A stretch of 63,477 nt of DNA, counting the filler, from Folioceros fuciformis (Eukaryota), in assembly GCA_049999805.1 (NCBI GenBank). It is 9 parts of 9 records of this genome, joined end to end, with 100 filler letters (N's around TTAATTAATTAA, not from the genome) between each part and the next. Parts side by side here need not be neighbours in the genome. Positions count along the whole stretch, not along the records: positions 56,323 to 63,477 come from JBNGIO010002887.1; 8 more parts are not named here. The stretch is one strand, 5' to 3'. The position numbers and the translations under genes were made by a program. Below, in pieces: positions 1 through 63,477 of this stretch (the stretch's first letter is position 1; each line of letters starts with the position of its first letter). The notes under the pieces were generated by a model. That model did not search any database. It saw nothing but the letters and a program-made list of their open reading frames with translations, and was not told the origin of the DNA.

Positions 1-504
1 AACAGCAAAGTTAGCGAGGTTCATGTTAACCATGTGCCTGTGAATGTGACTCAGGGTGGCAGCACTGGTGGTAGTCAGAACCACAATATTCCAAATGCAT
101 ACAACTTTGTTGAGCGATTGAAGCTAAAGAAACTTGAAGACACGCTTGCCAAAAGGTTCAACACAAACACAGAGTGGGTTTTAGTGATCGAAGAGGAGCC
201 AGAAGACTACAACTTGCAGTGGGTGCCGCTCATGGCTCTGTGGATTAACGGTTTCCAAGGCTTGCCGGACAATGAGGCAGGGAGGCCTGGGTGGGTTCTC
301 TGTGCATCAGTTGACAGCGTGGAAGACGAAACACACGTCAATTTCATTTGCACGCGGCACCCACCAAGCCATATCACTGATGACTACGATAGCCACAGCC
401 TGATTGTGGTCAATGTTGCGAAAGCTGTGCCACGGCGATGTGAACCGATGTGGCTAAAAACGGCTTTGAAAGATTGTCTGAATGTGCAAGATGTTAGTAT
501 ATGA
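1..504 (+). CDS. Unknown ORF/exon, open from the window start
   Basis: Frame 1 is open from base 1 to TGA at 502-504, with globular-looking composition and AT-rich sequence after it. No family recognised. Confidence 0.35.
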   Translation, partial: NSKVSEVHVNHVPVNVTQGGSTGGSQNHNIPNAYNFVERLKLKKLEDTLAKRFNTNTEWVLVIEEEPEDYNLQWVPLMALWINGFQGLPDNEAGRPGWVLCASVDSVEDETHVNFICTRHPPSHITDDYDSHSLIVVNVAKAVPRRCEPMWLKTALKDCLNVQDVSI

Positions 505-630
505 TTAGCTTAATCATTTATTTCAATTTATTAACCTAGGAGTTAATTATCCCAGCTGTTGTTGCTCACTTATTTAGGTTTATTAACCCAACAAACCCTA
601 AACCCTAATTACTTGCATCTTGTGGGTGTA

Positions 631-1186
631 ACAGAGAGGCGAACAGTGCTGTCGAACTGTCTTGCGATTATGTGCCAATTGCGTCTTGAAGAACCGAGCC
701 CTTGCATCTAGGATTGCCAGAGAGCGCCATCGAATTGCGACGTTCGCAGATTTTGGTGATAGTGCAGGAAGGGTGACGGAGAGGCCGGTGGAGATGCCGC
801 GCATGTAGCCAGAGCTGTCGGAAGACGAACTGCATGAGGTGGAGGAGCTGAGCAGTGACCAAGAGAAGGAGATGGGTGGTTACGCCTCCACCGCAGACAA
901 CCTCAATGAGGCACTAGATGCTGGAAGAGGCTCACACGATGAACGGGAAGAAGAAGAGGAATCGGCCTACCGACGCCCCAGTCCAAAGGAAGAAGAAGAC
1001 AGCCACGACCTCTCCTGCGAGGTCTCGAAAAGAGCCATAGGTGCGTATCTTGCTAATTGGTCTGCAATTTGGTCTGGTCTGGTTTCCTATCGTGGACATC
1101 GGATGTAACAGCTGATGTGGTTCAGTGGCAACTTCACCCCAGAAGAGGAAGAGCAGGTCGGGAGGGCCTGTCAACGAGACTTCTAC
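631..1186 (+). pseudogene. Decayed unknown ORF (Cys-rich start, acidic middle) abutting the copia 5' LTR
   Basis: One frame reads ...QCCRTVLRLCANCV...EEEEES...RDFY with two in-frame stops and ends at the LTR start (1187). Confidence 0.3.
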
Positions 1187-1366
1187 TAAAGGAAATAATG
1201 AATAGGTAATCCTAGATTAATTAGGGTTAGTTTAATAATCAGTTATAGCAGTTCTACAAACCACTTTCGTAGATAGATACACCTTGCAAGGATAAAAATA
1301 TAACTGTTTTTCATTTTGTTTGTTGCACGTTGCCGCTCGTTCCCCTCGCGCATCTGAACCGCGTTA
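1187..1366 (+). repeat. 5' LTR of element A (TAA...TTA termini)
   Basis: Direct repeat of 7402-7582 (~11 substitutions and 1 indel), directly followed by the PBS. Confidence 0.92.
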
Positions 1367-1378
1367 TGGTATCAGAGC
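1367..1378 (+). promoter_or_regulatory. Primer-binding site, initiator tRNA-Met
   Basis: TGGTATCAGAGC, the canonical plant tRNAiMet PBS. Confidence 0.95.
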
Positions 1379-4300
1379 TCTTTGCAATATGATCCTGACA
1401 CGAGCGCAGATGTGCGACACTGCAATATGCCGAAACGCGGGACCCTAGCGCGTGCGCCCAGAAGGATTGTTCGCATTGAACAGGGCTTGATTCCCTCTAC
1501 ATGAACATGTTTTCTTTGCACGGACTATCAGGAGAAGGATTTGCAATCTGCAGCACCACGATCGACAGATCCACAACGTGCAAGCCATCCTTGTATGCAT
1601 AGACGTTGCGAGGTCAGCCCCGTTCCAACCAAACAAGGCGCGAGCCCGGTATGTTGCTCACCCCGGTCAACATCTGTGAGGCGACGCCCAACAAGCAAGA
1701 TAAACACAACAAGTTCCTTACTGCTTGTGCGCAAATTTGTGGCCTTCAAGATCTGGTTGAGAGTCTCTCCAACGGCATCAAGCAGCTACACCTTATCTGC
1801 CGCAACCATGACAGTGCTCAAGATGCACACATAGCAGCTTCGCTATCATCAGGTCGTGTTTGCACGACCCACTACTAACCTTTTGTCATGCTCCTAGGTC
1901 GACAGGATGATCCATGGGATGGATCTGATGACGAAAGTTTTGACCTGGATAATGAAGGGATAGTGGATTCGGGCACTGATGCCAGTCCAGCACAAGCTGG
2001 TGGTGTAGAGGCCACAACACCTGTAACATCGCCTCAGGGGTGGCCATACAACCTTGGTTTTGGCCCTACAAACAATTCCCTCAACTGGGAACAAGGTTTC
2101 CTTCTGAGAGGTGTTGCCGGACCATCTGGCGGAGGCGGAGCACCTAGAGGAATCAACTACGCAGCATATGGTGCTTTAGGAGGGCAATTCAACCAGAATC
2201 CCTCACAATTTCAAAATTCTCCTCCGCCGACTGTGACCCCTGCACTAGCCACTGCGACTCTCACTTCATCAACCATCGCCACTCTTCCACAAACTATTCC
2301 ACAAACTATTCCACAAACTTGAAGATTGAGTTCAAGGATCGTGATCGTTTCAATGGCAACGATTACAGTATATGGGCGATGAGAATCACTCACATTATGG
2401 AAGAGCACGAATTGATGTCTGTTGTTGACAGAAGTGAGCTTATTCCAGCAGTAACTCCTGCGAATGCTACCCCATCCACGGCCATGAATGCTGCAGATAT
2501 ACTTGCCTGGCATAGGCGAGACAGGAGGGCCCGTTCTATCCTTCTGGCTTCTCTTGACCGAAACATGATGGCACATACACAAGATGCCCTCACTTTAGCG
2601 GCAGTATGGAGCATTTTCAAGCTCATTTACAAGGATAGGAGTAATGCTTCCAAGCTTCATGCCTTTCGAGAGTTCTTTGGATTCCGGATGAAGGAGAACG
2701 AGACTGTGGAGTCCTACATCAATAAGTTTCGTTCTGCTCGTGCCAATCTGGCTTATTGCGGTATCACCCTCAACAAAGCCCAGGCTGCTACCAGCCTGTT
2801 GGCTTCTCTCCCTAAGAGCTACGATCCCTTCATGAGCTCCCAGACTACCAGATCCTTGGTACAGGGGCCTGGTGCTGCAGCTACCTCAAGCCTGGAGGAG
2901 TTGCTTGGTGCACTCCTAGCAGAGGAGCGTACAAAGGGTTTTCGCAAGCACAAGCCAAGTTCACAGCAGAACAATCGAGTTCTCTTTTCTGGAAGGGTCC
3001 GTGGTAGTCCAAGGGGTCGTGGCCGTGCAGGTTCCACTCGCCGCACACCTGCTGGTCCACGACAGCCAAATCTACGAAGGAAGACTTCCACATGCAATTG
3101 GTGTCGAATACCTAGACACCATGAAAAGGACTGCCGCAAGAAATGAGCTGGTGAACTTAGGAGGGAGGCTCCAGCACCTGAATCCAATGTCATCACCAAC
3201 AAAACTCCGGCTAAGTCTCCTACTATTCTTACCCTAAACATCCGTTTGCATCTAGATGGATATGTGGTTTTTGGACTCCGGAGCCACCAGTCATATTTGC
3301 TATGATCGACGTGCGTTTGCTGATTTTGTTCCTACCCCTGATACTCATCAGTTTCTTTTGTTGGGTGACGACAGTGGTTTAGCCATCAAAGGTTCTGGCT
3401 CAGTATTTGTAGAGCTACCTAACACAACCACCCTCACACTTTCAGGTGTTCTTTTTGTTCCCTACATGACAAAAAATTTGATGTCTGTTCTTAAGTTCGC
3501 AGAAGAACATGGCTGTAGGGTTTGCTTTGATCATACGGGCTGTTCCATTTCCCGTAGGATGATTTGTTTTTTGGAACCCCCTTTAATTATTTGTATCTGC
3601 TAAATGTCAGGACAGTTGTGCAGCAGCCCTCAGCCTATGTTAGTCAATCTTCCTCTTTGTCTCCTACCCAACTTTGGCATTGTAGGTTAGGTCACATGAA
3701 TTTTCAGCGCTTGTCAACCTTAGTGAATAACACAAGTTTTCGAGATACCCTATTTTTCTCCTTTGACAATCATGCTTTCTGTGACTCCTGCCAAGTTAGT
3801 AAAGCCATATCTCAGCCCTATAAGGATTTACACCTGTCTCGTGCCCCTAGTCTCCTTCACACAGTCCATACTGACATTTGTGGCCCTATGTCCACACTCT
3901 CTTTTGGTGGAGCTTCTTATTTCATTACCTTTCTTGACGAATGGAGTAGATACTGTACTGTATTCATTTTGCGTCATAAAAGTGAGCTTTTACCTGCTTT
4001 CGAGATTATATGACAATGGCTCAGCAGCAGACAGGATGCAAGCTTAAAATTCTCCAAACTGATAATGGGGGGGAGTACACTAGCCATGTTTTCTCCAACT
4101 TTTGTGCTCAAGAAGGAGTCACTCATCAACTTAGAGTTCCTTATACCCCAGCTCAAAATGCCTTTGTTGAGCGTAAGAACCGCACTCTTCAGGAAGCAGC
4201 TCTGTCCAGTTTATCATTTGCAGGCGTAACGAAGGGCTATTGGGCAGAAGCTCTCGTTGCTACGTGCTATGTGCATAATAGACTGCCCACTACGGAGCTT

Positions 4301-7300
4301 GGTTTGATCACTCCCTATGAACGTTGGACAGGCAAGAAACCATGTATTACTCACCTTCGAATATTTGGTAGCCCTGCATGTGCTTTAGTTCCTTCCACTT
4401 TACGTAGTAAGTTGGATCCTAAGGCTGTAAGGCGAGTGTTTGTTGGCTATTCTGATGAAGTCAAAGGTTACAAGCTTTTCGACCCCAACACTCGCCAGAT
4501 CTCTTATTCTCGCAGTGTTATCTTTCACGAGAATGCTTTACTTTGTCGGCATGAGAACACACTCACTCCTGATTCCCCTCCAGTTTCTACTTCGATTTTT
4601 GGTGTTGATGACCATGCTGATTTTGCTGAGGACATGGATACTGATGTCTCTATTTTTTATTTTGAAGACATTCCTGTCAGCACTTCTTCTTCAGCTTCAG
4701 GGGGGAGCATGTAGTCAAGTACACAGTCATCTTCTTCATTTGGCCCTGTACCATCAAACGATTCAGATCCAAATGAGTTCCCTCCTCCACCTGCTATTGA
4801 ACTAGTAGAAGATGTCCTTCCAGTATCAGTTTCTGTTAATTCTGTTCCTCCAACTGATCCAATTGAACCTGTTGAGTCCATTGCTGACATTCCTCCTGTC
4901 CTTCGCCGGTCCACACGTCATAGGCCTCCTAGGAATGAATGGTCAGAACCACCTTACGTCGCAGGTGTAGCTTCTCAAACACATCCTGTTAGTTTTGATA
5001 CAACTGAGCCTGCAACGTACCAGGAAGCCATCTTTGGCCTTGAGGCTAAGCACTGGAAAAAGGCTATAGCTTTTGAATACGATTCCCTTTTAGCTAATAA
5101 CACCTCGAAGTTAGTCGATCTTCCTAAGGGACAAAAGCTTGTAGCCTGTAAATGGGTTTTCAAGAAGAAGCTTGATACAGATGGGAGTGTGGGACGTTAT
5201 AAGGCAAGGTTAGTTGCCAAGGGTTACAGCCAAGTTGCTGGTCTAGATTACAACGAAACTTTTGCCCTAGTTGTTAAGTCCACCTCCATCAGGATACTTC
5301 TGTCTTTAGCAGCCCATTATGGTCTTCTTGTCCATTAGCTTGACGTCAAAACGGCTTTCCTCAATGGGGTCACTTGATGAGGAAATATATATGTGCCAGC
5401 CAGAAGGCTTTGAGATTGATCATGATAAGGTATGCTTGCTACTAAAGACGTTGTATGGACTAAAGCAGTCCAACAGAGCATGGAATGAAACATTTCATGC
5501 CTTGCTCATAGAACTTAGGTTCACATTCCCCAACGCAGACAGCAATGTTTACATTTTATGGGAAGGAGATGATTTCCTCATTCTGACTGTATATGTGGAC
5601 GATAATTTCCTCTTTTGTACTTCTAAGAAGTTGATGGCTAGGATTAAGAGTGTCCTTCTATCTCGTTTTGAGATGTCATACCTTGGATAGCTCAAATTCT
5701 CACTAGGTGTACAGTTCCATTTTTCGGATGATCGTCATACTATTCAGATTCATCAAGAACACTTTGTTAACCAGTTAGTGCAACGTTTCAACATTACAGA
5801 TGCTTGGCCTATTTCAACTCCTATGTCTATAGGCGAGAAGCTTTCCAAGGAGCAATGTCCAACTACACAGGAAGAGAAGGATGCGATGGCATCACGTCCA
5901 TACAGGCAAGCTGTGGGTAGTTTAATTTATCTCGCAGCCTAGACTAGAATAGACATTTCACGAGCTGTTAGCAATGTCTCTCAGCTTCTAGAGAATCCAG
6001 GTGAGGCATACTAGATAGCAGTCAAGAGGATTCTTAGATACCTCAAGGGAACTCCGAGGTATGGTCTCAAGTATACTAAGCAGACTACAGGCCTCAACCT
6101 TACATCCTATTGTGATGCTGACTGGGCAGGAGATCCTGACAGTCGCAGGAGTATAGCAGCATACTGTAACTTGCTTGGAAGCTCAGTTATCTCTTGGTCT
6201 AGTAAAAAAACTTACCACAATATGCTTATCATCAACAGAGGCGGAATATGGTGCATTGTCCCAAGCTGCAAGAGAGATTATATGGATACGTTCCTTCCTT
6301 AGAGGCTTGCAGCAATTACCTCCTGGAGCAACAAGGCTTTGGTGTGACAATCAATCAGCAATAGCCCTGTCCAAGAACCCAGTTTTCCATGCCAGATCCA
6401 AGCATATTGAAATTACACACCACTTTATTCGGCAAGCTGCCGACACATGAGAAGTAGAGGTACAATACATACCTATAGGTGAGAATGTGGCAGACTTTCT
6501 TACAAAAGCACTAGCAAAATCTTTGCATAGAAAGCATGCCCTATCAGCAAGTCTGTCTCCTATTACAACATCCCTTATGAAAGGGACTGCACATTGAGCA
6601 AATAGTCGACATGGCCTCATATTCCACTGTCCAGGTATGCAGAGTCTTCAACTTTGTCCTTCAGAATTCCCAGCAGGACTCGTGTATTCTTTAGGTCCTT
6701 CAGAATAGCTGCATAAGACAAGGTTTGGTTAGTGGGGCAATACCAGCAGGCATGCATTGATATCTTCCTGAATGAGGTCAAGATTCTCACAGATGTGTGG
6801 AAGGGTAGGGTGGATAAAGCACAACTTACAACTAGTCGTTTGTCCTTCCTCTTGAGGTAAGTCACTTTCAAGCACTTTCGCCTGCCCAGAAGCGGAGGGA
6901 GTGCTATCCCCTTTTTTGGTCACCTTAGAAGCATGAAAAATGTTGGGCCTTGTCCTTCTGTCTCTGCTGCTGAGCTGTCTACTCCATGTCGATGTCTGTC
7001 CCAAGGTGCTCGCAACTCATGTCTGTACTTCTCAGCTGGAATCCATTTATGTCCACAGTGGATACACTACACCCCTGGAATTGTAGTAAGTCCGTAGTCC
7101 ATTGCAAGACAACAGTGCTTACAGGACTTCAGCCAGATGAGGACAAGCGTCAAGCAAAACCAAGTGAGGAGGAGTGAGGCTAGGAACGTCATCAGTTGCT
7201 TTATGTGCTGGGCGCCAGACATGGTAGTGAGCGTACACCGTTCAGTGGTAGCGGCTGAAAGAGGAAGGATGGAGAATGTGTTTGGCACGTAACGATAAGT

Positions 7301-7401
7301 TCCATTGACGCCAGTAGCCTGTGTTTGAAACCCGCTTTTGGAACGTTCGAGTTTTTACATCAATTTGCTGCCATTTACTGACTACTGCAACTAAGAGGGA
7401 G

Positions 7402-7582
7402 TAAAGGAAATAATGAATAGTTAATCCTAGATTAATTAGGGTTAGTTTAATAATCAGTTATAGCAGTTCTACAAACCACTTTCGTAGATAGATACACCAT
7501 GCAACGATAAAAATATAACCATTTTTTCATTTTGCTCGTTGCACGCTGCTGCTCGTTCCCCTCACGCATGTGAACCGCGTTA
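7402..7582 (+). repeat. 3' LTR of element A
   Basis: Follows the PPT and matches 1187-1366. Confidence 0.92.
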
Positions 7583-7928
7583 GAATATGCGGGAAAAGAA
7601 ATTCCAAAGGCTATGAATGAAGATATAAGTGTGACCCAATGCAACCAACAATGCCAAAAAGGTGAAGTTTTGGAGCGCAATTCAAGAAAATATGCACAAT
7701 GGTTGATAAATGGCCGCACTTGAAGAAACATATTACAGGTTTGTTGTAACAAGCCATCAGGAAAATTGAAGAGCTAGGAGCACAAGAGTTAGGTGTCCAT
7801 CCACAATTTACTTTTCCGGAAGGCGTCCTTACGGGAGATAACAGGTTAAAAAGGAAACCAGCATTTTGGGAAAGTCAAGGTCTTAGGCATACTGCACAGG
7901 GTGCTCTTCCTAGAGAATTTGTTGAGGC

Positions 7929-8028
7929 NNNNNNNNNNNNNNNNNNNNNNNNNNNNNNNNNNNNNNNNNNNNTTAATTAATTAANNNNNNNNNNNNNNNN
8001 NNNNNNNNNNNNNNNNNNNNNNNNNNNN
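7929..8028. other. Artificial contig spacer (also 12843-12942, 18922-19021, 26845-26944, 32794-32893, 39454-39553, 51101-51200, 56223-56322)
   Basis: Identical 44N-TTAATTAATTAA-44N blocks; the core gives stop codons in all six frames. Confidence 0.98.
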
Positions 8029-8294
8029 ACTAATGTGTTTAGTCTAAGATTAGTGTCTAGTTAAGTATCATTAGTTGAGATTAGCTTAAGCTAATCTCTA
8101 GGAAGCTTCTTGTGCAGCTTCCTGTGGGCTTCTTGTGAAGCTTCCTAGGGAGCTCTTCTAGAGGGTATAAATACCCCCTTGAGCTCCCTTGTATGTGGGA
8201 CTCTATTGTGAGTGTGACCTCTCTTTCTCCTCTCCTCCTTGCCTCCTTCTCTCCTCTCCTTCACCATGTAGCTCCTAGAGCGTTCCTTCTTACA
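8029..8294 (+). repeat. Probable LTR 3' part (TATA box, CT-rich tract, ends TTACA)
   Basis: GGGTATAAATACCC at ~8164-8177, then a CT-rich stretch; CA at 8293-8294 is followed abruptly by coding-like sequence. Confidence 0.5.
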
Positions 8295-8295
8295 A

Positions 8296-10653
8296 GAGGA
8301 GGGGATCAGAGGCAGACCCCAGGAATGGAACCTGGAGTTGATCAGGAGGGTCTACGGGCGCGACCAACAGGAGGAAGGGGGACTGGTGCTGGAGTCCCTA
8401 AAGAGGCGTGGCGGAATGGGAGCCGCGGAAACGCTGCTCAAGGCAGGCAAGAGAAAGGAAGCGAATGGGTGGCTGGTGCGCGACATGGCAAGTCCCCAGC
8501 TGTTGGGATTGGCCAGGTGGTTCCTGAGCTTCTTCCAGGTACGCAAACAGGATTATCTGTCTGATCAGATGCTCCTGTTTGTGCATGAAGTAGTGAAGGG
8601 CACCAGGATCGACTGGGGAAGGATTTTATACACCCGGATGGATGAGGAGAGGCAGAACCTGATCCAACCCACCCCTGAACCTTCTATGATTTCCCCGTTT
8701 CTAATCCACGTGTACAGTTACGCTAACCTGGTCACTGAGCTAGAAAGGCTGGCCTCGCTCCACCTGTGGAAGCCAGTTCGTGATGTGAAGTGGAAGCCCG
8801 TTGAGCCAGCAAGGGCTACCTCCAGCAGTTGGGAAGTTGATAGTGGGAATAGCTCACAGGAGGAGACCCCAGTCAAGCCCAGGAAGAGGATGGCGCCACA
8901 AAAGAAGACTCCTGCCAGGAGGAAAAGGACTAGAGGACAAAGTGTGAGCATGGGGGCTGATTAGGAGGAAGGGGGGACAACCCTAGAGCAGACGGGTCAG
9001 CAGGAGGCAGAACGAGAACTAGCTGTCCAGGGAGTCAAGAACCGAAGGTTGGAGGAGCAAGGTTAGGGTGGGATAAGACCTGAGGAGCCACCGGATCAGG
9101 TGATGGCAGCCGACACAGTTTCCTCCAAAAAGGAGGATAAGTTAGGGCACGGTTCAGCACAGGAGGGTTCCTCAAGGTGGAAGGACATTTTTAGGTGCAG
9201 GCCTCAGAGAGACAGGTTGCAGGTGGGGGACCTGGACAAGCTGCGAGAATTCCTGGGCAGACAAATCACGGCAAGAGGAATGGGCACCGGAGGGGTGCAG
9301 GAGGTGGACCTACCCGGGCTGACTGCTGCGATGGTGCAGGCCCAAGCAAACCTCCTGGATCAAGCTGCTAGGGCCCTGACCTGGTTAAGTGTACAAGCGG
9401 AGCGAGAGGCCAAGGCTTGGGGAAAGGAGGAGAAGGCTCGTGAGCGAGAGGCTGAAGCAAGGAGGCAACTGGCGGAGTCGAAGACGGCGCGGCAACTGCT
9501 GGAGGAGAAGCAGCGGGTCCTGGACAGGGAGAAGGCTCAAGCCATGGAAGAGGCGCGCGAGGCGAGGGCAGAAGTGCAGGCTCTAAAAGAGCAACAGGGG
9601 ACCCTGCTAGCTCAGGTGAGGGAGGCTCACGAGACTAACCTGGAGATGCAACAGGAAATGGCCAGGGCATAGGAGATGGAGATAGCCGCCGTGGAGCAGG
9701 CTCAGAAGTTGGCTGACAGATACAAGCGGGAGCGGGATGAGGCCAGAGAGAGAGTGAAGGGGAAGAGCAAGGCTGGGCGCTCGAGTCAGTTGGTGACCCC
9801 GGCAGCAGAAGGGGCTACCGGTAGCCGAACCAGGGGAACAGTAGTCGAGGGGACTACCGGTAGTCGGGTAGTCGAGGGGACTACCGGTAGTCGGGTAGTC
9901 CATGGGACTACCGGTAGTCGGGTAGCCGACGGGGCTACCGGTGGCCCAGCAAGGCCCAGGATAGCTGAAGAACCAACCCTGGAAACGAAGGAGGAAGCAC
10001 TAGGGGCGCCTGCCCCTAGGCGCTCCAGGAGGGTGACCCGTACTAGGAGGATAGAGCCGGAGGAGGCAACAGCTGGGTAGGAAGAGAACCTTCAGGTACC
10101 CCAACAGGAGCGGGAGCAGGCAACCCGAGGTAGCCCAAGGGAGGACGGGGTAAGCACCTCTGTTATGACAAAAGGTCGGATTGTGCTGCAGTATGAGGAG
10201 GAGGCCTCCTATGTGCCAGGCCTGTATGTAGAAGGGACCAGAGTTCTGAAGCTGTTTCTGTATGTACGTATGGACACAGGAGGGACGTGGGGCTACGTCC
10301 TACGGTTGAGGACGCACCTGGGACTCTACCACTACAGATGGTGGGTGACAGGACTGCCCAACTGCTATGCGGAGGCAGTTCTGGAGGAACTGACGGAAGA
10401 GGAGGTCCAGCGCTGGGTAGAACGGGGGCCTGTGGCTGTCCTCAGCAACCAGAGAAGCAGGAGGGGTGGTGGACCACAGCGGCGGGACCCACCTGTGCCT
10501 CCAGCCAGGTCCAGCAGCAGCAGCAGTGATGTGGAGATCCTCTGGGAGGATCTGCCGGACCAACGGAGGGGCAGAAGAGCGAGAGGAGGGACAGCAAGGG
10601 GTGACATGCGAAGGCCAGGAGGAAGTCGCCAGCGGCATGGGAAACAGCGATAG
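8296..10653 (+). pseudogene. Large retroelement accessory ORF (probably non-chromovirus Gypsy): conserved N-terminal domain, coiled coil, repeats and a C-terminal globular domain
   Basis: The ORFs at 8338, 9100, 9676 and 10165 share one frame, broken only by TAG stops at 8962, 9064, 9670 and 10078. Motifs IRGRPQEW..RRVYG, NGW.V.D, G..IDWG.IL and SMISPFLIHVY resemble (from recall) retroelement-associated hypothetical proteins of bryophytes. An LTR-type end follows. Confidence 0.65.
9812..9945 (+). repeat. 27-bp in-frame minisatellite with palindromic core GACTACCGGTAGTC
   Basis: Cores at 9852, 9879 and 9906; degenerate copies at ~9814 and ~9933. Confidence 0.9.
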
Positions 10654-11373
10654 TAAATGCAGGCTAGAATAGGATTTTTTTTAGCGTGTTTTATTTGGAC
10701 CTAAGTCGCTCTGAAATTAAGAGCGCAGCTCCCCTGCCTGACAGATTTTATGGCAAAAAAACCGCCATCACCGTGTACAAGAGGCCGGTTTGGAGGCCTA
10801 AGAAATTAGCAAGAACCAGCCAAACAGTCGACCTTGTAGGGACCTAGCGATGGCCGTTGCTGGACAGGAGGTCCAGGCAAGCGAGCGCACGTAGCAACCT
10901 GGGGTGCGGGTGTAGGTGGTGGGCGCTTTGTGATCAGGTCCGGGGACGAATCGGGAGGAGGGGCCTTGCCGAGTGGGAGAGAAGCTCCCCAGCTATCCTC
11001 GAGGTGGTCACGTGGGGTGGTGCGGGTGTCGAAGCCGAACCCGCGAGTGCGAAGTGGAAGGGACTCCTCTTCCCTTAGCACCGATACCTCACCATTCCTC
11101 AACGTTAATAGGAGCCCAGGAGGGGGCATCGCTAAGAAAGAAGACTGAAGAATCGGAGAAAGGAGAGCGCGGGAGTGCGTGTGTGTGAGAAGGAGGAGGA
11201 GCGAGTGGCCGAGTAGTGGGTAAGAGCGAATGCGAAAAGGAAGCCGAAAGGAGTGAAGCGGAGTGGAAGTGATTCGACGACTGTTGAGATGGGCACAATG
11301 TATACAGAGAACTGGTGAGTGGGGTAGGAGAGAACGAAGCCGGGGAGACCCCGGAGGCGAGGTGGGTAATGTG

Positions 11374-12002
11374 TGTGGGGTGCAACGAGACGTGGTGTGT
11401 ATGAGTGACTGGTCACGATGAGACTGGAGAGGCTGTGAAGAAGCTGAATGAAGACCGCAGGGGGTGTATCTAAGGTGTGAGATCACGCGGGTGGAAGGCG
11501 TCTAACAGATTGCTGCTGTTCATGTGTGCGTGCGCTTGTTTCTGAGGCGAGTGAGACGGTTTTGTGGTGAACCAAGGAAGGGAAGCGCCAAAGGGGATGC
11601 GTGGGCAGGAGGTAATCAATCGGGTAGGAACGACCCGGTGGGAGAGAAAATCCTAGAGAGAGGGAACTGAGAGAGAGAGAGAGAGTGGGACCCATGAGTG
11701 GTAGATCGTCAGGCGACGGGGGTAGCCCGGTAGGCAACCAAGGGTAGTCTAGGGGAAGGTAGTCCTTGGGGCGACCGGGTGGTCGAGGAGTCGTCTGGTG
11801 GGAGAAGTAAGGGGGCTTGGTAAGGTCCGAGCACTGGACGTGTGTGTGAGTCAGTCGAGCTTTAGGTGTTAATTGACTTTAGAAGCTAACCTGCGTAGTT
11901 TAACACAAATTATTCCCTTGGGATTGAATCCCAGAGCTACAACGACATAGAGGGCTTGTGTGGACCTCGCGGTACCCCCGGGTACCATACTTTAACCCCA
12001 CA
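11374..12002 (+). repeat. Gypsy-type LTR (3' end firm, start tentative)
   Basis: The last ~130 nt are homologous to 28280-28410 and, more distantly, to 14465-14560. TGTGGGGT...ACCCCACA terminal inverted repeat, preceded by purine-rich GAGGTGGGTAA. Confidence 0.55.
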
Positions 12003-12842
12003 ACTGCCTAACCCTCCATCTCTGTCTACTATGGTTAACCTGAATCAACTACCTAACCACCTCTCTCTGCCCTAAACCATCCTGCACCCAGTTCTGACCT
12101 AACCCTGACCTAGGTATGACCTAACCTAACGCAATCTAGGTCTGACCTAACCTAATGCAATATAGGTCTGACCTAACCCGAAGCCGACCTAAACCTAACC
12201 TAAGTCTAACCTAGACCTAATCTAAGTCTAACCTGGACCTAAACCTAACCTAGGTCTGACCTAGACCTAACCAGGCTTGGCTAAACCTAATCAGACCTAG
12301 ACCTAATCCCAACCAAGAACCCTAACTCTAGCCTACCCCTGCTTCTAATTGCCCATTACCCCTTGTCACAGTTAGCTGCCCTCTATCCAAAATTATCAGC
12401 CCCTCCCATCTACCAAAAATCAGGGGTGCTTCTCAACACCCCTCTCCTCTCCCGGATCAGATCATCTCCCTCTCCTCTCCTGGATCAAATCATCTCCTCC
12501 CCTCTGATCATCCTGCATTCTTCGGAGTCTTCCACCTTCAGGCCCTTCCCTCCATCCTGCTAGTCACGGCTAGCCAAGGCTCCTGTCCCGGCAACCTGAC
12601 CACCAAGCGCTCTTGAATAAGGGCCTTGCAAGTTGGACACTAGCAACGACATCCACCATCCTGTCAACATAACCACCACTAGGCTTTCCACCACTAGTAG
12701 CACACCTATGCTAGACCTTTGGCCTACAAGCAACCAGGGTTGCTACTAACGGATGGAAAGACGAGTGCCACTTATGTCCTTGGCTGGCCACAGTACAGGG
12801 GATGTACTACCCTTGCCTTCGATGCTTAGGTGGGGCAGTTCA
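12003..12842 (-). repeat. Partial LTR of the same family as 12943-14560
   Basis: The reverse complement of ~12380-12842 matches ~13110-13560; includes a degenerate ACCTAA-rich array at ~12090-12310. Confidence 0.75.
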
Positions 12843-12942
12843 NNNNNNNNNNNNNNNNNNNNNNNNNNNNNNNNNNNNNNNNNNNNTTAATTAATTAANN
12901 NNNNNNNNNNNNNNNNNNNNNNNNNNNNNNNNNNNNNNNNNN

Positions 12943-14560
12943 GGATTAAGGGGGGGTGGGGCTAGAATTCGGGGAGTAGGGATAAGGTGGAGTCGAAACA
13001 GCTCGAGTTTGGCTCCGGCTTGAGTCTGGCTTCGAGCAAGGAGGCTACGATGGCCTGGACGAAGGTGGGGGCGCAGCCGCTAGGAGAATGCGTGAAGACA
13101 AAGCTGAGGGACCTAAGAACTGCCCCATCCAGGTATCGGGGTTAGGAGTGATGCATCTCTCCTGCCCTTTGGTCAGCCAGATGACATAAGTGGCATTTGG
13201 CTTACCATCCAGGGGTAGCACGCTTGGCTGCCTTGTAGGTGGAAAGCCTAGTACAGGCGTGCTGCTAGCGGGTGGGAAGCCCGGTGATAGTTATGTTGGC
13301 AGAGATGGTGGGTTGACGCTTCTAGTGCCAAGCTTACCCACTCAGGGGCACTAGATGGGTAGCACTACCAGGTCATGGGCCTTGGCTAGCAGAACGGAGG
13401 AAAGGATCTGAAGACAGTGGGGTCTCTGAAGGGTTGCAGATAATCTAAGAGAAAGGAGAGGATCGGAGGGGGGAAGAGAGTGTCGAGAGGCACTCGTGAG
13501 TTTTGGTATTTGGTAGTTTTGAGAGGTTGATTAATTTTGATAAGAGCAACCAGGGCCACAAGTCGGGGTTAGGGTTAGGTCAGGGTCAGGTTAGGATTAG
13601 GTCGGAGTTAGGTTTAGGGTTTTGACGAGTGGAGGAATCTGTCGAAGGCGTGTTGACCTGGTTAGACAGTGGTAGGGGTTCCTGGCCAAGGGGGTATAAG
13701 AGGCCAGGCCACTCATTGAGGGGGAAGGCTTTTTGTGAGAGCTCCCTTGACCTTGTGTGCAGGCTGCTGGGTTAGAGGTTTAACCCAGTGTATAGATGTG
13801 CTTCGGCCTTGATTCCCCATGCCACTAGGGGAACGTGGCGGCTCCCAAAATCGTTGAGATCTAGGTGACCAGATCTGCAGGGGCTGACCTTTCTTATATG
13901 CTGGTTGGGTGGTTGGGTACCTTGACATCCCTAAGGGGTTTCCAAGGCGACGGATTGGGGGGCTGTGAGCCGAGAAGGCTATCCAGCCTGGGTCTGCACA
14001 TCCCTGCCTCAAGGACTGCAAGTGAGGGGCTGCTGTATTTCAAAATCCAGGAGTGAGACGTGATGGTGAAGAATTGAAGAGTTGGAGTGCTGGAGTAGAA
14101 GTTTGAAGTGCTGGAGAAGCGTTGGAGTACAGACTAGAAGTGCTGGAGTAGAGAGTTGTTGTGCTGAGGTGAGGAGCTTAGGTGCTGAAGTTCTCAATCA
14201 GCTGCTGAGGTCGCTGGCATTTAGGGCTGAGAGTGGAGGTTGAGGCCAGGGCTGGAACCTCCTCTCAGCTGCTGAGGCGGCTAATACCCGGAGCTAGGAG
14301 TGGGAGCTGAAGATGATGCTGAGTCCTCATTTAACTGGGGTTGTAGTTGGTGTTGAAGACAGGGTTCTGATCTTTTTGCTGTGGTGTGGTTAGGTCTAGG
14401 AGCCGGCTGATAGATAGGATTAGATTAGGGCAGAGTGGGGGAGATTGTAGGAAACCTTGACACTGGTTCACTCCCTTGGGAGCGAATCCTAGTACTACGA
14501 CGATAATAAGAGGGAAGTGTGGCCCTTGGTGGTTCTTGGGTGCAAGTTCCACTCCAAACA
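12943..14560 (+). repeat. Long Gypsy-type LTR, 5'-truncated by the contig edge, ending CCAAACA
   Basis: Near-identical inverted copy at 36491-~37720; TATA-like GGGTATAAGAGG at ~13692; no PBS after the end. Confidence 0.85.
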
Positions 14561-15459
14561 GGTCGAGGAGATTTTGTGGTGTTTAAAGGAAGTAAACGCT
14601 TCACTCTCTATAGAATTGTAGCACCATTATGTAGTGTTTAATATGTGGGTAATGTGGCGTGGTGTGACTACTGTTAACTAATGAACTATACATGTCTACC
14701 TCGATCTCACTATAGTTCCCCTATTCAATCTGGTTGCCAAAGAAGTCCTGTTGCCCAGCTCATGAGCTCGGGGTGTGTGCTTGCCTAGGCTGCAATGGCG
14801 GTGACCTCATGCCTCTACCCTTTGACTACTTGTTGTCCCCAGCAGCATTGCCCAGCTCATGAGCTCGGGTGCAGACTTGCACCTTCACGCCCCGCATACC
14901 GGCCGTTTTGCTTGAAGTCCTTGGTTGTCAGTTGGCGTAGCCTCGAAAACTTTGAAATAGTTTTTCCAATTATGATCCATATTTATTTCCGGTGGTAGGT
15001 GTCTTTCGAGTGGTAGGTATCTGGCAGAATGGCACTTGTTTCACATCAAACCAAGAGGCCAAGAGGTAGACTCGGCTACCATATGGACAGTGTCAAAATT
15101 GGCATTAAGCATAGTACCAGCGGAATTCTATGTGTTAGCAGTTTTTTTTGCGTGAAAGTGATATCCCGTCGTCAGCTTGCAAAGCATAGTTCCTAGCACT
15201 GTTTTGAAGTATTCCTTGTGCTTGGAATGGTCCCTGTGTGCTTGCTATCATACCGTGCTTTCTCATGGAGATAAGACTAGCATAGAGAGACCTCCCACCA
15301 TCTCCAGCGAGGCATTTGGGCCTCGGCACGTGGGATGGTGACGTGACTTGCCAACCGGAAAAGCAAATGCAAGAAATGTGCATTCCATTTGGAGCACCTT
15401 GGACCATGTTGTCCCGGTAACTAACAACTGTACACGATTTCTGCCCCAAACGGGGAGAG

Positions 15460-17377
15460 CTAGTGATACAGGAGGGGAGGCAAGCGGGGAGCAGCAACAG
15501 CCTGCAAAGGGACGGTCTTCGGCATGGTCAATCCAAAAGTTTCCTTCATGTCCATGTGCTCAGGTGTTTGGCCCTGAGGCAGCTGCCAATCGAAGCTATG
15601 CAGTAGCTGAGCTACAGCATAGTTCACATGGGTGAGGCCTAATTGGATGCCAGGACAACCTCTCCTGCCAGCTCCGAAAGGAATGAAGTCAAAATTCTGG
15701 CCAGATATGTCAAAATCCCTGCAGCACACCATCACACAAGTTCAGGACCATTCTTGTGAGACGACTCCTGCAAGAGGGTTGAGCAACTCGCTGGTAAAGG
15801 CTTGGCTACATACCTTCCCATGAATCTCTCTGGATCGAACTCCGCAGGCCTCTCCCATACGGATTTGGCCTGTGCGATGCTCCAAATATTCACAAGCACC
15901 TGCATCCCCGCGGGGATGTCGTAGCCTGCAACTTGACAAGAATTGATGGCTGCATGTGGGATGAGATGTGCAACTGGAGGATGTACACGCATACTTTCTT
16001 TGACGATAGCTTGGAGATAGGGCAGATTCGAAATGTCTGATTCCTGTAGCCTACGGTCTCGCCCAACTACCAAATCAAGCTCCTTGTGAGCCCGTTTCAT
16101 AACGTCAGGGTTGCGAATAACCTCTGCCATAGCCCACTCCATGGTCACTGCAGAGGTGTCCACTCCCGCACCGATCAAATCCTGCAACACACAAACAACA
16201 TGATAAGACATCCCGAATTCCTGCTTCCCACCAGAGGAACATGCTTAAAGTGTTCGGGTGTCTTGCAGTGCGGTGCAACAACTAACCAGTATTAGCCCTT
16301 TGATCACGTTGTCGGTGTTGGGCATCGCTCCCTCCTGAGCCCGTAGAGAAAGCAGCACATCCATGAAGTCCTGCTCTGCTTCTTCTTTCTGCTGCACCGC
16401 ATTCTGCTTTCTGTGCTCCTCCAGCTCCTTGCTCAGGAACTTGTCCAGCTTTGCGTGCAAATTGGCAATCTGCTTCTTGGGCCACCAGTCCAAAAATGCC
16501 AGGTACCGAGAATGATCTCCCACCATTGGAATTCCGTAGAGGTGGAAGAGCTCGTCCATCGTTTGTTTGAGGGCTGGGCCCACCGAATCGGCCTACAAGG
16601 GCAGGAAACTTTTATCCAAGCTTGAGACAATCCAGAAATTACATCACTGCTCTCTGGTGTGAACATGCAAGCCAGGATTACCTCGTGTGAGATTCCTTGG
16701 TTGAAAAACCGTTTCCCACACAGCTGTCTAGTCATGAGATTCATGGTCAGAGCAGCAAGCTTCTGGTTCAAGTCGACTCCCACATCCCTGGCGGTGTCGT
16801 CCAAAATAGAGAGCACCATGTCAGACATTTCTTGCTGCCTTGCTGCTGCAAACTGACTTATCCGCTTCTGCGAGAGGAGCTCAACAGTAGCCAACTTCCT
16901 GCAATGATTTCAGCCCGGGTAAGCTGGCAGTCTCCACAGCTTACAATACCATTCTCACGAAAGGAAAGCACGAAGAGACCTGAGGTATCTCCAGTGTGTT
17001 CCGTAAGGGGTGGCGGCAATGGATCCTTCGACGTATGCCAATCCCTGAAAGGCCCTGAAGGGAGGTCTAGAAGCGAAATTCCGGTCCTGATTCTTGAGCA
17101 CTTCCCGAGCCATGTCCGGGGACGAGATGAGCACCATAGACCTCCCTGCCAGACGAAGATGCAAAATGGGTCCATACTGCTCCGCCAATCTATCTATCTC
17201 ACGGTGAGGGTGACGAGATCTCAGAAACAGGTGCAGGTGCCCGATCAGGGGCCAAGATGGGGGTTCCGGTGGCAGATTAAGTTTGGCCCCAGCTTTGCCC
17301 ATTTGCATCCATCGAACGAACACAAATGCAGCCCCAATGCCTGTAAGGAGCTGCAGAAGCAAGAGGCTCGCGTCCAT
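15460..17377 (-). CDS. Cytochrome P450, CYP71 clan, 5 exons, 515 aa: join(17377-16980,16898-16682,16592-16287,16181-15814,15718-15460)
   Basis: N-terminal TM anchor, LPPEPPSWPLIGHL hinge, FASRPP, HWRYLRKLATVELLS, I-helix AGVDTS, ESMR (ExxR), FDPERF, heme motif PFGAGRRGCPG. Four GT-AG introns (81, 89, 105, 95 nt) splice in frame to 1548 nt with no internal stop. Confidence 0.95.
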
Positions 17378-17754
17378 TTTCCGCTGCACTCCAAGCAGAG
17401 CCACAGCTTCCCTCCCTTGCAGCTCCTTCGAAATTGGGATCTTTTCCCGGTTTGGGTGGGTGTGGCTATCTCCGAAAGGAAAATAAAAAGCAGTGAAAAC
17501 TCGGCTCAGGACAGGTCTTATTCTGCTTTTCCGCTTCCCTTAGGAGAGGGAAGCGAAAACATCAATACACCCGGTACCTGCGGCGCTCCTTCTGACGCGA
17601 CTGCTCGCCATAACCTGGCCAGCCGCGGGGCCCGCCACCTCCATGGCATGGTGAGCCATGCTCCCGCTCTCCATCTCTCCTCTTTCCTATACCTACGGAG
17701 TTCTCCCTTGAATACATACGGCCAGTCGTGTACAGACTTCGTCTCACGAAACCG

Positions 17755-17996
17755 GGTTTGAGTTTTGAGCTGGCTCAGCGGTTTTGAGTTTTGAGCCTGC
17801 CTCATAAGTTTTGAGTTTCGAGCCTGCCTCAGCATTTTTGAGTTTTGAGCCTCCCTCAACAGTTTTGAGTTTTGAGCCTGCCTCAATAGTTTTGACTTTT
17901 GAGCCTACCTCAGCAGTTTTGAGTTTTGAGCCTGCCTCAGTAGTTTTGACTTTTGAGCCTACCTCAGCAGGTTTGAGTTTTGAGCCTGCCTCAGCG
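17755..17996. repeat. 27-bp minisatellite, 9 copies (GTTTTGAGTTTTGAGCCTGCCTCAGCA)
   Basis: Units start at 17755, 17781, 17808, 17835, 17862, 17889, 17916, 17943 and 17970. Confidence 0.95.
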
Positions 17997-18032
17997 GAAA
18001 TGTTCGAGACAGACAATGAGCAGGAGGATGAG

Positions 18033-18921
18033 TGTGGGCAAGCGGGCATGGTATCCCTACCAGGCACCCGCTCACATGTATCGTGGCCACATCAATCCCA
18101 CGGTCGTTGTAGGCTTCCCCGGAATCGCTCCCCTCTGAGCCTGGTCAGCTACATCTATTGCTCCCCTACACTAGTCAACTCTCCCAACCACGTACCTACC
18201 AATCTGGCCACACGTCCCATCAATAGGTAGGCACCATTCCTTCGCTTGGAAGGGCCCCAATACCTCCCCCTACCAACTTCCAACTACCTACACCCAGCAC
18301 CTTTCCCCACAAGTCTCCTCACAACACCTTCTACACAATCCAACTCCACGTTTCCCTACGTTCAAGACTCCCAACCAAACATCACAAGAACCTTTGCGAT
18401 CGGCAACAGAAAGGGCACTCGCAGCTCCCCCTTCCGCCAGGATGTCCACACAGGCTTACGAAAATTGGTTCTCTATTCGTCACGAAACACTTACAATCAA
18501 AGAATGGGGGGCCTCTGGCTCAAGTTCTTCGTTCTACTTATATAGGATGGCAGATGGCTTCCTACCTACCACTAGCCGTGGCCAGCTTTAACTACGCACA
18601 CCTACCAAGAGGCTAAGACCTACTAATAGTTGCTAAGGCAGTGCGCGCCGATGAAGATTAGGACTGTCGGTGCTGCCATAGAAGATTCGTTGACCCCCTT
18701 TTTCAAAAAGGTATGGCTAGGATGGCTCTTGAAGGGAGGCAGAGTCTCAAGGTTGAGCCACTGGGCCCCCCTCCATTATTGGGATTCGTCTTCTTTTGGA
18801 TCCACAAGCTACCTCCATACCTTCTGTGGAGGCAAAACCCCGGGCACTGATTGCCAACGGGTTCCACCTTTAGTGGCCACACTTATCCCACTGTCGTTGA
18901 GACATTGGGTTTCGTTCCCAC
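18033..18921 (-). repeat. LTR of the same family as solo LTR 46868-47819, almost complete
   Basis: Terminus TGTGGGCAAGCG is the reverse complement of 47808-47819; core 18640-18825 matches 47580-47762; the other end GTTCCCAC stops at the contig edge. Confidence 0.85.
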
Positions 18922-19021
18922 NNNNNNNNNNNNNNNNNNNNNNNNNNNNNNNNNNNNNNNNNNNNTTAATTAATTAANNNNNNNNNNNNNNNNNNNNNNN
19001 NNNNNNNNNNNNNNNNNNNNN

Positions 19022-22000
19022 ACAGCAACACCTTCTTTGAATACTCAGCAAGTTCCTATCAAACCTCCTAATGTTGCATGTTCATCTAATCCTGATTGCG
19101 CATCTAGATTTGAGCATACGCACGATCAACAAACTTCTCAACACAAATTGGGCAACTCTCAAGGCAATAATCTACAGGCTGTAAGCCGTGCATCGATTGA
19201 TCAGCATTTACAAGAAGAGATTTCAGCTGCTGCTGATTTCCTTTGAAAATTCCGGAGAGCTGAGCATTGTCAACCTCAAGAGGTCTCACAAGCAAAGGCG
19301 CCATATCACAACAGCCATTCTTCAGCAAATCTTCCAAAAGAAACTTTACAAAATTGCTGCAATTCTCCTCCACCACCAGCGCCTCTCAATGACAACCAGA
19401 TCCCAGACGACACAGTTGATTCTATCCAAGATTTGAAGCATCTCGAAGCATATTTCATTCCAGATCTCTTTCCGGTCTTCCATAACCATACAGTTGCAGA
19501 TCTTGGTTGCACCGCTTACAATCCTAGGTCGACAACGTCGTCCTCCTCCGGCGCACATGCTATGATTGGTGGTTTCTCATCTGGATTACCTGAGCCCCAT
19601 ATCAAAGGGGCTGAAGATTCTAGAGCTATGGACGGTTATGCCCGCGCGCGTCTCGCGTGCGTTGGTAACTGTCTGGCACCGTTCCACGAACGGTGCCCTA
19701 AAAACAATTTAAGGGCACCCGTTCGCGAATGGTGCCCTAATGAATTATTTTTGGCACCCATTCGCAAAGGGTGCCCTAATGAAGTATTTTCGGCACCGTT
19801 TCAAAACGTTTCTATGCATGATGACGTTTTGAATCTTGGATCCTCAGGTGGGGTGCAGCTAGGCAATATTTCTGGATCTCATTTTGCACCTCCTGAGCCC
19901 TCGTCTGCACCCGCTCGAAGCTCCTCACCTCCTTATACGCAGCCTCTGGCGGTAGAGTGTCCAGTTTTTCCAGCTTCAGTCATCAAGCAAGAGCCCTTGT
20001 CGCCGCACTTTCAACCTAACGACCTTGCCACTCAGCGTTACCTTTATCAGCAAGCTGGTGCTACTCCTCAAGAGCTATTTCAACTGGAGTGTCGTCATCT
20101 CTGGGATTATCTTAATTAGCTCTCTGAGTCGGTGCACTCAGTTGCCCAAGCAATTCAACATCTTTCTACTGTTTATGGCCCTAGTACTTGTGGCATCGTT
20201 CATTGGGTTGCTTGACTTTCCGGACTTTTATTCGTATAACATTTGAGTTGATCCTATTCAAGATTTGATATATCAATATATATATATTTGAAGACTACTT
20301 GGCTCCTCGTCATAACTTGGAGTTGGCAGTCCTTCTTGTATTTCTTTTATGCTTCTATCTAATCACTATTGTTTGCTTCTTTCATGATGGCTCCCTCATC
20401 AAACACGCCCCCTGCTCCTATCATCAATTATATGAATGTGACTTCTGAATTCAAAGAGAAAGACCATTTGGACTGCACTAAGTTCAAGATATGGTCCAAA
20501 CGTATGTGTTTTGTCTTGAATACAAGAGATCTATTTGGCATAGTTGATGGATCTATCACCAAACCTAATGGGCCTTCACTTACCCATGACTCTTGGTTGA
20601 AACAAGACAAGCTAGCTATGCATATCCTTATCTTGAGCCTCGATGAAGTCACTCTTCATCATCTTGACGGTGCTATTACTGCTGCTGAGGCTTGGTGGCA
20701 GCTAGTCGATATTTTTCAATCTACCAATGTTATGACATTAGTAACAGGGCGTAACGAATTTTATTCTCTCCGCATGAATAATAATGAGAGCATTGGTACT
20801 TATGTTGGCAAGTTTCGTTATCTTCAGGCCCAGGTTGCTGCCTTAGGCACTCCCTTATCGGAATTCGAAGCTTGTGTCCAATTGTTGGCCTCCCTTCCTG
20901 CTAACTTTCAAGCATTTGTGTCCTCTCAGAATGGCACTGTTCAAGAGGATCATCAGGTAGTAAAGGCTAGCCACACACCCAACATTTCCATCTCGGAAAT
21001 TGCCAACGCCAACACTTCGAAGCATGGTGGTGAATGAGTTATGTTGGTTAGCAAAGGCCGTCAACGCCATCAGCCCCACTAGCAACGTCGTCCTCCTCCA
21101 CCTGATAGACGGCCCTTCACTGCGCCTTCTCCGGCTCCTGGTCGTGGACCTTCGACATCCAAACCTGCTAGTTCCAGCTGCAAGCCCGGTACTTGCAACT
21201 GGTGTCAAATTCCCAGGCCACTGGGAGCCTAATTGCCGCAAGAAGAAAGCTGGCAAGCCTCGACGTCCATCCAAGACTGCCAATACGGTCTCGACCTCCA
21301 AGCAGAAAAGGTCGGCATTGCCCTCAAAGTCTGCTTGGTAGCTTTTGAATATAAGACCTCTTGGCTATTGGATTCCGCTGCCTCTGCGCATATATGCTGC
21401 CATTGTCAAATTTTTTCTGATTATCTCCCTACCGAAGATCAACGTTTTGTTCTTCTCGGCGACGACTCTAGCCTTACTATTGCGGGCACTGATACTTTTA
21501 CTCTTGAAGATGGTTCTGTGCTTCTTCTAAGTGATGTGCTGCATGTTCCGCAAATGGCAAAGAATCTTATTTTCGTTCGACACTTGGTGAAGGATGGTAC
21601 GTTCCGGCTAGAGTTTGGAAGAGGCGATTGCCTCCTCACAAGATCTGTTGCTCCTGGTCGAGTGGTTGCCAGAGGTCGTCCGCAGCATGATCTCTATGTC
21701 TTCTCTGCCATACCAGTGATCACGGCTTCCTTGACCCCAGCTTCCGCAATGGCAACTGCGGTCGACAGAGGGAGTTCCCGCACAGGTGACTCCCTATTAT
21801 GGCATTCTCGGCTTGGACATATTAATCATGCTAAGCTTCTTGAGATGTCTAGGCAGGATTTATTTAGGGAGAAGCTACCTAACCTTTCACAGACTCCACT
21901 ATTGTGTGAACCTTGTATATATATGCTAAACAATGTAGTTTCCCCTATCCTACTCTACTTGCCCGTCAGGCTACTCAGCTCTTGGAGTTGGTCCATGTTG

Positions 22001-25000
22001 ATCTTTGTGGTCCACTTCCCGTCCTTTCACTTGGCGGCGCACTGTATTTTATGACTATTGTTGACGACTATAGTCGTTATACCTTTGCTATTCCGCTCAA
22101 GTTGAAGAGTGACTCCTTCGACTCCTTTGCTCCTTTTGTCACTATGGTCGAGCTGCAAACTAGTTGCAAGCTTCGGAGTATTAGATCTGACAATGCAGGG
22201 GAATTAAATAACCGGCAATTTAAGGATTTCTATCTTAAGAGGGGGATTCTCCGTCAATTTATGGTTCCCTACACTTCTCAGCAGAATGGGGTTGCTGACA
22301 AGGCCAGCGGCGATCTGCTCGCCATGGCTCGCGCTATGCTAACCTGCACTCAGCTCCCCAAACCCTTCTAGGCCGAAGCGATTAATACTGCAGCGTATCT
22401 CCGCAACAGGGTACTTTCCAAGTCCGTTCCTGACCAGACACCCTTTGAGTCCTGGCATGGATATAAGCCTCTTATTACTCATCTTCGGATTTTTGGCTGC
22501 CCCGCCTATGGTAATATTCCTTCTCAGCTTCGCAACAAGCTTTCTGCTCGTGCTGGCAAGCTGGTATTTGTTGGCTATGGCGAGGACCGTAAGGCTTATA
22601 AACTGGTTGACTTGGATACCCATGCTATTGTCTATGCTCGCACTGTCACTTTCGATGAGGCTTGGTTAGCATCTACTCGTTCTGAGTCCATGGATTCTAC
22701 TTCGGCTGCTTCAGACGACACTGCTTCTTCCGACCCAGGTGACCTTATGCCTGAGTTTTTGACTCAGCCCTCTGTTTTCCCGGACTTTGGTCCTGCACCC
22801 ACTGCTCCATCCTTGGCCTCTTCACCTCAAACAACACCTATCCCTATTGTTCCTACTCGAGAGGGGGAAGATGAACAGGCCATTGTTGATCCTTATGAAA
22901 ACAAAGAAGACTTTGGTGCTCTTAATCCACAAGACCCAAAGATTGTTCCTGCTCCACCTTCTCCTGTAATACTTGATCCAACTCCTGAGCGAAGATATCC
23001 TTTGTGTCATCGTCAATCGAGACACCTCTGGAATGAGAACCCCTTTGATTTAGAGTTCAATCAAGCTAGGTACACCACCACTGCTGCAGGTCACTTCAAC
23101 GCCTTTAGTGTTGCCCCTTCAGAGGGAGATCCTCTCACTCTGCAAGAGGCATATTCGCAACCCGATGCAACTAAGTGGAAGTTCGCTTTTGATGAATATA
23201 ATTCTCTTATCAAAAATAATACTTGGACTCTAGTAAACTTGCCAAAAGGCAGAACTACTGTCAAATGCAAGTGGGTTCTCAAAACTAAATTCCAGGAGGT
23301 TGAACCTTGTATTCGCTATAAGGCAAGACTAGTTGCTAAGGGTTATAGTCAGAGAGAGGGAGTGGTCTATCGGGGCGATAAGGTTTATTCACCTGTAGTC
23401 AAGGTTGCTTCCGTGAGAATGCTCTTGGCTTTATGTGCCGAGCTTAATCTGGACATTTATCAGCTTGATGTTTGTACTGCTTTCCTTTATGGTCATCTGC
23501 AAGAAGAGATCTATATGGATCAACCAGAAGACTATGAAGATAAGCAATATCCAAATAAGGTGTGTAAACTTATTCGTTCTATTTACAAACTAAAGCAAAG
23601 CCCACGTTTATGGTATGAGAGAATGGACTCTTACCTCAAGAAGATAGATTTTATCCAAAGTGAAGCAGACACCAATATCTATATACTCCGCAAGAACAAC
23701 TCCCTTGTAGTGGTTGCTCTATATGTTGATGACTTAGTTATTCCTGGCAACAATATTGAACTAGTTAACAAGATTAAAGCTGACCTTAGTAAAGAATTCG
23801 AGATGAAGGATCTCGGCAAAGTTAAATATATTCTTGGTATGCATGTACATAGAGATACCACTGGTGCTATCTATCTCCATCAAGGAAGATATGTAGCTAG
23901 TATGTTAAAATGCTTCAATTTGGAGAATGCACGTGCGGCAGCCACACCTGGCGCCGTAGGTGTTAAGCTTTCATCTGCTACCTGTCCACAATCAAAACAA
24001 GAAAAGAAAGAGATAGAAAATATTCGTTATCGTATGGGAGTTGGTACTCTCATGTTCTTAAGTAATCAGACTAGACTTGATATCTCAAATACTGTAAATG
24101 CTATTGCTCAGTTCTCAGAGAATCCAAGAAAGGATCACTAGGTTACTCTTATGCGCATCATGTGGTACCTCAAGGGTACTCCAAATTATGGCCTCTACTT
24201 CAAGCCTAGCGGAAAGAAGCATCTGCTATTGACATGCTTTGTCAATGTAGATTGGACTTCAGACGCTAATACCCAAAAAGTATCTTAGCATATTGCTTTC
24301 TTGTTGGCTCCACTATTGTTAATTGGTCTTGTAAAAGACAAGCTGCCATATCACTTTCATCAACTGAATCGGAGTACAAAGCACTCAGTGAAGCCACGAA
24401 AGAGGCTGAATGGGAAAGAAAGCTATGTGAAGATTTAGATATGAAGCATGAAGGGCCAACAATACTTAATTATGACAATATGTGAGCCATTGCTCTTGTT
24501 GCTAATCTTGTCTTTCATGTGCGCACGAAGCATATTGAGATTTAACACCGTTATATTCGTGACGCTGCTGAGAGGGGAATTGTTAAGGTACAGTATGTAC
24601 CCACAGACGACAATACAACACATATACTGATAAAATCCCTGCCGAAATTTAAACACTACTTCCACAGAGAAAGGCTTGGATTGGTTGACTGTAGAGCTTT
24701 TTGAAGCTAGACTAGTCACACATTTGATGAGGCATATCTTATCACAAAACGTTTAGTTACTTGAAGTTGATAGCTATTGTAGACCGCTTACTTCAATCTT
24801 ACTTGCGGCCGGTGATGATCGGTGAGTTGAGTTTAGTTGAAGATTGAAGTACTTATACAATACTCCAACGGCAAATGATTATTAGTTCTTTGATTTAGAT
24901 AACCCAACTAGTATGAGAGGGAGAGTTAGAAGTACAGACCGCGTTGGTTATGGGTAACTTAGCTAGCGTGGTCATACCCTTTAGTATCTAGTACCAAAGA

Positions 25001-25116
25001 GGTACAACTCTTCAGACATAGGCTGTAAAAGCCCACCTCTTGTAATCAATTTTATCAATTAGTAAAGCACTATCTTTGATCAAACGATTCTGCAAAGCAC
25101 TACAAACTTTCTAAGT
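19022..25116 (+). mobile_element. Ty1/copia element B, 5'-truncated by the contig edge, with upstream extra ORF
   Basis: Extra ORF ~19037-20119; gag from 20384; PR WLLDSAAS; INT HVDLCGP and RSDNAGE; RT LYVDD; decayed RNaseH; PPT ~24914-24923; LTR 24924-25116. Confidence 0.93.
19675..19806 (+). repeat. 39-bp tandem repeat (3.3 copies), each full unit a GGCACC...GGTGCC hairpin
   Basis: GGCACC starts at 19675, 19714, 19753 and 19792. Confidence 0.9.
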
Positions 25117-25175
25117 ATATTGGCAATGAAAGACCCTTGTGCCATATTCTGACCCATACCATATTATGCCATTGA

Positions 25176-25787
25176 GGGGCCTAGTGAAGATTCATTATGT
25201 GTCAACAAATGACAATATGGCTGATGTGTTGATGAAGTCCTTGCCTAAGTTCAAACACTGCTTTCATAGAGCAAGACTTGGCTTATAGATTGTAGTAGTC
25301 ATGTTTCACAAGACAAATTGCTCATTTGGTAAGACCTTCAGTGATTCTTCCATCGTCTTCGAAGAAAGCTGATGCTGAAGACTTGCTCCTTTTGTGGTCA
25401 TGATCGCTGCTCTATTACGTGAGTGGCTATTGTCGACAGACTCAACAATACGAGGTGCGACTAGAAGATGTGACAACCGAGCTGAAGATGGTAGCCTTCA
25501 GTGATAGTATATCTTTCGCAGTGATCTTTGTTTCTTAGAATGGAGCTCTCAAAACAACAACGTGTTTGAGAGGGAGAGGTAGAATGTATTAACAGATCAC
25601 GTTGGTTCTGTACTAGCTAGATTTGTTAGCTAGGGTTAGGAGATAGTTTCAGTTAGTCAACAAGGCTGGTAAAAGGTCACACCTCTTGGGTCATGGTCTA
25701 CAAAAGACAACCTTTTGTACTATCTTAATTGACTTTAGGTATTTCTAACATATATAGAAAATACACTTCCAAATGTAATTTCTAACT
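25176..25787 (+). mobile_element. 3' end (RNaseH tail, 3' UTR, PPT, LTR 25577-25787) of another copia of the B/D lineage
   Basis: Colinear with 34898-35508. Confidence 0.88.
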
Positions 25788-25790
25788 TAG

Positions 25791-26216
25791 GTAGAAGTTT
25801 TGACCAAGCAACTTGAAGAAGCACAGTCCGAGTGCGGTTGATTTAGGGAGCGGCAAAGCATTGCGACGGAGGTTGCGCACATAGAAGAGCGAATGGTTTG
25901 GCTGAAGCGAGAAGCAGACGTATAGGAGGCCTGCAAACAACACACTGCAGATCGGGATTGCTACTGAAGGAAGCAAAATCAGGCTCCGAACATGGGACAG
26001 GAGCTCACACGGAAGGGAACAAAGGCAGCCTGCTAGATGGAAGACCTATGGAGCAAGCTTAGGAGTTCACAAGTAGAAGAGAAGATAGCTCAACATGAGG
26101 TCCGTATTGTACGGATAGAGCTAGCCCTTAAGTGGGAAAACATGCGAAGCCACAATCAACTATGGGATAATCAACGAAAGATGCTAATGGAAGGTGTGGA
26201 TCTCACCTTCGACTAA
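25791..26216 (+). pseudogene. Decayed coiled-coil-like ORF of unknown origin
   Basis: One frame reads VEVLTKQLEEAQ...IELALKWENMR...VDLTFD with several TAG/TGA stops. Confidence 0.3.
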
Positions 26217-26944
26217 CTAGCCACATGAGGGATCCGCGGCCCTACCAATCATAACCGGAGACGGAGAATCTTCTCCTGGGCCACTTCCCTGCCACCAGTG
26301 ATTACAAGCTTGGCTTCGAGCTCACTAGTTGCTACTCCCGCGCCGCCCTCCCATTAAAACTATGTAGTTGGATGCTACCCTGCTAATATTAGGATCCAAG
26401 GTGAATGAACCATCAAAGTCTAAAGATAGTGAAATTTTTTTTGTTTTAATGGTGCTTGTCCGGACTCTAAGTCTGAGGTATGTATAAAATCGAAGCCTTT
26501 CACTAAAATGGGGCCTTTGATTCCCCGAGTATTCTAGCGTGCTCATCGGCTTTTTCACGGGTGTCAGCTCTCCACTCAACTCCCACTTCCGATTTGTCCC
26601 ACGAGCCAACCGGCCCATGCATTGTGCTGGCTCCATCCCTGGAGCATTCTGTGTACACCCAGCCTCGAGTTGGACCAGCTCAGGAGCGACTAAGACCTAA
26701 CGATGTTAGTGGGACAGATCCACCTGGCCCTGCTTGCTACGACGACCCAAAACAACAAGAACCCCCCTCCCCTTCTCCTTTCACAACTTACACAACAATC
26801 TATCTTGCTCCCCCCACCTTTGGTGTCCCGACTCATTTCCTTTGNNNNNNNNNNNNNNNNNNNNNNNNNNNNNNNNNNNNNNNNNNNNTTAATTAATTAA
26901 NNNNNNNNNNNNNNNNNNNNNNNNNNNNNNNNNNNNNNNNNNNN

Positions 26945-27399
26945 ACTCTGACATACCATACCCCACATATTCCCATTCCTAGGTTCCTCTTTATTATTTC
27001 ATTATTTTATATTATTTCATTATTTTATATTATTCCATTATTTTATATTATTCCATTATTTTATATTATTCCATTATTATTAATCATTTAATATTATATA
27101 TCTTTAATTAATATTAAACTAATCACCAGACCTAGACTCAACCTTTCTCGACCCTATGGTTCGGTACCGAACCTAAACCTTCCCCAGCTCTGGGACCAAA
27201 CCTATACCCACTCTAATAACCAAACCAACTATTTACTAGTCTATTAACTTAAATAGCACAAGGAAAAATAGAAAAAATGACCAGAAAATAAAGGAAAAAT
27301 AGGAAAAATAAGTAGAAAAAGAAAAGCAAACCATACCATACCACTATTAACCCTCTTTCAACCAAAACAAACCACTACCCCAAACTTTGGAGGTTCACA
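26945..27399. repeat. LTR-like terminal fragment (family X), ending GGAGGTTCACA
   Basis: 27175-27399 is nearly identical to 32894-33111; both end at the same CA against unrelated flanks. AT-rich array at ~26990-27080. Confidence 0.8.
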
Positions 27400-28410
27400 G
27401 AATCCCTAGATGTTTGTGGAAGACTGTGGAAGACTACTGATGTTGCTGTAAGATTGCTGGAGACATTGCTGAAGAATTGGAGAAAATGGCTGAGAAGATT
27501 GCTGGAGAATGGAGGAAGAATATTGAAGATTGGATGCAAAATCTGGAGAGTTGCTGCGAGATTTTGAGGTGTTTAAGAGTGGCTGTTGGGGATTGTTGAA
27601 GCCCATGAGAGATTGTGAGGGATTGTGAGGAGTGGTGAAAGATTTGCTGAAGATTTGGTGGGCATTGCTGGAGAATGAGACCCTTGGGGGCAGGCCTGTG
27701 AGAATAACCGTGAACCAGAGCTCTTGTGTGTGATTTGAATGTGTGTGGAGTGTTGCATGTGTGAGTGGAGAGGTGTGGCTGATCTGCAAGGCTTTGTTTC
27801 CCAAGGATCAGCCCTTGCATGTGTGAGGAGCATCGAAAAACCCAGCCTTGAGAGTATGGGATGTCCTGGGCAGAAACCCGTGGGTGGAAACCCGCGGCGG
27901 CGCCGGCGTCGAAAATAATTAGTTAGGGTTTGGGGGTGGGATCCACCATGGTAGTGGAAGGACAACGGAGGTAGCCGAATACCGGTAGTTGAAAGACTAC
28001 GGAGGTAGCCGAAGCGGCTACCGGTAGTTGAAAGACAATGGAGGGGTAGCCGAAGCGGCTACCGGTAGTTGAGACCCTACCTTGGCAGTTGAAGGGTCAG
28101 TAGTTATAGAGATCCCCCCCGGTAGTCGAGTGAGTCAGTAGGGTAGCCCAGGGTTGAGGTAGCCGAGTGGGGCCTGGAGCTGTAGAGTAGGGACTGTGGT
28201 AGCTAGGCCAACTGAGGGGTAGGGGTAGTTGAACCAGTAGGTAGTGGAGCTGGGGTAGTTAAAGTCTGACCTAGGTAGTAACTGACTTTAAGAAGAAACC
28301 TGTGTTACTTGGCACAAACCATTCCCTTGGGATCGAATCCCAGTGCTATAGTGACAAAGAGGGTTTGTGTGGACCTCGCAGCACCCCTGGGTGCAATATT
28401 TTCCCCCACA
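27400..28410 (+). repeat. Gypsy-type LTR 3' portion ending CCCCACA
   Basis: End homologous to 11870-12002; GGTAGCCGAAGCGGCTACC hairpin repeats at 28004 and 28045. Confidence 0.75.
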
Positions 28411-31400
28411 GCCTCCATGCTTGATGCTTTTTGAAGAGGTCAGCTTCAATTGAGAGGTCACCAGGTAGAAGCAAAGGGTAGCGTCTGGATCCTCCCCTCA
28501 CCTCGTATCAAGGGGCTACTATGGCAAATGTGACACGGCTTGACTTCAAGGATAAGGATCGATTTTCTGGAGCAAACTATGACATCTGGGCTCATAGGGT
28601 CAAGACCTTGCTGCAAGTCAAGGAATTGTGGGACATCGTGGATGGCACAATCTCCAAGCCAGGGGCCAACACACCGCAGGCCGATGTTGCAGCATGGACA
28701 AAGAAAGATCTTAGAGCAAGAGCCATACTGGAGGCCACTATTGACAGTTCGATGATCCACCACATAGATAATGCATGTGAGTCACACATGGCATGGATGG
28801 CTATGTCGTAGATGTTTGCGACTACCAACCAATCCTCCCTGGTACATGCTACTAGATCTTTCTGGAACTGTAAGATGAAAGGACACGGGCAGTGTTGAGG
28901 AGCATGTAATGCGGTTTCGCCACCTTAGGCAAAAGCTGGCATCCGCAGGTATGATAGTCACGGAGCTACAGGCTTCAGTGGCTTTGCTCATGTCATTGCC
29001 AGATAAATATCAGGTGTTTGTCAGCACACAAAACAGCAGCTTGAGGACTGCTACTGCAAGTTTTGTGTCCTTATCTAGTACAATCGGTGCCCTACTCGAA
29101 GAGGAAGCGACCCTGCATCCAAGCCGTGGAGGCCAAAGCTCACATAGCCAGGTCCTTTACACTGGCAGAGGAGGAAGAGGGGGTTGCGGTGGCCACTTTG
29201 CTACAAGACCACCATCGCAGGGTAGAGGCAAGACAAATGAAGGTCGAGCTCTGCCGAATCCCAACCATAGGAAACTCACTTGCAACTAGTGTCGTATCTT
29301 AGGCCACATCGAAGCCGATTGCCGAAAGAAAAAAGCCGGGGAGCCAAGAAAAGCATTAGAGGCTCAAGTGGCTGCCCGGGCCAAAATGACAAACCCAAAT
29401 GCCATTCTCACTTTGTGCCTCGCACACACCAAGGCTGATCTCAATTATTGGTTTGTCGATTCAGGTGCCTCAGCGCACATATGCTACACTCGAGAAGGCT
29501 TTATCAAAAACAATAGCTATACACGTGGACAGTTTGTTCTACTTGGAGATGAGAGTGGACTTGCCGTTGCCAGTTGTGGCATCGTGCAAATCCAGCTGCA
29601 AGATGGGTCTACTCGCCTTCTTCACCAAGTGCTACATGTTCCACAGATGTGTAAAAATCTATTATCTGTTCAGCATCTTTGCAGGGACTGGATGGTCAAC
29701 ATCTCATTCAGCAAGGACCATTGTGACCTGCGAGAGACACAGACAGATCACATCCTGGCCCTTGGTACCTTGCACGCTGATTTATACAAGCTGGATTGTA
29801 TTACCTTACCTGCTAGAAGTCCACAAACTGACTCAACATCCCAAGTAATGCTAGCCAAATTTCTTACACATACTGATCCTCAACTCTTGTGGCACTCAAG
29901 ACTTGCACATCCGAACTTCACGAAGATGAAACGGATGACAGAGCAGAGTTGTACCGGGACCCACTCACTTGGAAGGTCATTGACACACATGTATTCTGTG
30001 GTGCCTGCATCCACAGCAAGATGGTCAAGAAGAAGCCTAAGAAGGGTGAGCATGACCATGCATCTGACTTATTGGAAATGGTCCATACTGATCTCTGTGG
30101 CCCAATGTCAACACCATCTCTTGGTGGTTCCCTTTATTTCATGGCTGTAATTGATTATCACAGTAGATACACCACCACATATTTCCTACGCCGCAAGAGT
30201 GAAGCCTTAGAAATGTTCAAGCAATATGTTGACTTCTCTCAAAGACAAACTGGGAAGACCCTCAAAGTGCTCAGAACTGATAATGGAGGCAAATTTATTA
30301 GCAGCGATTTCCAATCATATTGCCATTCCCTTGGCATTGCCCGCCAACTCACATCGTCTCACACATCCAGCCAAAACCCAATTGGCAGAGGCTAAAAACA
30401 GATACCTCCAAGAAGCAGCCAAGGCCATGCTGTATCAATCTGGTTTACCCAAGCAATATTGGGCAGATGCAGTACAGACTGCGACATATGTGCAAAACCG
30501 CTTGCCAACCTCTTCTTTCACAGGAGCTACCCCATATGAGAGATGGACTGGCCATCGACCATCCATTTCACATCTAAAAATATTTGGCAGCCGTGTGTAT
30601 ATCCACATTCCACGGACCCAAAGAAGGAAGCTTGATTACCAGGCCCGTGCAATGACCTTCATTGGGTACACCAAGGGGATCAAAGGGTACAAGGTATATG
30701 ACACTAGCTCTGGCTATGTTACTCACACTCGTGTTGGTATATTTGATGAAGACACCCTGTTGGTTGCGGCTTGTGCCCGAAAAGGGGGGAGACAAGATGA
30801 TGTGATGACTGACTCTACGTTCTCTGAACTCCATAGCGATAGTGATTTTGAAATTGAGCAGATAACTCCAACTGTGAGTTAGCCACGAGCAGCTCTGCCA
30901 TAAGCCCCAATCCATACTTTAGCTCCAGGCTCAAATCCGCCACTACAAGATGATGCAGATGATTGTGATGTATTTGAGACCAATACAAGTGTGGGTGAAG
31001 CTGATACCAATGTGCCAATACAACTTGAACTTGGTCAGCCTGCTACGCTTAGGAGGTCAGCGAGACACCATACAAGTTCTCCCCTGGAATGGAGTCAAGT
31101 GCCACTTGCCATGGAAGGGCACATACGGCTGGATGCGAAAAAGAATGTCATGCTGGCTCAAATACTCATAGCAGCCCAAGACCTAGGTGAACCAACATCC
31201 TACCAAGAAGCCATCAACTCACCGGAGAAGGAACAGTGGCAGGCAGCGATCAAATCAGAGTATGACTCTCTCATTGAGAACAAGACGTGGGAATTGGTTG
31301 ATCTACCTCATGGAAGGAGGCCGATTTCAAACAAATGGGTGTTCAAAAGGAAGCTCAACCCTGATGGCACCACCGCTAGACTCAAGGCTAGATTAGTGGT

Positions 31401-32793
31401 GCGTGCCTCAAACAATTGAATCATGGGTGGAACTTGAGGTTGCACACATATCTTGTAAGGAGAGGGTTTAAGCAATCAGGGTTTAGGGTTTAGGGTTTAG
31501 CACTTATGAACCCAACGATGGGAAGCATATTTCTCCATCAGCAGCATTATGTGAACAGATTACTTGAGAAGTTCAATATGCAAAATACAAAGCCAGTAGC
31601 AACTCCAGCTGCAGTGGGGGCTACCTTGACACAAGATCAGTTTCCCAAGACGCCTACTGAGCAAAAGGAGATGGAGAATATACCATACAAAGTTCTCGTA
31701 GGTTGTTTGCTATGGTTGAGTGGTTGGACCAGGTATTGCCCATGCAACATCAATTGCCTCATAGTTTCTAGCTAATCCAGGATAGCAACATTGGGTAGCT
31801 ATAAAACGTGTTCTCAGGTACTTGAAAGGCACATCTTCATGCGATTATACAAACATAGATAGATTATTTTTATATAGATGCGCACGAGCATTCATAGTCC
31901 AAGCATACAGCCGCACGCACCGCGTAAAGATGAGCATCACACGAACAAGACATGGAGGAAGTTATTAACTAACTAACCGCCAAACCGGCAGCCATAACCC
32001 TAATAGACTAACCTAAATAATGCTAGGTCATGTACTCTATATAAGGGGATCAGGCGAAATATCCGCCGACACATCTGACCTAGGACTTTTGTACATCAAA
32101 CAAGGAGACTCTAGAAGAGTTTGGATGGAATGCAAGATGGACTCCAATTGGGCTGGTGATAACGACACACGTCGATCCACATGAGCATACTGTATGAAGG
32201 TGTGTGGGGGCCTTGTCAGTTGGTCCTCGAAGAAGTAGACAGTAGTTGCACTTTCGTTCGTAGAGGCCGAATATGCGGCAGCTACAACTGCAGCCCAAGA
32301 GGTCATGCACCATCAAAATTTCCTGGAAACCTTAGGCTACAAGCAGCAGGAGCCGACGCCCATGTACTGTGGCAATCAATCTGCTATTGCTATAGCAAAG
32401 AATCCCATCTCACATGCTCGTACCAGACATGTGGAGGTGAAGCAACATTTCATTAGAAATGCAATTGCCAACAAGATAATCAGTTTTAGCTATATTCCCA
32501 CAGATGACAACACAGCTGATCTACTAACAAAGGCTCTTACAAAAGAGAAACATAATCAGCATGTTGTGGGGCTTGGATTGAGGCATAGATTTGAAGCTGA
32601 AACCGAAGAAAAAAGGAGGTGGCTAAGAAGACTGGCAACAACTGACAATTGCGACTAAGTGGGGGTGCAAAGTAAAGCATAGAAGTAGTCTAGCGTCAGC
32701 AGTCAATAGTCAAGTCAAGTTGATCAAGTTAGAGCTAGGGTTAATTAGCCCATTATGAAAAGACACACAATTATTGAAAACCCAACCGTCATT
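28411..32793 (+). mobile_element. Ty1/copia element C, decayed, with RT deletions and a nested solo LTR
   Basis: gag ATG 28521 (DFKDKDRFSG); PR WFVDSGAS; INT HTDLCGP and TDNGGKF; RT lacks its YVDD segment; RNaseH to 32658; PPT AAGTGGGGG; LTR starts TGCAAAG at 32666. Confidence 0.92.
31837..32071. mobile_element. 235-bp solo LTR-like insertion with 5-bp TSD CATCT
   Basis: Interrupts the host sequence YLKGTS|DLGLLY. CATCT at 31832-31836 and 32072-32076; termini TC...CA (+) or TG...GA (-); TATA-like motifs. Confidence 0.85.
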
Positions 32794-32893
32794 NNNNNNN
32801 NNNNNNNNNNNNNNNNNNNNNNNNNNNNNNNNNNNNNTTAATTAATTAANNNNNNNNNNNNNNNNNNNNNNNNNNNNNNNNNNNNNNNNNNNN

Positions 32894-33111
32894 AACCTTC
32901 CCAGGTCTGGGACCAAACCTATACCCACTCTTATAACCAAGCTAACTATTTCCTGGTCAATTAACCTAATTAGCACAAAGAAAAATAGGAAAAATGACCA
33001 GAAAATCAAGGAAAATTAGGGAAAATAAGTTGAAAAAGAAAACCAAACCATACCATTATTAACCCTTTTTCAACCGAAACAAACTACTACCCCAAACTTT
33101 GGAGGTTCACA
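32894..33111. repeat. Family X LTR end inserted in a copia INT-RT linker
   Basis: Matches 27175-27399. Confidence 0.85.
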
Positions 33112-35700
33112 CTGTCTCCACCATGGCTCCTTTACCTCAAGCAGTTACGGTTCTTCCCGGTCCTGCTCGAGAGGGGGAAGATGATCGGCCCATGGATGAT
33201 GCACAAGGGCAGATGCCTTTGGATTTGGGGGACATACATGTTGGTGTGGCTCCAGACATTCCTGTACCGCCACCATCACCCCCAAGACCTGAAGTCTTTG
33301 TTCCTAAGCGTAGGTACCCTACGCGTCAGCGACTCCCAAGACACCTCTGGCATGAGAAGCCATTTGACTTGGAGTTCAATCAAGCTGGCTATACTGATTT
33401 TGATCCAGCAACCTATTCTTTTGCTATGAGTTCTATTATTTCAGAGGGAGATCCTCTCACACTTCAAGAAGCATATGCGAGACCCGAGGCTAACAAGTGG
33501 AAACTGGCTATTGATGATGAGTTTAACTCTTTAGTCAAGAATAACACTTGGGCATTAGTGGATCTACCCCCAGGAAGGACAACTGTCAAGTGCAAGTGGG
33601 TACTCAAAACAAAGTTTCAAGAGGTTGAGCCCCGCATACGTTATAAAGCGAGGCTAGTGGCCAAGGGCTATAGTCAGAAAGAAGGAGTCGACTATCAAGG
33701 CGATCAAGTCTACTCACCTGTCGTCAAAGCAACTTTGATAAGGATGCTCCTTGCTTTATGTGCAGAACTTAACTTGGACATCTATCAGCTGGACGTTTGT
33801 ACAACCTTCCTCTATGGTCACTTGGAAGAAGAGATCTACAAGGATCAACCTGAGGATTATCAAGATAAGAGATTCCCGCAAAAGGTGTGTAAACTCCTTC
33901 GTTCTATTTATGGGCTCAAACAAAGTCCTCGACTGTGGTACAAGAGAATTGACTCTTATCTTAAGAAGATTGGCTTCGTGCAAAGCGAAGCAGATACTAA
34001 CCTGTATGTGCTACAAAAGGACAGCTCACTTGTTTTAATAGCGTTATACGTGGATGACTTAGTTATCCCCGGTAATAATGTGGAGCTGGTTAACCAGATC
34101 AAGGCTGATCTTAGCAAGGAGTTTGAAATGAAAGATCTGGGTCAAGTTAAATACATCCTTGGAATGCGTACACAAAGACAGGTCCACTGGAGCAATCTAC
34201 CTTCATCAAGGTCGATATGTAGCCGGGATGCTCAAGAGGTTCAACTTGGAGAATGCACGAGCAACTGTCACTCTAGGTGCTGTTGGTGTTAAGCTCTCCT
34301 CAAGTTCTTGTCCACAGTCTAATGAAGAGAAAAAGGAAATGGAGAGTGTGCCTTATCGTATGGCGGTTGGCACCCTCATGTTTCTAAGCAATTGGACAGG
34401 ACCAAACATATCTAATACTATTAATGCACTTGCGCAATTCTCTGAGAACCCAGGAAGGGATCACTGGGTAGCACTTAAAAGAATTAAGCGGTACCTCAAG
34501 GGTACTCCTAATTATGGTCTCTACTACAAGCCCAGTGGCAAAAGGAGTCTACAATTGACTTGCTATGTTGATGCAAATTGGGCTTCCGATGCAGATACGC
34601 GAAAGAGTCTTTCGGCTTATTGCTTCCTTGCCAGCTCCACTGTTGTGAATTGGTCTTGTAGGAAACAAGCCTCTATATCTTTGTCCTCCACGGAATCGGA
34701 GTACAAAGCTCTCACAGAAGCCACTAAGGAGGCAGAGTGGGAAAGGAAGTTATGCGAAGACTTGGGTATGCAACAAGCAGGACCTACGCTTATTAACTGT
34801 GATAATATGTCAGCCATCGCCCTGGTTTCCAACCTTGTGTTTCACGCCCATACTAAGCACATCGAGATTCAACATCACTATGTTAGAGATGCTGCTGAGA
34901 GGGGCTTAGTGAAGATACAATATGTGTCAACAGATGATAATATGGCTGATGTTCTGACAAAGTCTTTGCCCAAGTTTAAACACTATTTCCACAGAGAAGG
35001 GCTAGGACTTGTAGATTGTAGTAGCTATGTGACACTACACAAATCACTCATTTGGTAAGGCTTTCCGTGGTTGTTCCATCATCTACGAAGATAACTTAAC
35101 TAGAGGACTTGCTTCTGCTCTGGTCATGACTGGTGCTCTACTGCGTGAGTTGCTGTCGACGACGGACTCAGCGTTAGTAGGTGCGACTGGAAGATGTGAC
35201 AGCCGAGTCGAAGATGGTAGCCTTCAGTGACAGTTATTTTTAGTTGTGATCTCCTTTTCTTAGTTTGGAGCTCTCAGAACTGCAACATGTCTGAGAGGGA
35301 GAGTTAGAAATAATAGCAGACCACATTGGTTCTGTACTAATATGGTTAGTCAACTAGACCTAGCAGTTAATATAGGTAGTTAGCCAGGCTAGCGAAAGGA
35401 CACATCCCTTGGGAGACCACCTATAAAAGCCTACCTATGAACACACTAATTTTAACTTTTGTTAATATAGCATCTTTGTTCAAGACGCTTCCACAGGCAA
35501 TTCTAACTTGGTATCAGAGCCACAGGGCTCTTACCTTGGTCTTCAGATCCAATGGCTAGATTACGTATGTATCACTATCTAGGTGAGCAATGGACGCATG
35601 AAGCTCTATATGCTCGCTTATGGATAGATGCGCTAGATACGTCGTTCTCGTTAGCAGATTGGAATGATCAGACCACCACTGTAAGACACGACAATATCTT
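33112..35700 (+). mobile_element. Ty1/copia element D: RT-RNaseH, PPT, LTR 35302-35508, then PBS and the start of a second unit
   Basis: RT (ALYVDD) and RNaseH are nearly intact with one frameshift at ~34165; PPT 35293-35301; TGGTATCAGAGC 35509-35520; ORF from ATG 35552. Confidence 0.93.
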
Positions 35701-36490
35701 TGGCCAGGGCTGACATGTTATCACAATACAGGGGTGTTGGGCTCTCTTCCTTCTAGTCAATGTCGGCCAGAAAGGTTCGCTCCCACTCGGCCTCCTTATC
35801 AGCATCAGTGAGTGAGTTGTACTCTGCTTCCGTGGAGGAGAGAGCGATAGAAGTCTGCTTCTTGCAGCTCCAATTCATGGCTGCAGAAGACTCCTAGGAG
35901 GAAGCAGTGTGTGCTAAGACTCCTACATGAGTCAGGGTCAGAGGCCCAATCTGCATTGGTGTAGCCTTCGAGTGACAGCTTCCCCGTGCTTTTGCTTCTA
36001 TACGCCAAACCATAGGTGATAGTTCCTTTAAGGTAGCGGAAGATTCTCTTAACAACAACCCAGTGTGCCTTTCTTGGTGATTCTAAGAATTGGGACATAG
36101 TGGAAACCGAATACTAGATGTCAGGTCTGGTCCATCCACTAACAAAGATAAGACTGCCCACGACATGGCGATAAGGAACTGACTCCATTTCCCTAGTCTC
36201 CTCTATTGTCTGTGGGCATTGATCTGCTATGAGCTTTGTGCCAACAGCGTAAGGGGTGCTAACGGCCCTGGCTTGGTCCAGGCAAAATTTCTCAAGTATC
36301 TCCTTGATATACTTATATCGATGGATGACAAAGTTGCCTTGGGCTCTGTCTCTGAGGATTTGGATTCCGAGGCAGAACCGAAGCTCGCCTCTATCCTTCA
36401 TCTCAAATCGGGTGCTCAAAAGTTGCTTTACCTCTTCTAACATGGCTTGGCTGTTTGTGGCGAGGATGAGGTCGTCCACATAGAGGCCGA
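35700..36490 (-). mobile_element. Copia RT/RNaseH fragment
   Basis: GLYVDDLILAT, FEMKDRG, YLKGT, ADWASD; cut at 36491 by an LTR insertion. Confidence 0.9.
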
Positions 36491-37720
36491 TGTGGAGTGG
36501 AACTCACACCCAAGAACCACCAAGGGCCACACTTCCCCCTTATTATCGTCGTAGTACTAGGATTCGCTCCCAAGGGAGTGAACCAGTGTCAAGGTTTCCT
36601 ACAATTTCCCCCCCCACTCTGCCCTAATCTAATCCTATCTATCAGCCGGCCCCTAGACCTAACCACACTATAGCAAAAAGATCAGAACCCTATCTTCAAC
36701 ACCAACTACAACCCTAGTTGAATGAGGACTCAGCATCATCTTCAGCTCCCACTCCTAGCCCCGGGTATTAGCCGCCTCAGCAGCTGAGAGGAGGTTCCAG
36801 CCCTAGCCTCAACCTCCACTCTTAGCCCTAAATGCCAGCGACCTCAGCAGCTGATTGAGAACTTCAGCACCTAAGCTCCTCACCTCAACACAACAACTCT
36901 CTACTCCAGCACTTCAAGTCTCTACTCCAGCGCTTCTCCAGCACTTCAAACCTCTACTCCAGCACTCCAACTCTTCAATTCTTCACCAATCACATCTCAC
37001 TCCAGGATTTTGAAACACAGCAGCCCCTCACCTGCAGTCCTTAAGGCAAGGATGTGCAGACCCAGGCTGGATAGCCTCCTCGGCTCACAGCCCTGCAATC
37101 TATCGCCTTGGAAACCCCTTAGGGACGTCAAGGTACCCCAACCACCCAACCAGCCTGCAAGAAAGGTCAGCCCCTGCGGCTCTGGCCACCCAGATCTCAG
37201 CAATTTTGGGAGCCGCCACGTTCCCCTAGTGGCATGGGGAATCAAGGCCGAGGTGCATCTGCACACTGGATTAATCCCTCTAACCCAGCAGCCTACACAC
37301 AAGGTCAAGGGCACTCTTCACCAAAAAAAGCCTCCCCCCTCAATGACAGACCTAGCCTCTTATACCTCCTTGGCCAAGAACCCTTGTTACTGCCTAATCA
37401 GGTCAGCAAGCCTCAGACAACCCTCCAATCGTCAAAACCCTAAACCTAACTCCGACCTACCTTGACTCTAACCTAACTGACTCTAACTTGCGGCCCTGGT
37501 TGCTCTTATCAAAATTAATCAACCTTCTCTTATGAAAATTAATCAACCTTTCCAAACTACCAAAACTCACGAGTGCCTCTCAACACCCTCTTCCCTCTCC
37601 GATCCTCTCCTTTCCCTTAGGTCATTTGCAACCCCTCAGACTCCACCTTCCTCCAATCGTCTACTCCCCATCTTGCTGGCCAAGGACCCCATGACCCGGT
37701 AAATCTACTCATCTAGTGCC
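36491..37720 (-). repeat. Gypsy-type LTR (family of 12943-14560) inserted just before the copia YVDD codons
   Basis: Reverse complement of ~13350-14560; plus strand begins TGTGGAG. Confidence 0.88.
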
Positions 37721-37953
37721 TGCAGTCCGTATCCAGACATATAACCGTCAGCCAGGGCCTGGGCACCTACCCTTGCATCTGCAGTCAGCCGGATCCGCCC
37801 GAGACCACAGCCCAAATCCCGCTGTCTTTCTTGCTTAGGATCCTGTAATCAGGCCGTAGGCCACTGCCCGGCTCCCGAATCCAGCCCCCAGCCGTCTCAA
37901 GACAACCACTTGCCGGGATTCCGCCCCCCCGGCCAGGTTTTGTAGTTTTCTCA

Positions 37954-38220
37954 CTAATTAGCAGTGAGGTTGAAATGTTCTCCACAACTGCGTTCCATCC
38001 CCAGCGCCGTTGCCCTATGAGGTCCTCCTGTCCACAACCTTGACCCCACCCTTAAGCAGGCATGTTGCACTGTGAACGGAGGGAGAAGGACGGGCAGGGA
38101 TAGAGGGGTGCATAGGCAGCAAGGTGATAAGGTCTCCCCTCCGGACCACATTGAGCATGGCCCAGCGTAATGCAGCCCTTGCGGACTTCACATCATCCAC
38201 CACCATCCTCCTCGCCTCCT
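37954..38220 (-). pseudogene. Universal stress protein (USP/UspA-like) fragment
   Basis: RRMVVDDVKSARAALRWAMLNVVRRGDLITLL matches the N-terminal beta1-alpha1-beta2 pattern of plant USP-A domains; upstream in-frame TAG and a downstream frameshift. Confidence 0.7.
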
Positions 38221-38289
38221 ACCTACTAGGGAAACACACACATTTTTCCACCTCTGCCTCCCCATCCACCTTCAGTTCCCCTGGCCATT

Positions 38290-39453
38290 CGGCCACCCCA
38301 GGCGGCCCCAGCTCAATCCGCCCATCCTGCCCATGCCCGACCAGCTTGGATCCACCTGTAGTCGGTCCTAGCTACTTGCCTGCAGCTGGGTTTCTGCGCT
38401 GCTGGGGTGCCTGCCCGCCCAAATTCGACTGGTCGCCAACTTGTTTGGGATCCTGCAGCTAGCCGGCCTGCCTTCCTAAGCCATCCAGCTAGCCAGCCAA
38501 CCAGAGTCGATTGGCCAGCCTGCCCCTATCGGATCCCATCACCTGCAACCTGTCCTGGCTGCTTGCCTGCACCCACCTAGCGATTCGTCTTCCCACCTTT
38601 TGCCCTGCGGCCACCTTGCCCACTAGATCCAGCCGGGACCTCAGCCCGGATCTGGCCCCTGATTCCACCAGAGCCTTCCACCAGGGTCGCAAGAGCAGCT
38701 TCCTGCCCCCGACTGATCTACCAGTCGTGATCCAGCCAGCACCGGACCTGCCTACCCTCTGACTGCCCTCCAGCCTGCAATTGGTCCGCTCGCTGGCTGC
38801 CTGGTAATCCGACCAGCACCCACCTCTGATCCGCCTGGACGACTGGACCGCCTAGCTTGCCTCCTGCCTCCCGGGATTCGCCTGCACCCTGCCTGGTCCA
38901 AGTCCAGTGCCACCACCTACTTGGATCCAGCCCGGATCCTGGAGCCTGAGTCCGCTCCAGCCCCCTCCGCAACAAGCCCTGATGCCGCCTGCCTGGCCTT
39001 GCTTGCTGGCCAGCACGGCCTGGACCAGCCCGAGGCCCGTCTGGCTGGCTAAACCCACACCCGCCAGGCTTGCCAAGGCCTGGCTGCCTTCCCCGACCAG
39101 GATTCCCCTCAACCAGCTGACCTGCTCCTACTGCTGGCCAGGTTGGCTGTCTGGTGATCCGGCCAGCATCTGCCTGGATTCGCCTGCTGGGCTGCCTGCG
39201 CCGCTGGGGCGACTGCCTGCCCCCTTGGATCTGGCCAGGCAGCTAGCCCGCAAGGCTGCCTACTGTAGCCCCTAGCCAGCCTCCTGCCGATTTGCCCAGA
39301 GGCTGCCTGTCACCTGACCCAGCCATGGGCCACCTAAGCCCGCTGGCTAGCCGCCTCAGCCACTGCCGCAAGCCGTCTGGCCAGCCTGCTGCTGGCTAGA
39401 TCCGATTGGGAAGCCAGCCGAATCTGGCAAGCCCCCCTTGCCAACCTGCTCGC
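38290..39453. repeat. GC-rich degenerate low-complexity tract (CCTGC/CCAGC/GGATCC words)
   Basis: Recurring short words; its ORFs are P/A/L/W-rich low complexity. Confidence 0.55.
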
Positions 39454-39555
39454 NNNNNNNNNNNNNNNNNNNNNNNNNNNNNNNNNNNNNNNNNNNNTTA
39501 ATTAATTAANNNNNNNNNNNNNNNNNNNNNNNNNNNNNNNNNNNNNNNNNNNNGC

Positions 39556-39891
39556 ATGGCACCGAAGCGTGACCTGAACAGCAAGGGCATCAGCAAGCAG
39601 AGGAGGCGCCAGGGTCCGCAGAAACTTCAGGAGCTGGAGGACTGGGATGAGCGCCATCTGCTGGGCTCTAGTGTGACACTAGGCGGGTTCAAAATCTCGC
39701 TTAATATCAAATTGTGCTGGAGCAAGCCTGTGAAGAGGGAGGAGAACTGCATCCAGCTGAAGGACAAAGGAGATGAAGCCCTTCTCCTTAAGCCACTGCA
39801 GGAGGCTAAACACATGCTGCAGCGCCTGATAGAGAGGCAGGAAGAAGAGAAGAGGAGGGCAATAAAGAAGAATAAAGTCTTCAAAAGGTGA
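39556..39891 (+). CDS. 111-aa basic/coiled-coil ORF antisense to and downstream of element E pol
   Basis: ATG-initiated MAPKR... ORF with an EEEKRRAIKKNK end; no family recognised. Confidence 0.4.
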   Translation: MAPKRDLNSKGISKQRRRQGPQKLQELEDWDERHLLGSSVTLGGFKISLNIKLCWSKPVKREENCIQLKDKGDEALLLKPLQEAKHMLQRLIERQEEEKRRAIKKNKVFKR

Positions 39892-42800
39892 ATGGTAGCT
39901 ATGCAGGGTGATTAGAACGTCTTGGAGCTTCATCCACCTCGCTGCAGGCTTAGCTGCATCTGCATACTGCCTTGTGTCTTGGTGTTGCATCCTTTGATTG
40001 CCAGATACTAACATCCCTCCCTATCTCTGTGCCGCAGTATTTGAAAAGTAGAGAGACTGGGAAGCATCAGACAGAGCACAAAACAACATCAGAGGACTCG
40101 GGCCTCACCCGTAAGTCCCTCTTCAACCCCCTAAGTTGCAGACTTGAAGTATTGTTGGTAGTTGAAGAGACCCAAGCCTTCCATGTGCTTAACATGCTTG
40201 TCCTTTGGCAAGGCTTTAGTCAGGATGTCCGCTGTGTTTTCCTCTGTGGGCACATAGAGAATTTTAACTACGCCCCTCTCAGCGGCATCCCTGACGTAAT
40301 GATGGTGGATCTCGATGTGTTTCGTGCGAGCATGGAAGCGAGGGTTCGCGACCAAAGCTATGGCCGATTGATTATCACACCAGAGGTTAGTAGAATCTGT
40401 TTGTGGTTCCCCAATATCTTTTAAGAAAGCACGCTCCCACTCAACCTCTTTCGTGGCATCTGTAAGGGACTTGTACTCGGCCTCTGTACTGGAGAGAGCA
40501 ATGCTCGTCTGCTTCTTACAGCTCTAGTTGACAGCAGCCTGAGACAGCAGAAAAACATATGTGGAGAGACTTTTCCTGGAGTCATTGTCAGACGCCCAAT
40601 CTGCGTCTGTGAACCCCTTCAGAGATAAGTTGCCTGTACCACTGCTTCTGTAACAGAGTACGATGTGATGAGTTCCTTTCAAGTAACGAAATATGCGTTT
40701 GACAGCAGTCCAGTGAACACGCCCAGGGTTTTCTAAGAATTGAGAGACAGTACTGACGGAGTGCTGTATATCAAGGCGGGTCCAGTTGCTGATGAAGATC
40801 AAGCTGCCAACAACGTGACGGTAAGGAACATCTTGCATGTCTTTTTGGTCAGCCTCTGTAAGGGCACATGCATATCTTGTGAGCTTGACACTCACTGCGC
40901 CTGGGGTGGTAGCAGGGTGTGCAGAACCCATGTTAAACTTGTGAAGGATTTCAGCTATATACTTAGGTTGGTGAATGATAAGGAGCCTGTCAGAACGAAC
41001 TCGAAGGACTTGAATTCCAAGACAGAATAGTAAATCCCCACTATCTGTCATTTCAAAGGTTTGCCTTAACATATTTTTCACTGTGGCCAGCATAGAGGTG
41101 TCATTGGCAGCAAGGATCACATCGTCTACATACAGTGCAAGAATCATGTAAGCGTTTCCTTACTGTAGAACATAGACGTTAGAGTCTGCTACACACTGCC
41201 GAAACCCAAGAGCCTTTAAGGCCTTGTCACAACGTTTATACCAGCGTTCTGCACTTTGCTTCAAACCATACAGACATTTGATGAGCTGACATACGTAGTC
41301 GGGATGTGCAGGGTCAGCATAACCCTCAGGCTGTTCCATATACAGCTCCACTTCTAAAATGCCATGCAAAAAAGCAATGTAGACATCCATCTGCTACAAT
41401 TCAAGGTCATATTCAGCGGCTAGGGCAAAAATGAGGCGAAGAGATTGGGCACGTACAACCGGAGAAAATGTCTCCTGATAATCAAGACCTGCCACTTGTG
41501 TGAAACCTCGAGCACAGAGACGTGCCTTGTATCTTGCTATTCTCCCTTCTGCATTTAGCTTGTGCTTGAAAACCCATTTGCAGGTGATTGGTTTTCGGTT
41601 GGCAGGTCTGGGAACTAACTTCCATGTGCCGTTTTTGATCAGGCTGTTGTACTCATCATCCACTGCATATTTCCATTTATCCTTATCTGGTCCTGTAAGA
41701 GCTTCTGTGAGGCTAACAGGTTCAAGTGGAACAGGTGGGGGAGCAGTAACAGCTCCAGCAGAATAGCGAAAGTCAATAGACTGGTATCTAGGCTCCTTCC
41801 ATTCTGAAGGTGGGGGCTTGTGATGAGATGATCGTCGCGGGACAACATCATCCTCAGGAGGGTCTGGAGCCACAAAAGGTGGAGCGGCTTCTGGCCCCTC
41901 TGCTACTTGATGAGGTAGGCCATTTCCATCAAAGCCCCCTGCTGGATCATCCTCTGGAAAAAAGATGTCAGGGAACAGATCATAGTCTTCATCATTATGT
42001 GACCCCAAGTCCAAACCATCTGGTCCTAACATATTGGCCACTTCTGCGGCAGGTGCGGGAAGGACTGCAGGTGGAGGGTCTTCAGCATTTGGCAGAGGTG
42101 CTGGGTCCTGTACATCAGGAGCAGCATCCAAATCGCCTGGAAGGTTAGCAACATCTCCTGCCTCGGGTAAAGCACCATCGGCATCATCAGGGTAATAAGA
42201 GAACAGTCCAGTAGAATCATCAAGATCATTTGAACTGTCAGTAGGTTCTGGAAGAAGTCTGTCCTTTCTGTCAATAGGCTGTAGAGGCTCGACAAAGGTA
42301 ACACTCCTCGCTAGAACCAGCTGTCTGGATGTTGGGTCTAAGAGCTTGTATGCTTTTACATGTTCACTATACCCTATAAAGGTAAGGCATCGTGAACGAT
42401 TATCTAACTTCTTGCGTTTTTCTGCAGGGATATGAGCATAGGCTTTAGAGCCAAAGACCCTAAGATGTAGAAGACTAGGTTTACGTTTCCAGGCAAGCTC
42501 AAACGGTGTGGCAGACGCAAGGGAACTAGTTGGCAATCTGTTCAAAATATATGTGGCAGTCACTACAGCTTCAGCCCAGTAGGAAGAAGGTAAGCCAGAC
42601 CACAGTAACGTAGCCCTTGTCATCCCCATCAGCGTTTGGTTTTTGCGCTCAGCAACCCCATTCTGTTGCTAGGTGTAAGGGACTGTTAGCTGATGGATGA
42701 TGCCCTGTTCTGCCAGGAAATTTTTGAAAGTGTGGTTGACAAACTCTGTCCCATTATCCGACCGGAAAACCTTTAGCAAAGACCTGTTTGCCTTTGAACC

Positions 42801-44829
42801 AAGAGCAACCAGTCCTGGAACAAGGAAAAGGTTTCACTCTTGCGTTTCATGGGAAAAATCCAAGTGTATCGGCTAAAATCATCTGTGATAGTGAAATAAT
42901 ATTCTGCCCCTCCAAGTGATGGAACCTGAAGACGGCCAGAGATATTAGAGTGAACAAGGTCAAGGAGCTGAGTGGTTCTGTGAGCGGGAACAGAAGGAAA
43001 TGGAAGCTCCTTCTGCTTAGTAAGAGCACAAGTCTCACAGAGAGGCAGCTCCTTCAAACAAGATGGTAAGGGCTCCCTATATAATCTAGCTTTTGACATT
43101 GCAGTCAGCGTGTTCCTGTTGACATGCCCTAAACGAGCATGCCACAAAATAGATTGCTGCTTAGTGCTTAGGTTGCCAGCACTTGTTGAATATGCCGTGT
43201 TCCTGTGACCAGGAACACAGACCATGTCCAGACGATACAAATCATTCTCTGGAATAGCCCTGAAGACACAAGTTTCTGGAGAGGTCCTCCTGGAGAAGCA
43301 ACAGCAGTCATCCCTAGCAGTAAGCTCAAAAGTCTTGAGTTGCAGAAGCCTGCTCAGGGAAAGGAGGTTCTTAGCCATGTGAAGCACGAACAGCACATCT
43401 GTGAGTATGAGTGTTGTTCCATCACTCAAGTGGAAGGTGCAGGATCCCTGTCCTTGGATCCGCAGGCTTGTATCCTTCTGTTCATCACCTAGATATACCC
43501 GATCTACAGTGGTCGTGTATTCGAGGGAACTGAACAGAGATGCCTCCCTACAAATGTGTGAAGTGGCACCCAAATCCAGGTACCATGCTGTCTTATCTCC
43601 AGTAGATGTGGATAGGCAGATTGTTAGAATTTTGACTACTGTCTTCCTTGAATCACCAGTTTTGTCTTTAACAGTGACGGTGGCTGCAGATCGGGGAGGC
43701 TGCTTCTGAGGCTCCCCAGCTTTCTTCTTTCTACAGTCTCGAGCCCAGTGACAAGGAATACCACACCAATTACAAGTACCTGTTTTCTTGGTTGAATTGG
43801 AATTAGAGGATCCTGCATCCTGTCGTGAGTTTTGATAATATGGTGCTGTCTTAGGTTTGCCCCTCTGCCCCTGTCTACTCCGGATAGCAGTTAGCACTCT
43901 GTCAGCTTTGGACTTAGAACCAGACCCTGACATGAGCCTGCTCTGCTCTTCCTGGAACAGGGCACCTATCACCTCGTCTAAGGTGAGAGTGGAGGTTTTA
44001 CCAGCAGCCTGTGCCTGACGGATGGGCACGTTGTGTGCAGACACAAAATTCTGATAGCTAGGAGGTAAGCTGGTAAGCAACTGTGCAATGACATCTACTT
44101 CATCCATCACAGTGCCTACAGCCGCAAGTTGGGCTCGGAGATGTCTGAGCTTGCTGGTGTGAGCAAGTACTTTTTCTCCTTCCCTCATCCTGAGCCCATA
44201 GAATTCTTGTCGAAGTGCACACAAGGTAAGTACGTTGCGTACTTCATACTGGTTAGAAAGCTGTTTCCAAATCTCACTAGCTTTGGTGAGAAATTCTACT
44301 GCAGGGATCATGTCCTCTGCAAGACCACCTATCAGAAGTGCCATGGAGATACTGTTAGCATGAGCCCATTTGTCCTTTTCTCCCTTCGTTGTAGAGGGAT
44401 CAGGTTCAGGGATGGAGCCATCTACAATTCCCAAGACACCTCTGGCTAACAAGGTAGTTTTCATCCTCACCCTCCATACCTCATACTTAGTCCCATTAAA
44501 CCTATCTTTTTCTTTTACACTTTCTGTGAAGGTGGGGCTATTGTATCCAGGAGGAGGAGGGGGAGGTGGTGATGTATCCATCTGAGGTTAAACTAGATGA
44601 ACTACAGGTCAGGGTATGTCCGCTGTCTATGGGCGTAGAAGAGCTATCTGACATACAGGTGAACACTAAGCAAGCTATGGCGAATGGTCACCAGCTATGA
44701 GAGACAGACCTCTTCATGACGAAACGGTAAGTGAAGAAGATGGTAAACTCATGATTTAAAAATACTAACCATAGTTACATTTCATGAGTTTAGGGAAAAA
44801 GACCCTAACTAATCAGCCATGTGGCAGTT

Positions 44830-45442
44830 GATGCAGCGAATGTCACGGGATGAGGAAAGGGGCTTCAGCCTGAAACATCTCTTCCTGCGCAATCACCACT
44901 GAACATGTCGCTTCAGATCTCGAGTGCCACTGGCTCCTACTGCTGCAGGTTGGTCACTTGCTGGCGCCCTGTGGCTCGCGAGGAGGGAGTAGTGTCTCAA
45001 GAAATAGAGCAGCCATAGGCTGTACAGCAGAAACAAATGTATCTCGTAAATTGAGGTTTGAGACCAATTCTGTAAGATGCTGCACCTCTTTTTCCAATAA
45101 TTCTAAGCGGCCATTTGTCTCACTGGATAGTGACCTGATTCTGCCAGTAATCTCCAAATGCCTGCTTGTGGCCAATGTATTCTGGTATGTTAGAACCCTG
45201 AAAAGAGCTGTTTCTGTTGTGTTTAGTCTCTAAGACAAAACTCTGTAAGCGCCAACAATTTCTGGTAAGTCTGGAGAAAGATCAGGAAATAATCGGGTGA
45301 GTTCCTGCTCCTGTTCCCGTTCAGAATCCTCGTCGTCCTCTTGTGACCCCCTGGAGAAGGACCGATTCCTTCTTGTTTGGTGTGCAGGCGAGTCCATACA
45401 ATTGGGACGAGACAGATCCGCTCTACGGTATTGAGCAGCCAT
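44830..45442 (-). pseudogene. Accessory ORF0b (acidic plus coiled coil) between ORF0a and gag
   Basis: ORFs 45442-45230 and 45175-44954 are in one frame across a TAG; heptad-like LELLEKEVQHLTELVSNL. Confidence 0.55.
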
Positions 45443-45595
45443 TTCCTGGATTTGGAAATTTAGAAAACCCCATTAAACATTTCTCCAGTGTTCTCTGTAA
45501 TTATTAAAACTGATAATTGTGTGTAGGAGGGAACAGGAAATCCCTGTTGCTCTTTCTGGTCCACAATGTCAGATTTTAGTTTTAATAAATATGCT

Positions 45596-45852
45596 TTAAT
45601 TCCTCATGAGATTGCGCAGCGGAATTACATATGATCTTAGGTTGAGGTCGAGGCTAGTCCATACTCGTCGATTCAACCTCTTAGATGATACGATAGCAAC
45701 TTGCTCATAGCTGCCATCCACCGTGAGATGGTACCAATTGGCGAACCAAAAACAAGGCATCTATGGCCTCAACCCACAAACGCAGAAGAATCTTTTTCAC
45801 TCCATTGTTTGTCGAGGTATGAATACCTTATGGTTCCTCTCGATCTAGTCAT
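45596..45852 (-). pseudogene. Accessory ORF0a (~85 aa) directly after the PBS, two frameshifts
   Basis: MTRSRGTIRYSYLDKQWSEK-ILLRLWVEAIDALFWFANW... aligns with the post-PBS ORF at 35552. Confidence 0.7.
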
Positions 45853-46098
45853 CCTCTCAAAGTGTTTATCAAGAGCATAGCTCTGATACCATGTTCGGGT
45901 AGAACCATAGTCAGAGTGCAAAAAGGAAAACAAAGCAAAGGTCTAATTAAGAACATAAACATAATACCATACAAGTAAAGTAGGTTTGTGTGTTCTAAGT
46001 ACTTCTATCTAGGCAACCCTACTCAAGGTGTCTTTTGGATGTATGACTATAACAATATATTTCTAAACCCTAAGCCGTGCCAGCTTATATATTTAACA

Positions 46099-49000
46099 CG
46101 CAAGGCCTAACTTTAAAGGTAAACAGAATACCTTTCAAGGTGCTGGTAGCTCACGGGGAGCTACAGCACAGAACAAACCCAAAAGGACTGGAAAATGCCA
46201 CTGGTGCCAAGTTCCAGGACATTGGGAGAATGAGTGTGGAAAGAAGCAGGCCGGAGTACCTTGCAAGGAGGGCAACTCCACTTCTCAACACAGTTTGTGG
46301 TGAAAAAGCAAGCCTCACCTTCAGCTCTGATAGTAGGGATAAGGAAGTTTGCAATTCCTCTTGCTAACCCCACTTGTTTGTCTGCAAATATACAAGGTAG
46401 ATCAATTAATGAATGGTACCTTGATACTAGTGCAACAAGGCACATATGCTTTGACAAAAATGCTTTTGTCACATACAGACTAGTAGACAATCAGTTTGTC
46501 TACCTTGGTGATGATAGATCACTTGTGTCTCCAGGAAAAGGCACAATAAAAGTTCCAGTTCCCTCTGGAATCACACTCATACTGAAAGATGTATATTATG
46601 TCCCTGAAATGACTAGGAATCTCATGTCTATTAGGAAACAAAACTTGGATAATAATACTCATATCCTATTTACCCCTACAGAGTGCAGGATCATTGATGC
46701 TTTTGATCCCTGCAAGATACTAGCTTCTGGGTCATCAGAACATGACTTGTTTCGCCTACACACTCGTCGTCACACAGCAAAGACACACTTAGCTTTTAAC
46801 TCTTCAGAAGCAACAAGTAAGCTAGAAGACAAGGCTAAGTTATGGCATGCTCGCCTAGGTCACCCTCTGTGGAACGGAAAAGTTTGGTAATCGGTCTATG
46901 AAAGTCTAACTTGGTTTCTTTTTGTTCAGAATAGTTCGAAGGGAGGCATGTGGAAGGTAGGTTTTTGGGCAAGTGCCCATGGTAGGTAGTGAGTGGCTGG
47001 TGAAGGTTTTTATGGAGTTTTTTTTTTTTTTCTATTCTGGTAGGTTAGAATAAGAAGATACCTATATAGTAGGATGTCTACCTACGTAGGTAGAGAGAGT
47101 ACCTACTTGGGAAAATGGAAGATACCTACGTAGGTAGGGAAGGTACTTATACGGTAGATACCCCACCTACGGCAATGGGGTAGGCTGTCTACCTACGACA
47201 ATGGGTGGGAATGGTAGGGAACCTGCCTATGAGAGGAGGGGTAGGGAACCTAGGTTACCTACAAGAGGAGGGGTAGGCAACCTACCTACGAGGGGAGGGG
47301 TAGGCAACCTACCAACGAGAGGAAGGGTAGGGAACCTACCTACGAGAGGAGGGGTAGGGAACCTACCTACGAGAGGAGGGGTAGGCAACCTACCTACGAG
47401 AGGAGGCGAAGGAATGGTAGGGACCCTACCTACGAAGGGAGCAATAGGTACCCTACCTACAGAGGGAACATTCGCACCCTATGTAGGGAAGGAGCCTCAA
47501 GTTGAGGAATAAGGGGATCCCTCCCCTACCAAACTTGTAGGTGGTGGTGAAGGGATATCCCAAGAGATCCACACAGAGGAAGGTACGGTGGAAGTTCGTG
47601 GATCCAAAAGAAGATGAGTCCCAATAATGGAGGGGGGCCCATTAGCTCAGCCTTCAGACTCTACCTCCCTTCAGGAGCCATCCTAGCCACACCTTTTTGA
47701 AAAGGGGGTCAAGGAATCTTCTATGGCGGCACCGACAGTCCTAATCTTCATCGGCGTGCACTACCCTACGATACATGTGAGCGGGTGCCTAGTAGGGATA
47801 CCACACTCGCTTGCCCACACCCTCATAGTTCAAAGTTACAGAAACTTGCTAATAGTGAGCTGTACAATGATGGAAAAATTGGCAGCTTGCCACCCCTACC
47901 TCTATGTGAAGTCTATGTGTTGTCGAAACGTCATCAAGCAGCTTTCAAGAACAAATCTCCTCACTGAGATTCAGATGTTCTTGAGCTTGTCCACACTGAC
48001 ATATGTGGGCCTCTATCCCAACCTTCAATCGGTGGTGGCAAATATTTCCTCACATTCACTAATGACAAAACCAGGTTTGTCATGGCCTACATCTTACAGG
48101 CCAAGAGTGAGTGTTTTTCTCTGTTTAAAGACTATATGAAATATACAGAGAGATGGATTGGCAAACAATTAAAAACCCTCCGATTTGACAATGGTGGAGG
48201 ATTCACATCTAATGAATTACAGGCCTATTGTGTCATTGAGGGAATAGGTAGACAACTTACAGTTATTTACACACCACAGCAAAATGGTGTTGTTGAGCGC
48301 TTGAATCAGACTTTGCAGGAAATGGTTTCCTCTATGTTACATTAGAGGCCTCTTTGCCACTTTCGTATTGGGCTGAGGCCCTTATGACAGCTGTGTACTT
48401 GCGTAACAGGCTGCCTACCACTGGCGTTGTGAGGAAAACCCCTTATGAAGCCTTCTTTGGCAGAAAACCAGCTATTTTGCATCTTTGCACCTTTGGTTGC
48501 CTTGCTTATGCTTTTATTCCTAAAGCCAAGTGCACCAAGTTAGCTCCTAAAGCCAAGAAATATTTCATGATAGGCTATAGTGAAGGTATTAAGGCATATA
48601 AATCATATGATGTACCTCAGAATCAAGTGGCTTATGCCATTGGATTCTGATAAAACACGTTTTTGGCAGCTAGTGGGAGTACTTCCCACCTCTCAAGAGG
48701 GTTTTGATTTGTCTGCTCTTTCTGACATCACAATTTTTCATGACCTTCCACATGAGGAGTTTGCTCCTGTAGGGGGTGAAGATAATCAGCAAAATGATGG
48801 ACAGGGTGTAGAGAAGGTAGATGAATTAGCAGTACCTAATTTTGCTGCTGACATACATGATCCACCTCCTCATGTTGTTATTGATCCTAAACCCCTTGTT
48901 CCTGATGACGATGATGTACCTGATCCCGATCCAGATCTTGACCCTAATGATGAGGATATACCTGAACCTGTGCGCCGCTCTCTTGCAAGAGAAAGACGGG

Positions 49001-50360
49001 CACCAGACTATTATCAGTCTGAAGATTTCAGGATACCCTCTGTACATGCTATTGCTCTTGATCCCATAGAGCCTCATTCTTATGAAGAAGCCTTGAGTAG
49101 CCCTGATGCTGCATAATGGAAAAAGGCTATTAAGTCTAAATATGAGGTGAAAGGAAAAGAAGACTATGTCCTACGCCTAATTAAAACCCTGTATGGGTTG
49201 AAACAATCTGCCCTTGAGTGGAATGTTGTTCTTGATGAAGAATTGCAATCCCTAGGTTTTGTAAAATGTATCTCAGATGGAAGCTTGTATGTTTACAGAT
49301 CTAAAGTTGTAGTATGTTACCTGGCTGTATATGTAGATGATCTTATATTGGCCTATAAGAGACCGACCTTCATCAAAGACATAAACAAGGTGTTATCAAC
49401 CAAGTTTGAGATGACACACCTAGGTGCTCTACAAAGTTGCCTTGGTATATTGATTCAACGTGATAGGAGAAAAGGACTATTTCTTTAACATAGCCACAGT
49501 ACGTATTAAATGGTGCTGAACAACCACTTCCAACCTGCACCACAATTAAAACAAACAATCAAGGATCAATGAGTCTTGCTCACAATCCAGTGTTTCACTC
49601 CAGAACCAAACATGTGGGAGTTGAATACCACTTCATACGTAACTTGATCAAATCTGGACAGATTGATCTGGAGTATGTGCCAACAGCTGAAAACCCAGCA
49701 GACATTTTAACTAAGTCCCTAGGAAGGGAACTTCACGAAAAGCACATGAAAGTTCTTGGCATGGGAAACCATGAAGGCAGCCCCAATACCATGTCTAAGA
49801 CCCAGCCAACCAAGCTAGTTACAACCCCAGTCATTGCTGTCATCATTGCATGAATTTCGTGGTGGAGATTGAAAAGATCTCCTGCTTTCAGAGCTCATTG
49901 AATCATCATACTTATCCCAAGAATCACGGTCCACAGACTCTGAAGAGAAAGTTTCATTTTCATCGCGAGGAGAAAACCTTTTCCTCCTCTTCTGATAAGA
50001 AGAGGAGGAAAAAGTTCTCTCCTTTGTCTCAAGGCTGTTCTCTTCTTCCAATCTATCTTCAGATCCTGCTTGATAGACAGTAGGAGTATGGTTCACAGAC
50101 AATTGACTTAGGTCACCAGGGGGTTAAGACCTTTCCAGGTCAAACACAAAGGCAAGAATCAGATTGCCTATATTGATTGTTTTAAGTACAGAAGAACAGA
50201 CTTAAGTTGGTGTGAAGACTTACTGTAGACACTGATGATGTGATCTTTGTATTCTTGGTATAGCTGTAGCTCAATGTGTTTCATCACTAGTCCAGTAGAT
50301 GTGCATCTGTACTAGAGAGGACTTCCGGGCGTATTGTGGACTCCACATGCTGAACAGACC
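46099..50360 (+). mobile_element. Ty1/copia element F, internally deleted, host of element E and of a solo LTR
   Basis: Zn knuckle KCHWCQVPGHWENEC, PR WYLDTSAT, INT HTDICGP and FDNGGGF, partial RT (VYVDD), RNaseH end at 49853. Confidence 0.9.
46868..47819 (+). mobile_element. 952-bp solo LTR, TG...CA, TSD CCCTC
   Basis: CCCTC at 46863-46867 and 47820-47824; splits the host sequence LWHARLGHP|HSSKL; contains a 27-bp hairpin array at ~47210-47460. Confidence 0.93.
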
Positions 50361-50362
50361 CC

Positions 50363-51100
50363 TGGGAAATGATAGGTTTTCTTTTTTTTGGATTTGTGGG
50401 TGAGTGTTGTAGAGGAAAGGTTGGAAGGTTAGGTTAGAATAATAGCTAGATTGATGGTGAGTCGATAAGGTAGGTAGGTTGTGTGGTAGATAGGACACGG
50501 GCTCTGGTTCCTCGGGGTAAGGTAACGGAGGAATAGGGAACCTGGGACGTCGCGGAAAGCGAGCTGGGGGTCCTCTGGCTGTCGCTGGTCGAAGTTGGGG
50601 ACAGAGATGGAGGTGTCGGGACGCTGCCCTGGTGCGTCGGGTGGATAGGGATCACCAGAGCACAGGTGGCCAAATTAGCAGACCGGCGGGATAGGGCGGG
50701 GGTTTAGGGTTTAGGGTTTAGGTTTAAACCCTAAACCCTAAACCCTTCAACCATCAGCGGTTCGGGGCAGCATGCAGTGCATGCAGTTCTCGGACACGCT
50801 ACAGGCGTACCTTCTGGATCTAAAGAATGAGCATCAGTGGAAGCAGTGGAAGTGTCGGCCGGTGTGGTGTTCCTGGTGCCCTCGCTGAAGGAGGGAGTAA
50901 GCTAAGAGTAAGCTAAGAGGGAGTAGGCTGAGTTGTGGGGAGGTTCATTGCACCAGTGAGAATTCTTCGGATATCCTGGTGCTCTAGAAGTAGGATTGCG
51001 TCTGTTCCTGTTAGCTTGCTTGTTAACTTGCTTCCTCAGGGGTACTGGACGGGCAGCTAGGCCGGGTCATGGGCCTCCTGATCAGCAGCATGGGGGGTGG
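50363..51100 (+). repeat. Probable LTR-like insertion with a telomeric palindrome at 50700-50745
   Basis: Shares words such as GGTTAGAATAA with the 46868 LTR; abrupt composition change; boundaries unverified. Confidence 0.4.
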
Positions 51101-51200
51101 NNNNNNNNNNNNNNNNNNNNNNNNNNNNNNNNNNNNNNNNNNNNTTAATTAATTAANNNNNNNNNNNNNNNNNNNNNNNNNNNNNNNNNNNNNNNNNNNN

Positions 51201-54200
51201 TGGGGCTGTCCAGCCTATGCTCATACACCTGATGAAGTCAGACGCAAGATGGACTTTAAGGCAACCAAACACCTGTTCATCGGTTATACAGAGGGCATTA
51301 AAGGCTACAAACTTTATGACCCCCTGAATCGTCGTTTCCTGCATGCCAGAAATGTCATCTTTGATGAGCAGTTTCTCCTGCAAGTCTCAGAAAAGAGCAG
51401 AGACGTACCTGGCCTAGAACGTCTCACAACTGATGAACAAGATGCACCCTCAACACATGATGAGCACCTGGTTACCTTTCAGCAAGTACCAACTGCTGCC
51501 GAACAGCCTGCTGTTGCCTTTCCAGAAGATGAACCTGACCTCACTGCAGATGACTCAACCTCGGAGACAAACGACCAGGTTGACGAGCCTCAGTATGAGG
51601 AACATGACAATGTGACTAACGATAGTCCCCCACATTCTCCTCCACTAGAAACTGAGGAGAACCAGGAGCAGCTTCACTCAGAGGTCGCTGAAGAAGTGGT
51701 TCAGGCACCACAGGAGCTCAGAAGATCTGCCAGGAGCCACACCACAGATCCAAGCCAGTGGACGCACAAACCACTGAGCTATGAATTGGATGAAGAGCAC
51801 CGAAGACTGCATGCAAACTTTGCAGCCAGCTCAGATGCTCCTGGAGTTCAGGACTTGCACATACCTCATAATTATGTTGCACGCGCCCTGATAGCAGCTC
51901 AGGACCTCGGAGAACCTGCTACACTGAAGGAGGCACTGTCCTCCCCAGAAGGCAAGCTCTGGAAGGTAGGCATAGACTCTGAATACCAGTCTCTCATCGA
52001 TAACCAAACTTGGGAGCTGGTAGACCTGCCTCCAGGACGCAAACCACTCACGGGAAAGTGGGTGTTCAAGAAAAAGTTAAACCCCGATGGGTCAGTGGCC
52101 AGATACAAGGCAAGATACGTTGTTCATGGATACAAGCAGGTCGAGGGACTGGACTTGCATGAAACATTCTCACCTGTTGTACGAGCCTCTTCTGTAAGGA
52201 TGCTCTTTGCCTTGGCTGCTGAATGCAAACTGGATATTCACCAAATGGACGTCAAGACCACTTTCCTGCATGGTGAAATAGACGAGGAGATGTACATCAC
52301 CCAGCCTGAGGGTTATGTCAGCAAGTCAGAACCACACAAGGTATGCAAGTTGAGAAAGAGCTTGTACGGCTTAAAACAAGCTCCAAGGATCTGGTACCAA
52401 AAGATTCATGCTTACCTGGTCAAATCCGGATTCAGTCAGAGCGATGCTCACACAAACGTCTACATCCTGAGGCAAGGGCAGATGTTTGCCATTTTAGCAC
52501 TGTACGTCGATGATGCACTGATATTTGCCAATTCCCCTGACATCATGAAGAAAGTTAAGTCCATTCTCACTGCTGAATTTTCCATGACGGATTTGGGACA
52601 GCTCACTTTCTTCCTAGGCATACAGATTGTCATCAGTCCAGACAAGAGCAGTATATTCTGCCACCAAGCACATTACGTAAGGCAAATGCTAGAAAGATTC
52701 ACTATGACAGACTGCAAGCCAGCTATCACTCCCATGGCTGTGGGAGAGAAGTTCTCCACAGACCAGAGTCCAAAGACAGAAGCAGAAAAGATGGAAATGG
52801 CAAAGAACCCTACAGTATGCTAACGGGATGCCTTATCTGGATCAGCGGATGGACAAGGCCTCATGTAGCTCCGGCTGCACGAGTCTTCTCTAGGTTTCTT
52901 GCTGACCCCGGCACTGCACACTGGACAGGAGTTAAGAGAGTCCTACGCTATCTGAAGGGAACGCAGCATCTTGGACTCAAATACAAATCACAAGGAAAGT
53001 TTCCACTACTCATCTGCTACTCTGACTCTGATTGGGCAAGTGATGAAGACTCTAGGCAGTCAATCACTGCCAATTGTACAATCCTCTCTGGCGGAGCAGT
53101 CAGCTGGACTTCAAAGAAGCAGACTGTGGTCGCACTCTCTAGCACCGAGGCAGAATACACAGCCGCCACTGCAGCCGCTCAAGAAACTGTCTACAATCGC
53201 CTGTTCATGGCTTCTGTGGGTTTTCCTCAACCCGGAGCCACGACTGTCTACTGCGACAACCAGTCAGCCATAGCCTTGTCCAGGAATCCAATGCACCACT
53301 CTCGGACCAGGCACATAGCCGTCAAACAGCACTATATCAGGCAGACAGTGACCTCCGGAGAAATTGACCTAATCTACGTACCCACAGAGCAAAACGTGGC
53401 AGACCTACTCACTAAGTCACTCCCAAAAGATAGGCACATTGCTCACTGCAAGGGTCTGGGGCTCGACACCCAACCAAGTTCTTGACTTCTTGCACACCTA
53501 CACAGCACAGGCACGCACATGCACAAACAGAGGGTTAGTCTTGTCACAGACAGTGGGGGAAAGATTGACACGCACGAGGGAATTGCTACCTTCCTTTACT
53601 CCTGTGTGTGCGCAGGGAAGAAACACTACAATCCTGCCATCTTCGCCTCCACTTCAGGACTTCTCCAGAACGGAGCATACCTAAAGACCAGGTTACCCTC
53701 TGGATCACAATCAGCAGCATCAAGAATCATCTCAAGGCCTGGACACGGCGACAGCTTGCGGAAATCCTCCTCATCAGTAGCAGGAGGCAATCCCCTGAGC
53801 CGCCGCAATTGAGCATGCAACAACCTCATCTTCTTGCGCAGCTGTTCCTCCTTGCCAAGATCAATTGGCCTACAAGCTGCCTGAAGCACCGAACACCTCT
53901 CGGCAAATCTCTTTTGCTCCCAGGCGGCGACGCCGACCTGTACCAGCAGCAGGATCAATGGAACAAAGCTGCCATCCAAGTGAGAAATGCCGCCAACACT
54001 CAGCATAGCTGCAAGCCGTTCTGCAGGCGGAAAGTATGCGAAAGACTGAGGACGGCAGGAGGCTGCGGCGTAAACTAGTTCACGACGGCGGGAATGCGGA
54101 ATAAGTGGGGGTAGCGAAATACGGCTGCCCTAAATATATCCCGCTTCCCGGCGCTAAGCGTAGTCCTTAGGTTAATTATGCACATAGAATACGAATAGGC

Positions 54201-54348
54201 ACGAACCGTGCCCTAAATAACGATCACCCGTCAACCGTCGTACAGGTTCACGGGACACAGCCATAAAGGCCCTCACACACTCACATTATACACACAAAAA
54301 TATACATTCTATTCATTTTTTCCTACGCTATCGATCCTCTTCACGCTA
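51201..54348 (+). mobile_element. Ty1/copia element G, 3' half, young (one frameshift at ~52815)
   Basis: 524-aa INT-C/RT ORF (LYVDD) and 222-aa RNaseH ORF; ~620-nt 3' region; PPT AAGTGGGGG 54103-54111; putative LTR 54112-54348 (TAGCG...CGCTA). Confidence 0.92.
53626..54006 (-). CDS. 126-aa antisense ORF in the 3' region of element G
   Basis: ATG start and no internal stop; hydrophobic FVPLILLLVQVGVAAW followed by helical EEQLRKKMRLLHAQLRRLRG. Confidence 0.5.
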   Translation of the reverse strand: MLSVGGISHLDGSFVPLILLLVQVGVAAWEQKRFAERCSVLQAACRPIDLGKEEQLRKKMRLLHAQLRRLRGLPPATDEEDFRKLSPCPGLEMILDAADCDPEGNLVFRYAPFWRSPEVEAKMAGL

Positions 54349-54399
54349 GGTCAGTCTGTTCATTTTGTAGGTGTAAGAGAGCATCCACTACTACATGGT

Positions 54400-56222
54400 C
54401 TAACAAGGTAGGGACATCTCCAATTGACTATGGGTATTCATGTATGAACTATGTAAAACCAGACATCGACCAAGTATCAGCAAGTGTACTCTCAAGAGTG
54501 GTAGATGAGGAGTCTGTTTGAGGAGTCAAAAATTCCTTGAAGGTAACACTACATGCTAGTATAATTTTGGAGGTCTTAGGGTCATACAGCTTATAGGCTT
54601 TGTATTCCTTTAAATAGCCAACAAAGATAGAGGGTCTAGACCTATCATCTAACTTCCCCCTCTTGGCTTCAGGAAAAAAAGTAAAAGCAGGTGACCCAAA
54701 GACCCGCAAGTGCAGCAGGCTAGGCTTTTGACCCCAAAAAGCTTCATAAGGGGTGCGACTAGGCAGAGCAGAAGTAACAATTCGATTCAGAATGTATGTG
54801 GCTATCACCACAGCCTCTGCCCAGAATGTTTTAGGTAAGTTAGCCCACGAGATCATGCTGCATGTCATGCCCATCAAAGTTTGATTTTTACACTCAGCAA
54901 CGCCGTTCTGTTGTTGTGTAGAGGGCATTGACAACTGGCGAATAATACCATATGCTTGGAAGAGATCATCAAACCGATGACTAGTGAATTCCCCTCCATT
55001 ATCAGTTCGAAAGCACCTTACAAGCCGGCCAGTTTGTCTCTGAACCATAAGGATCCAAGCCGAGATGTGTTCGAACACATCGCTCTTCAACTTGATAGGA
55101 AAAGTCCAAGTATATCGGGAAAAATCGTCAATCAGTGTCAGATAGTACTCTGCACCACCAAGAGCCTTCACATGCAGCTTTCTAGCAATATCAGCGTGCA
55201 CAAGTTCAAGAACAACAATAGCCCTGGTAGGTTGTTTGTTCTTGAAAGGCAATTCTTTTTGTTTAGAGAGTATATAGGATGTGCAAGCTGCCAGATGCTT
55301 GAAACAGCTGGGGAGCTTTTCTCTATAGAAGGTGGAGTTCGACATGATATCCAACTTTGACTTGTTCACATGGCCCAACCTTGCATGCCACAGGTTAGCC
55401 TTCTCATTGTACGCAGCAAGAAGAACTCTAGTGCGTGACTTAGACACTTGGACCGGTTGATAAAGATCATGTACTAAGACACCCTTGGCAAGAGTCTTCT
55501 CTGGACATGTAAGGGAATACAGGTAGCACTTACTATTTTCAAAACGAAAACCATACAGGTTCATTTGAGAAATGGCTCTAATAGACAACAAGTTTCTGCT
55601 CATTGCTGGAACAAACACGACTTCCTGAAGATGCAACGTTGACCCATCAAGAAGTGGTATGTCTACTACACTCGTCCCTTTTACCTCAATGCCCCGTGCA
55701 TCACCCACAAAGACTGACTGAGGGATTTGCTGTTTGTGGAAGGAGGAGAACATCTGTCGGTTGTTGCAAACGTGAGCAGTCGCTCCCGAATCAACAAACC
55801 AGTGCTAAGTATTCTCTGTAGTCGAGGTCAGGCAAACTGTGAGTACAGAACTGCTACTTCGAGGTTGTTGTTGGCCATTCTGTGATTTGGCTTCCTTAGA
55901 TGAAACATGAGCCTCTGATCTAATAATCTTTTTGGGCTCTCCAGCTCTCTTCTTTCTATAGTCACGTTCCCAGTGCCCGGGTATCTAGCACTAGTTGCAA
56001 CTGCATGTGCGCTTAGTGGTGGAGGAAGAGGTACCAGAAGTGTTTGAAGAATTCTTCTTACTTTTGTCCTTTCCTTTCCATTGGTTCTTGCCTTTTTCAG
56101 CAAACAAGACTTTCTCACCACGCAGCCGTGAACCAGAGTGAGAACATTGGCTGCTCAACTCCTCTTGCAGGAGGACCCCAACTATCTCATTCAGATTGAG
56201 TGTAGAAGGTTGACCACTTGCT
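54400..56222 (-). mobile_element. Copia gag-PR-INT fragment
   Basis: LWHARLGH, TDNGGEF, FWAEAV; 434-aa ORF. Confidence 0.9.
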
Positions 56223-56322
56223 NNNNNNNNNNNNNNNNNNNNNNNNNNNNNNNNNNNNNNNNNNNNTTAATTAATTAANNNNNNNNNNNNNNNNNNNNNN
56301 NNNNNNNNNNNNNNNNNNNNNN

Positions 56323-59300
56323 GCTATGGCAGGGGTTTGAGGCTATGGTCGTGAGCGTGAAGGTGGTTGGCAACGCAAGCCATTGAAAGGCGCAGGAGGC
56401 GCAACGGCGTAGGCGACGTAGGAAGCTGCAACAGGTGCCACAAGCGCAAGAGCACACGAGAGGGAGAGAGACTCAGGAGGAGCAGCAACTACTGGAGGCA
56501 ACCAGGCCATGGAAGCCACAGCAGGCCCAGGATTTGCAAGGAGGAAGGCCAGAACTTGGCAAACAGTGTTTTGTTTTTTTTGTTTTTTGAAAGCTTGAGC
56601 AAAGGTTGTTTTTGCTTAGCGAAGAGTCAGCTGCACATTCAGGAATTGTTGAGATCTAATTGAGGCTTGTGGAGTGCTGGAGCTCTATAGCAGTGCAGGG
56701 AGTTGCACTCAAGATTGTCAAAAACATATGTTGGAAGATGCATGAAAGCGTTTTGACAATCTGTCCACAATGGACTTGGTGGCATAGCAAGCAAGAGAAG
56801 GCAACTGACTTGAGGTTCAGGACAAGTGTTGGTGCGTAAAGGAGCCTGAATCATGGCTAACGTGCAGGGATCAGACAATATCTCTCAGGTTGTGGGAGAG
56901 AAGTTAGATAACAAGAATTTTGCTTTGTGGAAGTTCAGGATGAAGAACTTCTTGGTAGGTAGAGGCTATTGGGACCTCTGCACAGGTGATGAGAGTGAAC
57001 TGGAGATGGATTGTACTCTATCACAAGAGCAAAAGACTGCTCACAAGCATTGGACTGAGAGAGCATGTAAAGTGTTACACTGGCTCTCCTTAAGTATTTC
57101 AGATGCTATGGTCATATAGATCACGGGATGTGAGTCTCCGAAGGATGCATGGGACATACTCATGAGGAACTATGAGAATGTCATACATGCTAGGAAAATC
57201 CAGTTGAAGCAGTTCAACAACTTGTCATGAGGTAGCAGATCCATACTCGTGTATACAACAGCTGATCAGCTTGCTACAATCGGTGCAAGTGTGACGGAAG
57301 ATGACATGGTTGCAGTTACTCTGAACGGACTTGGCAAGGAATACAAGTCCTTTGACACATCAATCTCTGTGAGAGTTGAGTCCCCAAGTTCGGATGAATT
57401 GGTTGCTTTGTTGCTGCATGAGGAAGTTAAGCTTGGTCTGAACACAGGATTAGGTATGTCTCAAGGGAGAGACACCGTTTTGTTTTCTAACCAATGTGGG
57501 AGAGGCCACAGAGGTCGTGGTTCATTCCAAGGACGGGGTGATGCCCGGAACATGCAGAATCAGCAAGACAATTGGAAGTTTTAGAGGCGCAGGTAGAGCC
57601 ACAAGAGATAGAGATGGTTCTTTTCAATCTCATGACCATACCAATAGAGACAAAAAGTGTTACTACTGTGGAAAGGTTGGTCATATTGCTAAGGATTGTT
57701 ATAAGTAGCATGGAGATATGAGAGGAAAACGAAGGCAGCATGGGAACTATGCCTTCTCTAGTAATCCTGGAAATGACCAGGATAGGTTGTTTGCCATGCA
57801 ACATCTCTCTGAACAGGATGGGCAGAATGATGAGAGATGGTACATTGATTCAGGAGCATCAAACCACATGACTCCGCATGGCGAGTGGTTTAACAAGATG
57901 GATGCAGGCCCCCATGATCATGTGTGTACAGGAGATGACACAACATGACATAAAGCACAGAGGAATTGTTCCTCTTAGGATGCTGAATGGTCAGCAAAAG
58001 AGTCTGCAAGATGTGTTGCATGTTCCAACCATTACGAAGAACCTGTTGTCTATTGGAAAATCGCTGAACAAAATTTGCAGGTTCAATTCAATAAAGATGG
58101 ATGCTTTATTGAAGAATATGACAGCGGGTGCAAACTGATTGCTAAAGGTAGTAGGAATGGACGGATGTTCACTCTGGATGCATCCATTCCAAAGCTAAAT
58201 GCAGCAATGTTTACAAATGATGCAGGTGCCATACGTGATGTTGAAATATGGCATAAGAGGATTGGGCATGTGAACATAGAGAAGCTGAAATCTATGCAAC
58301 AGAAAAGCACGGTGGAAGGATTGCCCAAGTTCAAGTATGCTGATCTTGGTCATGTGTTCTGCATGTCAATTTGGAAAACAGTTAAGGTTTCCATTTGTGC
58401 AACACGTGTAGAACATCTCGAGACCTTTGCAATTGATACACTCTGATGTATGGGGTCCTTCACAGAATGCATCGTTTGGAGGAGCCCACTACTATGTCTC
58501 ATTCATTGATGATTTCAGCAGGTACACGTGGCTGTACATATTGAAGCGTAAGGATGAAGTGTTCAAGTCTTTCAAGGACTTCAAAAAGCATGCTGAAAAT
58601 GAATTCAACTACTCCATCTCTTATCTAAGATCAGATGGAGGGGGAGAATATGTCTCAAATGAGTTTGACAGGTATCTTGCAGATCATGGTATACGAAGAC
58701 AGCTAGCTGACTTGCAGATACACACCACAATAGAATGGTGTTGCAGAGAGGAAGAACAGGGTCGTCATGGAAACAGCAAGGGCAATGCTGAATGAGAAGT
58801 GCTTACCTAATGATTATTGGGCAGAAGCAGTGATGACAGCAGTGTATGTACTGAATTGAACTCCTACGGCAGGAATTCATGATGCTACACCAATTGAGAG
58901 ACTGTATGGTTGTAAGCCGGATATTAGGCACTTGAAAGTGTTTGGGTGCATTGCATATGTGCATGTACCTGATGAGAAGCATAGGAAGCTGGATCCTACA
59001 GTAGTGAAGAGTGTTTTTCTGGGGTATGCACGAAATAGGAAGGCATATAAGTGTTATGTGCCATCCACACATGAGATCCTGATAAGCAAGGATGTGGTAT
59101 TTGATGAGTTAGCCTCCTTGTATAGCAACTGAGTTGCACTACCCTATGATGCACCCACAAGGAAGAGTACTGTTAAGAGTACTCTAGCAAAGACTGAGGA
59201 TGTGACCAATGGTGGATCACCAACGGTGAATGCATGGTCTGGAAGACTGCGGAATGGTAAACCCAAGACCACTAACCCGGACATGTCAGTGAGGGGGAGA

Positions 59301-61155
59301 GTAGAAAGCAGCAAATCTGGAAATAAAGGATATGAATCCACAAGTAGTGAGAGCATTGACAATGAGTTTGGCATTCCGTCTGTGGAAACGCCAGGTGCTA
59401 AGGAGCAACGATATGGAAGGCAGGTTCAAACTAAACCAAGACCAAGGAGATCTGAGAGGGTTAGGAAACCCATTGACAGGTACACCTATACAAGCTACAA
59501 TGCGCAACATTATGCGTATATGACAAGGGTCATAGCTTGTAAGGAGCCAACCAAGTTTGTTGAGGCAGTGACAGATGATAAGTGGTGTCAAGCCATGGAT
59601 GAAGAATACTCAGCATTAGTTGAGAACGAAATGTGGGATTTGGTTCAATTGTCTGATGGCAAGGTTCCTATTGGTTCTAAGTGGGTGTACAAGCTAAAGT
59701 TCAAGTCAGATGGAACGCTGGAGCGTTACAAGGCTAGGTTGGTTGCAAAGGGATATGCACAACAGTATGGTCTTGATTATGAGGAAACCTTTAGTCCAGT
59801 AGCCAAGATGACAACTGTAAGGACAGTCATAGCATTAGCAGCAGCTAAAGGATGGAAGTTATGGCAAATGGATATCAAGAATGCTTTCTTGAATGGTGAG
59901 TTGCAGGAGGAAGTGTACGTGGAACAGCTTGAAGGCTATGTTCATCCTAAGTTTCCAACGTACGTATGCAAACTGAAGAAGGCATTGTATGGACTCAAAC
60001 AGGCACCTAGAGCATGGAATGCTCGTATCACAAGCTATTTGAAGGAGCGAGGGTTTGTGATTGGAGACGCAGATCACAGTCTATTTGTAAAGAGACCAAG
60101 GTAGGACAAGTGTGTCTTGTCGTTTATGTTGACAACCTGATCATCACATGAGATGATGCAGATGGTATTGCAGATGTTAAAGCAAATCTGCAAAAAGAGT
60201 TCAAGGTGAAGGATCTTGGTGAACTCAGATACTTCTAAGGAATTCAGTTGTGTCTACACCTCAAGGAATCTGGCTATTGCAAAAACAATATGCTAAGGAT
60301 ATGCTGCAGAAGTATGGCATGGCAGATTGCAAAGCGATGGATACACCATTAGAGCAGAACGTTAAGCTGCAAATGGATGTAGGAACTGAGCTGGAAAATG
60401 TGACCATGTATCGACAGATGGTCGGAAGTTTGATCGACTTGACTATCACACATCCTGACTTAAGTTATGCAGTAGGACTGATCAGTCAATTCATGCAGAA
60501 CCCATGGAAACCGCACTTGGATGCAGTTAGAAGAATCATGAGATATGTGAAAGGAACTACTGAGTTTGGATTGCTCTATGAGCATAGGAAGCATCTTGAA
60601 CAGACAGGATATACAGATGCTGATTGGGCTGGTTGTGCGTATGACAGAAGATCAACCAGTGGATATGCATTTAGTCTAGGAAGTAGTATGATTAGCTAGC
60701 AAAGCAAGAAACAATCGACAGTTGCTTTGTCGAGCGCAAAAGCAGAGTATCGAGGAGCTGCAATGACAACCTGTGAAGCAGCTTGGTTGCAGAAGTTGCT
60801 ACATGATCTTGGAAATATAGCGCACAGCAAGGTCACAATCTACTGTGACAACATGAATAACATGAGGCTGGCTACTAATCCTATGTTTCATGCTCGTTCG
60901 AAGCACATAGAAGCACATTATCATTTCATCAGGGAAGTGGTATTATCTGAGAAGATAGATCTTCGGCACGTGAAGACCGAAGACCAGGTAGTTGATATCT
61001 TTATTAAGTCGCTAGGTAGAGATAAGTTCTTAGACTTTCGTGAACTACTTGGAGTGTTACAAATAGTCTGAGCTTGAGGGGGAGTGTTAGAAATCAAGCT
61101 CTAATTGAATTATTATTAAGAGCATACAACACTTAGAATAGTGTTGTATGCTCTC
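56323..61155 (+). mobile_element. Ty1/copia element H (different lineage), decayed, with truncated 3' LTR
   Basis: gag ATG 56853; CYYCGKVGHIAKDC; PR WYIDSGAS; INT HSDVWGP and SDGGGEY; RT; RNaseH to 61070; PPT TGAGGGGGAG 61075-61084; LTR starts TGTTAGAA at 61085. Confidence 0.93.
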
Positions 61156-61199
61156 AAAAAAAAAAACCAAAAACCCGCATTCCACACCTTGCCACACAA

Positions 61200-62097
61200 T
61201 CATCTCTAGATTCATCACAGGATCAACAAACTGCTGAAGGAGGCTACTCCGATCTATTGGAAACAGATGAAACAAAGGGAGTCCCAGCCACTTACCCACT
61301 TGATGATATGGATCCTGATGATCCTGAAACATTTGACGATCTTGCTGACGAACATGGAGATGATGCTGTATTGGCAGACCCTCCACCAGTGGCACTTGAT
61401 GTGCCTAATGTTGCCGATACTAATCATGAAAACAATCTGAACCTGCAGGATGATTTGTATAATGTTTTGGAAAATGATTATCCTCCAATCTACGAGGGGG
61501 ATGCTGCTCCCATTCCGACGATGAGGGGGAAGTTGTAGGACATCAAGCTCTGGAAAACATAGCCCCTGATGACGAGCCACATGAACAAGAGCCTGCACTT
61601 AGACGCTCTACATGTCACAGGCCACCTCCTGACCAATGGGCAGAACCCCGTTACCAGTCCATTGATTTTCGAAAAACCTCTTTTGCTAAAGCTGCTACCT
61701 TGGCTACTGCTAGCCCTGAAGTTCTAGAGGAGCCTACCACTTTATAGCAGGCCTTCAGTGGTCCACAGAGTGAATAGTGGAAGGCTGCAGTGGAGGATGA
61801 GTACCAATCTCTCATAAAAAATAAGACATGGGTACTTGCAGACCTCCCACCTAGAAGAAAGGCGATTAGCTGTAAGTGGGTTTTGAAAATCAAGCTCAAT
61901 GCACATGGACGAGTGGCTAGATACAAAGCAAGGCTCGTAGCTCGTAGGTTTACCCAAGTGGAAGGCGACTATCAAGAGGCCTTCTCACCTATTGTTCGTA
62001 CACAGTCCATCAGAATTCTGCTTGCTTATGCCACTGAGTTTGACCTTGACTTGCAACAGATGGATGTTTGTACTGCCTTTTTGTATGGTACCCTTAA
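61200..62097 (+). mobile_element. Copia INT-RT linker and RT N-terminal fragment, related to element E
   Basis: LIKNKTWVL, CKWVLK, ARYKARLVA, QMDVCTAFLYGTL; ends at TTAA 62094-62097. Confidence 0.88.
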
Positions 62098-62469
62098 CAA
62101 GTTCTGCGCCTAACGGTCGTATTCTATGAAGCCCATTTGGTGCACATTTGAATCTACACCATCTTAGTCATATATCCACATTTAAGACCTTTTTAAAAAA
62201 AATCACTTGTTTTGATGTGTGGTGGACACCATCCATCTCCACAAATTTGCTTGCAACCCACAACCAACTGGTACATAAGTCATTAGAACTATAAAAATTT
62301 CCAGAAAAAACGAATTGTACTTCGGGTGCGCTGGTCTACCGACGCACTCAATAGTATGTTTGGGTGAGAGGAAAATGGCTATCTACACGCCATGAATTTA
62401 AAGAGTTTAACAGTCGAATTTAAATATGCGCATAATGTACCACAGACTTCAGCTACTCTCCAAATCACC

Positions 62470-63419
62470 TCTACACCAAAACATGAACATGTTGGTTGGC
62501 CTCGGAATCAACAACTATATCTACATCTTTCAGGCGCTGGCCCTCTGTGTCCCCGAAGTCGTCTAAATCCACGTCCAAGACAAAGAAATGTGGGTCGTCC
62601 ATAGTCTGAGATGGAAGTGTGCCATTCTCATCTCATATCATCATCGCATAAAGATCTTCTGCTGGTCTGTCGTCCGATTGAGAAAATATCTCAATATCTC
62701 TCCTTTTTTCCCCAGCAAACTGAATACCTGCATATGACGATCCATGCTACCATACACTTTTGATACGGCGAGACGACCATAGAGTCTGCCGAGTGGAACA
62801 AATGTTTCTTTACCACAACTCCATGCCTTATAACTCTCGGCAAAAGAAATCCTTGATTTGAGAATAATGCAGCTTTTGTGGCTTGAGCTTCAGAGTGAAC
62901 TGCACTTCCATCAGTTAAATATTCCACAGTCTCAACTGCCCTTGCATTGGGAGGAATGTTGGTCTTCTCCCACACTAATGTCTGTATGGTTCCCTTCTTG
63001 CACCATGGCCGAAGTGCTTCCCTAGCCTGTGTAATGAGGTCCACGCCATGCATGAGGACCGTCCTATAAACATTACTGCTCGTGCATTTTGAAAACCCTT
63101 TGATCATGTCTTCAAGCTCTTTGCTTGTTAGCTGCGTGTCGAATTCATGGCGTTGCAGTCCGCGAGGCAAATCAGAGAATAATAGAGTATAAGGTCGTTT
63201 TACCAGAAATGCGTTCATCTCTAGAACGTTTCGTTGGATTACTTGATACTTAGTCTTCTGGTTGCTGCTTGGGACCCTAAACTCCGATAATCCTGCATCC
63301 ATATCTGCGTCAGCGAGTTTCTGCTTTTCCTCTTCCATGCGCTTCCAGTTTCTCGCTGAATAGACATAATCTTGGAAAGGCTTCGGCAATGATTCAAGGT
63401 TGTTGTCGTCCGTGGGTTT
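62470..63419 (-). pseudogene. Exon encoding a beta-class N4C/N6A DNA amino-methyltransferase-like domain, probably degraded
   Basis: U-rich intron and CAG acceptor at 63422-63420. Motif order is LLFSDLPRG (motif IV, DPPY position), IQTLVWEKTN, VEYL, VSPYQK. No intact FxGxG afterwards; an acidic tail lies in another frame. Confidence 0.6.
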
Positions 63420-63477
63420 CTGCCAACAAACAGTTTGGTCAAAACAACCACACCACAAGCACAATCATAAATCGAGA

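Follow-up and report, generated by a model that had tools for sequence, protein, structure and literature searches.

The terminal CA dinucleotide is regarded as invariant for retroelement integrases, and long terminal repeats (LTRs) bounded by TG...CA are near-universal. We analysed a window of 63,477 nucleotides from Folioceros fuciformis, by which we mean the whole stretch of DNA under study, a series of separate contigs chained through N spacers. At positions 35302-35508 it contains an LTR that begins with AG and ends with CT. The locus raises the question of whether AG and CT are the true ends of integrated elements and, if so, what kind of element carries them and how its integrase came to use them.

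As an earlier note on this DNA had claimed, the LTR lies between a polypurine tract (PPT) and a primer binding site (PBS), and its termini form a perfect 8-bp inverted repeat. Its surroundings, and two related elements in the window (B and C), are listed here; RT is reverse transcriptase, and the AG clade is the group of AG-ended copies described below.

19969..24914, + strand: body of element B (gag, protease, integrase, RT, RNase H) with stops and frameshifts; AG clade
21910..22659, + strand: element B integrase core and SH3 domain, with AG-clade substitutions
24924..25108, + strand: element B 3' LTR, AG...CT; PPT at 24915-24923
25174..25576, + strand: element C fragment comprising the end of RNase H, the 3' UTR and the PPT
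25577..25787, + strand: element C 3' LTR, AG...CT, followed by unrelated flank
33112..35292, + strand: 3' part of the upstream Copia copy (RT, RNase H, 3' UTR); RVT_2 E 5e-62; 96% identity to L036
35293..35301, + strand: PPT, adjoining the first A of the LTR
35302..35508, + strand: 207-bp LTR, AG...CT, shared as the end of the upstream copy and the start of the downstream copy
35509..35520, + strand: PBS, adjoining the last T of the LTR with zero spacer; presumably the complement of initiator-Met tRNA
35521..35702, + strand: start of the 5' leader of the second copy, then truncated; first ~180 nt, 97% identity to L003

Two further LTRs had been described as related. For the one at 25577-25787 the description was accurate. 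The other does start with AG at 24924, but it had been extended too far: three relatives align exactly up to 25108, so the LTR ends there, in CT, and the end placed at 25116 (...GT) is flanking DNA.

The LTR at 35302-35508 is common to tandem or recombinant copies. Both of its ends are internal and it has no integration junction, so the window alone is insufficient to fix the integrated ends. Contigs from two public runs stop at 35302 and at 35508, and their flanks differ; the runs are possibly from the source sample and are thus not independent. Two further shared LTRs with the PPT-LTR-PBS arrangement are present among the fetched genome loci. Shared-LTR tandem arrangements are seen in the window (35302-35508) and in L017, L072 and L129, and affect both the Copia family and the Gypsy family described below.

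The canonical TG start at 61085, which had been offered as a control, is real, but it lies on another contig in a distant Copia clade and has little value in that role. A closer CA-ended element occupies positions 41397-45891 (- strand), with CA at the PBS (45891), and falls in the sister clade by the integrase tree. Elsewhere the window carries 27-bp tandem repeats (17743-18012 and 47153-47465), near which lies an inverted pair of 190-bp repeats (18634-18824 and 47579-47768).

Genome-wide termini of the AG...CT copies

Exact CT+PBS matches number 28 in the genome assembly (G000, 87 Mb, fragmented), PPT+AG matches 61 and complete AG...CT LTRs 40; the corresponding controls gave 0, 0 and 1. Ten elements or solo LTRs have both outer ends readable. 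Eight of these carry a target-site duplication (TSD) of 5 bp directly outside AG...CT (seven perfect, one with a single mismatch), compared with 0/10 when the boundaries are shifted by -2, -1, +1 or +2. Of the two misses, L048 is ambiguous (its TSD is 4 bp long or a G has been lost), and L049, whose LTRs are 91% identical and have an inverted LTR between them, has none. The 5-bp targets are diverse. In this check, which had been set beforehand, the duplications did not place the boundaries at TG...CA, nor did they exclude the AG and CT dinucleotides from the element. Together with the copies found across the genome, they establish that the AG...CT Copia family proposed in the earlier note is real.

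The outer ends were mostly picked without terminal letters in the search pattern. Among 34 distinct outer left ends, 30 read AG and one each AT, AC, AA and GG, so that A is first in 33. The 54 distinct outer right ends read CT (48), TT (4), AT (1) and GT (1), and every one of them finishes with T. The bases flanking the outer ends are mixed on both sides. Inner ends, unlike outer ones, were mostly picked by patterns holding the letters in question, and read AG in 41/41 and final T in 33/33. Over all right ends the last base is T in 87/87, while the penultimate base varies in 8/87. A search for the family PPT with no constraint on the two bases that follow it gave GG once and TG never.

The A and the T are element-encoded and present at all four LTR ends, directly inside the 5-bp duplications. 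It follows that at either end of the element the 3' base linked to host DNA is T rather than A. The duplications, the mixed flanks and the presence of A and T at the inner junctions with PPT and PBS rule out displaced boundaries and an A or T supplied by the target.

Several copies depart from the commonest form. Penultimate-base variants, AG...GT and AG...TT, occur in L033, L035, L059, L125, L052 and L074; in L033, GT is present in both LTRs, and this variant has therefore been inherited and integrated. The 5' LTRs of L054 and L139 are followed by other sequence in place of the PBS, and in L139 the same 10 bases follow the 5' LTR and the 3' LTR. A short tandem array at G000:C5171:7-279 consists of five copies of an LTR-end+PBS unit.

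The AG...CT lineage and its published counterparts

From its predicted proteins the family is assigned to Ty1/Copia, with gag, protease, integrase, a Copia-type RT and RNase H. The Pfam domain order in two unbroken frames is Retrotran_gag_2, Pol_BBD, gag_pre-integrs, rve, SH3 and RVT_2. Two direct LTRs, a PBS, a PPT and a TSD within 4-6 bp are present as in other members of this group; TG...CA termini, which are typical of Ty1/Copia and do not define it, are absent. Two copies retain unbroken gag-pol frames of 1455 and 1444 amino acids with DDE intact, and the lineage appears to be autonomous. The best integrase matches among solved structures, by sequence, are the Ty1 and PFV integrases. In addition, a structural model (pLDDT 87) has the PFV intasome as its top Foldseek match (E 3e-15) and predicts a DDE integrase with the retroviral-integrase fold. 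In one copy (L072:5643-6968, - strand) a 442-codon open frame lies upstream of gag, of which the last third only is conserved in relatives. We rejected this frame as a gene, given its uneven conservation and the absence of a Pfam or Atlas match, and treat it as leader sequence.

The AG-ended copies are monophyletic in both trees, making up 22 of 55 rows in the integrase tree (100/100) and 20 of 46 in the RT tree (support 100), after rows shorter than 130 amino acids (3 of 58 and 1 of 47, respectively) were left out. In the integrase tree a TG...CA clade is sister to the AG clade (98/94); the RT tree does not single out a sister. LTRs of the sister clade have the same subterminal bases, so the difference between the two clades is one base per end. 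This distinct, well-supported clade, with ends fixed by TSDs, supports the independence of AG...CT from its TG...CA relatives. LTR pairs within the AG clade are 91-100% identical and the integrases of its subfamilies are about 70% identical, which indicates that the AG...CT state is old and has lasted through recent activity.

We found no close relatives elsewhere, the best database proteins being 47-48% identical, and no match in the viral contigs searched. Twelve metagenome matches to the CT+PBS pattern were rejected as unrelated LTRs in which an AG start is not evident.

The earlier note listed TA..CA, TG..GA and TA..TA, and not AG..CT, among the described exceptions to CA ends. AG...CT termini do have precedents: AGT/AnT ends are described for Drosophila errantiviruses (gypsy, ZAM and Idefix subgroups), and the available text of these reports calls them the one exception and lists Copia as TG/CA (PMC5408687, PMC3601003). 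Judged from those texts, our Copia family resembles the errantiviruses in its AGT start, its AnT finish with a variable penultimate base and the lack of CA at either end, and their terminal complementarity of 5-7 bp is comparable. Errantiviruses, in contrast, are described there as Ty3/Gypsy elements with env and sequence-specific targets, whereas the present family has Copia order and diverse 5-bp targets; between RNase H and the PPT we found no open reading frame of 150-200 amino acids or more. The ends of the family thus work as those of errantiviruses do, but it is not one of that group.

Among plants, the accessible parts of two surveys (LTR_retriever and lotus) list the non-TGCA types TGCT, TGGA, TACA, TATA, TGTA, TACT, TCCA, TGGT and TGTT, in all of which the first base is T (bioRxiv 10.1101/137141, PMC9804982). 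AG...CT Copia falls outside both survey classes, as its LTRs do not begin with T. Like the plant non-TGCA Copia elements of these surveys, as far as their available text describes them, it has a short LTR (190-225 bp, versus averages of 272-316 bp), a 5-bp TSD and a tolerated last-base T. However, the types described there retain A at at least one joined 3' end, and AG...CT Copia retains it at neither.

A start with A is also on record, in the consulted sections of a study of Rosaceae, for an AACA Copia family, alongside a TGTT family that ends with T; its authors likewise proposed integrase divergence (PMC5659011). Each of these, as presented there, is asymmetric and keeps CA at one end, whereas AG...CT is symmetric and keeps the second-position G and C. 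Diatom CoDi3.2, 4.2 and 4.3 Copia elements lack a TG/CA inverted repeat, and the main text that describes them is silent on their actual ends (PMC2806351); we found no sequence link between these CoDi families and AG...CT Copia. The portions available of four further papers (PMC2527525, bioRxiv 10.1101/2021.07.27.453949, 10.1101/2023.10.26.564294, PMC12992720) contain nothing on end recognition. A published AG...CT Copia family was not found in the literature outside Repbase and most subscription journals. What appears to be new here is AG...CT in a Copia family; the end type itself was already known from errantiviruses.

Other T-ended families in the same genome

Listing the sequence that precedes the PBS genome-wide brought further T-ended families to light. 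T stands before the PBS at 166 sites (Gypsy spacers included), versus 82 for the commonest CA context.

A second AG...CT family is Ty3/Gypsy (RVT_1, RNase H, integrase and SH3_Tf2-1), with LTRs of about 590 bp; its loci are L124:78-5930, L136:8-6260, L110, L113 and L129-L145. AG follows the PPT in 29/29 matches in which the first base was left free. Ten right ends read CT and then unlike flanks, two are unclear, and in L110, L144 and L145 the right end is not readable. TSDs match at 5/5 bases in L124 and 4/5 in L136, and none is present in L142. The PBS sits 3-4 nt beyond CT, so by the standard mechanism the integrase would have to trim the cDNA after CT to reach a T end. Its top 120 database matches are plant chromoviruses, not errantiviruses, and its order of RT, RNase H and integrase is that of chromoviruses. 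We found no Pfam Chromo match at E 1e-3, although most of the nearest database relatives have PF00385. The AG...CT termini of this family arose independently of those in Copia.

Three separate Copia lineages have TG...CT ends (L116, L117, L119, L126 and L127). These ends are fixed by TSDs in L117, L126 and L127, and the TSD of L116 is unmatched. The TG...CT families are not sisters of the AG clade, and the trees place no TG...CT or AG...CA intermediate beside it.

Two other Copia elements in the window are worth recording. Element A has TA...TA LTRs (1187-1366 and 7402-7582; 93% identical) in flanks without a TSD, and the alteration in its integrase sits immediately ahead of the catalytic Glu and not at the Pro position discussed below. 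A family represented at 28500-32793 and in L009, L040 and L114 has a TG start, Ser at the Pro214 position and a right end that is not fixed; a 74%-identical relative has T before the PBS.

Integrase changes and the origin of AG...CT ends

In PFV and RSV structures, as set out in the available text, residues 212-215 touch the viral DNA end: PFV residues 212-214 contact it, and the RSV equivalent of Gln215 stacks against the G facing the penultimate C (PMC3395085, PMC7955051). The AG clade is changed at 6 of 51 integrase positions that are at least 90% conserved among 118 database homologs. Four of the six fall within the segment that corresponds to PFV 212-228, comprising the DNA-end loop and the alpha4 helix (Fisher p=0.006, a post hoc value, as the segment was chosen after seeing the data). 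At conserved positions of RT and RNase H the clade is changed in 3 of 51 and 3 of 24, respectively.

At the position of PFV Pro214, Ser is present in 22/22 AG-clade rows and Ser or Ala in 5/5 other T-ended Copia rows, namely the TG...CT loci L116, L117, L119, L126 and L127; these 27 rows represent about four independent events, as kin have residues in common. Ser is found there in 0/15 CA-ended and 0/5 TG-start rows, and Ser or Ala in 1/118 database homologs. In two rows with Ser the right end is not fixed, and L120 has T before the PBS yet Gln at this position. In the Gypsy family the residue equivalent to Gln215 is Asp, as in 0 of 120 homologs. Among 60 conserved positions this family shows a single change, which falls in the same helix (p=0.13). 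Both comparisons used database homologs of unknown termini in place of TG...CA Gypsy elements from the same genome.

Ser occurs at the same position in the Ty1 and RSV integrases, yet these use CA ends, and PFV, too, carries the same Asp at the second residue beyond the conserved Asn; single residues are therefore not diagnostic, and Ser at the Pro214 position is excluded as a sufficient cause. Gln replaces the conserved Pro across the whole CA-ended sister clade, including the element at 41397-45891. The changes of the AG clade concentrate in the DNA-end segment, but its TG...CA sister is already changed at two of the four positions, having lost the Pro and an Arg. The proposal in the earlier note that integrase specificity co-evolved with the AG...CT ends is plausible and makes a good hypothesis, and its support is the correlation between residues and end type across these sequences. 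Against it count the CA ends of Ty1 and RSV and a stem of the AG clade that is shorter in integrase (0.43) than in RT (0.61), with no faster integrase evolution seen on it.

We consider it probable that the family is an autonomous Ty1/Copia lineage with AGT...ACT attachment sites and an integrase that prefers a terminal T. Because the PPT and the PBS adjoin the LTR, standard reverse transcription would yield flush cDNA ends with nothing to trim. Since the following cycle would carry a change at an inner LTR end into both LTRs, AG...CT could be reached in two single-base steps, from TG...CA through TG...CT. The halfway TG...CT would be a viable state, being known in other lineages of this genome and in lotus, although not beside the AG clade. 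The preference for a terminal T may stem from substitutions in the loop and in the alpha4 helix, the parts that engage the DNA end.

A possible but less probable account is that discrimination of the last base was lost early and that AG...CT became fixed by a founder effect, with drift and no preference for T. A relaxed enzyme would fit the sister clade, which is CA-ended yet lacks the Pro and has two changed positions in common with the AG clade, and the TG...CT elements, which join one CA and one CT end with one enzyme (L117, L126, L127) and are abundant in lotus according to the available survey text. It would fit, too, the inherited and integrated penultimate variants such as GT in both LTRs of L033. 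It sits poorly, however, with a last T in 87/87 right ends across subfamilies with integrases only about 70% identical. Moreover, departures from terminal A, both here and in the accessible parts of the cited literature, are always to T and never to G or C.

It is unlikely that the host drove convergence, with end repair, an end-binding defence or the removal of tRNA and PPT primers favouring T-ended cDNA. One 87-Mb assembly does hold AG...CT Copia and Gypsy families, three TG...CT Copia lineages and a TA...TA family, and the excess of T over the commonest CA context before the PBS points the same way. But TG...CA Copia elements are abundant and young in this genome (LTR identity 97% in L107 and 93% in L108), and T-ends are reported, in the texts available to us, from Drosophila, lotus, soybean and Rosaceae too, so no special host is needed.

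A mis-set boundary, a target preference for A and T, post-insertion mutation or assembly error is scarcely credible: although both ends of the LTR at 35302-35508 are internal and one of three boundaries in the earlier note was off by 8 nt, TSDs match at the AG...CT boundary only, A and T recur at the inner PPT and PBS junctions, the flanking bases are mixed, and the contigs of the two public runs, possibly of the source sample, break at the same positions.

We regard as doubtful the more general proposal that CA to CT is a repeatable route, promoted by the host, with a readable integrase signature: changes in the alpha4 helix and in the loop equivalent to Pro214/Gln215 would set anew which base is joined. 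If true, nature would have supplied pairs of enzymes from which the reading of the 'invariant' CA by integrases could be worked out.

The expectation that TG...CA-based LTR finders would miss this family is borne out by LTR_retriever, whose seven non-canonical motifs are all T-initial. Annotation that demands TG...CA or one of these motifs will not call AG...CT elements intact, and such families may consequently be undercounted elsewhere. Also new is that an unrelated Gypsy family has made a parallel switch to AG...CT in the same genome, which harbours the halfway TG...CT lineages as well. Two plant surveys state, in their available text, that the first T never changes, but the successful Copia clade described here has T at each of its joined ends. 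Its CA-ended sisters, the TG...CT and TA...TA elements and the convergent Gypsy family form, within one genome, a ready comparative set that bears on why TG...CA is conserved and on which residues read the terminal bases.

Follow-up and report, generated by a model that had tools for sequence, protein, structure and literature searches.

The last kilobase of the 63,477-nt stretch of Folioceros fuciformis DNA analyzed here (the window) was predicted to hold a spliced plant exon resembling a prokaryote-type N4-cytosine/N6-adenine DNA methyltransferase. This raises the question of whether the locus is a working gene, a remnant of one, or an accidental likeness. The reading we prefer, with a probability of roughly 80%, is that it is a broken exon of a beta-class methyltransferase-like gene from a clade marked by the motif DLPRG, cut by an unrelated repeat and present as one of many copies.

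A single stop-free frame of 257 codons runs on the minus strand from 63464 to 62691. Its translation, P0001, contains all four motifs of the original prediction, which had left the strand unnamed. LLFSDLPRG (63159–63185, minus strand) takes the position of strand beta-4 and catalytic motif IV in the profile alignment and in the model, and IQTLVWEKTN (62958–62987, minus strand) corresponds in the profile alignment to the W.K.N motif of beta-class amino-methyltransferases. The E-Y-L element is read as VEYL (62927–62916), and VSPYQK (62757–62774, minus strand) begins the (H/S)P.QKP motif, with K236 as the last homologous residue in tblastn. Both WEKTN (62972–62958) and SPYQK (62771–62757, cut after the K) align with DpnA and CcrM. 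W165 is almost invariant among family members, and the exon retains all family-invariant residues. Only part of the span first noted (62470–63477) is homologous, namely 63419 to 62757 on the minus strand (residues K16–K236 of P0001), as found with phmmer, a family HMM, tblastn, and an AF2 model searched with Foldseek; positions 62470–62756 belong to an unrelated repeat. This homologous fragment encodes the catalytic half, preceded by the N-terminal helices, of a protein resembling beta-class amino-methyltransferases.

A phmmer search of P0001 against 1.84 billion proteins gave 12 matches at E ≤ 1e-3, 11 of which are true relatives (best E 7.5e-21); the twelfth, P0010, is a bacterial TPR protein of 2140 aa and was discarded as a spurious match. 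An HMM built from the 11 relatives with the window excluded recovered the exon at 143.8 bits (E 2.1e-45, alignment 63419–62736). Matches in tblastn with the same relatives end between 63012 and 62736, those of the full-length relatives at 62757 or 62736. The sole named relative, from the liverwort Riccia sorocarpa, carries an automatic name. P0001 by itself matched nothing in Pfam, NCBIfam, PHROGs, or, by phmmer, the PDB sequences, and nothing of near or longer length in a word-indexed protein collection, from which the family alignment A1 retrieved P0007 and P0011 again and nothing else. A metagenome scan with alignment A4 yielded one distant locus (L001), which matches the generic C-terminal part only.

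The family assignment is supported by the relatives and by models of middling confidence. P0001 did not match PF01555 even at E ≤ 10, and its gathering cut-off of 26.7 bits was passed by four of the ten relatives tested (P0004, 50.1; P0006, 47.3; P0008, 30.5; P0003, 30.0 bits), with P0007 (25.0) and P0013 (20.6) below it; the other four are short pieces without the C-terminal half. The match is confined to the C-terminal part missing here in four of the six matching relatives and starts earlier in P0006 and P0008. The lack of a PF01555 match in P0001 is therefore expected, because that match mostly falls in the missing part. The six relatives P0003, P0004, P0006, P0007, P0008, and P0013 carry D.C[ST]G[ST]G (motif I), and relatives read VVSPYQKP followed by D.CSGSG...VDVD, a motif I region typical of DNA methyltransferases. 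Against the PDB, the family profile matched DpnA (2.4e-7), CcrM (3.1e-7), RsrI (1.7e-6), MboIIA (4.1e-6), and the bdelloid N4CMT (0.011), and the phage DNA methyltransferase families phrog_67 and phrog_498 match the family from motif IV to motif I. The exon thus belongs to a plant-lineage eukaryotic gene whose ancestry lies in the beta-class (PF01555-type) DNA amino-methyltransferases. The HMMER comparison with PF01555 proposed in the original prediction bears out the beta-class motif order through the relatives, though P0001 alone is unmatched, and the family profile and fold models agree with it.

In the AF2 model of P0001 (pLDDT 63.6), a strand lies at residues 94–98, and Foldseek with this model placed CcrM on top (3.7e-6), followed by MboIIA (1.3e-4), with METTL3 also among the top matches. 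The model of the full-length relative P0006 (pLDDT 75.4) was superposed with VIA-align on M.BceJIV (Z 21.2, rmsd 4.4 over 209 residues), CcrM (Z 20.9 over 222 residues), RsrI, N4CMT, and MboIIA (18.8), and PvuII (18.0). The absence of any Rossmann-fold methyltransferase match had been named as the outcome that would count against the original prediction; profile and structure searches both returned methyltransferases, and the models of P0001 and P0006 both predict a Rossmann-like beta-class methyltransferase fold.

The W.K.N motif order is common to the MT-A70 and PF01555-type families, and the exon might instead be related to MT-A70 proteins (METTL3/METTL4/MTA1-like). ESM Atlas gave P0001 weak leads at 0.85–0.86 that include MT-A70 and N6_N4 clusters, among them a cluster at 0.85 with PF05063 in 31% of its members, and Foldseek listed many METTL3–METTL14 chains at E 1e-4 to 1e-3 for the P0001 model. 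We nevertheless consider such a relationship highly improbable. PF05063 was matched neither by P0001 (E ≤ 10) nor by any of the ten relatives (E ≤ 1), four of which pass PF01555 instead, and a DPPW-type motif is likewise absent. The full-length model reaches a Z of about 12–13 with MTA1 and METTL3 versus 18–21 with PF01555-type enzymes, and the motif I region of the relatives is of the DNA methyltransferase type. Even less credible is that the frame is open by chance, or runs antisense to a transposable-element gene, and resembles the motifs by accident. The region is crowded with transposable elements, and P0001 lacks a direct family match, but this explanation is refuted by the phmmer and family-HMM E-values given above; the likeness is also collinear over 221 residues and the fold is consistent.

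The catalytic motif IV, (D/N/S)-P-P-(Y/F/W), is replaced by D-L-P-R at 63173–63162, which retains the D and the second P but has lost the aromatic residue. Roles of the D/S, P, and Y residues of this motif are treated in the part of the N4CMT literature available (PMC10406627). The original prediction read the letters correctly and counted them among its reasons for holding this copy probably inactive. All members of the clade (7 of 7) carry DLPRGL unchanged. The profile alignment sets lDlPrGlql on ADPPYNLQL of CcrM, a stretch that is weak alone but collinear. The phylogenetic tree separates the DLPRG clade (7 sequences) from a D[IV]P[YFS] clade (5 sequences) with support of 99/97, and the liverwort protein is placed in this sister clade, whose motif is D[IV]P[YF]GF. 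DLPR is thus a conserved character of its clade rather than decay private to the window copy. Full-length members of the DLPRG clade retain the SPYQKP and D.CSGSG (SAM-binding) motifs, suggesting that the intact proteins bind SAM. By analogy, loss of the stacking aromatic residue may have left them without catalysis of their own, as partners to an active subunit, or may have made them enzymes that handle their substrate differently. Of the two clades, the one with D[IV]P[YF] is the more probable active N6A/N4C enzyme.

The splice acceptor of the original prediction is plausible. A pyrimidine-rich run at 63420–63445 (minus strand) forms the putative 3′ end of an intron, and its CAG (63422–63420, in ttgttggCAG) ends exactly one base before the start of the family-HMM alignment at 63419. 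P0002 and P0003 have a Q codon just before the start of homology, as does the window. P0015, which shares a 90% cluster with P0002, has a different N-terminal part of 205 aa joined exactly at the acceptor point; this extension matched no family, and ESM Atlas gave nothing usable for it. From these features we infer that an intron with its CAG acceptor at 63420 precedes the exon. Sequencing run X4 (presumed RNA) gave no contigs on the stretch and carries no weight on expression.

The homology breaks off between 62757 and 62756, where contig comparison places the point at which the methyltransferase-like repeat joins an unrelated one. Five contigs from run X1 and four from run X2 (the runs in this comparison are presumed to be DNA, having been labelled 'DNA?' by guess) follow the exon to 62757 and then diverge (agreement 0.94–0.95), and an X3 contig approaching from the repeat side departs at 62750. 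Translated in frame, the diverging contigs read P-L-G-L-M-G-M-L-V-N after QK, which fits the QKP[LV].L... of the relatives; the visible continuation is 30 letters long, in short assembled contigs from one sample of one study. None of the contigs listed crosses the junction as it stands in the window with 31 letters to either side. The replacing repeat (62097–62756), of unassigned class, was delimited by contig depth and by loose ends at 62096 and 62750. Its summed contig depth is well above that of the window's own copy, and no second copy lies within the window. Close to each of its ends lies a 9-nt inverted match, TGTATGGTA, which was set aside as being below the repeat-search thresholds and off the boundaries. 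The next downstream feature is a truncated Ty1/copia reverse-transcriptase fragment on the plus strand (61778–62113), identified by ORF translation and a 69% DNA match to the copia reverse transcriptase at 41675–41362, whose ORF carries PF07727.

An HMM of the C-terminal half found nothing in 61000–62800, and across the 2944 frames of the window its best E was 4.8. This copy is therefore without the F.G.G-type SAM-binding motif I that follows motif IV in this class, which the earlier remark had called missing or degraded. DIFSIG (62690–62673) does follow a TGA stop (62693–62691) in the same minus-strand frame, as had been noted. It is not a remnant of motif I, since the whole segment (62673–62693) lies beyond the breakpoint, outside the gene. 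DIFSIG and DENGT...LDVDLD were both rejected as a motif I and VDVD region, the C-terminal HMM being unsupportive and both lying past the break. A candidate second copy at 27408–27512 (minus strand, i-E 0.22) proved to be a low-complexity chance match (...SVVFHSL...), and nearby tblastn matches are not collinear. The whole SAM-binding half is missing because the junction with the unrelated repeat cuts after the K of VSPYQK. The suspicion that this copy is inactive is well founded: with this half gone, it would be unable to bind SAM and is best regarded as a dead fragment without a function of its own.

Rather than a single gene, the exon represents a repeat present in many copies. Contigs matching the stretch number 291 (X1), 223 (X2), and 110 (X3), mostly at 90–99% identity; contig depth here does not equal copy number. 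At least 12 variants of the exon, 90–99% identical, are present in the genome, and single sites inside the ORF show an alternative letter in up to 12 contigs. The intron side (63420–63472) is likewise covered by diverged contigs, which points to amplification at the DNA level. The 21 best-supported variants in the ORF comprise 9 synonymous and 12 nonsynonymous changes, slightly more synonymous ones than the expected 22–34% and too few to indicate constraint on the copies. The suggestion that intact relatives might exist is borne out by intact-looking copies in the same genome that continue in frame past the break.

These copies bear on the possibility that the window holds an intact functional gene, with a long intron beginning at about 62756 and SAM-binding exons located past transposable-element insertions or outside the window. 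The exon is open over 257 codons with every family-invariant residue kept, a GT lies one base inside the non-homologous part (T|GTATGG), and genomes rich in transposable elements can contain very long introns. We judge this very unlikely, however. Other genomic copies run directly in frame past K236 into QKP..., so that the family has no intron at this point. The divergence sets in directly behind AAG, at which point the window reads TG rather than GT, and no coding sequence for motif I occurs in any frame over the 62.7 kb downstream. The flanking sequence, moreover, is also a repeat and has an end of its own near 62750. Less easily dismissed, but still doubtful, is the idea that a transposable or endogenous virus-like element carries the gene as cargo. 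Transposition would then account for the amplification, and the protein would serve the element, perhaps by marking its DNA. Such a carrier would fit the presence of many diverged copies, with their intron side, in a single genome, as well as the embedding of the window copy in nested Ty1/copia DNA and the relatives' 90% clusters, which have 3–4 members each on separate contigs. The closest non-eukaryotic profile families are phage DNA methyltransferases, and capture of methyltransferases by eukaryotic retrotransposons has a precedent, according to the accessible part of a preprint (bioRxiv 10.64898/2026.05.21.726589). On the other hand, the window shows no linkage of the exon to a gene for a transposase, reverse transcriptase, integrase, or capsid, the adjoining copia pieces are truncated and on the opposite strand, and the upstream part of the unit falls outside the window. 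Nor does the N-terminal extension of P0015 match any family, and scans of IMG/VR and prokaryote genomes with clade patterns, which find close relatives only, returned no relative. In the same part of that preprint, the DAM retrotransposons, apparently with another methyltransferase family, are described as absent from Streptophyta.

In the broken-exon reading, the ancestor would have been a beta-class DNA amino-methyltransferase with catalytic motif IV N-terminal to SAM-binding motif I. A distinct clade would then have fixed D-L-P-R-G-L in place of (D/S)-P-P-(Y/F). Its copies would have amplified and diverged within the genome (at least a dozen, 90–99%), some still being read in frame past the break position, and the window copy would have lost its SAM-binding half by the junction with the unrelated repeat after VSPYQK.

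Compared with the bacterial and phage beta-class enzymes of PF01555 (CcrM, M.BceJIV, M.RsrI, M.MboIIA, M1.HpyAVI, and M.PvuII), the full-length relative has a similar fold (Z 18–21). The permuted order with motif IV ahead of motif I is shared, as are the W.K.N, (H/S)P.QKP, and G-rich motif I of the relatives. The plant DLPRG clade differs in having Arg for the stacking aromatic residue and Leu for the first Pro. The plant family adds a conserved N-terminal helical part (LP..F..H...A..W) and is eukaryotic with a putative intron, and the window copy is without the entire SAM-binding half. In land plants, MpDN4MT1a/b of Marchantia polymorpha, sperm 4mC methyltransferases, are likewise duplicated descendants of prokaryote-type amino-methyltransferases; the accessible part of their description gives the motif TSPPY (bioRxiv 10.1101/2021.02.12.428880), as against DLPRG or D[IV]P[YF]GF here. 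By this described motif, the family of the exon appears distinct from the Marchantia enzymes. The bdelloid N4CMT, with SPPY and a C-terminal chromodomain in the accessible accounts (PMC8885841; PMC10406627; PDB 8s9m/8s9n/8s9o), is said to have no eukaryotic homologs (PMC8885841). It is also a PF01555-type enzyme in an intron-bearing eukaryote and matches the family structurally (Z 17.6–18.8) and in the profile (E 0.011), but the exon's family has DLPRG, no chromodomain, and another N-terminal extension. Bdelloid N4CMT and Marchantia DN4MT1 are the eukaryotic co-options of PF01555-type enzymes described in these partly accessible sources, and the exon points to a third, separate group.

In the literature on DN4MT1, on N6_N4_Mtase in bryophytes and transposable elements, and on 4mC in liverworts and ferns, we found no title or abstract on a plant DLPRG or DIPY family; by titles and abstracts, the family appears in print only as the automatic name of the Riccia protein. 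The interest of the locus lies in this family, as the window copy itself is probably a functionless fragment. A tentative and rather speculative proposal is that land plants (at least liverworts and the sources of the Logan contigs) possess an unrecognized, intron-bearing, two-clade family amplified at the DNA level. Its D[IV]P[YF] clade would plausibly be a writer of 6mA or 4mC, and the DLPRGL clade, with its SAM pocket intact, would be either a new catalytic solution, with Arg standing in for the stacking aromatic residue, or a non-catalytic partner or reader in a non-5mC modification system, possibly borne by a mobile element. Replacement of the catalytic aromatic residue alongside a conserved SAM site bears on how amino-methyltransferases turn into pseudoenzymes, or into new enzymes, in the course of evolution, and amplification within one genome makes a mobile carrier possible. 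METTL14, the non-catalytic partner of METTL3, has a degenerate motif IV (EPPL). As a working analogy, the DLPRG clade resembles dead partners of the METTL14/MTA9 type in that a paralogue is conserved and keeps its fold although its motif IV is degenerate, but these partners belong to another family, with a Z of about 13.

We consider the exon near the end of the window to be a 3'-truncated, non-functional copy from a plant family that has introns, has been amplified, and descends from beta-class DNA amino-methyltransferases, within a clade defined by DLPRG at motif IV (probability about 0.8). The exon lies in an open frame of 257 codons without a stop on the minus strand (63464-62691). The motifs named in the original prediction are all present in its translation, which reads on the minus strand LLFSDLPRG (63185-63159), VLMHG (63059-63045), IQTLVWEKTN (62987-62958), VEYL (62927-62916), and VSPYQK (62774-62757). 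The protein read from this exon (P0001) by itself had zero matches in Pfam (E ≤ 10), NCBIfam, PHROGs, and PDB sequences, and a word-indexed protein search with it gave none. An exhaustive phmmer search of 1.84 billion representative proteins gave 12 matches at E ≤ 1e-3 and five at E ≤ 1e-10, the best being P0002 (E = 7.5e-21, 32% identity). P0010, a bacterial TPR repeat protein among the 12, was dropped as spurious. A family HMM of the 11 relatives left, from which the window sequence was excluded, aligned to the minus-strand frame with 143.8 bits (E = 2.1e-45; profile 14-245 to window 63419-62736). These two E values lead us to reject a chance open frame with an accidental resemblance as a negligible possibility.

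A pyrimidine-rich run ending in ...ttgttggCAG (CAG at 63422-63420, minus strand) stands upstream of the exon, and the family-HMM alignment begins at the base directly after it (63419), consistent with the splice acceptor proposed earlier, which is putative. A Q codon is found directly ahead of the homology start in P0002 and P0003, and the window likewise reads CAG there. P0015, which comes from a Logan contig and shares a 90% cluster with P0002, carries a different 205-residue N-terminal part (residues 1-205), joined precisely at the homology start. Because the Q codon, this swap, and the window CAG coincide, we infer a conserved phase-0 intron, with one or more upstream exons predicted past the window end. 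Residues 1-205 of P0015 have no Pfam family and no Atlas match, and they may be a model of what the missing upstream exons of the window encode.

PF01555 (N6_N4_Mtase) was matched by six of the ten relatives tested in Pfam. P0004 (50.1 bits), P0006 (47.3), P0008 (30.5), and P0003 (30.0) exceeded the cut-off of 26.7 bits, P0007 (25.0) and P0013 (20.6) fell below it, and the four relatives lacking a match are short pieces without the C-terminal half. Alignment to the phage families phrog_67 and phrog_498 spans the motif IV region to motif I. Among PDB sequences, the family profile matched DpnA/M1.HpyAVI (2.4e-7), CcrM (3.1e-7), M.RsrI (1.7e-6), and M.MboIIA (4.1e-6), and weakly bdelloid N4CMT (0.011), with lDlPrGlql placed opposite ADPPYNLQL of CcrM. 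The AF2 model of P0001 (pLDDT 63.6, pTM 0.56) retrieved CcrM (3.7e-6), MboIIA, and METTL3-METTL14 in Foldseek. The model of the full-length relative P0006 (pLDDT 75.4, pTM 0.76) gave VIA-align Z scores of 21.2 for M.BceJIV, 20.9 for CcrM, 18.9 for M1.HpyAVI, 18.8 each for RsrI, N4CMT, and MboIIA, and 18.0 for the N4C enzyme M.PvuII. Against MT-A70 proteins the same model dropped clearly, to a Z of only 12-13, compared with 18.0-21.2 for the PF01555-type enzymes, and membership of MT-A70 is rejected as very improbable. The family is of PF01555 type; since the relatives, the profile, and the models all match Rossmann-fold methyltransferases, the original assignment of the exon stands.

The original prediction listed DLPR among its reasons for calling this copy probably inactive. 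DLPR is a character of the clade: when the seven closest sequences are aligned, DLPRGL is invariant (7/7), although their identity to P0003 is only 29-55%. The remaining five relatives have DIPYGF, DVPYGF, DIPFGF, or DIPSTT at motif IV. A maximum-likelihood tree recovers the DLPRG sequences (seven) and the D[IV]P[YFS] sequences (five) as separate groups with support of 99/97, and P0001 is placed within the DLPRG group, outside its tight five-member core. In motif IV, the target amino group is reported to be hydrogen-bonded by the first residue and the Pro after it, with the Tyr stacking on the flipped base (PMC10406627). Compared with the canonical motif, DLPR retains the D and the second P and replaces the aromatic residue with Arg. 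The SAM-binding half (VVSPYQKP, D.CSGSG, VDVD) is kept in the full-length DLPRG members P0003, P0004, and P0006, intact relatives of the kind anticipated earlier. Because of these retained elements and the Arg replacement, DLPRG proteins would be expected to bind SAM and to be either non-catalytic or different in their handling of the base. Judged by motif, an active enzyme is more plausible in the D[IV]P[YF] clade. KsgA/Erm-type adenine methyltransferases work with the motif N-[IL]-P-[YF].

The relatives' tblastn hits and the HMM alignment end between 62757 and 62736. A C-terminal profile (SPYQKP through VDVD) found only a QK stub in 61000-62800 and nothing among the 2944 stop-to-stop frames of the window (best E 4.8), in agreement with the earlier remark that motif I is missing. 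Contigs from three sequencing runs of one sample (X1-X3) were aligned to 61500-63477. Down to 62757, five X1 contigs and four X2 contigs follow the exon, and they then diverge into other sequence (agreement 0.94-0.95). The minus-strand translation of this sequence, continued in frame from K236, reads P-L-G-L-M-G-M-L-V-N and agrees with QK-P[LV][RKG]L... of the relatives. From the opposite side, an X3 contig departs from the window sequence at 62750. After the AAG codon the window reads TG, not GT, and there is therefore no canonical donor there; that the gene is intact and interrupted by a very long intron is unlikely. Because the contigs diverge at 62757/62750 and a canonical donor is absent, the locus is a junction at which a methyltransferase-like unit meets a different repeat (62097-62756). 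This copy lacks the SAM-binding half, which bears out the expectation that it is probably inactive. DIFSIG does follow the TGA stop (62693-62691) in the same frame, as described earlier, but it is located in the foreign sequence beyond the junction and is ruled out as a motif I remnant.

The aligned contigs numbered 291 in X1, 223 in X2, and 110 in X3; those of X1 comprise 62 at ≥99% identity, 86 at 95-99%, and 143 at 90-95%. Among the sites listed, single ORF sites carry an alternative letter in up to 12 contigs (62818 and 63176 in X1). Window-identical contigs have a depth of about 10-14 against a summed depth of 46-763 in the ORF bins of X1; since depth is no copy number, we claim only that the genome holds a dozen or more diverged copies. 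One diverged contig spans 63333-63472, crossing the acceptor and reaching the intron side, and the amplification thus occurred at the DNA level and not by retroposition of spliced mRNA. One X1 contig and one X2 contig lack 168 nt in frame (56 codons, between 62838 and 63007), a variant of the genomic copies that carries a deletion. Nine of the 21 best-supported ORF variants, taken from the 40 sites listed (137 further sites lie beyond these), are synonymous and 12 are not, where random change predicts 22-34% synonymous; evidence for constraint on the copies is weak at most. The window contains no second copy of the exon; a low-complexity minus-strand frame at 27378-27572 with ...SVVFHSL... matched the family profile weakly and without significance (i-E 0.22) and was judged a chance match.

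The family might also be the cargo of a mobile element, a doubtful though conceivable origin that is compatible with a truncated copy. Capture of other methyltransferases in retrotransposons provides a precedent, but those retrotransposons are reported to be absent from Streptophyta (bioRxiv 10.64898/2026.05.21.726589), and nothing within the window ties the exon to element genes.

The only named relative is P0013 from the liverwort Riccia sorocarpa, automatically annotated as 'DNA methylase N-4/N-6 domain-containing protein'; the others come from Logan or ENA assemblies. TSPPY is reported from the sperm enzymes MpDN4MT1a/b of Marchantia (bioRxiv 10.1101/2021.02.12.428880), and by that motif they do not match DLPRG or D[IV]P[YFS]. 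Peptide patterns of the clade found no close relative in IMG/VR and 185,579 prokaryote genomes, and a metagenome scan gave only one distant, generic methyltransferase. A literature search of titles and abstracts found no paper on such a plant family. The truncated exon points to a third group of eukaryotic proteins of PF01555 type, multi-copy and with a non-canonical but conserved catalytic loop.

Elsewhere, nested Ty1/copia sequence on both strands makes up most of the window (1-62113), and copia gag, integrase, or RT domains were found in eight of ten long ORFs tested. Examples of the copia sequence are RT/SH3 ORFs (22372-24141, 51153-52823, and 33063-34292) and ORFs for gag and integrase (42773-44587 and 54449-55804). 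A further ORF, at 59133-61071, is copia-like pol as judged by its translation. Between a truncated plus-strand copia RT fragment (61778-62113) and the broken exon lies the unclassified repeat at 62097-62756, whose loose ends fall at 62096 and 62750. Its copies are very numerous in the contigs of the genome, but the window has no second one. Two GC-rich blocks with strong GC skew, 8001-12000 (GC 0.56-0.57, skew +0.22 to +0.30) and 36001-40000 (GC 0.51-0.58, opposite skew of -0.15 to -0.28), may represent one type of element lying in opposite orientations.
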